In this document: positions 1-32,000 of the stretch, piece by piece
Numbering within the stretch: position 1 is the first letter of the stretch
Layout of the letters: every line of letters starts with the position of its first letter
Assembly: GCF_000253055.1 (NCBI RefSeq)
Contig: NC_016070.1
Span: 810,001-842,000 of the forward strand
DNA length: 32,000 bases
Direction: 5' to 3'
Source: Thermoproteus tenax Kra 1
GTDB lineage: Archaea; Thermoproteota; Thermoprotei; Thermoproteales; Thermoproteaceae
Notes under the pieces: generated by a model
Databases searched by the model: none
Told to the model about the DNA's origin: nothing
What the model saw: the letters and a program-made list of their open reading frames with translations, nothing else
Translations under genes and position numbers: made by a program

Positions 1-399
1 TAACTCTCTGACTACGTCCGCCCTCCCCATTCTGTAGAAACAGCTATAGGGATGTCCCTCATTTATAGTGAAAGCCTCGAACTCAACACGAGGGAAGTGC
101 CCCCTTTTACGCAACTTCCCGAGTACGTCCAAGAGCACGAGGCTATCCTTGCCTCCAGATATCGCTATGGCAACCCTGTCGCCGGAAATTATCATCTTTT
201 CCTCCCGGATCGTTCTCAACACCTTCTCCTCGATGGATCTGAACAAACAACTGAGACAGAGCTTCTCGCCGCTACTCCTTCGGAGAAACTGCGCTGGCCT
301 TCTACCGCAAGACGTGCACAGATCCACGACCAGCGCTCCCTGCCCTAAAGGGCGAGGCTTGCTGTTTGTGACGTCATTGGAGGTGAGGTATGGCGCCAT
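1..399 (-). CDS. PP-loop ATPase of the TtuA/NcsA (tRNA 2-thiolation) type; N-terminal ~130 aa only, gene continues past the left window edge
   Basis: Absent from the ORF track because it has no stop inside the window. My hand translation of the minus strand reads MAPYLTSNDVTNSKPRPLGQGALVVDLCTSCGRRPAQFLRRSSGEKLCLSCLFRSIEEKVLRTIREEKMIISGDRVAIAISGGKDSLVLLDVLGKLRKRGHFPRVEFEAFTINEGHPY... This gives two CxxC pairs followed by the SGGKDS PP-loop. Start is uncertain: ATG at 399 (overlaps the upstream gene) or GTG at 327. Confidence 0.7.
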   Translation of the reverse strand, partial: MAPYLTSNDVTNSKPRPLGQGALVVDLCTSCGRRPAQFLRRSSGEKLCLSCLFRSIEEKVLRTIREEKMIISGDRVAIAISGGKDSLVLLDVLGKLRKRGHFPRVEFEAFTINEGHPYSCFYRMGRADVVREL

Positions 400-580
400 G
401 TTTCTTCTCCACTTTATCTATCTGAACGGTGTATGTATCGAGCCGCGTCCGGAAGATGTAGAACACGGTGCCACAGTTCTTACACCTAGCTATCATTATC
501 GTGTTCTCGGGCCCCTTATATCTATAGGTGTGGGGCGGCGGCATCGCCTCCCAGTCCGGCAAATTGCACACTGGGCACAT
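374..580 (-). CDS. small zinc-ribbon protein (68 aa), function unknown
   Basis: Uses the inner ATG (580) of track ORF 374..715. MCPVCNLPDW...ARCKNCGTVF gives a CPxC...CxxC zinc-ribbon pattern. A TATA-like TTAAAAACAAATAATA lies upstream on the minus strand. The gene is divergent from thyX. Confidence 0.45.
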   Translation of the reverse strand: MCPVCNLPDWEAMPPPHTYRYKGPENTIMIARCKNCGTVFYIFRTRLDTYTVQIDKVEKKHGAIPHLQ

Positions 581-644
581 TATGGACACAAAGTTTCCCG
601 ATTGCCTATTATTTGTTTTTAACTGATGACGAATAATTACACTT

Positions 645-1379
645 GTGACGACGTCCGTGAGGTTTGTAGACCCCTCGGTACGTCTGGTCGGCCATTGGGG
701 CTCCGAGGAGCTCATCTCCTCGTTTGTGGACGTCCTCTACAGAGGAGAGGAGCGGGCGCAGGATCCGGCCACTGTGGCCAAGAGGATAAAGATGTTCTAC
801 CGTCTGGGCCACTGGTCAGTCTTCGAGTTCATGGGGGCCCAGTTCCTCGTGGAGTGCTCCCGCGCCTGCCACACCCAGTTCATAAGGCACAGGCTCGCCT
901 CCTACTGGTCCGAGTCGCAACGCTATGTGGACTACGCCAAGAGGCCGATTAGGTTCATAGTGCCCAAGGGGTTCCCGGAGGAGGCGCTGAGGAGGGCCTA
1001 CGAGGACTACCTCAAGCTCAGAGAGCTCTACCCGCCCGAGTACGCCAGAATGGCGTTGCCCAACGCAACCGCGGTGAAGTTCGCCGTCCAGATGAACGCC
1101 AGAGAGCTCCTTCTGAACTTCGTCCCACTGAGGTGCTCGGCCGCGGCCCAGGCCGAGATCAGACACATCTGTTGGCAGATGTTCGCCCACGCCTGGCGGC
1201 TGTGGCCCACGCTGTCCCGCCTCGTCTGGGACGACCTGCCCAACCTCCACAGGGACTTCTGCACCAAGGTGCCCAAGGGCGAGGACTGCCGCCTATATGC
1301 CATAAGAGACGCTGAGGAGAAACACGGCCAGTTGCCCGAGAAGCCGTGGCTTCAAAGGGCAAGCGTAGAATACTTATAA
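645..1379 (+). CDS. thyX: flavin-dependent thymidylate synthase ThyX
   Basis: Contains the ThyX signature RHRxxSxxxxSxR as FIRHRLASYWSESQRY. The 244-aa length fits the family. Confidence 0.9.
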   Translation: MTTSVRFVDPSVRLVGHWGSEELISSFVDVLYRGEERAQDPATVAKRIKMFYRLGHWSVFEFMGAQFLVECSRACHTQFIRHRLASYWSESQRYVDYAKRPIRFIVPKGFPEEALRRAYEDYLKLRELYPPEYARMALPNATAVKFAVQMNARELLLNFVPLRCSAAAQAEIRHICWQMFAHAWRLWPTLSRLVWDDLPNLHRDFCTKVPKGEDCRLYAIRDAEEKHGQLPEKPWLQRASVEYL

Positions 1380-2215
1380 GAGGCCTAGAGGCTGGGGCTG
1401 CCTACTTGGCATATCTTCTAGCTAAGTCGGGGGACAGAGTCGTCATTGAGACAAAGCGACCCCACGACGTGTATATATACGATCTATCGCCCCCGCGCCC
1501 GCTCTTTACGTTGAAGTTTTTGAACGACGTGGTACTGGCGGATATAGTTGATTCGGCCGACGCCGATAAGTTCGAAATAGTTGTGGACTCCTGCGACATC
1601 GACGAGCATAGCGTCTTGAAACTCTACGAGGGCACGGGGTCTGTATATATAAGAGGAGATCCCTGGCTCTCTGCAACTGTGTCCCTATGGAGGGGGGCCC
1701 CCGCGCCCTCTGCGGTCGACCTCCCGCTCGAGAAGACGGAGAAATACGAGGAGGTCGACTTAGAGGTGGAGAGATACCACGGAGCCAGCTATACACTCTG
1801 TGAGGCGGTCGACTATCCGTCGGGCGAGAAATACGTAGTGAAAAGGTCTCTCGAGAGGGTCTATATCGCGGCTGACATATTCGCAGAGCTCAAGCTAGGC
1901 CTTAGAAGACCGCCGAACCTAAAGCTAGAGTACGCAGTGGGGAAGGAGGAGGTGCTCGCGGCCTTTGGAGCTAAAGCTGTGGGCAAGTCGTCCAGAGTAT
2001 CACATGGGGGCGTAAGTATATCGACGTACGGAGAAGGGGGAGAGATAAAATTTGTGACAGTTAGAGCCCCCGTGCACGACTTGGACAAGGTGCTCTTGCT
2101 CTACAACGGGATGAGGTTGAACAGACACTTCTATCTCTACGACGTGAGTACGTCGAGGGGGCTCCTCAATATATCTGCGCTAGGCCATTTAACGAGGCAC
2201 TTGAGACAGAGCTAA
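1346..2215 (+). CDS. hypothetical protein with a degenerate Rossmann-like N-terminus
   Basis: 289-aa ORF with a GTG start that overlaps the thyX end by 34 nt. The N-terminus ILIRGLEAGAAYLAYLLAKSGDRVVIE resembles a dinucleotide-binding beta-alpha-beta unit but lacks a clean GxGxxG. I recognise no other motif. Start uncertain. Confidence 0.55.
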   Translation: MASKGKRRILIRGLEAGAAYLAYLLAKSGDRVVIETKRPHDVYIYDLSPPRPLFTLKFLNDVVLADIVDSADADKFEIVVDSCDIDEHSVLKLYEGTGSVYIRGDPWLSATVSLWRGAPAPSAVDLPLEKTEKYEEVDLEVERYHGASYTLCEAVDYPSGEKYVVKRSLERVYIAADIFAELKLGLRRPPNLKLEYAVGKEEVLAAFGAKAVGKSSRVSHGGVSISTYGEGGEIKFVTVRAPVHDLDKVLLLYNGMRLNRHFYLYDVSTSRGLLNISALGHLTRHLRQS

Positions 2216-2251
2216 AGCGAAAATTTATAAAGAGCTTCTTCACCTCCGACG

Positions 2252-2806
2252 ATGGCTAAATCGGCTTATGCGTATATGGCGATGTGGTATTCTAAGGAGG
2301 GGCGCGAGGTCGAGGAGAGAGTCATGAGAGCGCGTCTGATAGAGTGGCGCAGACAGCCCGCAATAGTGCGGGTGGAGAGACCCACGCGTTTGAACCGCGC
2401 GAGAGCCCTAGGATATAAGGCCAAGCAAGGGGTCGTGGTGGTCAGAGTCAGGCTAAGGAGGGGGCCCTTTAACAGGAGGAGGCCCGACTCAGGCAGAAGG
2501 CCCAAGAGGATGGGAGTGTACGGAATAACCCTCTGGAAGAACTGGCAACAAGTGGCGGAGGAGAGGGCATCGCGAAAGTACCCCAATCTTGAGGTGCTGG
2601 GAAGCTACTGGGTGGCCGACGACGGCATGTACAGATACTATGAGGTAATAATGATAGATCCCAACGCGCCGACTATAAAGAGCGATAGGGACTACTGGGG
2701 TATAGTAGGGAGGGAGAGCAAACGCAGATGGAAGATGCGTAGACTGAGGCAGAGGCAGAGGAGGCTAATAGAGAAGCTGAAGGCCAGATTAAGCGCAAGC
2801 AAGTGA
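2252..2806 (+). CDS. rpl15e: 50S ribosomal protein L15e
   Basis: MAKSAYAYM...[47 protein letters not shown]...[22 protein letters not shown] is a typical eL15 sequence. Confidence 0.95.
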
Positions 2807-3138
2807 GATGCTTTATAGAGCTATCGTTGTTAGTTCACGCCACTGAGGATCTCGACAAAGTCTTCAAATCGCTGAGGAGGTTCTTCGGAGATCTTCCATA
2901 TATAATACAGCCGCTTCAGGGTCACTACGGAAACCCAATTTACCTCATAACGGCTTACTCGGAGAACTGCGAGGGTTTACTGGCCATATTGTGTCCCCAC
3001 ATAGGAAACTCAGCTGAGGCATACATCAGACTAGATAAGAGCAAGCTAGTCCAAGGCGAGGTGGCCGTGTCGAGGGGCGACGACGTGGTCAGACTGAGAA
3101 TTAGGGGGGCTGACTGTGCCGGACGTGTTAAAAATTAG
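2803..3138 (+). CDS. DUF54/COG1325-like putative RNA-binding (exosome-associated) protein
   Basis: GTGA overlap with the L15e stop. The [10 protein letters not shown] and GHYGNPI motifs, and the position directly after L15e, match the conserved archaeal exosome/RNase P superoperon. Confidence 0.5.
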
Positions 3139-3646
3139 GAGAGGGTTCGTTGAGTGGGATCTGAGGAGCAGCGACGCCGAGGAGCAACTCTGGGAGGTCG
3201 GAGTCAGGGCGGCGCTGGCGAGACCCGGCGTTCTGACTACTAGGATAGCGCCGGCGGTGCGGGGAAGAGACGTGTTGGCGGCCGAAGTTCCGAACAGAGC
3301 GAAGTTCAATGTATACGTGCACAGAGAGGGCGTTCAAGTGCTCACAGTGAACCCTCGGGAGGTGTTGACCAGACACCAAGTCCGCGCGGCGCTTAAGGAG
3401 GGCAAGTATGTAGAGCTGAGGCTGAGGCCTCTCTTGGAAGACTTGGGCCGGTTGGTCAGTTGGCTTGAGGTGCTAGAGCCGGAGATAACCCTTTTCTCGA
3501 CGCCCGTGGGCTCGCCCAAAGACGTCAAGTCGCCTTTAGACATAGGCGCGTTGCTTGAGGAATTGACTGAGGATCCAGCCTGGCCGCGGCAACTTGAGAG
3601 GGGCCTAGAGATCCTCGTGGAGCTAATGTTGGAGAATGAGAACTAA
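3116..3646 (+). CDS. putative RNase P protein component 3 (Rpp30-like), unusually short
   Basis: The call rests mainly on gene order (L15e, COG1325, Rpp30, Pop5) plus a C-terminal ITLFSTPVGSPKDVKSPLDIGALLEEL segment that resembles the Rpp30 SgA...lRsP.d...l motif. At 176 aa it is shorter than typical Rpp30. Confidence 0.4.
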   Translation: MPDVLKIRRGFVEWDLRSSDAEEQLWEVGVRAALARPGVLTTRIAPAVRGRDVLAAEVPNRAKFNVYVHREGVQVLTVNPREVLTRHQVRAALKEGKYVELRLRPLLEDLGRLVSWLEVLEPEITLFSTPVGSPKDVKSPLDIGALLEELTEDPAWPRQLERGLEILVELMLENEN

Positions 3647-3929
3647 GTTCCGCTATCTGCTCATAAGGGCGGAGGACGTGGAGAGATGTCTCGAGGAATT
3701 AAACCTAGGCTACATAGCGGTGTTGGGTCTGATGTATAGGCTCTACTATTTCGATCTAATCGGCATATACGACGACATAATCGTCGTAAGGGTCCCGCGG
3801 GCGTTAGTCCGTAGATCGCGGGCATTGATTGCGCTTTTGGAAGGATGTAGGACGGTGAAGGTCAGGGGAACCCTTAAATCGGCAAGGAAGACGGCGATGT
3901 CCATAAGACGCGCCCAAAGGATATATTGA
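3636..3929 (+). CDS. putative RNase P protein component 2 (Pop5-like)
   Basis: 97 aa, overlaps the previous gene by 11 nt. The N-terminal KFRYLLIR strand and overall size are Pop5-like, and its position in the superoperon is consistent. Confidence 0.5.
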   Translation: MRTKFRYLLIRAEDVERCLEELNLGYIAVLGLMYRLYYFDLIGIYDDIIVVRVPRALVRRSRALIALLEGCRTVKVRGTLKSARKTAMSIRRAQRIY

Positions 3930-3997
3930 GGCGCACAATGATATATGTGATGAAGGGCATCAAATAGGATCGATGAAGACCTCGCGACGAGCTGACC

Positions 3998-4894
3998 CTA
4001 CCTCTTGGCTAACTCGAGGAGCCTGTCCACGATGAACGGGGCAGGGTTTATACCTGTAGCCGTCTTGAAGCCCTGCCAGGACATACTTGGATTCACCTCG
4101 AATACAAAGTATCCCTCGTCTGTCTCGGCTATGTCAACTCCACCGTACTCTAGCCCGAGCGCTTTGACGGACTTAACGGCGAGCTCCTCAAGCTCTGGCG
4201 TCAGCTTTGCGGGCTCAGGCCGGGCGCCCTGGGCTATATTGGTCTTCCAGTTCTCAGATCTGCGGAACTCGGCCCCTATAGCCCTATCGCCTACTACGAC
4301 CACTCTATAATCTCCCCCCCTCTTCTCCACGTATCTCTGGACGTAGAAGGGCTTGTTGAGATTCGTCATCATAGAGAAAACGTGCATAGCTATATCGGGA
4401 TCATTGAGTCTGAACACGCCATATCCCATGCTTCCTCTCAGAGGCTTGACTACAGCTTCGCGGAACTCGCGCACAGCTCTATACGCCGAGAACATGTTCT
4501 CGCTGACGATGGTGTCGGGCACCGGCACGTTTGCTCTGAGTAACGCGGCGGTGCTCGCAAGCTTGTCGCTGGCCACTAACCAACTCAGAACAGGGTTGAT
4601 CACTTTGGTGCCAGCCAGCTCGATCGATCTTGCGGCGAATACCCTGTAGGAGAACTGCTCGAAATCTCTGAAGATGCCCAGATGTCTCAACACGGCGGCC
4701 GGCACCTCAAGCCTCTCTGGCTCGCCTCTCCCGATCGACTGCCAGATCTCAATGCCGTTTCTCAGCCTCACCTCGATCATATCTATGTATATGCGTATAG
4801 GTCTGTGCCCCCTCTCTGTTATGGCGGCCTCTAGGTCGGCGACATCACCTGGATTGAACTCTACCTCATAAGGCCTAATGATGCCTATGTTCAT
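3998..4894 (-). CDS. RimK-family ATP-grasp ligase (alpha-L-glutamate ligase-like)
   Basis: 298 aa. ATP-grasp hallmarks are present: DKLASTAALLRANVPVPDT, VVKPLRGSMGYGV, YVQRYVEKRGGDYRVVVVG and GVDIAETDEGYFVFEVNPS. Substrate unknown. Confidence 0.8.
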   Translation of the reverse strand: MNIGIIRPYEVEFNPGDVADLEAAITERGHRPIRIYIDMIEVRLRNGIEIWQSIGRGEPERLEVPAAVLRHLGIFRDFEQFSYRVFAARSIELAGTKVINPVLSWLVASDKLASTAALLRANVPVPDTIVSENMFSAYRAVREFREAVVKPLRGSMGYGVFRLNDPDIAMHVFSMMTNLNKPFYVQRYVEKRGGDYRVVVVGDRAIGAEFRRSENWKTNIAQGARPEPAKLTPELEELAVKSVKALGLEYGGVDIAETDEGYFVFEVNPSMSWQGFKTATGINPAPFIVDRLLELAKR

Positions 4895-4915
4895 AGAGGA
4901 GGGAGGGACCCTGGA

Positions 4916-5545
4916 TTAAAAGAATTCAAACGTCTTGAGCTCAACGCCGCGTAGATCGCGGCATAGGGCCGGCAGAAGGTATTGTGCCACTAGGTCGGGC
5001 TCCGCGATCTTCAGCGCCTTTAGTTGGCCGGCCACTACGGCCACCGGCTGTCCCACTATCTGTAGCGCCGGGTTATACAGTTGGCACCCTTGAGGGTGGT
5101 CGTATAGAGCGATGGGCTCAGGCGCTATCTCTCTGCAGTTGCCCGACTCGCATAAGTAAATACCAGAGGGTCTCTGCACCAGATATCTATCGGGCCCGAA
5201 CGGCACAATCGGACCCACGGGGCAGAGACACTCCCCGCCGGCAGCTCTATAAAGCTCATACAGTATCTTCACTACGGTATCCTCGCCGAGCCTCCCCCTA
5301 TATCTCTCGTAGAACGTCTGTATCGGTCTCTTGATATTCCCGCTTATCCTTACGCCTAAGGCCTTTCTTGCCTCATTGGGCTCCGCCCCCAATGCTATCA
5401 AGGGCCCGAGGAGGTCGTATCTGCTTATATTGTATCTATTCATCAAGTCCAAGCCCTTCTCCAAAAGAGAGGAGGAGTTCCTCGTGGGACATTCTAACGA
5501 GATAACGCTGCTTACACAGAGCTTTACTTCAACCGTTTGAGTCAT
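4916..5545 (-). CDS. hypothetical Cys-rich protein, likely co-transcribed with the ATP-grasp ligase
   Basis: 209-aa ORF that ends 21 nt before the RimK-like start on the same strand. It contains CLCPVGP...CESGNC. No family recognised. An inner start at MNRYNISRYD is possible. Confidence 0.5.
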   Translation of the reverse strand: MTQTVEVKLCVSSVISLECPTRNSSSLLEKGLDLMNRYNISRYDLLGPLIALGAEPNEARKALGVRISGNIKRPIQTFYERYRGRLGEDTVVKILYELYRAAGGECLCPVGPIVPFGPDRYLVQRPSGIYLCESGNCREIAPEPIALYDHPQGCQLYNPALQIVGQPVAVVAGQLKALKIAEPDLVAQYLLPALCRDLRGVELKTFEFF

Positions 5546-5673
5546 AGGCTAATAATGGTCCCCTCTTATAAAGTGTCCGCCCACTAGAGGCTTAACGCCG
5601 GACCTGCCTCGGCGCCCTGGAGCCTGAGGGATCAGGCATATGTTGTTTTTATTGACACAACGGTAACCTGAAC

Positions 5674-6429
5674 ATGGCAACTTTAAATGTCGCCAACCTG
5701 CACGTTGAGGTCAGCGGCAAGAGGATCCTCAGGGGAGTGTCTCTGGAGGTCAAACAAGGGGAGATAGTCGCCTTGATGGGGCCAAACGGTTCGGGGAAGT
5801 CCACCCTGTTTCAGACCATTGCGGGCAATCCCAACTATAGAATAGTGGAGGGAGATATAGCTATAGACGGCGTATCAATAAAGGATTTGGCGCCCGAGGA
5901 GAGATTTAACAAGGGCATCTACGTGAGCTTCCAATCGCCGATTTCTGTGCCAGAGGTGCGCTTCGGTTTCTTGATACAAGCGGTCATGAACAAGAGGATG
6001 GGACGGAAGATGGACGAGCCCAACCCGAAGATGGCCGAGGCGCTGAAGATAGCCGAGGAGATTGGGCTGAGGCGAGATATATTCGACAGAGGCGTCGGAG
6101 TGGGCTTCAGCGGAGGCGAGTTCAAAAGAGCCGAGGTCTTATTGGCGTATTTGATGAGGCCGGCGATAGCTATCCTAGACGAGCCTGACTCAGGTCTGGA
6201 CATAGACGGCATAGCGGCAGTCAGCAAGATAATATCGTCTCTTGCAAGAGAAAGCTCCGGTGTATTGCTGTCGACCCACTACGCGAGGATTCTTAAGTTC
6301 TTAGAGCCGGACAGAGTCTACGTCATGTACAGCGGGCGGATTATAATGGCCGGCGGCTCGGAGATCGTCAAAAGAGTGGAAGAGGTAGGCTACGAGGGGC
6401 TCTTCAAAGAGTCGGGCGTTTTTCAGTAG
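5674..6429 (+). CDS. sufC: Fe-S cluster assembly ATPase SufC
   Basis: Walker A GPNGSGKST, ABC signature FSGGEFKR, Walker B AILDEPDSGLD. SufC-typical length, directly upstream of sufB. Confidence 0.92.
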   Translation: MATLNVANLHVEVSGKRILRGVSLEVKQGEIVALMGPNGSGKSTLFQTIAGNPNYRIVEGDIAIDGVSIKDLAPEERFNKGIYVSFQSPISVPEVRFGFLIQAVMNKRMGRKMDEPNPKMAEALKIAEEIGLRRDIFDRGVGVGFSGGEFKRAEVLLAYLMRPAIAILDEPDSGLDIDGIAAVSKIISSLARESSGVLLSTHYARILKFLEPDRVYVMYSGRIIMAGGSEIVKRVEEVGYEGLFKESGVFQ

Positions 6430-6481
6430 GCCCTGCCACCGGAATTTCGGAAGATATATAGCACAGAAACGAGATACTCAC

Positions 6482-7900
6482 ATGGAAGAACAGATCCACG
6501 GGTTCATTGAGGAAGCTGAGTCCGTCTCGCAATTGCTCGGCGTAGCTAGGCCGGTGAGCCACGAAGTTGTGCTCAAGGGGAAGATAACTAGAGATGTAGT
6601 TGAAGAGATAAGCAGAGTCAAGGGAGAGCCCGATTGGATGAAGCGCTTGAGGCTCCGCATGTTGGAGCTTTTCGAAAAGCTGCCGACACCTAAATGGGTG
6701 AGGGGAGTCGGCGAGATTGACCTTGAGGCTCTGGCGCACTACGCAAAGCCTCAGACGGTCGGAGTCCGTAGCTGGGACGAGGTCCCGAAGGAGATAAGAC
6801 AATATTACGAGAAGTTGGGTCTGCCCGAGATGGAGGTCAAAGCACTTCTGGGGCTAGCTACACAGTTTGACAGCGAGATCGTGTATTTCAATTTCAAGAA
6901 GAAGTTGGAGGAGAAGGGCGTCATAATGTTGCCTATGGAGGAGGCCGTAAGACGTTATCCGGACTTAGTGAAACAGTACTTCATGCGCGTCTTTCCGCCT
7001 GAGCACAAATTCGCCGCGCTCCACGGCGCCTTATGGTCGGGAGGCACTTTTATATATGTACCCCCTAACGTCAGAATTGAGCAGCCTCTGGAGACGTTCT
7101 TCTTAATAGGCACATCCCAAGAGAGCCAAATGGAGCACAGCATAGTGGTAGCTGATAGAGGTGCCTCCGTTCACTGGATAGAGGCCTGTTCTGCCCCGAG
7201 GCTCCTTAAGTATAGCTTCCACAACGGCATGGTTGAGGGTTATGCTCACGAGGGCGCGAACCTAAAAATAACGACTGTGCAGAATTGGTCCAGAGATATC
7301 GTCAATTTCAACAATAAGAGAGCTGTGGCCGAGGCCCGCGCCCACGTTCAGTGGGTGGAGGGAAGCATTGGGAGCAAGACGACCTATACTTTCCCATCAA
7401 CGATACTAAAGGGCGAGGGCTCCTCCACAGAGATATATGGAATCACGGCGGCTAAGGGAGGTCTCTGGAAGGAGAACGGGGCGAAGGTGTGGCACTTGGC
7501 ACCCAACACAAAGAGCCGAGTGGTCAATAAGAGCATCTCGGCCAAGGGCGGCGTCTCGGTGTACAGAGGGATGGTATATGTGGCCAAAGGCGCTAAGTAT
7601 GCCAAGAGCCACGTCCAATGTGACGCATTGGTGTTAGACGGAGACTCGGCGAATATAACAATACCACACGACCAAGTCTTTGAGGAGACCGCCGTTGTGA
7701 CGCACGAGGCTACGGCCAGCCGTATATCGGAGGAGAAGCTCATGTACTTAAGGTCTAGGGGGTTCACTGAGGACGAGGCCAAGGCCCTAGTGGTTCTAGG
7801 ATTTGTATCGGATATAGTTAAGGACTTGCCGTTCGAATACGCTGTTGTGCTTCGCAGAGTTCTCGAGCTGGAGTTCTCAAAGCTCGGTGCAGTTGGATAA
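6482..7900 (+). CDS. sufB: Fe-S cluster assembly scaffold SufB (SufB/SufD family)
   Basis: 472 aa with a typical SufB C-terminal beta-helix region (GANLKITTVQNWS...NNKRAVAEARAHVQWVEGSIGSKTTYTFPS...SRVVNKSISAKGG...HEATASRISEEKLMYLRSRGFTEDEA). Confidence 0.9.
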   Translation: MEEQIHGFIEEAESVSQLLGVARPVSHEVVLKGKITRDVVEEISRVKGEPDWMKRLRLRMLELFEKLPTPKWVRGVGEIDLEALAHYAKPQTVGVRSWDEVPKEIRQYYEKLGLPEMEVKALLGLATQFDSEIVYFNFKKKLEEKGVIMLPMEEAVRRYPDLVKQYFMRVFPPEHKFAALHGALWSGGTFIYVPPNVRIEQPLETFFLIGTSQESQMEHSIVVADRGASVHWIEACSAPRLLKYSFHNGMVEGYAHEGANLKITTVQNWSRDIVNFNNKRAVAEARAHVQWVEGSIGSKTTYTFPSTILKGEGSSTEIYGITAAKGGLWKENGAKVWHLAPNTKSRVVNKSISAKGGVSVYRGMVYVAKGAKYAKSHVQCDALVLDGDSANITIPHDQVFEETAVVTHEATASRISEEKLMYLRSRGFTEDEAKALVVLGFVSDIVKDLPFEYAVVLRRVLELEFSKLGAVG

Positions 7901-8113
7901 TTGCAGGCCCCATAGAGAGACCTAGCCGTTTTACGCCGAGCTCAAATGGGGGAGGACAAAGGATTGATGCCAAATTTAAATTGGGGCTAGATGATAGTTA
8001 ACGCTGTGATGAGGGCTGGGTTACGGATATGTGAGGAATTAGGAGCCAACTGAGTTCATCTAAAGACTAAATAGACCTATAGAGTTAAATAACACCTTGG
8101 TACTATAGTATGC

Positions 8114-9463
8114 ATGGCGCCGAAATGGCACTGGCCCCAAATAGACCCGGATAGAGTCCCCTTGGTTAAGATAGAACCGCCCGGCCCCAAGGCGCTTGAG
8201 ATAATACGCAGAGACGAGGCCGTCATAATGCAATCGTTCACGCGATGGTATCCCCTCGTTGTAGCGCGAGGCTATGGCCCCGTCGTGGAGGATGTCGACG
8301 GCAACCTCTACATAGATTACAACGCGGGCATCGCCGTCACGGCGACCGGTCACGCGCACCCTAAAGTGGTCGACGCCATAAAGCGGCAGTCTGAGCTCTT
8401 CCTCCATTACTCTCTCACTGATTTCTACTACGAAATAGCCGTGTCTCTAGCAGAGAAGCTTACATCTATAGCGCCCATATCGGGCCAGAAGAAGGTCTTC
8501 TTCACTAACAGCGGCACGGAGTCCATAGAGGGGATAGCCAAGATAGCGAGGGGCTATTTCAGAGGACAGAGGCCCTACATAGTGGCCTTCTACGGCGCAT
8601 TCCACGGCAGAACCTATATGTCCATGTCGCTGTCGGCGTCAAAGCCTGTTCACAGAAGGTATTTCTCCCCCATGATGCCGAACGTGATCCACGTGCCGTA
8701 CCCGCACCCAGTCCACTGTCCCTTCAAGGCCAAAGATCCGGAAGAATGCGGGCGCTATGCGCTTGAGTTCCTAGAGGATTGGGTCTTCGGCAGATTGGTG
8801 AGTCCGGAGGAGGTCGCGGCGGTTCTCATAGAGCCCATACAGGGCGAGGGGGGCTATGTGGTACCTCCTAAGAGCTTCATAAGAGGGCTTAGAGAGATTA
8901 CCAAGGAGCATGGAATTCTTCTAGCAGTAGACGAAGTACAGACCGGTTTCGGGAGGACGGGCAGATGGTTCGCCATAGAGCACTTCGGGGTGGAGCCCGA
9001 CATAATAGGCACGGCCAAAGCCATAGCCTCGGGCCTTCCTCTAGGCGCCATTATAGGGAGGGCGGAGATTATGTCGTTGCCCAGAGGGTCCCACGCAAAT
9101 ACTTTCGGCGGAAATCCTGTGGCCGCCGCCGCTGCGCTTGCGACGCTCTCCGTGATTGAGGAGGAGGGCTTGCTAGAGCACGCAGAGAGGGTAGGTAACG
9201 AGATAAAGAAGGCTCTTGTTGATATAGCGGGAGATCGCCACGATGTGAGAGGCCTAGGCTTAATGATAGGAGTGGAGCTGTTAGATGAACGAAGGAGACC
9301 GGCAAAGAACCTCGATGAGGTTCTGACTAGGTCTTTCAAAAGGGGACTTGCCGTTATAGGCGCTGGTACGTCCACTGTGCGCATCGCGCCGCCGCTTGTT
9401 ATCCCAGAGCAGATGGCCCTAAAGGGCGTTGAGATATTATCTGATGCTTTGAAATCTCGCTAG
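8114..9463 (+). CDS. class-III pyridoxal-phosphate aminotransferase (4-aminobutyrate/acetylornithine aminotransferase family)
   Basis: PGPKALEII N-terminus, NSGTESIEGIAKIAR, LAVDEVQTGFGRTGRWFA, and the PLP-lysine context IIGTAKAIASGLPLG. Confidence 0.9.
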   Translation: MAPKWHWPQIDPDRVPLVKIEPPGPKALEIIRRDEAVIMQSFTRWYPLVVARGYGPVVEDVDGNLYIDYNAGIAVTATGHAHPKVVDAIKRQSELFLHYSLTDFYYEIAVSLAEKLTSIAPISGQKKVFFTNSGTESIEGIAKIARGYFRGQRPYIVAFYGAFHGRTYMSMSLSASKPVHRRYFSPMMPNVIHVPYPHPVHCPFKAKDPEECGRYALEFLEDWVFGRLVSPEEVAAVLIEPIQGEGGYVVPPKSFIRGLREITKEHGILLAVDEVQTGFGRTGRWFAIEHFGVEPDIIGTAKAIASGLPLGAIIGRAEIMSLPRGSHANTFGGNPVAAAAALATLSVIEEEGLLEHAERVGNEIKKALVDIAGDRHDVRGLGLMIGVELLDERRRPAKNLDEVLTRSFKRGLAVIGAGTSTVRIAPPLVIPEQMALKGVEILSDALKSR

Positions 9464-9676
9464 CTTTTTCTTCTTCCAATTCACTTCGTCCTCCAGATAC
9501 CATTCAACTATCAATTCGCGGGCTTCGGCCATTAGCAGAGCTGCCCTATATGCTTTATCCCACGAACGGCTCTTGTACTCTATGTTCCATCCAGCTTGAA
9601 CTAATCTATCAACATCGCGAAGACGACCAGTGACAAAAACTCTCCCCTCCCTCTTGTTGCTCAAGACCCAAAACAT
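9437..9676 (-). CDS. small hypothetical protein (79 aa)
   Basis: ATG-started ORF whose promoter side abuts the AT-rich island. Its 3' end overlaps the aminotransferase stop by 27 nt in convergent orientation. No recognisable motif. Confidence 0.35.
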   Translation of the reverse strand: MFWVLSNKREGRVFVTGRLRDVDRLVQAGWNIEYKSRSWDKAYRAALLMAEARELIVEWYLEDEVNWKKKKLARFQSIR

Positions 9677-9880
9677 GAATATTTATCGATGGTAGTTTAT
9701 AAGAAATCTTTTTTATACACGTCCATTAATCAAGAAAAATATCTTTAAAACTATTAATAATTATGTATATTTTAAAAGAATTATAGCTCCAATTAACTTA
9801 ATTACATATATTGGAGTATTATCATTAGTTTTTAGTAGACTATAAAAACAGACATAATATTAGAGTATTACAATTGTTGG
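9677..9880. other. extremely AT-rich intergenic island (~200 nt) between divergent genes
   Basis: My hand count of line 9721-9780 gives about 15% GC, against a GC-rich background. The island holds many TATA-like runs and an imperfect 17-nt direct repeat (9810-9826 ATTGGAGTATTATCATT; 9859-9875 ATTAGAGTATTACAATT). Confidence 0.8.
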
Positions 9881-10041
9881 ACGACCTTCGTTTAGGCCGT
9901 TTCTTCCTTAGACCTTCCTCGCTTCCTCTAGCCCTAACGGAAATCTGGATGATTCCCACTATAGCCGCGGGAAAATGGAACAAGCTCGGTCAAAAGGCCC
10001 TCGATATAAATGCTTAAAAACTGCGGGTTATGAAAATGAAA

Positions 10042-10138
10042 GGGCCCGTAGCTTAGCCAGGTTGGAGCGCCCAGGGGACAGAGCCCCCGCGTATGGCTGA
10101 TAACCGGGAGGCCCCGGGTTCAAATCCCGGCGGGCCCA
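10042..10138 (+). tRNA. tRNA-Ile (anticodon GAU) with a 22-nt intron at a non-canonical position (about 29/30, in the anticodon stem)
   Basis: Folded by hand. Acceptor GGGCCCG/CGGGCCC plus discriminator A; D arm GCTT-AGCCAGGTTG-GAGC; T arm CCGGG-TTCAAAT-CCCGG. The anticodon arm CCC[aggggacagagcccccgcgtat]GG-CTGATAA-CCGGG forms only after removing 10073-10094. CCA is not encoded. Confidence 0.85.
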
Positions 10139-10249
10139 CTATAGTCTTTCTAGTCGATAGCGGTTGTTCAACCAGAGACCGTAGATGTTTCCACAGCCGC
10201 CGCAGCTCCTGACGGTGCCTTCACCCGACGGCCATGACCTCCAAAGGCA

Positions 10250-10813
10250 TTGAGGGGGCTAGAGACGACGCCGATCTGTAAATTTTTAAAGCGATTAGTG
10301 AACAGAGCCGTGCAAGGGCTCGGTAAATTAAAGCTCGGCGTTGAGGAGTGGAAGAAGATCGAGGGCGACCTGGTGCGCATCGCCGGCTCTGATCAACTGG
10401 AGCTATTATTAAACTTTACATTAGTGAAAGCCGAGGAAGAGGAAGGCGAGGAGGAACATGAACACGAGCACGGCCTCATGCCATCAGATAAAGAATTTGC
10501 AAAGGAGATCGGAGACTTTATGGACTACGTTGTAAAGACATATAAGGCCGACGCACATCCGCACTTCCACGGAGATCACGGCACTGTCCTCTTCGTAATA
10601 AGGGGACCGCCAAAAGAGCTAATTAAGGCGTTTAGGGACGTCTTGGAATACGCAAGATCCAACTGCGAGAAATGCGCCGTGCACGGCATCGACGGAGAGT
10701 TCCACTTAGGCGAGGACCTCGCCGGCATTTACTTCGGCGATATCTATAAAGTGACTTTCATTCTGCCTGGAGAAGACGGACGTCGCCTGCGCGTCTACGA
10801 AGCGCATCCATAA
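10250..10813 (+). CDS. hypothetical acidic/His-rich protein, possible metal binder
   Basis: 187-aa ORF whose track start is TTG, so the real start is uncertain. It contains EEEEGEEEHEHEHG, HPHFHGDHG and CEKCAVHG. Confidence 0.5.
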   Translation: MRGLETTPICKFLKRLVNRAVQGLGKLKLGVEEWKKIEGDLVRIAGSDQLELLLNFTLVKAEEEEGEEEHEHEHGLMPSDKEFAKEIGDFMDYVVKTYKADAHPHFHGDHGTVLFVIRGPPKELIKAFRDVLEYARSNCEKCAVHGIDGEFHLGEDLAGIYFGDIYKVTFILPGEDGRRLRVYEAHP

Positions 10814-11099
10814 TGCACTGGAGCACCTGATCGGTGTAGGGGCTCCTTACTTTTTGTAAAAGTTCGAGGGACACGTGGGGTATGCCCCCGATCCACACCC
10901 TCTTGTTTGAGAAGCCGCTTCCCTCTATGGGCCACACGCAAGGCATGCCGGAGACTCTATCCAGATCGCTCATCGCCACGACGACGTCGCACTCGCACGG
11001 GATCTCAAGCTTGCACTCAAAGGCGCGAGCCCAACCGACTAGCCCTCCCAATGTCTCTATGCCTCTCGATATGAGATCCCAGTAGAGCTCACACTCCAT
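10758..11099 (-). CDS. hypothetical protein (113 aa)
   Basis: ATG-started ORF with protein-like composition. It overlaps the previous gene by 56 nt in convergent orientation. No motif recognised. Confidence 0.35.
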   Translation of the reverse strand: MECELYWDLISRGIETLGGLVGWARAFECKLEIPCECDVVVAMSDLDRVSGMPCVWPIEGSGFSNKRVWIGGIPHVSLELLQKVRSPYTDQVLQCIMDALRRRAGDVRLLQAE

Positions 11100-11542
11100 A
11101 GCGCTTGACGCCGGCCTCCTCTGGCGCGGACTTCCCCTCGCGGCGGTCGACCACGCAAGTTGGACGCAAGGACAATTTAAAATTTGTAGCGGCGTCCCTA
11201 CCTACGCGAACTCCTCCAGTGTCTTCGGATCTATATCCTCGACGATTATATAGAGGTTCCTCGGATCGATCCTGTCTATAATATCCGCCGCGCGCGCCAG
11301 AGGGATCTCGACGTATTCGCATATATTAAACTCGTCGCACCTCCTCTTTATCCAGACCTTGACCTTCACATTATGATCGAGGCCTAAAAAACACCTCTCC
11401 TCTGCTGTATATCCCAGCTACTGCCCAAGGCCCCTCCTCGCCCACACCCCATAGCGAGGCACTTTAGACGACTGGGCTGTCGGCGAGGGCGCAGATACAG
11501 CACCTTGGCATAAAGGCATGGGGGATATATGGTCATAATTGC

Positions 11543-12817
11543 CTAAAGGACAAGCTCCTCGCCCGGCGTAAGGGGGACGTATATGTTGTCGAAGCCCTTA
11601 AGGGCCATTTCGGATGCAAGCTGGAGCGATGCTTGAGGTTCGGCGTGAAATAGGATTATCCTCGTGTTGACGCTAAACCTTTGGGCGAACTCAATCAATT
11701 CCCTCCTGCCCGAATGTGCGGAAAAATCGAACCACTCGACTCTGGCTCTGACCTTTATAGTTGTCCCGTCGACTAGTGCCTCGCCCTTGGACAATATATC
11801 GAAGCCAGGCGTGTTTGGCGCCTGAAACGACGGAAGTATAACGGCATTCTTCGGGTCAGCGGCCAACCTCTTGAAATAATACAGAGAAGCCCCGCCCTTT
11901 AGCATGCCGGCCGGCGACACAATCACCGAGGGCTCAGCTCCTACGGCTTTCTTCCGCACATAGGCGTTGGGTATCTCCACTGCGTACTCCATCGCCTTTC
12001 TATACAAGTTATAGTCGTTCAACAGATGCGGATATTTGCCCACTATTACATTGACTTGACGCGCCAACCCGTCCACATAGATGGGGCCTATATCGTACTT
12101 GGCCAAAGTTAATAGAATCTCTTGGGCGCGGCCTAACGCAAAGGATGGGATCAACACGGTGCCTCCCCCCTCTAGGACCTCTTTCACGGCCGATACGAAC
12201 TCGCTCTCTAAGGTCTCGCGCGGCGGATGATCCGCCATGGCGTACGTTGCCTCCATTATCACAAAGTCGGGATCTTTGGGCAGATTGTATATATCGGAAC
12301 CCTTCAGCAGAGCTGTATCGCGCAGGTTAAAATCGCCGGTGAAGACAACAGTTCTGCCCTCGGCCTCCAAGACCGATATGGCGCTCCCTGGCACATGTCC
12401 GGCGTTATAGACTGTCAGTATGATGTCTGGGGCGAGCTCGACGGGCTCTCCATAGGTCAACGGTATTGCGCTGTCCATAGTCGCTTTCACTTCCTCGTGC
12501 GTGTAGGGGAGGTAGTATCCCGAGAGCTTTATCATGTCTGTATACATCACATCGCTGAGCTCCATGGTGAGCGGGGTGGCGTAGACAGGAGGCTTAACTG
12601 AGACGTACAAAGACGGCAGAGCTCCGCTGTGATCCAAGTGTGCATGGCTCAAGACTACTGCAATAAGATCCTTGGGCCTGACGTGCCCGGGGAATACTGG
12701 CCGCCCTTGGGAGTCGAAGTTGACCCCATAATCGAAGAGGATGGACCCCGATGATGTTTTGACTAACACGGCGGCCCTCCCCACCTCGCCGGCACCTCCT
12801 AGGAACTTTATAATCAC
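11543..12817 (-). CDS. beta-CASP family metallo-beta-lactamase RNase (aCPSF2/RNase J-like)
   Basis: GTG start. MBL motif 2 SHAHLDHSGALP, later motifs VYNAGHVPGS, FTGDFN, EATYA and a C-terminal FSAHSG...ILFHAEP, typical of 420-aa archaeal beta-CASP proteins. AAATAAATA lies about 30 nt upstream on the minus strand. Confidence 0.85.
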   Translation of the reverse strand: MIIKFLGGAGEVGRAAVLVKTSSGSILFDYGVNFDSQGRPVFPGHVRPKDLIAVVLSHAHLDHSGALPSLYVSVKPPVYATPLTMELSDVMYTDMIKLSGYYLPYTHEEVKATMDSAIPLTYGEPVELAPDIILTVYNAGHVPGSAISVLEAEGRTVVFTGDFNLRDTALLKGSDIYNLPKDPDFVIMEATYAMADHPPRETLESEFVSAVKEVLEGGGTVLIPSFALGRAQEILLTLAKYDIGPIYVDGLARQVNVIVGKYPHLLNDYNLYRKAMEYAVEIPNAYVRKKAVGAEPSVIVSPAGMLKGGASLYYFKRLAADPKNAVILPSFQAPNTPGFDILSKGEALVDGTTIKVRARVEWFDFSAHSGRRELIEFAQRFSVNTRIILFHAEPQASLQLASEMALKGFDNIYVPLTPGEELVL

Positions 12818-12929
12818 AGGTAGAGTGAGCTGAGGAGTATTTATTTCTCTGCGACGGCTATATAATCGCGCCTAACTTCCCGGTAGGTCGGGCGCGCTTA
12901 ATATTTAAGGGAGACGCAGAAAACCATTC

Positions 12930-13067
12930 ATGTCTCATGAGGCAGGAAAGGTGTTGGAGAGACTAGCCGATCTGCTCAAAAGGCTGGAGACCGTCGGCGC
13001 AGAGTTGGACAAAACCACCGAAGCTCTGAGAAGGGCCGAAGAGGATCTGAGATCAAAGTTTAAATAA
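12930..13067 (+). CDS. possible 45-aa coiled-coil micro-protein
   Basis: Hand-translated; below the track size cutoff. [50 protein letters not shown]-like TTAATATTTAAG at 12897-12908 sits about 25 nt upstream of the ATG, which is leaderless spacing. Confidence 0.3.
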
Positions 13068-13086
13068 GGCCTCTACAGAGAGCTCG

Positions 13087-13467
13087 ATGCCAACGATGAG
13101 TAGCCAGCCGAGGAAGCAGAGGAAGGCGCTTGCGGAGATGCCTCTTCACCTTAGGCATAAGCTTATGACCGCAAAACTCTCGCCGGAGCTAAGTAGGAAA
13201 TTAGGGGTGTCTAGGCTACCTGTGAGAGTCGGCGATACTGTAGTGGTATTAAGGGGGGACTTCAAGGGCGTGTCAGGCAAGGTCGTCAGAGTGGATCTGA
13301 AAAGAGTGAGAATATACGTGGAGAACGTAACGAGAACCAACAGCAGAGGCGAGACTGTGTATTACCCCTTACATCCGAGCAAGGTCATGATAACTAACGT
13401 GGATACCTCGGACAAGTTCAGACAGAGGATCATTGAGCGGAGAAAGGCGAAGCAGACGGCCCAATAA
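13087..13467 (+). CDS. rpl24: 50S ribosomal protein L24 (uL24)
   Basis: N-terminal SQPRKQRK and the KOW motif [31 protein letters not shown] lies about 24 nt upstream. Confidence 0.92.
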
Positions 13468-13886
13468 GAACCCCCATTGCGACCGGGGGCGCGAACAGCC
13501 CCACGTTGAGCTCTGTCTAGAGGAGAGACGAAAGTCCGGCATAGTTGAAGATCAAAATTCCCTGGCGCGTCGTTGAGGAGCGCCCCGATGTCCTAGACCT
13601 CGCCACAAGGTATATCGCATCGTCAACATTTGAATTTTAGGCCGCGACCCAACTAGAGGTGACAATATATGCGGCCGTCTCCAGGGCCTTGTGGCAACGC
13701 CGCCATGGCTGATCCGCCTTTCTCCCCTTGTGACTATCTAGCTCTTAAATTTGCGTAGTTCTCATATATGAATCGCCAACCCGGCCCCGGGACCGGCCAA
13801 TTTTGCCGGCCTCTCCACATGGGGTCGACCTCTACTCTCCAGTCGCTGTAGATTAATATTTAAAGCATAACGAAAAAAGGCTTCTG

Positions 13887-14405
13887 ATGAAGAAGCCGTT
13901 TTGCGACTTCTGCGTTAGGACGAGGGTGTTGTGTCCCAAATGCCAGGGCCTTATTGATAGCGGAGAATACAGCTATCTGGACGTTGACATCGTAGACGCA
14001 CTTATGAAGTTGGAAAAAAGATATAATCTATCCGACGTAGAATATGTAAAAGCATATGAGACCGACGCCTTTGTTGTAGTTGTATTGAGAGGTTTTAGGA
14101 AGTTGCCGAAGGGGGCCCAGATGCAGCTGGAGAGAGATCTATCCTCTCTGCTGAATAAAAACGTTAGAATTGTTGAGAAGGGGAGCGTCAATGAGATCAT
14201 AGCCCAATTGGTATCGCCGGCAAGGTTGCTCACAATATCGACCTCTTGGCTTCCCGACGGCACTAGCGAGACTATCGTGAAGATACCCTCTCGGGAGTTG
14301 CGACGGCTGCCAGTGAACCCCGAGAAACTACAAGAAATATTAAATAGAATAATTGGTTCAACAATTAAAATAAATATAATAAAAGAGAAAGAAATAAAGA
14401 TATAA
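13887..14405 (+). CDS. zinc-ribbon plus KH-like RNA-binding protein (NusA-like)
   Basis: CDFC...CPKC at the N-terminus, followed by NVRIVEKGSVNEIIAQLVSPARLL, which resembles a NusA-type KH segment. The last ~20 codons drift into an AT-rich island. Confidence 0.55.
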   Translation: MKKPFCDFCVRTRVLCPKCQGLIDSGEYSYLDVDIVDALMKLEKRYNLSDVEYVKAYETDAFVVVVLRGFRKLPKGAQMQLERDLSSLLNKNVRIVEKGSVNEIIAQLVSPARLLTISTSWLPDGTSETIVKIPSRELRRLPVNPEKLQEILNRIIGSTIKINIIKEKEIKI

Positions 14406-14479
14406 AATAAAATTTTTTAATTGTGATCGTTATATTATTCTCACGATAAATAAAATTATTTAGGGGGTTCCTCGTAGAT

Positions 14480-15772
14480 GTGCCCCAGAAGACGCACTTC
14501 ACTTCCGAGATAACGCCGGATCTCGACGGAAGGGAGGTCGCGTTGGCCGGCTGGGTATGGGAGATCAGAGACTTGGGCAAGGTGAAGTTCGTGATTCTCA
14601 GAGACCGAGACGGAATGATACAGTTGACATTCAAGCCGGGCAAGACCCCCGAAAGCCTGCTGGAGCTTGTATCCAGCTTGAATAAGGAGGACGTAATAGC
14701 GGTGAGGGGCATTGTGGCGGCCAGCAAGATAGCAAGGGCCGGCGTCGAGGTATTCCCTCAAGAGCTCAGCATACTGGCTAAGGCCAAGCCTCTGCCTGTC
14801 GACATCTGGAACAACACATCGGACCTCCCCACAAGGTTGAAGTATAGAGCGGTCGATCTGAAGAACCCGCGCAACTTGGCCATCTTCACTCTGGCCTCTG
14901 AGATCCTTAGGGCCATAAGGGACACATTGTATAGACATAAGTTTATCGAGGTGTTCACGCCAAAGATTATATCCACCAGTACGGAGGGCGGCGCCGAGCT
15001 CTTCACAGTTCTTTATTTCGAGAGAGTCGCGTACTTGGCGCAGAGCCCTCAGCTTTATAAGGAGCAGCTCACGGCATCTCTTGAGAGAGTGTTCGAGATA
15101 GCGCCTGCCTACAGAGCTGAGAGACATAACACGGACTACCATTTGAACGAGTTCATATCGATAGACGGAGAGGCTGCGTTCATGAACTACAGAGACATCA
15201 TGGACGTATTGGAGGACCTCATGAGGTCGGTGGTCTCCGTAGTCAAATCGAGAGAGGACAGACTCAAGCGGTGGGGACTGAGACCGGCCTTGGAGGACGT
15301 CTCGGGCATACCTAGAGTAGAGTATGAGGAGGCGCTAGCCAAACTGAGATCACTGGGCTACGACGTCAAGTGGGGCGATGATCTGAACGTCGAGATGCAG
15401 CGGGCTCTCATGAAATACTACGGCCCGCTCTACTTCATAACAGACTTTCCGGCCGACCTCCGTCCGTTTTACACCAAGCGGAGCGAGGAGGATCCCAAGA
15501 AAAGCGAATCCTACGACCTAATATTGAACGGTATAGAAATAGTGTCGGGCGCCACTCGCGTGCACACGAGGGAGGTTCTAGAGGCAGAGATGAGGCGCAG
15601 AAGCTTAGATCCATCTGCGTTCGAGGGCCACCTCTCGGTATTCGACTGGGGCATGCCGCCGCACGCAGGATTCGGGCTGGGCTTCAATAGGCTTTTGATG
15701 GCCCTCCTGGGCCTTGAGAACGTCAGAGAGGCCGTCTTGTATCCTAGGGACAGATACAGACTAGAACCTTGA
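14480..15772 (+). CDS. aspS: aspartyl-tRNA synthetase, archaeal type
   Basis: GTG start. OB-fold N-terminus, QSPQLYKEQL, motif 2 YRAERHNTDYHLNEF, motif 3 GFGLGFNRLLM. 430 aa. Confidence 0.92.
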   Translation: MPQKTHFTSEITPDLDGREVALAGWVWEIRDLGKVKFVILRDRDGMIQLTFKPGKTPESLLELVSSLNKEDVIAVRGIVAASKIARAGVEVFPQELSILAKAKPLPVDIWNNTSDLPTRLKYRAVDLKNPRNLAIFTLASEILRAIRDTLYRHKFIEVFTPKIISTSTEGGAELFTVLYFERVAYLAQSPQLYKEQLTASLERVFEIAPAYRAERHNTDYHLNEFISIDGEAAFMNYRDIMDVLEDLMRSVVSVVKSREDRLKRWGLRPALEDVSGIPRVEYEEALAKLRSLGYDVKWGDDLNVEMQRALMKYYGPLYFITDFPADLRPFYTKRSEEDPKKSESYDLILNGIEIVSGATRVHTREVLEAEMRRRSLDPSAFEGHLSVFDWGMPPHAGFGLGFNRLLMALLGLENVREAVLYPRDRYRLEP

Positions 15773-16198
15773 GGAGTGAAAGGACTTGTCGGCCGCGCTT
15801 AATGTCAGGTATGTCATATTAGTGCCCCCTTTCACGACGCCGGCCTTCCCCCGGGGGAGCTCGGGGCTCGCCCGCGGAGACGCCCGAAAGCGGCCGCGGA
15901 CGAGGGGGCCCGGCCGTGCCCTAGCGTACGGGCTTGCCGGCTTCTACAGACAGCCGGTGCCTCAAGGCCGGTTGGTCCATGTGAGAGAAATGTTACGAGC
16001 TTAAAGCGCGAAGGTTGCCGAAAATCACCGAGACGCCGGCCTACAAGGACGCGCGGGTGAGGATGGAGAGAACCGAAGGCAGGCTTATCTCAAGAGCTGC
16101 CGCGCACGCCCGAGGCATCTTGGATACTGATGAGGGCAGCCAAGGAGGAGCTACCTGACGGTGCCTAAGGATAGGCGATAAATAGTAAAATGAGGAAT

Positions 16199-16603
16199 TT
16201 ATTTTACGACCAAGACGCTGATATCGCTTTCTTGAAGTAGTCTGGAGGCGACGCTGCCCAGGATAGACCTCCTTATAGTAGATAAACCTCGGCTTCCGAC
16301 AACTATTAGATCGGCCTTGACCTCTCGCGCGAACGCCACTATCTCGTGGGGCGGATCTCCCTCGAGCAGCTTCGTCTCTGCGTTAGGGAGCAGAGACTTG
16401 GCCTCCCTTAATGCCCTCTCGCCGTCATCGCGCAGATATTTTAGGAAACTCGCCGAGAACGCCTCTGAGAGCGATCCCAGAGCTGTGTCGACCACATAGA
16501 GCACGTAGACTTTAGAGCCGAACCTCTCTGACAGAGCCTTGGCGAACTGTAGCGCCTTTTTTGCGTGTTGTGAGCCATCGTATCCGACCACAATAACTTG
16601 CAT
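16199..16603 (-). CDS. universal stress protein (UspA family)
   Basis: Uses the inner ATG (16603) of track ORF 16199..16744. MQVIVVGYDGSQHAKKAL... and the ATP-binding motif VVGSRGLSTIRRSILGSVASRLL. TTTTTTAATAAT lies about 25 nt upstream on the minus strand. Confidence 0.85.
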   Translation of the reverse strand: MQVIVVGYDGSQHAKKALQFAKALSERFGSKVYVLYVVDTALGSLSEAFSASFLKYLRDDGERALREAKSLLPNAETKLLEGDPPHEIVAFAREVKADLIVVGSRGLSTIRRSILGSVASRLLQESDISVLVVK

Positions 16604-16681
16604 GAGGAGGAGACGTTTTCCATTATTAAAAAATCTCGGTCCTGCTTGCCGTCCATTTCTGGGCGTCGCAGCCGACGTCGT

Positions 16682-16725
16682 GCCAGCCACTTCTGCCTCG
16701 CCCGCGCCTTTCCCGACAGCCCAGT
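16682..16725 (+). repeat. copy 1 of a perfect 44-nt direct repeat
   Basis: GCCAGCCACTTCTGCCTCGCCCGCGCCTTTCCCGACAGCCCAGT is identical base for base to 17840-17883. The flanks do not match. Confidence 0.95.
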
Positions 16726-17061
16726 GGTCTCTAGCGTAGATCACGGCACTAAGAGTTATTGCTCACTCCGAGCTCAAGGCACGGCCCCGTCGTCGCAAGC
16801 ACCTTGTGCACGCCATTAGGCTCTCTGTGCTCCAAAACGCCTAATTCCTCCACTGTGAAACAGAGCATTGTCTCTGGGAACACAAGGCGTATCCTCAGCG
16901 CAGATCCTCAAACCGCCAGCCGGAGCACTCCGCAGGCGGGGCACGTCCCTGGGCAATCCCATGGCGTTACAATTGAAATTACAACTCTCTAGGGCGGGGA
17001 AGGGGCCATCAAAGGGTGAGCCAGCCAACAACCTTTTAAAGAGGGCCTCAGATCCTCGCGC

Positions 17062-17739
17062 ATGAACAAGAACGGCATTATCGTCATGATATCCATCCTT
17101 CTGATAACAGTCGGAGTTCTGGTGTTGGCTCTAGGTCCCTACGAGAAGGGGCCCAAATACAAGCCGTATTGGGAGCAAGTCAATATAACCGCTCTGGCTG
17201 TACAAGGCCAGAATTTGGGTGTGGTAGTAAGCAGGGGAAACGGCGGTTGGGCTATTTTCGGCTACCTCGACAACATAACTATGCCTCAGAGGAGCCAACT
17301 CTTGGAGACGTTGCGACTTCTGGTCGCCGAAGCTGAACAATATAACTACACAGTTGTGTTGATACCGTGGGGGGCCGACAACAAGACTAACGCGGTTCTC
17401 TCGGCACTATATTCGGGCGCGTTGAGCCCGACACAATACCTCAACGGCTATGTGAATATCACTACGCAGATAGATCAGAACAGGATCAGTCAAGCTCAAG
17501 CCTACGCCTTGGAGTTGGACCAAGAACTGGGAAGCTATGAGGCGTATCCTGGTATACCGCTCATTCCCACGAGCCCTCCCACCATTTACGCCTATATTGT
17601 GAGGTCTGGGTGCTCCTACCCCGTGTACGAGCCCTATCAACCATTGAGAGATACAAGCTACATGAGCTGGGCCCGTTGGGTTCGCAACGCCTTGGCCAAC
17701 TTGCCCACACTTGTCGGCCAGCCGGGTTGTGTCTGGTGA
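17062..17739 (+). CDS. membrane-anchored or secreted glycoprotein-like protein (225 aa), function unknown
   Basis: N-terminal hydrophobic segment IIVMISILLITVGVLVLAL and several N-x-S/T sequons (NIT, NIT, NYT, NKT, NIT). It is the only gene between the two 44-nt repeat copies. Confidence 0.6.
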   Translation: MNKNGIIVMISILLITVGVLVLALGPYEKGPKYKPYWEQVNITALAVQGQNLGVVVSRGNGGWAIFGYLDNITMPQRSQLLETLRLLVAEAEQYNYTVVLIPWGADNKTNAVLSALYSGALSPTQYLNGYVNITTQIDQNRISQAQAYALELDQELGSYEAYPGIPLIPTSPPTIYAYIVRSGCSYPVYEPYQPLRDTSYMSWARWVRNALANLPTLVGQPGCVW

Positions 17740-17839
17740 TCGCTAGACGTAGATAGGGTCTATCATCTGAAGAGCCTACGCGTCTCTCGGCAGTGGGAGC
17801 GCGTTGCGAGCCTGAGCTCGCCGCCCATCCCTAGGCGCC

Positions 17840-17883
17840 GCCAGCCACTTCTGCCTCGCCCGCGCCTTTCCCGACAGCCCAGT
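17840..17883 (+). repeat. copy 2 of the perfect 44-nt direct repeat
   Basis: Identical to 16682-16725 and located 1158 nt downstream of copy 1. Confidence 0.95.
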
Positions 17884-18077
17884 AGGATCGGGCGCAAGGG
17901 AGCCAGATAGCGCGCCCTCCTCAATTGAGGCGGGTCCCTCGCTGTCAAGCGGACACGCGAGCCGCGCGATCGCCAGGGCCGACGACCACGAAGAGAAAAC
18001 TGCTGCTCCAGCGTAAAAGGAAAGGCATTTCGGGCCATGTAGAGAGGAGAATTAAAAATCTCGGCTTCAAGATTTTC

Positions 18078-19162
<1,085 letters not shown>

Positions 19163-19262
19163 ATATTTTTTTGTTTTTAAATAGAGAATAATATAATAAG
19201 GTTGGTTCATCCAAAAAAGCGCGAAGGTTAAAGCCAGAAGGTTATATAGAGAATAATCTGAC

Positions 19263-19820
19263 GTGGAGCACATCTCCCTCCTCAGGCTTGTGGACGTCGT
19301 ACATGCACTCTTTGCCATGGAGCGCGAGCCCTACGCCTACGAGGCATTCATACGCGCGGCGAACAGCTGGGCCCTAAGGGCTTTGTCCAACGCGCCGGGG
19401 AGAGACTTGAGAGCCAAGGCGTGTAACGCGCTGGGACAGTCCTTGGGTAAGCTGATATCTCAGCTCAGGGCGCCCAGTGTGCTGAAGATCCCCTGCTCCA
19501 TCAGACAGGCGTTGAACATAGATCGAATAAAGTACACAGGATGCCCTAAGTTTCTGGCCGAGTGGGGGGCGGAATACGTCTATAGGCTCGTCTACGACGA
19601 GAGACTGAGGCGCTTAGCTATAAAGAGTGCCATGAGGAACCTATCGCTGTATGCGCACAAGGGACTAAGAGTGGAGGGAGCGCACGCCTCGGAGTGGCTC
19701 GCCGAGGACGCGGTCTCCGCCACGGGCAGTGTAGAGTGGAAGCCGTATCTAAAGAGGCTGTTGTCGGACATATTGCCCCTGTGCCAAGAAGTCGGAGCTC
19801 TCTTGGAGTTAGAGGGATGA
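19263..19820 (+). CDS. hypothetical protein (185 aa)
   Basis: GTG-started ORF immediately after an AT-rich island. Helical, Arg/Leu/Ala-rich. Its stop overlaps the next ATG in an ATGA arrangement. No motif recognised. Confidence 0.5.
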   Translation: MEHISLLRLVDVVHALFAMEREPYAYEAFIRAANSWALRALSNAPGRDLRAKACNALGQSLGKLISQLRAPSVLKIPCSIRQALNIDRIKYTGCPKFLAEWGAEYVYRLVYDERLRRLAIKSAMRNLSLYAHKGLRVEGAHASEWLAEDAVSATGSVEWKPYLKRLLSDILPLCQEVGALLELEG

Positions 19821-20530
19821 AGGTGAAGGTGGATATTTTGGCAGTGAGGGAGGCCGAGCTGTTGGTTGAGAGGTTGAGGTCTGCCGGAGCTGTGGTGGTC
19901 GACCCCTACCCTGAGGCGATCCCCACGCTGCTTCAAGACAAGCTGTTGTATCTCTCGTCGTCTATATACGGCAACCTCAGCCCCCTTCCGCTCTTTGAGT
20001 TCGGAAAGGGAGGCAGACGTTATGTTCTTTCGAACAGAGTTCACGCGGAGCTGGCCGAACTTCTCCCGGACCTAAAGGTGATCCACGTAGACGTTAGAGA
20101 GGAGGCGCTCTACCCCTTCGCGGCCTTAGCGTTGGTGTTAAACGATTTGGGCCTCACGCGGCTCAATAGGAAGTTCTTGAACGAGTACGTCTGTCCGGAG
20201 ATACAACAGCTGGATCAGGACGACGTTCCTCTGGCCCGAGAAATAAGGGAGGTGCTCTCGAAGTACTTCAAGCTCTGGCGTCGGGGAACATTGTGGAGGC
20301 TCTGCGGCCTTGGGCCCATCAACGGAGAGAAAAGCGATATAAATATAGATACCATCGCGGTCCGCATCGTCGAGAGCAATAGAAAGTTAAAGCCGAGCAT
20401 ATCGGTGGACGAATTAGAGATAGGCCTAAGAGGTGAGGACAAGGCGTTGTTGGCCAGAGTCGCGAGGGGGCTGAGGATACCAGGCTTTAGGGCAGAGCTG
20501 GAGGAGCTCCTCAGGCGTTATGATTTATAG
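19817..20530 (+). CDS. hypothetical protein (237 aa)
   Basis: Uses the inner ATG at 19817 of track ORF 19694..20530, which forms an ATGA overlap with the upstream stop. The protein starts MKVKVDILAVREAELL... No motif recognised. Confidence 0.55.
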   Translation: MKVKVDILAVREAELLVERLRSAGAVVVDPYPEAIPTLLQDKLLYLSSSIYGNLSPLPLFEFGKGGRRYVLSNRVHAELAELLPDLKVIHVDVREEALYPFAALALVLNDLGLTRLNRKFLNEYVCPEIQQLDQDDVPLAREIREVLSKYFKLWRRGTLWRLCGLGPINGEKSDINIDTIAVRIVESNRKLKPSISVDELEIGLRGEDKALLARVARGLRIPGFRAELEELLRRYDL

Positions 20531-20610
20531 TCGATAGGTCCGACGGACGCCCTCGCTGTGATGTCGTAAACAGCAAGCCTCGTCCTTTAGGGCGGGGTCA
20601 GGCTTTAGGC

Positions 20611-20620
20611 TTCTTTTTTC
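20611..20620 (+). terminator. oligo-T tract, candidate archaeal intrinsic terminator
   Basis: TTCTTTTTTC lies about 85 nt after the 20530 stop and before the next operon. Archaeal termination typically occurs at T-tracts. Confidence 0.35.
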
Positions 20621-20764
20621 CTTCATAGCAGAGCGGTGAAGAAGGCTAAGAGGCTTAAACCGGCAGCGGGCGCCTAGGGACAGATGGCGAATTCGGAGCC
20701 CCCCAGAGAGAGCCGGCGTTGCATAAGGGAAAGGAGTAGACGCCCACGGAAATACTACCCTTTT

Positions 20765-21469
20765 ATGGGCGTCAAATTTGCAATAGTCTACTCGGTCGAC
20801 GGCGGAGTGGGGAAGACGACTTTAGCCACCGCGATAGCTTTAGAGAAAGAGCGCGTGCTACTGATAGATGCCGACTGGGAGAAGGCAGACCTCTCGGCGT
20901 TGTTCGGAGCTCCGAGGAGACCCGGCTGGCTCTCCGGCTATTATGGCAAAGACGTATATTTGCATAAGGTAAAACCTAACATATATTTGTTACCAGGCTT
21001 TGATGCGGCGGCCTTATATCAACGGGGGGACATGACCGACGCCGAGCTTTTCGACGCGTTGTTTCAAGTCCTCTCGGCGTTGCCGGACGCAGTGGCCGAG
21101 GAGAGACTGCCAGTGGACACAATCGTCGTGGATACTCCCAAGGCCCCGCAGCTAACGTGGATTGAGAAGCTCCAGAGGAGACTTAAGGCACAAGCGTTCT
21201 TTATCGCCGATAGACGGCTCGTGGTCAGACTTGCAGACGTCAAAATGCAGATCTACGGCAAATACATGCGTTATGCCTCCCTCGTCGTAGCGAACATGTT
21301 GGAGAAAGAGGACGAAAAGATGCCGGGAATCAAGATGATGAACGCTTACCTTAACAGGGTTAAGATGCCCTCAGAGTACACCGCCGAGGCGGTCCACAAG
21401 AGCTTGCTCTCCAACAGGAGGAATAAGGAGGCGGTTCGTATGTTGGTGCGTTGGATTAAAGAGAGATGA
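20765..21469 (+). CDS. ParA/MinD/CpaE-like SIMIBI-class P-loop NTPase
   Basis: Uses the inner ATG (20765) of track ORF 20684..21469. MGVKFAIVYSVDGGVGKTTLATAIA (Walker A), LLIDAD (A'), TIVVDTP (Walker B). Its stop overlaps the next ATG (ATGA at 21466). Confidence 0.8.
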   Translation: MGVKFAIVYSVDGGVGKTTLATAIALEKERVLLIDADWEKADLSALFGAPRRPGWLSGYYGKDVYLHKVKPNIYLLPGFDAAALYQRGDMTDAELFDALFQVLSALPDAVAEERLPVDTIVVDTPKAPQLTWIEKLQRRLKAQAFFIADRRLVVRLADVKMQIYGKYMRYASLVVANMLEKEDEKMPGIKMMNAYLNRVKMPSEYTAEAVHKSLLSNRRNKEAVRMLVRWIKER

Positions 21470-23097
21470 GCTTGGCGGGGGCCCTATTGGCAGAGACGGA
21501 CAAGACCCTCATCGCCCGTTGCGTTGTAGTCAAGAGGGGAGTTATTGTGCACGGGAACTATGCTACAGATACCTGTATAACAGAGGACGGCCAGTACGTC
21601 ATCATAGACCCCGAAGTGCCTGAGCCCTTAAAGAGAGCCCTCGCATTGGCGACGCTCAGAGGAGCCATCCCTCCCGACTACCAGGAGTACGATAGAGCCA
21701 TGCGCGATGCCTTAGCGGTCCTGGCGGACGGCCGGAGCCTCCTCGCATGGAGAAAGAGGAGGGATATGCTCCGCCTCTACAGAGAGTACCGCCCATTGGT
21801 GCACTACATACTCGATCGATGGACAGGCCATGGGGAGCTGGGAGGCTACGGCGTATTAGAGCCCCTCTTGAGGGACGACCTCCTCACAGAGGTGGTTGTG
21901 CCTCAGCCGCTTGCGCCTCCAATGCGCTGGACAGAGCTACCGAAGAGCCCGCGGCAGTTGCTCGATAAAATATACGCAGAGGTCGTAGAATTGGGCAGGT
22001 TCAGAAGAGTGGTAGCCGTGAGGAACAACGCGAGGATGCCCACGAACGCTGTCGTGCCGGAGGCCTTCATGCCCCTTTTGGTGAAGAAGCTCATCCCGAG
22101 CCTCACTCTTGAGAGGCCGTTTCAGACCCGCGAGGATCCAGTCTACAGAATACGTATAGCGGCCGATCTGCTTGAGTATAATATTAATATCAGAAAGATG
22201 AGCGAGGTGCCGAGACCGTCTCCATCGCTCCTAAAGACCTATCTGGTGGCGCCCAAGCCTCCCCAAAACGGCGCCGCTATAGCGGCGGAGCTCAAGGGGC
22301 TGGAGCTCTTCGCCCTCGCCACTATAGCGGCGGAGGCAAAGTGGACTGTCGTCTTCTCTGGGGCCATGGGGACGGGCAAAACTACCCAACTCAACTTGCT
22401 CCTCTACTTCACTCCTCCTTGGATCCAAGTGGTCGTCATCGAGAGAGGCGCCAGGGAGGTGTGGGCCCCTCTGGAGGATCAGATATTGCACATATCGGTG
22501 CCCTCTGAGGCGAAGCTAGAGGAGGCCCTCGATCAAGCGCTCCGATATGGCACGATGGAGAGCATCATAGCGTTGGCGGAGGCGCGCACGGCGCGGGAGC
22601 TCAACACGCTCGTGTCGTACAAGCTCACAGGCCATGGGGGGCTGACAACGATTCACGCAGACACCATACACGATGCGCTTCTGAGGATTACTAGGTCAGG
22701 CGCGCCCTCAGAGGCTCTGGCCAATACTCTTATACTACAGCTGGGCGTCTCCAACGCCGTCAGATACTTAAAGGAGTGGAAGGCGTTGATCGCAAAGGGC
22801 GGCGAGGTGGCCGAGGCTTCGGGCCCAGAGGTTCTAGCCGCTTTGGAGGGATACACGAGGGCGGTCTACGCGACCTCAATACTGGAGGAGATCAAACTGA
22901 GGGTCGAGTTGATCCGCGCAGTAGCCGAAAAGGAGCTGGAGCCGCTCGAAGCTCGAGAGAGGATCGTGAGGCTATTCAGACGGAGGAGGACGTCAGTTAT
23001 ACAAGAGGCGTTCAAGTTCGGCTATTCATATTTACGTGAGGTTGAAAATCCAACACAACAAGGAGGAGCAAGCCGCCGGAGCGACAGACCTGTTTAA
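21466..23097 (+). CDS. type IV filament / secretion ATPase of the FlaI-TadA-VirB11 (GspE) superfamily
   Basis: 543 aa. Walker A FSGAMGTGKTT; Asp-box-like VVVIERGAREV; Walker-B-like ESIIALAEARTARE; His box TGHGGLTTIHADTIHDALLRI. A long N-terminal domain of about 290 aa resembles that of FlaI. Confidence 0.88.
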   Translation: MSLAGALLAETDKTLIARCVVVKRGVIVHGNYATDTCITEDGQYVIIDPEVPEPLKRALALATLRGAIPPDYQEYDRAMRDALAVLADGRSLLAWRKRRDMLRLYREYRPLVHYILDRWTGHGELGGYGVLEPLLRDDLLTEVVVPQPLAPPMRWTELPKSPRQLLDKIYAEVVELGRFRRVVAVRNNARMPTNAVVPEAFMPLLVKKLIPSLTLERPFQTREDPVYRIRIAADLLEYNINIRKMSEVPRPSPSLLKTYLVAPKPPQNGAAIAAELKGLELFALATIAAEAKWTVVFSGAMGTGKTTQLNLLLYFTPPWIQVVVIERGAREVWAPLEDQILHISVPSEAKLEEALDQALRYGTMESIIALAEARTARELNTLVSYKLTGHGGLTTIHADTIHDALLRITRSGAPSEALANTLILQLGVSNAVRYLKEWKALIAKGGEVAEASGPEVLAALEGYTRAVYATSILEEIKLRVELIRAVAEKELEPLEARERIVRLFRRRRTSVIQEAFKFGYSYLREVENPTQQGGASRRSDRPV

Positions 23098-23317
23098 CGA
23101 TACAAGCGAAGGCCTGGACGACATAGGGCACAAACAGAGCGCGGACAGCTGGGCCTTAGACTTCATAAAGTCGTTGGAGAGAGCCCCTAGGGAGGTCCTG
23201 GACAAACTGGGCCCGGAGGTGCTTGAGGCGGCCCTGCGCGAGGCGGCCAACTTGGACGGCGACGCCGGCGTAGTGGCTCGCCTCGCTATAACGTTGTTGA
23301 GGAGGTGCAGAGGATGA
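23036..23317 (+). CDS. small soluble acidic helical protein, unknown function
   Basis: Track ORF with a GTG start that overlaps the ATPase end by 62 nt; the true start may be later. No hydrophobic segment. Its stop overlaps the next ATG (ATGA at 23314). Confidence 0.35.
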   Translation: MRLKIQHNKEEQAAGATDLFNDTSEGLDDIGHKQSADSWALDFIKSLERAPREVLDKLGPEVLEAALREAANLDGDAGVVARLAITLLRRCRG

Positions 23318-23700
23318 GGGAGTGCGAAAAATTGATCGATGAGGGATATACGAAGGAGGCGGCAGAGGAGCTGTGCGAGACTGCTAAGGCTCTGGGCATA
23401 AAGCCCGCCAAACTGATAGCGGCGGCCAGAAGGCTGGAGAGGGAGGGAATCGCGTTGACGAGGGAGGACTGGCTTGTCGTTAAAGACGTCATGAGCAAGG
23501 GCTACTCGCTCGGCACAGTGGTGGACTACATAATAAAGAGACATAGATCGGGACTCTCGGCCAGACAGATAATAGAGGAGCTCCCTCTGGCGGCGAGCGC
23601 CTCCGCGAGGAGGGCGCACATACTGGGCAATCTGATAAAGTTGCTCCACGCGCCGGAGTGGTTCATTGCTGAGAACAAAGAGGAGGGTAAAGCGCGATGA
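23314..23700 (+). CDS. small soluble protein (128 aa), possibly with two helix-turn-helix-like repeats
   Basis: Uses the inner ATG at 23314 of track ORF 23305..23700. Two similar segments are present: GYTKEAAEELCETAKALGI and GYSLGTVVDYIIKRHRSGLSARQIIEEL. Its stop overlaps the next ATG (ATGA at 23697). Confidence 0.5.
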   Translation: MRECEKLIDEGYTKEAAEELCETAKALGIKPAKLIAAARRLEREGIALTREDWLVVKDVMSKGYSLGTVVDYIIKRHRSGLSARQIIEELPLAASASARRAHILGNLIKLLHAPEWFIAENKEEGKAR

Positions 23701-24917
23701 ACAGAGAGGAGTTCTACCTGCTTGCAGCGCCCGTCTTTGCCACGTATTTGGCCAGAGTATCCTCTCAAGAGGCGCTCCGCTATACGGCCTCGGCGTTGGA
23801 GGACGTGGATGAGCGCCACTCGAGAGAGCTCTTGTTGACAAGCCTCACGCCAAACCCTGGCCCCAAGCTCGTCGAGGACAAGCTGCCTGTCGTGAGACAA
23901 TTCGGCTTTGCTGTATCTCAAGAGGAGGCCGGAGTGCCCAAGCCGGTCCTCGTTTCCTCCTTCCTCTCAAACCTCAGGGCATACGCCGTGGGCAAACTTG
24001 AGGCGGCCATGCAACAGTTCACGGGGCTTTTCTCAGCTATGGCCAGCATGATGTTTGCTCCGTTGCTGCTCCTGTTTCTCTACGCCTACGGTCTCTTCGG
24101 GATCAACCCGACGGAGCTCTACTCATTGGGCGCCCTTATCTCTTTGTTGATCTCGCTCCTGATATATAGGGCGATGCCTAAGGACCTCTCGCCGAGAGTC
24201 TACGGCCCGTCCCTCCCTCTGGCCATCGTCGCGGGCGCCGCCGTGGGCGCGTTGGCCTACAACTACGCGCTGCCGCTAGCTCTGGCGCCTCTTGTCGCCG
24301 GCGCCGTCCTTACCGCGTGGCTGTTGACGACTAGGAGGATCCGTTGGTACTCGCTGGCTCTGGAGGTGCCGCCCATGCTCCGCGACTTCGCCTCGCGCCT
24401 ATCCCAAGGCGTGCCGCCAGATTTGGCTATGAGGGAGGTGGCCGCCACATACAAGAGCGCCTGGATGATAGCCTACTTCTATAGCATTCCATCTCTGCTC
24501 TACTCCGTGGCCAAAGCCATGTATATGGCGATCTCCTGGGCCGGCCCCAACCTCGAGGCAGTGGACTACCTCCAAGCGCTCCTCAACGAGCGCGAGAGGG
24601 CCATGAGGAGGGTGACATCGCTGGCCTTCATATTCATAGCCGTCTACCTCGGCGCCTCTCTCCTGTTGGCCTACTCCCTCGATATATCTACTACTGCGCT
24701 TCAGACTGTGCCGTCCACCGGGCAGGCCATCCTCTATCCTGTACCTCCTCAACAGGCGGAATATGTCGTAGCACAGCTCTTGTCTCTTATGACAGCAGGA
24801 TTTCTATTCTCAGTGCTGATGCCCAACCGCGGCGCATGGCTCTCTCTATCTGTTGGCGGAATCGCCGGAGTTGCCCTCTTCTATTCACTAGGCTATCTGT
24901 GGGCTATATGGGCGTGA
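23697..24917 (+). CDS. polytopic membrane protein, candidate FlaJ/TadC/GspF-like platform
   Basis: 406 aa. A soluble N-terminus of about 95 aa is followed by 7-8 hydrophobic segments, for example MFAPLLLLFLYAYGLFGI, LPLAIVAGAAVGALAY, LAFIFIAVYLGASLLLAY and SVGGIAGVALFYSLGYLWAIW. Its position right after the ATPase is typical for platform proteins. Confidence 0.65.
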   Translation: MNREEFYLLAAPVFATYLARVSSQEALRYTASALEDVDERHSRELLLTSLTPNPGPKLVEDKLPVVRQFGFAVSQEEAGVPKPVLVSSFLSNLRAYAVGKLEAAMQQFTGLFSAMASMMFAPLLLLFLYAYGLFGINPTELYSLGALISLLISLLIYRAMPKDLSPRVYGPSLPLAIVAGAAVGALAYNYALPLALAPLVAGAVLTAWLLTTRRIRWYSLALEVPPMLRDFASRLSQGVPPDLAMREVAATYKSAWMIAYFYSIPSLLYSVAKAMYMAISWAGPNLEAVDYLQALLNERERAMRRVTSLAFIFIAVYLGASLLLAYSLDISTTALQTVPSTGQAILYPVPPQQAEYVVAQLLSLMTAGFLFSVLMPNRGAWLSLSVGGIAGVALFYSLGYLWAIWA

Positions 24918-25423
24918 GGGGCCTTATATCCTTACGCTGGCTGATAGTCTCAGCTGCGACCATCGCTGCCGTCGCCGCGCTGGCGCTGGCGCAGTATCAC
25001 GCCATGAGCGAGGCGCGGTCCAACTACCCGCTCCTCGCGTTGGCGCAAGCTGTGAGAGACCTGACCTCCGTCAGCCTGCCGGACTACGTCAGAGTTTACA
25101 CTATAGAGGTGCACTACGTATATACAAGCGGTAGATGGGCTCTGGAGCCGGGCCCATCGCCGCCCAACTGCTCCAGCTGTATTCCTCCGCGCGGTTGGCT
25201 CTACTCTGTGTCGTTCGGCGCCAACGCGACGCCGCCCTTCGGGGCTACATACACCGTCGAGAACGCCACGCTCCTGTTGGGGGAGTCGCTCGTCGTTCCT
25301 CCCTATTGGGAGAACGCCACGCTCCTCTACCTCTATCCCACATGTCGAGGCGGCTTTAACTTTAAGTTCCAGAGGACAGAGGCCTTCGATGGAGTTGCGT
25401 TAATAATAATCCAGTGCAGTTGA
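24908..25423 (+). CDS. pilin-like protein with a class-III-type N-terminus
   Basis: Uses the inner ATG (24908) of track ORF 24836..25423 and overlaps the platform gene stop. MGVRG|LISLRWLIVSAATIAAVAALALA fits the [KR]-G-[hydrophobic] pattern followed by a hydrophobic helix. Sequons NCS, NAT, NAT, NAT. Confidence 0.55.
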   Translation: MGVRGLISLRWLIVSAATIAAVAALALAQYHAMSEARSNYPLLALAQAVRDLTSVSLPDYVRVYTIEVHYVYTSGRWALEPGPSPPNCSSCIPPRGWLYSVSFGANATPPFGATYTVENATLLLGESLVVPPYWENATLLYLYPTCRGGFNFKFQRTEAFDGVALIIIQCS

Positions 25424-25531
25424 CGGCTCGTCCTAGGCGGTTGCCACCATGCCTTTAAGCTCGTAGAACCATCCCCAACTTCTGGACTGGCTGTTAGCAC
25501 CAGAGAGGGTCGGAAGACTCAATATTTTTTC

Positions 25532-26026
25532 ATGCACTCAACACAAAATAAGGTCGGGAAGATCGTTGGAAGGAAGCTGAGGGGCCAATCAGGGGGTATC
25601 GACGCATTAATAATATTGGCTATCGTGATAGCGGTAGCCGCTATAATAGCGCTAGCCATTATGAGGATGGGCCAGTCGGCCGCCTCTGCAACGAGAGCGC
25701 AAGTGTTGGCCACCGTGGGAACCCACTATATGACAGTGGAGGTTCAAGTTCTGTCTGGAAAGCTCAACCAACTGTATGTACAGTACTGGCCTGAGAACCA
25801 GCCGAATAATATAGCGAACACTCCAGGTTCCTGTTATACTAATTCGACGGGCTCTACTCCAGTGAGCTCTACCGGCCTCTCCTTATACTCGGGCCAGTCG
25901 GCGGTGTGTTACTTCCCCTTGTCGACTACGCCGGGGGTTCAGTACAGCTACGTCATCATAGGATACGACGCAAACGGGAGAGTGATCCAGCTCTCGAGGG
26001 GCGTCTTCACGGCCGGCGCCAGCTAG
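25532..26026 (+). CDS. pilin-like protein with a class-III signal peptide; candidate major subunit
   Basis: The leader MHSTQNKVGKIVGRKLRG|QSGGIDALIILAIVIAVAAIIALAI is basic and is followed by a hydrophobic helix. It is the only gene in the cluster preceded by a >100-nt gap, and it is followed by a double T-tract. Confidence 0.65.
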   Translation: MHSTQNKVGKIVGRKLRGQSGGIDALIILAIVIAVAAIIALAIMRMGQSAASATRAQVLATVGTHYMTVEVQVLSGKLNQLYVQYWPENQPNNIANTPGSCYTNSTGSTPVSSTGLSLYSGQSAVCYFPLSTTPGVQYSYVIIGYDANGRVIQLSRGVFTAGAS

Positions 26027-26047
26027 GCGCGAACTTCGCGCAATCCC

Positions 26048-26062
26048 TCTTTTTTAATTTTT
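26048..26062 (+). terminator. double oligo-T tract after the candidate major pilin gene
   Basis: TCTTTTTTAATTTTT lies 22 nt after the 26026 stop. Confidence 0.35.
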
Positions 26063-26335
26063 GTGGACGTAGATGTATATGCTATGGTCGTGATCCTCGC
26101 TATAGCCTTGGTCATAATAGCGATGGTTCAGCCCTTCGGCTACAACGGCCCCTCCCTCTCGGCAATCTATAGGTATTGGCCCCAGTACTACAACTTCACT
26201 GTATCAGGCGACGTCAACAAGCTCTTCTTTGTCAAATATATGACCTGTTGGATCTACAACGGCAGTTGGACGCAGATATCCAACGCAGGCGGGCTCGGAC
26301 TGGCGACGCACGTGGCCAACTTGATCTGCCGCTAG
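26063..26335 (+). CDS. small N-terminally anchored protein (90 aa)
   Basis: GTG start. MDVDVYAMVVILAIALVIIAMV forms a hydrophobic helix but has no K/R-G motif. Sequons NFT and NGS. Confidence 0.45.
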   Translation: MDVDVYAMVVILAIALVIIAMVQPFGYNGPSLSAIYRYWPQYYNFTVSGDVNKLFFVKYMTCWIYNGSWTQISNAGGLGLATHVANLICR

Positions 26336-26348
26336 ATCCATTTTTGAT

Positions 26349-26687
26349 ATGAGGGGCCAAGGTGAACTTGTGACAATCGCCGCGATGCTTGCGGTTGGAG
26401 CGATGGCAATCCTCATAATTCAATCGGTAGCTCATGCGACCTCGTGGGAGCTCTGCAAGGCGGCGGCTCTAGCCCTTCAATACAACGGCTCGGCGTTCAG
26501 AGTGGAGTCTCTGGCATCGGCCCGGTGCTCTCCCTCAGGTTGCCAACTGAGTTGCGGGCTGTTCGTGCCTGCAGATAGAGTATTATATGTAGAGGGACGT
26601 CCGGCGCTGGGAGGCCTCCCTGGCGTCGTCATCGTGGGGTCAACACCCGACGGAAAACTGTATATAATTCCAGTTGTAGAAGGCTAA
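26349..26687 (+). CDS. pilin-like protein with a class-III-type N-terminus
   Basis: MRG|QGELVTIAAMLAVGAMAILII. Confidence 0.55.
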   Translation: MRGQGELVTIAAMLAVGAMAILIIQSVAHATSWELCKAAALALQYNGSAFRVESLASARCSPSGCQLSCGLFVPADRVLYVEGRPALGGLPGVVIVGSTPDGKLYIIPVVEG

Positions 26688-26734
26688 AGCGCTAACTCTA
26701 TAGGGCCACGAGCACGCACATATTTTTATTTTTC

Positions 26735-27154
26735 ATGAAGGGCCAACTCTCCGCTCCTGTGGCGGCCGCGATATTCGCTCTGGGGACCTCCATCTTAATA
26801 CTGGCGGCCATACTTAAGGTGGAGTCTGTGGCCTTGAGCCGGCACCTCGCCCCTCTGCCGCCAGCGGCCGAGGCAGGCGTCCGCTGGATCCACGTGCTGA
26901 ACTGCTCTGGCACTCTGATAGCTGTGGACGCAGGGACCTCCAACGCAAGTCAGGCGGAGGAGCTGGTGGGTTTGAGCTGTCGAGACCTAGCCTCATTCGA
27001 GCTGTGGCCCGGCGGTTACTCGTGCAACGGGACTGCAAGAATAGGGCCGGACCCCTTCACAGGCCTCTGGTGTCCTCCGCTCAAGATGCCTGACGGCAAG
27101 TGCTCCTCGGGGGTCCTTGTCTCAGAGGGGAGGTTTCTCTTGGTTCAGTGTTGA
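26735..27154 (+). CDS. pilin-like protein with a class-III-type N-terminus
   Basis: MKG|QLSAPVAAAIFALGTSILILAAIL. Several Cys residues and sequons (NCS, NAS, NGT). Confidence 0.6.
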   Translation: MKGQLSAPVAAAIFALGTSILILAAILKVESVALSRHLAPLPPAAEAGVRWIHVLNCSGTLIAVDAGTSNASQAEELVGLSCRDLASFELWPGGYSCNGTARIGPDPFTGLWCPPLKMPDGKCSSGVLVSEGRFLLVQC

Positions 27155-27155
27155 T

Positions 27156-28409
27156 ATGGACTTCGAGCTGCTGACTGCGGCTACCGCCGTGGTTGTCGGA
27201 GCGCTTCTTGCGGCCGCCTTCCTTATCCGTCCGTTGCCGCCTCCGGCGGCCTCCCTCTGCTCCGACTGCGAGTTCTCTATCAAGGGGCCTGTCTCATTCG
27301 CTGCGTACAACGGCTCCAGCTATCTGTTGGCGGGAGGAGGGCCGCTTCCACTCGCCCAGTACGCCTGGGCCTACTATGTTCACGGAGGCGTCGCGACGCC
27401 GTTGAGCCCGGGGCAGATGGTCGTCTGTCCCGACTACGCTTTTGTGAAAGTGGTAGACGGCGTGGCCTTCTTCTCCTGCAACGGCACAGCGGGGGCGAAT
27501 GTAGTCCAGAACGTATGGGCGCCGGCCGCAACGGCGCCGAGCCTCACCTCGACTTGTTCAACTACTGAGTGGAAAGAGAGTATATACAAAAGCGCAGTGC
27601 CGAAATCAGAGAGCACAAAGATCTGTATACCGCTGTTTGGCGGCGGTACACGGTGTTACTATCCTAGCGACACCGTATATGTCGGCATAGCCTCCGCGTA
27701 TAACAACTACAGCTATGCGCTGGCCCCATTTCCGTGGGTGAACGTCACTTACGTCGCTCCTTGGTACGACAACGGGACATATAAGGTCAGGACTATCGTA
27801 GTAAACCAGAGCATCGCCGTTGTAGTTAAAGTCGGCTACTACGTGGCCAACAGACTGAGGAATCCATATCGGTCAGCCGGCGCAGATGTGTATATGTCGG
27901 TCTTTACGCCGAGCCGGAGCAAGTTGACCTCCATGTGTTACTGGTATCTAGGCATGACCCCTCTAGGATGCGGCGACTGGTTGCCGGCTGGTGCGCTCCC
28001 ACAGCCGGCTATAGACCTCATAGAGAATTCCGTAGTCTCAAATGGAGGTGGATGGTGGTTTTACGACCTCTACGAATACGCGGTGTACGGCGGCATTAGT
28101 GGAACGAACAAGCTACTTCAAGCAACTCAAGTGTCCCACTCTACGTCGTGGTCCCTTCCCTCAGGTACTGCCACGTTGGCGTATAACGCGACTACGGACG
28201 TAATATCCGCGGCGTTCCCCAGATATGCTGTAACGTACGTGGGGTCACAGTACGGCATATCGCCGCCCTCCAATGGCACATATTACGCCGTGGTGGGGGT
28301 ATCTAGCAGCGGCGTGCCCGCGTCAATCTCGTACTACAACGTGACAGTAATAGGGCGAAGTACAATATGTGTGGAGGCCGTCCCAGACTCGCTCATACCG
28401 GTGCCATGA
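27156..28409 (+). CDS. large N-terminally anchored, Cys- and sequon-rich extracellular protein (417 aa)
   Basis: Uses the ATG at 27156, 1 nt after the upstream stop. The track's TTG start at 27117 would overlap the upstream gene by 38 nt. MDFELLTAATAVVVGALLAAAFL, about nine N-x-S/T sequons by eye, and many Cys/Tyr/Trp residues. Confidence 0.6.
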   Translation: MDFELLTAATAVVVGALLAAAFLIRPLPPPAASLCSDCEFSIKGPVSFAAYNGSSYLLAGGGPLPLAQYAWAYYVHGGVATPLSPGQMVVCPDYAFVKVVDGVAFFSCNGTAGANVVQNVWAPAATAPSLTSTCSTTEWKESIYKSAVPKSESTKICIPLFGGGTRCYYPSDTVYVGIASAYNNYSYALAPFPWVNVTYVAPWYDNGTYKVRTIVVNQSIAVVVKVGYYVANRLRNPYRSAGADVYMSVFTPSRSKLTSMCYWYLGMTPLGCGDWLPAGALPQPAIDLIENSVVSNGGGWWFYDLYEYAVYGGISGTNKLLQATQVSHSTSWSLPSGTATLAYNATTDVISAAFPRYAVTYVGSQYGISPPSNGTYYAVVGVSSSGVPASISYYNVTVIGRSTICVEAVPDSLIPVP

Positions 28410-28978
28410 AGGGCCAGTGGTCGATCGCGTTCGCGTTGGTCGCTTTGGCGATAGTTGCCTGGACTATAACGGCGGTCTACCTCGCGTCCCCCAAGTACAT
28501 GCCGCTTGATACATCGGAGGAGCTCTATCTGCTTAAGCTCAGCGCCGTTCACGCCATTCAGCAGATCTATTGTACAACGTACAGTGCGTCAGGCCTATCG
28601 GTCTACTGCGACGGCCGCCCGTTTTTCTTTGGGCCCAACGAGTCTGTCATCATCTTCTACGACGGGAGGCCCGTGGCGGCGCGGCTCTCGGCGGCAAACG
28701 GCGCCGTCAACTACACGCTCTTTGTTGCGCTTCAAGCATCTGTCCCGGCCGTTAGCCAGACCGGCCAAGGCGTAAGAGCTGCCTACTTTTCAGTATACTC
28801 GACCCTCGACTTCCTGCCAGAGCTACAGGTGAACGCCACTCACGTCGAGTACGTCTATCTTCGGCCGAACGGCTGGTACTACCAACCCAGCCTGACCTAT
28901 CTGTTGGTTGTTGAGAATGGAACTGGCGTCCGCATCGTCGACTACCCCGTCGTGTTGAACTTGAGCATAGTGGGATAA
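28406..28978 (+). CDS. pilin-like protein with a class-III-type N-terminus
   Basis: Uses the inner ATG 28406 of track ORF 28367..28978, giving an ATGA overlap with the upstream stop. MKG|QWSIAFALVALAIVAWTI. Sequons NES, NYT, NAT, NGT, NLS. Confidence 0.6.
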   Translation: MKGQWSIAFALVALAIVAWTITAVYLASPKYMPLDTSEELYLLKLSAVHAIQQIYCTTYSASGLSVYCDGRPFFFGPNESVIIFYDGRPVAARLSAANGAVNYTLFVALQASVPAVSQTGQGVRAAYFSVYSTLDFLPELQVNATHVEYVYLRPNGWYYQPSLTYLLVVENGTGVRIVDYPVVLNLSIVG

Positions 28979-28985
28979 TTTTTTC

Positions 28986-31900
28986 ATGAGAAGGAACCCC
29001 CTGATCGTTGCAACTTTGTTCACAGCGGCGCTGATAGCTGCAGTACTGGCTGCTACATTCGTCAGAGCGTTCCAGTCAACCGCTACTTCCTCTAGCTCTA
29101 CCAGGTGCGTCTGGAACGTCATTTACACAACCTCGAACACGCCGGTGGTCTCGATTGCAGTGCCCGTACACGTCAGCTTGACGTTCTTGGGGATACCAAA
29201 GAGTGGCTCCTACCTGGTGGCAGACACTAACCCCATCACTGTTGGCGCAAGCCCAATGCCCACCGACGGCAAATACTTGATCAATATAACGTGGACGTTC
29301 TATACATATACTTACAACTACACTGTATATCGGAACAACTGCACTCTGCAGACGAACGCGGTGTTGGCCATAACGTCCGCCGGAGTCTCGTCGAACGGTT
29401 CGTACTCTACGGGCTGGCAACCGGTGCCGGGCACCACCGCCTCGCTCTCGTACACAATAGTGGGCTACGGAAGCCCATCGATAAGCCAGCTACAGAGCGA
29501 GGGGGCCTTTCCATACGGCATCAACCAGACCGTGGGCGCCCCTCCGACGGACCAGATCGTTGTAGCTACGGCCGAGAAAAACACAGAGCTCAGCGGCTTC
29601 AGACCTGGATCGCGGAACGCGGGGAAGATGGGCGTGAGCGTCACAGTGCCGGACGTCCAGCTAGTAGTGGGCGACGGCGCCCAGGGGCTCGCAGAGAACC
29701 CCTTCGGGACCCAGTACAGCGCGCCTGGGGGTACGCCGTATTGGAGCTACAGCGGCGCGGACGGCAGACTCGTTGCCCAGTACAACTTGCGGAATCAATT
29801 CCCCTCCAGTATATCGCTGGACGTCTGGTACATCCCGCCGGAGTGGAGCTACACCAAGCTGGAGTCGAGCACCGCGCCGGACTATTCGGCGGAAGCATTT
29901 ACACAATCGCCCGGCGGCTCTTGTGATATGGACGTCTATGGTCTCGCTACTTATGGTCTAATTGTATACAGCTGCTACGCGATGATTGGGATAGGCAAGA
30001 ATGCTAGTGCGACCGTCGAGATTCCTGTAAACTATACTTTTCTCGACACTCTTCTCAATAATGCAACGCTCTTCAACGACTACGTGATCAACACGTTCTT
30101 CTCGACAGTAGTGGGCAAAATTGCTCAAAGTGTTGCAAAATACTTTGCAAATTCAGGTATAAACAACCCGCCGTATAGGGTTATAGGAGGTCCGTTCTCA
30201 GCAGGCAACCTTCATGGTTTTAGTTATAACCAGTTCGGCGAAATTAGCGGATTTCTCTTTGACTATTCGTACTACTATATATCCAGCTCTTTTAATTATT
30301 GGGGACTTCCATTTACAAATATATGGGCCTTTATCCCCTATGGCGCGCTAGTCCGCGGCGACATCATCACAGTGCAGTACCCCGTGGGGGGCATCGTCGA
30401 CATGATGTCTGGAGCTGACAAGGCTGGGTCACTGGTGTCCATCGGAGCCTGCGGCTTCGAGGTGCCCACCGGCTACGCGAGCGGGCTGAACTATTCGGCG
30501 TGGAACGGGACGAGTCTAGAGCTGGGCGGCAACAAGACCGGCGAGGAGCTAGTGCTGTACCCGATGGCCCAGTTTGCCCCCCAGTACGGCCCCAACTGGT
30601 TCGGCGATCTTGCCCTCTATTCGTGGCTCTATCCTCAGGCCGATTCGCCCAAAGAATCGGCGTCAGGACAGTTTGTCTCAGTCTTAAACACGACGTGGAC
30701 CGCTCAGTTCATAATCGGCAAGACGGGCGAAGCGCCGATAATAACGTCGCAGTCTGTAGGGAAAGTGGCCTCCTGGAACCAAGCTGATGCAATACCGCAC
30801 ACCGAGTATGCCGACATACTCTACCACTACGCCCCAACGTGCGTCCCGCCGCAGGCGAACAACGGAGGCGGCGGAGGCAGCGGCATAGTGGTGGGCCCGC
30901 CTCCTACACCGCCGCCCCCGCCCGGAGGCACGCCCACTAAAGACGGCATAATTCTATGGGAGTTGGTCCCCCTCGTGGCCTGCAAATCGCTCTTCTGCGA
31001 GCCGGCCAACGCCTGGTGGAATGGGCACTACACCGGCGTCTACGCCCTCCCGAACATAGCGTACGGCATCGCCGTAGAGTGGACGGGCAGCTCTCCGACA
31101 AACGTCACTATATACGTCGACTCGCCCTTGGCCAGGTTCATCAACGGCTCTTGGATCCACGGGAGCCCGCTGACGATGAAGGTGTTCGGGAGGGCGGTAG
31201 AGGCGTTCAATCTGACTCTGGGCACGTTCGAGCTCGACCCCGGCGTCTGGTACCTCGTGTTGCCCGGCCGCGCGGTCCCGCTCGGGAACGGGCCGGATCC
31301 GCCGCAGACCTCGGGCTGGTCGGCCGTGCCGCCCGCGTGGTTCATTTCGCCGCGCTGGAGCTCCAACGGGACGCGGGATGTGCACTTCCTGTGGTTCAAA
31401 GTGGGGGGCGCTCTGTATGGGGACACCTACACGGTCGTTGTGCCGGACGTGCTCTACAGAGTCGACAACAACTTCACAAAGATCGCAACGCCCGAGAGCG
31501 AGGTCAGACTGCTCCTCTATCTGCCTACCGGGGGATGGGCCACCTATCCGCCCAACTACGTCGGCTATACGCCCAACGACACGCGGCTCGGCCTATTGCC
31601 CTTCAGGTCCTACACCGGCGGGTACGAGTACTGGACCGGCTTTGAATACGACGACACGACCGCCTTCGCGGGCTCGTTGGCTGCGGCGGGGAGGCTGTTC
31701 AATCTGACCCTCGGGGGCCAACCGGTGCTCAACGCCACAGTGGAGCAGATAGACGTGAGGGCCGCCGTCGAGGTGGGGCCCTCGGGCGTCTCAGTGGAGT
31801 CGAGCGACCCAGCCGACACCATCGGATACTACATCTACCTCCGCCGCAACGGGACGTGGGTTATGCGGGCCTTCTGCCCCGGCTCACAGATCCAGCTTCC

Positions 31901-32000
31901 GCCGAACCTCACCATATGGCCGTGGGACCCCGCGCTGGTGGTGCCGGCAGTATATCACGTCGGGAGGATCCGCGAGAACGGCACCATACTCTATCCAGTG
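28986..32000 (+). CDS. giant secreted/surface protein (>1005 aa), truncated by the right window edge
   Basis: Absent from the ORF track because it has no stop in the window. I translated frame 28986 codon by codon to 32000 and found no stop. N-terminus MRRNPLIVATLFTAALIAAVLAATFVRA is signal- or anchor-like. About two dozen N-x-S/T sequons by eye. A Gly/Pro hinge NNGGGGGSGIVVGPPPTPPPPPGGTPT spans 30858-30938. All other listed ORFs in this span are in other frames or antisense. Confidence 0.75.
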   Translation, partial: MRRNPLIVATLFTAALIAAVLAATFVRAFQSTATSSSSTRCVWNVIYTTSNTPVVSIAVPVHVSLTFLGIPKSGSYLVADTNPITVGASPMPTDGKYLINITWTFYTYTYNYTVYRNNCTLQTNAVLAITSAGVSSNGSYSTGWQPVPGTTASLSYTIVGYGSPSISQLQSEGAFPYGINQTVGAPPTDQIVVATAEKNTELSGFRPGSRNAGKMGVSVTVPDVQLVVGDGAQGLAENPFGTQYSAPGGTPYWSYSGADGRLVAQYNLRNQFPSSISLDVWYIPPEWSYTKLESSTAPDYSAEAFTQSPGGSCDMDVYGLATYGLIVYSCYAMIGIGKNASATVEIPVNYTFLDTLLNNATLFNDYVINTFFSTVVGKIAQSVAKYFANSGINNPPYRVIGGPFSAGNLHGFSYNQFGEISGFLFDYSYYYISSSFNYWGLPFTNIWAFIPYGALVRGDIITVQYPVGGIVDMMSGADKAGSLVSIGACGFEVPTGYASGLNYSAWNGTSLELGGNKTGEELVLYPMAQFAPQYGPNWFGDLALYSWLYPQADSPKESASGQFVSVLNTTWTAQFIIGKTGEAPIITSQSVGKVASWNQADAIPHTEYADILYHYAPTCVPPQANNGGGGGSGIVVGPPPTPPPPPGGTPTKDGIILWELVPLVACKSLFCEPANAWWNGHYTGVYALPNIAYGIAVEWTGSSPTNVTIYVDSPLARFINGSWIHGSPLTMKVFGRAVEAFNLTLGTFELDPGVWYLVLPGRAVPLGNGPDPPQTSGWSAVPPAWFISPRWSSNGTRDVHFLWFKVGGALYGDTYTVVVPDVLYRVDNNFTKIATPESEVRLLLYLPTGGWATYPPNYVGYTPNDTRLGLLPFRSYTGGYEYWTGFEYDDTTAFAGSLAAAGRLFNLTLGGQPVLNATVEQIDVRAAVEVGPSGVSVESSDPADTIGYYIYLRRNGTWVMRAFCPGSQIQLPPNLTIWPWDPALVVPAVYHVGRIRENGTILYPV

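Follow-up and report, generated by a model that had tools for sequence, protein, structure and literature searches.

The Thermoproteus tenax Kra1 gene cluster TTX_0962-0973, a member of the 4G branch of archaeal type IV filament systems

The window analysed here (32,000 nt of the T. tenax Kra1 genome; genome coordinate = window position + 810000) carries 13 co-directional + strand genes, g01 to g13, that run from position 20765 to beyond the window end at 32000. They are the T. tenax operon TTX_0962-0973 plus g03, a gene absent from the annotation, and they belong to the 4G branch of the archaeal type IV filament superfamily. The protein matches are exact, and coordinates and arCOGs agree gene by gene. 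The 2011 genome paper already put TTX_0962-0973 forward as a candidate operon for type IV pilus assembly, and its gene table assigns arCOG05608-05619, 07478 and 05616 gene by gene (PMC3189178). Makarova et al. (2016) used these arCOGs to define a Pyrobaculum/Thermoproteus-specific "subclade 4G" in which a diverged secretion ATPase, a FleN/MinD ATPase and a diverged TadC occur with a pair of small helical proteins of the cytoplasm, a major pilin of the PilA family, minor pilins rich in Cys, and one large protein that is secreted (PMC4858521); a 2026 preprint gives the same description under the name "subsystem 4G". Examples are P. calidifontis YP_001055219-232 and P. aerophilum PAE2402-2410, and the listing also includes the window locus, with families corresponding one for one (arCOG05608, 05609, 05610, 05611, 05612, 05614-05619, and 07478). 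The initial annotation of this DNA is therefore partly supported: its type IV filament-like cluster stands, while the 2011 annotation and the 2016 and 2026 classifications mean that the cluster is not undescribed. An undescribed filament system is ruled out by the exact protein matches and the arCOG correspondence to the catalogued 4G operon. The ATPase and its accessory genes thus fall in a family that is already catalogued computationally but uncharacterised experimentally; we found no experimental study of a 4G system in the literature, and its function is predicted only.

Our gene calls agree with the thirteen same-strand genes described earlier and with their ATGA overlaps at 21466, 23314, 23697 and 28406, which indicate translational coupling within the operon; the short T-tract gaps correspond to T5-T7 runs 1-12 nt ahead of the g07, g08, g09, g10, and g13 starts. 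The 13-gene set is conserved in 14 related loci, with orthologs found for every gene: collinear in the 4 Thermoproteus-type loci, rearranged in the 10 of Pyrobaculum. The genes g06, g08, and g09 stand before the large-protein gene in the former and after it in the latter. The P. calidifontis 4G locus also holds arCOG05613, absent from the T. tenax cluster. In Pfam scans of every large ORF of the window, no archaellin, FlaH/KaiC or A24 prepilin peptidase was found, as had been noted; an A24 peptidase (TTX_0979) is encoded 5.7 kb downstream of the cluster, beyond the window.

The cytoplasmic components are encoded by g01 to g04. The first (g01, TTX_0962, arCOG05608; 20765..21469, +; annotated start 20684) is a MinD/FleN-like P-loop NTPase, and the 15 orthologs in its set begin at the Met of 20765. 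Its earlier reading as ParA/MinD-like holds: Pfam CbiA is matched at 26.7 bits, barely over the cut-off, NCBIfam MinD, ParA, and BcsQ are matched weakly, and archaeal MinD 1g3q (27 bits) leads the PDB profile matches. The Walker A motif is atypical (DGGVGKTT, nt 20798-20821). The signature lysine by which ParA/MinD ATPases are defined (PMC7182216) is replaced by Asp in 15/15 orthologs, which is a new detail of the present analysis. The ATG of g01's neighbour g02 (TTX_0963, arCOG05609; 21466..23097, +) opens a 543-aa FlaI/GspE-type secretion ATPase, in which both motifs that had suggested a FlaI/TadA/VirB11-type enzyme were located: Walker A GAMGTGKTT (residues 299-307, nt 22360-22386) and the His box GHGGLTTIHA (residues 389-398, nt 22630-22659). 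It scores 42.8 bits against Pfam T2SSE (cut-off 24.9). Relatives at 286-855 bits occur only in Thermoproteus and Pyrobaculum, the next match, and the best non-archaeal one, being bacterial CpaF at 44 bits. Among PDB profiles afGspE 2oap leads (51.9 bits), followed by FlaI (32.8) and CpaF (31.3), and the AF2 model (pLDDT 83) aligns over its full length in Foldseek with the same three (2oap, E 5e-17; FlaI, ~1e-15; CpaF, 4e-12). It reaches 22 bits with NCBIfam FlaI (cut-off 550) and 35 bits with BasE (cut-off 1000), and lies far under the NCBIfam TadA and CpaF cut-offs.

The two small soluble proteins described earlier are g03 and g04. The former (23036..23317, +), a 93-aa acidic soluble protein, is missing from the 2011 T. 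tenax gene table; tblastn recovers it in related loci L001-L003 (E 1e-17 to 1e-22), gene calling gives it 87 aa in L028, and the Pyrobaculum loci have a counterpart at the same position (hhalign probability 70%, E 4e-5). With g04 it makes up the 4G pair of small helical cytoplasmic proteins, being the second of them; that this conserved small gene had gone unannotated is likewise new. The latter (TTX_0964, arCOG05610; 23314..23700, +) is a 128-aa soluble helical protein without a TM helix, ATGA-overlapped with both neighbours and with orthologs in 13 loci; its further signals are weak (Lrp/MarR-type HTH hints, E 0.02-0.07).

The presumed platform protein, g05 (TTX_0965, arCOG05611; 23697..24917, +), is the 406-aa polytopic "diverged TadC", and 12 of the related loci carry an ortholog. 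Of the platform-like protein with 7-8 TM helices in the initial annotation, the topology is borne out by ~7 hydrophobic TM helices and an all-helical AF2 model (pLDDT 90) with two cytoplasmic helical bundles (residues 1-105 and 215-300), but T2SSF homology went undetected in five tests: Pfam, PDB profile, exhaustive HMMER (11 representative clusters, every one in-family), Foldseek, and hhalign against verified T2SSF proteins including TadB/TadC. The lack of detectable T2SSF homology is a new detail; its presumed role comes from position, topology, and the 2016 assignment.

Seven pilin-like proteins follow, every one with conserved Cys pairs. The predicted PilA-family major pilin is g07 (TTX_0967, arCOG05612; 25532..26026, +; N-terminus ...KLRG/QSGGIDALIILAIV....), which has a hydrophobic helix with an acidic residue at +5/+6, the conserved motif [KR]G-x(2,3)-[IV][DE]ALL, and conserved Cys101/Cys126. 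Its top PDB matches, the archaeal pilins 9myg and 8gi2, are weak. Profile HMM searches of the cluster brought T2SSE and CbiA over their cut-offs, did not detect T2SSF, and left Pilin_N under its cut-off in g07 (E 0.0023). The minor pilin-like proteins are g06 (TTX_0966, arCOG05617; 24908..25423, +; MGVRG/LISLRW....), with a hydrophobic helix at its N-terminus and Cys conserved at positions 145 and 169 (counting from the 24911 start); g09 (TTX_0969, arCOG05619; 26349..26687, +; 112 aa; MRG/QGELV....), with conserved Cys36 and Cys69; g10 (TTX_0970, arCOG05614; 26735..27154, +; 139 aa; MKG/QLSAP....), with 4 conserved Cys; and g12 (TTX_0972, arCOG05615; 28406..28978, +; annotated start 28367; MKG/QWSIAF....). 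The g09 sequence is identical to CCC81618.1, and the 2016 census lists this same 112-aa T. tenax arCOG05619 protein as YP_004892697.1 (PMC4858521). In the genome paper g06, g07, and g10 were FlaFind-positive (PMC3189178). At least five K/R-G-Q N-termini had been counted; five are indeed class-III-like, but only g07 (RG/Q), g09 (RG/Q), g10 (KG/Q), and g12 (KG/Q) have strictly K/R-G-Q before the hydrophobic helix, g06 having RG/L.

In the remaining two, g08 and g11, the hydrophobic helix is present and the K/R-G motif absent. The 90-aa g08 (TTX_0968, arCOG05618; 26063..26335, +) has its helix at the N-terminus and conserved Cys 62 and 89. The 417-aa Cys-rich protein already noted is g11 (TTX_0971, arCOG07478; 27156..28409, +; 10 Cys), which has an anchor helix at the N-terminus, a CSDC domain that is conserved over residues 1-110, and a C-terminal part that varies; Cys 35, 38, 91, and 108 are conserved. 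Its orthologs align only over the N-terminal 110 aa, and similarity (E 2e-5) was found between its C-terminal part and the C-terminus of a 362-aa pilin-like protein that relatives encode separately. While most T. tenax minor pilins retain the K/R-G leader, the Pyrobaculum orthologs of g06, g09, g10, and g12 begin right at the hydrophobic helix, without a leader peptide, again a new detail. As judged from these N-termini, g08, g11, and the leaderless Pyrobaculum proteins may therefore be neither peptidase substrates nor classical pilins.

The surface protein of more than 1005 aa is g13 (TTX_0973, arCOG05616; 28986..32000, +), a predicted large secreted glycoprotein with 1005 codons inside the window; the gene ends 108 nt past it according to the T. 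tenax gene table, giving 1040 aa. It carries 23 N-glycosylation sequons (NxS/T) and has no Pfam or PDB sequence match. Its signal peptide is Sec-type rather than class III. A counterpart of 920-1050 aa is present in all 4G loci for which enough sequence is available, with a Cys just past the signal peptide and, in most, another at the extreme C-terminus; no C-terminal TM helix was seen in the orthologs.

The cluster follows the same logic as the bacterial Tad/Flp pilus (TadZ/CpaE, CpaF/TadA, TadB/TadC, Flp, TadE/TadF): in both, a single operon encodes a MinD-like NTPase and a secretion ATPase together with a platform, one small major pilin, and a number of minor pseudopilins, and neither has a retraction ATPase. 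Unlike in Tad, no T2SSF similarity links g05 to verified TadB/TadC, the signature lysine is missing from g01, there are no secretin or outer-membrane parts, and the giant secreted protein has no Tad counterpart. With the archaellum, Aap, Ups, and the bindosome the cluster shares the FlaI/GspE-type ATPase fold and class III-type pilin N-termini. As stated in the initial annotation, the accessory set (MinD-like ATPase, small soluble, Cys-rich, and giant secreted proteins) lies outside archaellum, Ups, and Aap, and in the Pfam scans neither archaellins, FlaH/KaiC nor any other family of theirs was matched. Two solved type IV pili come from the same organism family and have disulfide-stabilised, N-glycosylated pilins, namely 6W8U (P. 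arsenaticum, assigned to subsystem 4E) and 8FK7 (the P. calidifontis flagellar-like pilus, whose locus has a KaiC ATPase); they are encoded at loci other than 4G, and the g07 profile did not retrieve their pilins from the PDB. In the type IVa minor-pilin/PilY1 tip complex and the T2S pseudopilus tip, several low-abundance pilins are combined with a large Sec-exported non-pilin protein that needs the minor pilins for its display. We apply this model to g06, g08-g12, and g13 as a functional analogy only, having found no sequence or tested structural relationship.

From family knowledge and cluster anatomy, the system most likely builds an adhesive filament, and 4G identity combined with this mechanism is the best explanation overall, which we hold with moderate confidence. 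The g02 hexamer would dock on g05, and ATP hydrolysis would lift pilin subunits from the membrane and polymerise them; TTX_0979 would cut off the leader peptides. The filament would be formed by g07, and g06 and g08-g12, six pilin-like proteins with disulfides, would make up a priming or tip complex carrying the Sec-exported, heavily N-glycosylated, anchorless g13 (~1040 aa) as an adhesin; we infer by analogy that g13 may sit at the filament tip. The translationally coupled g01, with g03 and g04, might decide whether machines assemble, at which site or in what number, a part that TadZ/CpaE plays in bacterial Tad pili. TadZ positions the Tad machine, and archaella too are positioned by MinD-like ATPases (PMC11407121); this precedent and the ATGA coupling favour the mechanism, as do the full-length structural match of g02 to afGspE and FlaI with T2SSE above cut-off, the [KR]G motif, helix, and acidic residue of g07, the Cys pairs, the FlaFind positives, and the Sec signal, anchorless form, and conserved counterparts of g13. 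Weighing against it are that no 4G-built filament has been seen, the solved Pyrobaculum pili tracing to other loci, that g05 lacks T2SSF homology and g07 matches pilin models weakly, and that class III motifs (g08, g11), Pyrobaculum leaders, and the g01 signature lysine are missing.

Several of these points would suit a pseudopilus-type device analogous to the type II secretion system or the Sulfolobus bindosome, in which the seven pilin-like proteins would form a short piston or scaffold that stays inside the cell envelope and exports, positions or anchors g13 in or past the S-layer: only one of the seven is a plausible major pilin, several lack leader peptides, the platform protein is highly atypical, the sole conserved large partner is Sec-exported and anchorless, and the Pyrobaculum cryo-EM papers examined report pili assigned to other loci and no 4G filament. 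We consider this unlikely, as g07 retains the features of a polymerising PilA-type pilin and no substrate-binding or other cargo genes are linked, unlike in the bindosome; g02 is nearest to pilus and archaellum assembly ATPases, yet that does not separate the models. Still more doubtful is a filament that serves surface (twitching/gliding) motility, or cell-cell contact for the exchange of DNA, and not simply adhesion. Genes for a second (retraction) ATPase, a nuclease, a helicase or a DNA-binding protein are all missing from the locus, and 4G ATPases lie apart from archaellum ATPases in the structure-based clustering of the 2026 preprint, even though motility is reported in Pyrobaculum species without an archaellum operon (PMC10334743), a MinD-like positioning ATPase would fit polar machines (PMC11407121), and the Ups pili of Sulfolobales are a precedent for DNA exchange. 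That most components lack a Pfam or NCBIfam family and that the accessory genes are unlike those of archaellum, Ups, and Aap would fit an apparatus for surface filaments, adhesion or uptake that belongs to no known kind; given the 2011 annotation, the 2016 and 2026 classifications with their identical component list, and the conservation of the cluster across Thermoproteus and Pyrobaculum, such an apparatus is very improbable.

The 4G operon probably includes TTX_0960 and TTX_0961 as well. Their products, u2 (TTX_0960; 19263..19820, +; 185 aa) and u1 (TTX_0961; 19817..20530, +; 237 aa, in agreement with the T. tenax gene table), are soluble hypothetical proteins without Pfam matches, joined by a fifth ATGA overlap at 19817, upstream of the cluster. 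The upstream soluble genes of Thermoproteus differ from the Pyrobaculum set, and u2 is not significantly similar to any of the three ORFs found upstream in the Pyrobaculum loci. In L001-L003 and L028, u2 lies directly upstream of the MinD-like gene (51-56% identity) with rearranged flanks beyond it, and u1 is kept alongside u2 in Thermoproteus-type loci (43-49% identity), where u2 is probably an upstream member of the cluster; a TATA-like TTATATA lies ~20 nt 5' of its start.

The thirteen forward-strand genes that run from position 20765 to the end of the window (g01 to g13), an extent and count already given by the initial annotation and upheld by the ORF list and translations, can be equated with high confidence with the Thermoproteus tenax operon TTX_0962-0973, a listed member of subclade 4G of the archaeal type IV pilus-like systems. 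An exact-sequence look-up returned identical T. tenax Kra1 entries for five window proteins (CCC81604, CCC81612/WP_052883115, CCC81614, CCC81616 and CCC81618), and in the T. tenax supplementary gene table (PMC3189178) the coordinate of each annotated gene equals its window position plus 810000. That table assigns TTX_0962 (g01) to arCOG05608 (FlhG family), TTX_0963 (g02) to arCOG05609, TTX_0964 (g04) to arCOG05610, TTX_0965 (g05) to arCOG05611, TTX_0966 (g06) to arCOG05617, TTX_0967 (g07) to arCOG05612 (PilA family), TTX_0968 (g08) to arCOG05618, TTX_0969 (g09) to arCOG05619, TTX_0970 (g10) to arCOG05614, TTX_0971 (g11) to arCOG07478, TTX_0972 (g12) to arCOG05615, and TTX_0973 (g13) to arCOG05616. 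The same study counts TTX_0962-0973 among three operons that “might constitute type IV pili assembly systems” (PMC3189178). Five years later, an identical inventory was described for “subclade 4G” of Pyrobaculum-Thermoproteus (Makarova et al. 2016, PMC4858521): a distinct, diverged ATPase (arCOG05609); a diverged TadC (arCOG05611); a FleN/MinD ATPase (arCOG05608); a PilA-family major pilin (arCOG05612) with many minor pilins carrying conserved cysteines; two large proteins; and two small alpha-helical intracellular proteins. In a preprint of 2026 the system appears as “subsystem 4G”; its MinD-like ATPase and the large arCOG05616 protein, described there as Ig-rich and adhesin-like, are pointed out, and its function is stated as unknown. 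The type IV filament-like cluster was thus rightly observed from the sequence, and its interpretation is supported in part: it is not undescribed, having been annotated in 2011, classified in 2016, and known since as a computational prediction. Ours is a correct reading of a known locus, not a discovery, and our literature search, by locus tag as well, found no experimental study of the operon.

An alignment-based scan of species-representative genomes recovered 14 related loci, three of the Thermoproteus/Thermoproteaceae type and eleven of the Pyrobaculum type, whereas a single-sequence scan of genome contigs gave no matches; one more Thermoproteaceae contig was obtained via a g05 homolog. 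By tblastn and blastp, orthologs of all 13 genes were found in the related loci. Gene order is collinear in the Thermoproteus-type loci (28-72% identity) and rearranged in Pyrobaculum, with g06, g08 and g09 downstream of the gene for the large protein. Pyrobaculum oguniense TE7 (CP003316.1) carries two complete 4G copies, ca. 130 kb apart. The ATGA start/stop overlaps previously noted at 21466, 23314, 23697 and 28406 are confirmed by the junction sequences, which also reveal a 10-nt overlap of g05 and g06 and 62 nt shared by g03 and the 3' end of the ATPase gene g02. Runs of five to seven T residues lie 1-12 nt 5' of the starts of g07, g08, g09, g10 and g13 (25521-25531, 26047-26062, 26340-26344, 26721-26733, and 28979-28984, directly 5' of these five intra-operon start codons); they might act as partial archaeal terminators and so tune the ratio of ATPase and platform transcript to pilin transcript. 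In L028, a Thermoproteus-type relative, the g13 ortholog is the last gene of the cluster and is followed by a uracil phosphoribosyltransferase gene on the opposite strand. The T. tenax gene table shows this same neighbor after g13 and places the end of TTX_0973 at genome position 842108, i.e., 108 nt past the window (PMC3189178); the window therefore contains the entire cluster minus its last 36 codons.

The protein encoded by g02 is an archaeal FlaI/GspE-type assembly ATPase. Its Walker A motif and His box, both recognized earlier, are found at residues 299-307 and 389-398, a Walker B motif is present as well, and the match to Pfam T2SSE (42.8 bits) clears the cut-off of 24.9. Relatives scoring 286-855 bits come from Thermoproteus and Pyrobaculum only, the Pyrobaculum orthologs being 49-54% identical, and the next match is bacterial CpaF at 44 bits; TTX_0963 corresponds in this to the diverged, Pyrobaculum/Thermoproteus-restricted arCOG05609 ATPase of 4G. 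In a profile comparison with solved structures, Archaeoglobus GspE (2oap, 51.9 bits) ranked above FlaI (32.8) and CpaF (31.3), and a Foldseek search with the AF2 model (pLDDT 83) returned 2oap (afGspE, E 5e-17) and FlaI (E ca. 1e-15), both over the full length, followed by CpaF, PilF, and VirB11.

Directly upstream of the ATPase gene and joined to it via an ATGA overlap, g01 matches the FleN/MinD ATPase of 4G (arCOG05608) and is present in all 14 related loci. Its designation as ParA/MinD-like is sustained for the fold family, through weak, consistent matches to MinD, FleN, ParA, and BcsQ, and fails at the signature lysine: the Walker A motif reads S[VL]DGGVGKTT in 15 of 15 orthologs, with Asp at the signature-lysine position (DGGVGKTT at window 20798-20821), and the deviant Walker A motif of ParA/MinD ATPases, KGGxxK[ST], occurs in none of these 15. 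That lysine defines the ParA/MinD ATPases, and a ParA-like precedent lacking it is the type 1 McdA, where another lysine substitutes (PMC7182216). Between the ATPase and platform genes, g03 and g04 encode the equivalents of the two small alpha-helical cytoplasmic proteins of 4G; both are helical as well as small and soluble, the latter two traits having been given by the initial annotation. Absent from the T. tenax gene table of 2011, the former is a 93-aa ORF that opens with GTG (23036-23317, + strand). The Thermoproteus loci conserve it, it was called as a gene in L028, and Pyrobaculum has a positional counterpart, backed by profile comparison. For g04, weak hints of an Lrp/MarR-type HTH were mixed with matches to designed helical proteins. 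In 2011 this soluble 128-aa protein (TTX_0964, 23314-23700) was tabled as “membrane component, FlaJ/TadC family”, and the actual polytopic protein, TTX_0965, merely as “predicted membrane component”; the FlaJ/TadC label looks to have been shifted by one gene.

TTX_0965 (g05) corresponds to the diverged TadC-like membrane protein of 4G (arCOG05611), with orthologs in 12 related loci at 33-63% identity. In its AF2 model (pLDDT 90), cytoplasmic helices form two bundles (residues 1-105 and 215-300), between and after which lie about seven membrane helices, and this predicted layout is the general FlaJ/TadC/PilC plan. The protein had been called platform-like, and its topology and gene position are consistent with this. 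The comparisons with T2SSF gave no link: there was no Pfam T2SSF match in 13 family members and none when PDB sequences were searched by profile; exhaustive HMMER profile searching across 1.84 billion representatives returned 11 representative clusters, all in-family; Foldseek of the model against the PDB gave nothing below E 0.07, the best platform match being the PilC model 3jc8_Ca at E 0.88; and hhalign against seven verified T2SSF proteins, taken from Tad loci of bacteria and a single archaeal locus, yielded a probability of ca. 1%. Self-comparison of g05 detected no internal repeat. As homology to T2SSF could not be shown, we infer its platform role only from gene position, topology, and the published assignment.

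The seven genes g06 to g12 encode pilin-like proteins. Here, g07 represents the PilA-family major pilin of 4G (arCOG05612), while g10, g12, g06, g08 and g09 represent its Cys-containing predicted minor pilins (arCOG05614, 05615, 05617, 05618 and 05619, respectively), and g11 (TTX_0971) its secreted Cys-rich protein (arCOG07478). By sequence pattern, a putative class III-type motif (basic residue, Gly/Ala, cleavage site, hydrophobic helix) is present in g06, g07, g09, g10 and g12; four of these five N-termini are strictly K/R-G-Q, as had been claimed for all five, and that of g06 is R-G-L. Three of the five were reported as FlaFind-positive (PMC3189178). The g07 N-terminus, [KR]G-x(2,3)-[IV][DE]ALL followed by a hydrophobic helix, is conserved, as is a Cys pair; its weak matches are to Pilin_N (E 0.0023, below the Pfam cut-off) and to the archaeal pilins 9myg and 8gi2 (E 0.07-0.4). 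Each of the other six proteins shows a hydrophobic helix at its N-terminus, N-glycosylation sequons, and between two and four conserved cysteines. Very short K/R-G leaders precede the helix in T. tenax g06, g09, g10 and g12; their orthologs in the Pyrobaculum loci (L004-L014) begin with Met and then the hydrophobic helix, no upstream start being possible, and in g08 and g11 the leader is absent from all orthologs. Such leaderless Pyrobaculum minor pilin-like proteins may need no processing by a prepilin peptidase. In the g11 protein (27156-28409), the N-terminal CSDC domain is conserved and the C-terminal part varies, conservation with orthologs being limited to the first 110 aa. Its residues ca. 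245-398 are similar to the C-terminal end of a distinct pilin-like protein of 362 aa (tblastn E 2e-5) that relatives encode between g10 and g11 (L028:13582-14670), a likeness that points to domain shuffling among surface components.

The last gene, g13 (TTX_0973), encodes the large secreted arCOG05616 protein of 4G. The protein itself was correctly noticed at the outset; its signal peptide is of the Sec type rather than class III. Besides this signal peptide it has 23 sequons and a Gly/Pro-rich linker, and no anchor. Every related locus with enough sequence has a counterpart of 920-1050 aa with a Sec-like signal peptide; these counterparts carry a Cys soon after the signal peptide and, in most cases, another at the extreme C-terminus. 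Neither Pfam nor PDB sequences gave matches to g13, also when a nine-sequence profile was used.

The unit probably extends upstream to TTX_0960 and TTX_0961 (19263-20530, + strand), two ATGA-coupled genes for soluble proteins without a family match; they are kept directly upstream of the MinD-like gene in all Thermoproteus-type loci though the outer flanks are rearranged. A TATA-like element lies 5' of TTX_0960. Pyrobaculum has three different conserved ORFs upstream, candidates for arCOG05605-05607; neither TTX_0960 and TTX_0961 nor a further 115-aa gene, located in the upstream region of relatives and absent from T. tenax, shows significant similarity to them. In L028, the order of TTX_0960/0961 and the cluster is unchanged, while the Usp / 225-aa ORF / NUDIX / PCMT block between AspRS and the cluster (window 16199-19162) is rearranged and partly inverted (L028:2851-5097).

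Among known systems the cluster works most like the Tad pilus, a likeness of operon logic only: membership is contradicted by g02, which scores 30 bits against the TadA-family NCBIfam model (cut-off 373), and by g05, which has no similarity to verified TadB/TadC proteins. Readings as Ups, Aap or bindosome were likewise considered and rejected; against the BasE model of the bindosome, g02 scores far below the cut-off. An archaellum was rejected too; Pfam families for archaellin, FlaH/KaiC-like protein, the FlaF/FlaG stator, FlaX or FlaCDE are lacking in the window ORFs, g02 reaches 22 bits against an NCBIfam FlaI cut-off of 550, and T. tenax is reported to be without a flagellar operon (PMC3189178). 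The absence of archaellin, FlaH/KaiC and prepilin peptidase, asserted beforehand, was confirmed with Pfam over all sizeable window ORFs, which include no A24 peptidase. Proposed as the prepilin peptidase candidate is TTX_0979, a peptidase A24A (arCOG02299) whose gene (genome 847837-848421) lies on the opposite strand, 5.7 kb past g13 (PMC3189178). We also rejected a mobile element and a conjugation system: VirB4, relaxase and integrase were looked for without a find, and the flanks consist of housekeeping genes, those identified upstream with Pfam being listed here (ThyX, L15e, RNase P subunits, SufC/SufB and an aminotransferase, together with a beta-CASP nuclease, L24, AspRS, Usp, NUDIX and PCMT).

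Evidently, the operon is co-directional, translationally coupled and conserved, and its products comprise an ATPase of the FlaI/GspE type, a MinD-like NTPase, a polytopic membrane protein, seven pilin-like proteins of which one is PilA-like, and one giant secreted glycoprotein. These components could build an adhesive filament, a mechanism that we infer as a whole and rate about evenly balanced between right and wrong. The ATPase hexamer would act through g05 to polymerize g07, the short leaders being cut off by the A24 peptidase TTX_0979, and Cys-stabilized minor pilins would prime the filament or cap it. These minor pilins would bear g13 as an adhesin, on the model of minor-pilin/PilY1 complexes and the tips of type II secretion pseudopili, to which the analogy is drawn. 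Together with g03 and g04, g01 would control placement or assembly of the machine, in analogy to TadZ/CpaE, which does so for Tad pili, and MinD4, which does so for archaella (PMC11407121).

The leaderless subunits and the atypical platform would also suit a device of the pseudopilus type, confined to the envelope, that exports g13 or anchors it; no 4G filament appears in the Pyrobaculum cryo-EM reports consulted, where the pili solved were assigned to other loci. We regard this main rival to the adhesive filament as unlikely. A role in motility or DNA exchange is possible, but the gene content gives it no support. Somewhat more doubtful than the pseudopilus is the broader idea that 4G is not an ordinary adhesive pilus at all and might be an envelope machine specialized for the one giant glycoprotein g13; hints in this direction are a platform that has lost all detectable T2SSF similarity or is non-homologous, Pyrobaculum pseudopilin-like subunits that would need no leader-peptide processing, and a MinD-like regulator functioning with no signature lysine.

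The Thermoproteales hold the most diverse known set of type IV pilus-like machines among archaea, the complex ones being experimentally unstudied, and 4G, in which a single ATPase is accompanied by seven pilin-like proteins, a giant secreted glycoprotein and a dedicated MinD-like regulator, is the most elaborate. Knowing its function would tell by what means hyperthermophiles that lack an archaellum attach, move or interact, and would also test how far platform and minor-pilin modules can diverge. The details added by the present analysis are minor and all concern a system already known: the gene g03, left unannotated before, Asp in place of the signature lysine in g01, the leaderless Pyrobaculum minor pilins, a g05 unlinked to T2SSF in every test, and the apparent label shift in the old annotation. 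Elsewhere in the window, at 10042-10139 (+ strand), lies a 98-nt tRNA gene (Rfam tRNA, 46 bits) to which ARAGORN assigned no amino acid. It is probably an intron-containing crenarchaeal tRNA gene and sits where the GC content of the window is lowest (45.5% at 9001-10000).

Follow-up and report, generated by a model that had tools for sequence, protein, structure and literature searches.

The PilY1/PilC proteins of the type IVa pili of Pseudomonas and Neisseria are non-pilins of about 1000 residues that carry a Sec signal and are encoded inside a minor-pilin operon. PilY1 docks on the minor-pilin priming complex and serves as a tip adhesin. Large, secreted proteins are also encoded in the type IV pilus loci of archaeal clade 1 (Methanococci/Thermococci), where DUF2341 proteins are predicted tip adhesins by analogy with PilY1 (Makarova et al. 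2016). The Thermoproteales have an unusually large number and diversity of type IV pilus systems. The same census treats the family arCOG05616 as secreted and as part of the type IV pilus-like system of subclade 4G, and calls it "possibly an adhesin or a minor pilin" (Makarova et al. 2016). A 2026 preprint describes arCOG05616 proteins as rich in Ig-like domains, and keeps the phrase "remotely homologous to PilY" for the adhesin of subclades 4A/4B, not 4G. That preprint assigns the pilus imaged in P. arsenaticum to subsystem 4E; the 4G filament is known from its genes alone. The gene, the family and the adhesin idea are accordingly already in the literature, in the annotation (2011), the census of archaeal pili (2016) and the 2026 preprint, with the adhesin itself proposed from comparative genomics in the latter two. 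Added here are a domain map of the protein (a variable N-terminal half, and a conserved C-terminal part of about 350-390 residues that Pyrobaculum also has), the features specific to T. tenax (a possible anchor, a linker, an insertion and reshuffled cysteines), the gradient of conservation along the cluster and the small size of the recognisable family.

We analysed a stretch of 32,000 nucleotides, positions 810,001-842,000, from the genome of the hot-spring archaeon Thermoproteus tenax Kra1, here called the window. Window coordinates plus 810,000 agree with the gene table for TTX_0973 and each neighbouring gene. An initial annotation described a continuous frame from an ATG at 28986 to the window edge and called it unannotated. 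The frame stands: it runs on the + strand to base 32000, through 1005 codons without a stop, and at the local base composition, where about 3.6% of codons should be stops, the chance of such a run is, as a rough estimate, 1e-16. The label "unannotated" does not. The public genome carries the gene as TTX_0973, and the Kra1 gene table lists it as arCOG05616, "Predicted component of Type II/IV secretion system", with Pcal_0321 as best hit, the arCOG membership having been assigned by the arCOG curators. The frame is absent from the ORF track because the ORF lister leaves out ORFs that run off the window. When the frame is completed downstream, as had been proposed, the full product has 1040 residues, 35 of them past the window. 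The long frame is a real, ordinary and already catalogued gene, and its features are collected with those of its neighbours in Table 1.

Table 1. Genes of the subclade 4G cluster and parts of TTX_0973, in window coordinates.
Feature	Position	Strand	Description
TTX_0962 (arCOG05608)	20684..21469	+	FleN/FlhG/MinD-family ATPase
TTX_0963 (arCOG05609)	21472..23097	+	Subclade 4G secretion/assembly ATPase; Pfam T2SSE, E 3.6e-11
TTX_0964 (arCOG05610)	23314..23700	+	Small cytoplasmic helical component
TTX_0965 (arCOG05611)	23697..24917	+	Diverged TadC/FlaJ-like platform protein
TTX_0966 (arCOG05617)	24908..25423	+	Pilin-like or membrane component; FlaFind-positive
TTX_0967 (arCOG05612)	25532..26026	+	PilA-family, predicted major pilin; FlaFind-positive; weak Pfam Pilin_N match
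TTX_0968 (arCOG05618)	26063..26335	+	Small protein with N-terminal hydrophobic segment
TTX_0969 (arCOG05619)	26349..26687	+	Pilin-like, 112 aa
TTX_0970 (arCOG05614)	26735..27154	+	Pilin-like, FlaFind-positive; MKGQLSAPVAAAIFALG...
TTX_0971 (arCOG07478)	27156..28409	+	Secreted, 417 aa; N-terminal hydrophobic segment, 9 sequons, 10 Cys
TTX_0972 (arCOG05615)	28406..28978	+	Pilin-like, directly upstream of TTX_0973
TTX_0973 CDS (arCOG05616)	28986..32000 (genome 838986-842108)	+	Codons 1-1005 of 1040; end lies 108 nt past the window
Putative export signal or anchor, aa 1-30	28986..29075	+	MRRNP, 21-residue hydrophobic run L6-V26, RAFQ; from hydropathy
S/T-rich linker STATSSSST, aa 31-39	29076..29105	+	Precedes first conserved Cys, C41; T. 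tenax copy only
Variable N-terminal half, aa 41-626	29106..30863	+	T. tenax-specific insertion at about aa 288-338; 12 of 23 sequons
Gly/Pro-rich linker GGGGGSGIVVGPPPTPPPPPGG, aa 627-648	30864..30929	+	At domain boundary
Conserved C-terminal domain, aa 649-1040	30930..32000 (window cut at aa 1005)	+	From orthologue identity and hhalign

The subclade 4G type IV pilus cluster runs from TTX_0962 to TTX_0973, its last gene. The tie to pilus genes drawn in the initial annotation is well supported, as the cluster is tightly packed and other Thermoproteus genomes have the same gene order. Its last four genes are separated by 1 nt, a 4-nt overlap and 7 nt, the last of these (TTTTTTC) lying between the TAA of the upstream gene and ATG 28986, at the distance first reported. 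The overlap is measured with the start of TTX_0972 placed at 28406 (MKGQWSIAFALVALAIVAW) instead of the annotated 28367, and 28406 is the probable true start because the N-termini of the orthologues are conserved. In all of these, M[KR]GQWS opens the protein and a hydrophobic stretch comes next, in keeping with the earlier description of this neighbour as pilin-like. Six small proteins of the cluster have an N-terminal hydrophobic segment, preceded in four by a basic-Gly start (M[KR]G or R-G).

Every complete Thermoproteus locus examined has a large orthologue of TTX_0973 at this place. These orthologues have 957-966 residues, and their genes lie directly after the arCOG05615 gene and before a convergent upp gene. 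They share 28-37% identity with TTX_0973 (E 1e-56 to 5e-79), as against about 71% for the ATPase, which makes TTX_0973 the fastest-diverging member of the cluster. In both Thermoproteus and Pyrobaculum, the arCOG05616 gene is clustered with those for the arCOG05609 ATPase, arCOG05611 TadC, arCOG05608 MinD/FleN and the arCOG05612-05619 pilins. Pyrobaculum keeps the block arCOG05614 / 07478-like / 05615 / 05616, and arCOG05617-05619 have moved. Its 4G representative Pcal_0321 (Pyrobaculum calidifontis, 979 aa) resembles TTX_0973 in size class, putative export signal and slot after the arCOG05615 gene.

Relatives were found by exhaustive search and by synteny via the ATPase orthologues, and genomes were scanned with a Thermoproteus-only alignment as the query. 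The recognisable family is very small and, at the level of single sequences, confined to Thermoproteus. Among 5.8 billion indexed proteins, neither the single sequence nor a 7-sequence profile retrieved any but the query, the candidate lists probably being swamped by low-complexity words. A search of 2.9 million viral contigs gave no relative, and metagenomes held no closer T. tenax-like variants, only five further loci of the common Thermoproteus type. BLASTP between TTX_0973 and Pyrobaculum arCOG05616 gives two short collinear matches (E 6e-6 and 0.002). Comparison by hhalign aligns the C-terminal domain with residues 630-951 of the Pyrobaculum protein over 290 columns (96.3% probability, E 1.5e-9), and by this measure a domain of about 350-390 residues is homologous across the two genera. 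Both proteins also have multiple cysteines, including one at or near the C-terminus. They are unlike in their N-terminal 600 or so residues, where neither BLASTP nor hhalign detected similarity.

The composition of TTX_0973 is of the extracellular type. The initial annotation noted about two dozen N-glycosylation sequons and a richness in aromatic residues, and both are borne out by counting. There are 23 N-X-S/T sites against 8.3 +/- 2.6 expected (2000 shuffles, maximum 18), and the protein is probably heavily glycosylated. F+W+Y make up 13.5% of residues, where cytosolic proteins from the same window have 6.6-9.8%. Charged residues (D+E+K+R) account for only 10.9%, compared with 23-33% in the same cytosolic proteins, and there are ten cysteines. 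The N-terminal hydrophobic signal or anchor seen at the outset is the one hydrophobic span in the hydropathy profile, which has no hydrophobic segment or anchor at the C-terminus. The orthologues instead have shorter Sec-type signal peptides, with about 15-16 hydrophobic residues and an A-x-A end, followed by a conserved Cys. One example, with the cut before the Cys region, is MRWVVLTLAIAFLAWAAVQA|PNC. No hydrophobic segment besides the signal peptide is present in the orthologues, and the [KR]-[GA] class III motif is absent from the N-termini of TTX_0973 and orthologues alike. In T. tenax, the 21-residue hydrophobic run and the S/T linker may together form an uncleaved membrane anchor. The T. 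tenax genome paper describes this design, an N-terminal transmembrane segment and then an ST linker, in the binding proteins of this organism, and reads it as a membrane anchor.

The protein divides into two large parts. A hinge of the form GGGGGSG...PPPTPPPPPGG had been proposed at 30858-30938; the domain boundary there is real, and the composition of the hinge is peculiar to T. tenax, the orthologues having a short non-repetitive or S/T/P-rich stretch in its place. The linker was also considered as a phase-variation tract and rejected, its homopolymers being no longer than 5 nt and its only repeat a 9-nt unit in 2.3 copies. On the N-terminal side, identity to the Thermoproteus orthologues is 15-49% per 50-residue window and the alignment is gap-rich. 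On the C-terminal side it is 37%, and this stretch is matched in all three relatives from the exhaustive search. The C-terminal domain carries the motifs LW.LVPL..C.SL.C, AWWNG, GYYIYL.RNGTWV, PWDP and NWWSLP, and a Cys 5 residues before the end. Within Thermoproteus, the contrast between variable N-terminal and conserved C-terminal parts is only moderate. Several features belong to the T. tenax copy only, namely the long hydrophobic N-terminus with its S/T linker, the insertion of about 50 residues and the Gly/Pro linker. This copy also has more sequons than the others (which have 15-17) and a different set of non-core cysteines.

No known domain was recognised at first reading, and database searches agree, with no Pfam, NCBIfam or PDB sequence match to TTX_0973. 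Pfam searches with seven family members gave no match at E up to 1, including to PilC/PilY1 and DUF2341, and PDB sequence searches with single sequences and two profiles of the family were likewise negative. Adhesin, lectin, vWA or PilY1 domains were not detectable in any family member by Pfam, NCBIfam and PDB searches. AlphaFold2 models are of unusably low confidence (pLDDT 31.3 from the single sequence and 33.1 from a 4-sequence alignment); the latter model predicts an all-beta C-terminal domain, at that low confidence. When it was compared with the PDB by Foldseek, nothing was found at E ≤0.001 (best E 0.014, TM ≤0.28). The non-significant matches from this poor model are mostly to FnIII/Ig tandem domains. 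Segment-against-segment hhalign found no internal domain repeats in TTX_0973.

We tentatively favour the reading that the 4G filament has its adhesin in TTX_0973, an accessory protein that is not a pilin and that would be exported through Sec, N-glycosylated and stabilised by disulfides, and we consider this to have a little less than an even chance of being correct. Surface exposure is suggested because the protein combines 23 sequons, low charge and ten cysteines with the lowest conservation in the cluster. It is unlikely to be a pilin since the signal peptides of the orthologues are of Sec type and none is of class III. We infer a mechanism in which the conserved, beta-rich C-terminal domain would dock on the minor pilins encoded upstream (arCOG05614, 07478 and 05615). 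[quoted passage not shown] A flexible Gly/Pro linker would hold out the N-terminal 600 residues, which diverge fast, to touch the substrate or another cell. TTX_0973 would in this way work as bacterial PilY1/PilC does without belonging to the PilY1/PilC family. The two are alike in size, in a Sec signal (presumed in TTX_0973) and in operon context, and in both the N-terminal part varies more than the C-terminal domain. They differ in that the TTX_0973 family has no beta-propeller sequence match in Pfam, and in setting, archaea having neither outer membrane nor secretin. TTX_0973 and its relatives are set apart from the DUF2341 proteins by the lack of a DUF2341 match and by belonging to another pilus clade. 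Against the adhesin reading, an uncleaved anchor, if the T. tenax copy has one, would be hard to reconcile with a place at the end of a long filament. Moreover, an inserted element splits the ATPase gene of one Thermoproteus lineage in which the large gene is intact, as could be the case if the large protein had a role independent of this ATPase. If arCOG05616 is indeed an adhesive tip, it would offer a handle on what these hyperthermophiles attach to, and on how a filament takes a 100-kDa glycoprotein through a 37-nm S-layer.

That S-layer gives rise to an alternative which we regard as unlikely, in which TTX_0973 is no adhesin and instead belongs to the base of the pilus or to its passage through the envelope, as a near-membrane collar or a port through the S-layer canopy of about 37 nm, with the N-terminal helix as its tether in T. 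tenax. The S-layer of the Thermoproteaceae is exceptionally thick, and the 2026 preprint raises the possibility that the cell wall is primed for filament passage by accessory proteins that are Ig-rich and S-layer-like. The hydrophobic segment and S/T linker of the T. tenax copy match the anchor design set out in the T. tenax genome paper; however, the short, cleavable-looking signal peptides of the other orthologues, with no further hydrophobic segment, imply that these are not tethered. A part that fits a conserved S-layer and pilus would also be expected to evolve slowly, whereas TTX_0973 is the fastest in its cluster. The arCOG05616 form of 4G is reported for the Pyrobaculum-Thermoproteus group, but homologues of the S-layer protein PySLP also occur in Vulcanisaeta and Caldivirga, whose 4G loci are described as having pilins that are mostly unrelated, and additional membrane proteins.

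Less probable still is that TTX_0973 is the cargo, for example a binding protein or an enzyme, and that the cluster encodes a pseudopilus or bindosome-like device which places or releases it. TTX_0973 is a non-pilin encoded last in its operon, the bindosome of the Sulfolobales is a case of archaeal type IV machinery serving surface proteins, and the ATPase and TTX_0972 show weak, sub-threshold similarity in NCBIfam to the bindosome components BasE and BasB. Bindosome substrates, however, have class III signal peptides and ABC transporter neighbours, whereas here the signal appears to be of Sec type and the cluster contains no transporter gene; nor is an enzymatic or solute-binding domain detectable in Pfam or NCBIfam. 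Monoderm archaea are not known to require type II-like machinery for the release of a Sec substrate.

A minor pilin inserted in the filament via its N-terminal helix, the other half of the wording in the 2016 census, would suit the long hydrophobic helix of the T. tenax N-terminus. We think this very improbable, as the leader MRRN-P has no G/A at -1 and no [KR]-[GA] site for the prepilin peptidase, for which TTX_0979 is a candidate, the orthologue signals end A-x-A-like, and TTX_0973 is absent from the FlaFind table of the T. tenax paper, where this cluster is represented by TTX_0966, 0967 and 0970.

The Thermoproteaceae S-layer protein, characterised by cryo-EM and mass spectrometry, has about 2,667 residues and Ig-like domains; like TTX_0973, PySLP/TTX_1887 is secreted, sequon-rich, Cys-containing and beta-rich, with fast-evolving exposed parts. 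That TTX_0973 (large, secreted, sequon-rich and with few charged residues) is itself the ordinary S-layer protein, unrelated to the pilus genes, was raised in the initial annotation as an alternative and can be set aside almost entirely, since that role belongs to TTX_1887, a separate gene for a lattice-forming protein 2.5 times larger (2,663 aa) with a C-terminal transmembrane helix as membrane anchor and a different conserved neighbourhood (in PySLP, genes for AMMECR1, a thioredoxin-like protein, adenylate cyclase and DNA ligase), whereas TTX_0973 has no C-terminal anchor and a place in a pilus cluster kept in two genera.

The adhesin reading can be extended, more speculatively, to the two parts of the protein. 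The C-terminal domain of arCOG05616 might be a hitherto undescribed module of archaea alone, convergent with PilY1, for attaching a Sec-exported non-pilin to a type IV pilus, and the glycan-covered, hypervariable N-terminal half might be a species-specific recognition surface for cell-cell contact or a virus receptor; we doubt that this full picture will hold. Were the N-terminal half such a surface, this would account for the fastest evolution in the cluster. The virus-receptor idea presupposes that Thermoproteus viruses attach to pili, and the reviews consulted do not say that they do. In a further variant, T. tenax would have turned its arCOG05616 protein into a membrane-tethered one by means of the long N-terminal helix and the S/T linker.

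The open frame on the forward strand at window positions 28986-32000 is real and was correctly described in the initial annotation. Translation gives 1005 stop-free codons from the ATG to the window edge, and the start lies 7 nt (TTTTTTC) past the stop of the last pilin-like gene, as had been reported. A protein search returned the complete 1040-aa product (P0001), of which 35 residues lie beyond the edge. The frame is absent from the supplied ORF track because the ORF lister omits ORFs that run off the window. The description "unannotated" does not hold: the gene table of the published T. tenax Kra1 genome (1,841,542 bp, 55.1% G+C) lists the gene as TTX_0973 at genome coordinates 838986-842108, assigns it to arCOG05616 ("Predicted component of Type II/IV secretion system") and gives Pcal_0321 of Pyrobaculum calidifontis as best match (E 0.001). 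Published work has also already interpreted its product as a probable 4G pilus adhesin. With 810,000 added, window coordinates agree with that table gene for gene (e.g., TTX_0958, 828512-829162 and window 18512-19162; TTX_0969, 836349-836687 and window 26349-26687).

The composition of TTX_0973 is that anticipated by the initial annotation. A single hydrophobic span (L6-V26) provides the N-terminal signal or anchor, and the two dozen or so expected sequons number 23 (N-X-S/T), against 8.3 ± 2.6 (maximum 18) in 2000 shuffles. Aromatic residues (F+W+Y) make up 13.5% of the protein and charged residues 10.9%; the ranges for cytosolic proteins encoded in the window are 6.6-9.8% and 23-33%. There are 10 cysteines, and we looked for internal repeats and found none. 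No known domain had been recognized, and our Pfam, NCBIfam and PDB sequence searches were likewise without a match.

The placement of the gene at the end of a cluster of pilus genes is sound. The T. tenax genome paper predicts three type IV pilus operons, TTX_0962-0973 among them, and Makarova et al. 2016 designated exactly this system subclade 4G, of the Pyrobaculum-Thermoproteus group; the next gene is the convergent upp gene TTX_0974. The last four cluster genes are separated by 1 nt, a 4-nt overlap (at the 28406 start of TTX_0972 proposed below) and 7 nt, which is consistent with co-transcription. In several small cluster proteins M(K/R)GQ opens the sequence ahead of a hydrophobic stretch, a start that is kept in orthologues, and TTX_0966, 0967 and 0970 are FlaFind-positive in the genome paper.

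Positions of the 4G cluster genes and of the segments of TTX_0973
Feature	Window (nt)	Strand	Residues (aa)	Description
TTX_0962	20684-21469			MinD/FleN ATPase
TTX_0963	21472-23097			Secretion ATPase (Pfam T2SSE, E 3.6e-11)
TTX_0964	23314-23700			Small helical protein
TTX_0965	23697-24917			TadC-like platform protein
TTX_0966 to 0972	24908-28978			Seven secreted or pilin-like proteins
TTX_0973	28986 onward	+		Large secreted protein
Export signal			1-30	21-residue hydrophobic run in T. tenax
Variable half			41-626	~50-residue insertion in T. tenax only
Gly/Pro linker	30864-30929	+	627-648	GGGGGSGIVVGPPPTPPPPPGG
Conserved domain			649-1040	LW.LVPL..C.SL.C, AWWNG, GYYIYL.RNGTWV, PWDP, NWWSLP, Cys near C-terminus

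The annotated start of TTX_0972 (28367) overlaps TTX_0971 by 43 nt and is probably wrong, since the M[KR]GQWS[LI]A[FY]ALVA start of all orthologues corresponds to 28406. Read from there, the gene overlaps the stop of TTX_0971 in an ATGA and its product shows a class III-like signal peptide; a misplaced start would account for the missing FlaFind call. TTX_0971 (window 27156-28409, 417 aa, secreted) matches a 110-aa ORF of other Thermoproteus loci (e.g., L001:17026-17361) over only ~115 residues, and a separate ORF of 362-366 aa directly precedes that ORF in those loci. TTX_0971 may have arisen by fusion or rearrangement of two genes. The hypothetical genes TTX_0960 and TTX_0961 (window 19263-20530), immediately upstream of the MinD-like gene, have counterparts at this position in other Thermoproteus loci (42-55% identity) and no BLAST match in the two Pyrobaculum loci; they may encode cytoplasmic cluster components specific to Thermoproteus.

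Relatives of TTX_0973 were found by exhaustive search and through synteny. Word-indexed protein searches returned only the query, and phmmer run exhaustively against 1.84 billion representatives gave just three relatives, all mainly matching aa 641-1004. We fetched syntenic loci via orthologues of the cluster ATPase. Every complete Thermoproteus locus fetched carries a 957-966 aa protein in the same last slot, immediately 3' of the arCOG05615 gene and before convergent upp, that aligns with TTX_0973 over its full length (28-37% identity; E 8e-71 and 5e-79). A further eight loci came from scanning species genomes and metagenomes: three in genomes named Thermoproteus, and five metagenomic ones of the same sequence type. 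None of the loci found lies on a viral contig. Large-protein frames include L001:17930-20803 and L010:9983-12856. The MAG gene call at L001 begins at 18410 (797 aa); the frame with a proper signal peptide (957 aa) begins right where the upstream gene stops, at 17930, and the public 797-aa entry (P0080) is probably truncated at its N-terminus.

In Pyrobaculum, a 968-991 aa protein follows the corresponding minor-pilin genes. Pairwise similarity to TTX_0973 is confined to two collinear motifs; profile-profile comparison matches aa 649-997 to Pyrobaculum aa 630-951 (96.3% probability, E 1.5e-9, 290 columns), and the N-terminal halves have no detectable relationship. The two genera share the block arCOG05614/07478-like/05615/05616, whereas arCOG05617-05619 precede the large gene in Thermoproteus and follow it in Pyrobaculum.

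The protein is divided by the glycine- and proline-rich stretch that the initial annotation had located within 30858-30938, the DNA of which contains no long homopolymer. Orthologues have a short plain stretch at this site and a third lineage (P0082) an S/T/P-rich one; the boundary is therefore conserved and the composition is not. The conserved domain is predicted, with low confidence, to be all-beta. Six cysteines are common to all Thermoproteus copies. TTX_0973 lacks four conserved C-terminal-domain cysteines of its orthologues (alignment positions near aa 776, 845, 865 and 887) and carries four that are specific to it, all in the N-terminal half (C313, C330, C489 and C619), leaving the total at 10 and suggesting that two disulfides have been relocated. 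Three of the 23 sequons are positionally conserved (N720, N742 and N955). AlphaFold2 models failed both without an alignment (pLDDT 31.3) and with a 4-sequence alignment (33.1), and a Foldseek search of the PDB with the low-pLDDT model had no significant match; the weak ones are mostly tandem FnIII/Ig-like domains, which agree with the description in a 2026 preprint on archaeal type IV filaments and are no evidence for it.

Sequence identity of the T. tenax proteins to those of other Thermoproteus is about 71% for MinD and the ATPase, 59-63% for TadC, 61-67% for the PilA-like pilin, 35-62% for other small secreted proteins, and lowest, at 28-37%, for the large protein. Together with sequon density and low charge, this is consistent with an outermost, exposed position for TTX_0973. 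We tentatively favor a non-pilin adhesin of the 4G pilus that is glycosylated and exported by Sec, at somewhat less than an even chance; we found no experiments on any 4G component in the literature. The conserved C-terminal domain would dock on the minor pilins encoded alongside, and the variable N-terminal half would be presented outward. The same logic applies to the bacterial tip adhesins PilY1/PilC, but TTX_0973 is not a member of that family, since searches found no propeller domain or other Pfam match. A new pilus-docking module, if this is what the C-terminal domain is, would be of modest added interest.

A component of the pilus base or of passage through the S-layer is a less likely alternative, favored by a possible membrane anchor in the T. 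tenax copy and by a suggestion in the preprint. Here the 21-residue hydrophobic run is followed by STATSSSST and the first conserved cysteine, a layout that the genome paper also describes for T. tenax binding proteins, as their probable anchor at the N-terminus. Orthologue signal peptides are short and Sec-type, such as MRWVVLTLAIAFLAWAAVQA|PNC and MRLLLWLILPALAQA|AV. Cargo of a bindosome-like device appears less likely still. With a signal that is not class III, TTX_0973 is unlikely to be a pilin; no copy, from T. tenax or among the orthologues, carries that motif. The ordinary S-layer protein, raised initially as an alternative, is excluded: the Thermoproteaceae S-layer protein (~2,667 aa) was identified by cryoEM and mass spectrometry, and its T. 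tenax homologue, TTX_1887, has a C-terminal anchor and a different neighborhood.

One Thermoproteus lineage has a split 4G ATPase gene (L003:1983-11119, also L004 and L005; MAGs GCA_038877655, GCA_038881835 and GCA_038727015). The first ~156 residues, 63% identical to the ATPase of the window, are separated from the remaining 372 by a ~7.4 kb insertion with TnpB/Cas12f-like, AAA-type and HD/Cas3_HD-like genes. The other pilus cluster genes are intact, including that of a 963-aa large protein, which advises caution on strict dependence on this ATPase. Elsewhere in the window, ARAGORN reports a tRNA gene with an intron at 10042-10139 (anticodon unresolved, tRNA-???, 'caga' at position 38), in keeping with the 13 tRNAs of T. 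tenax that are reported to contain introns.
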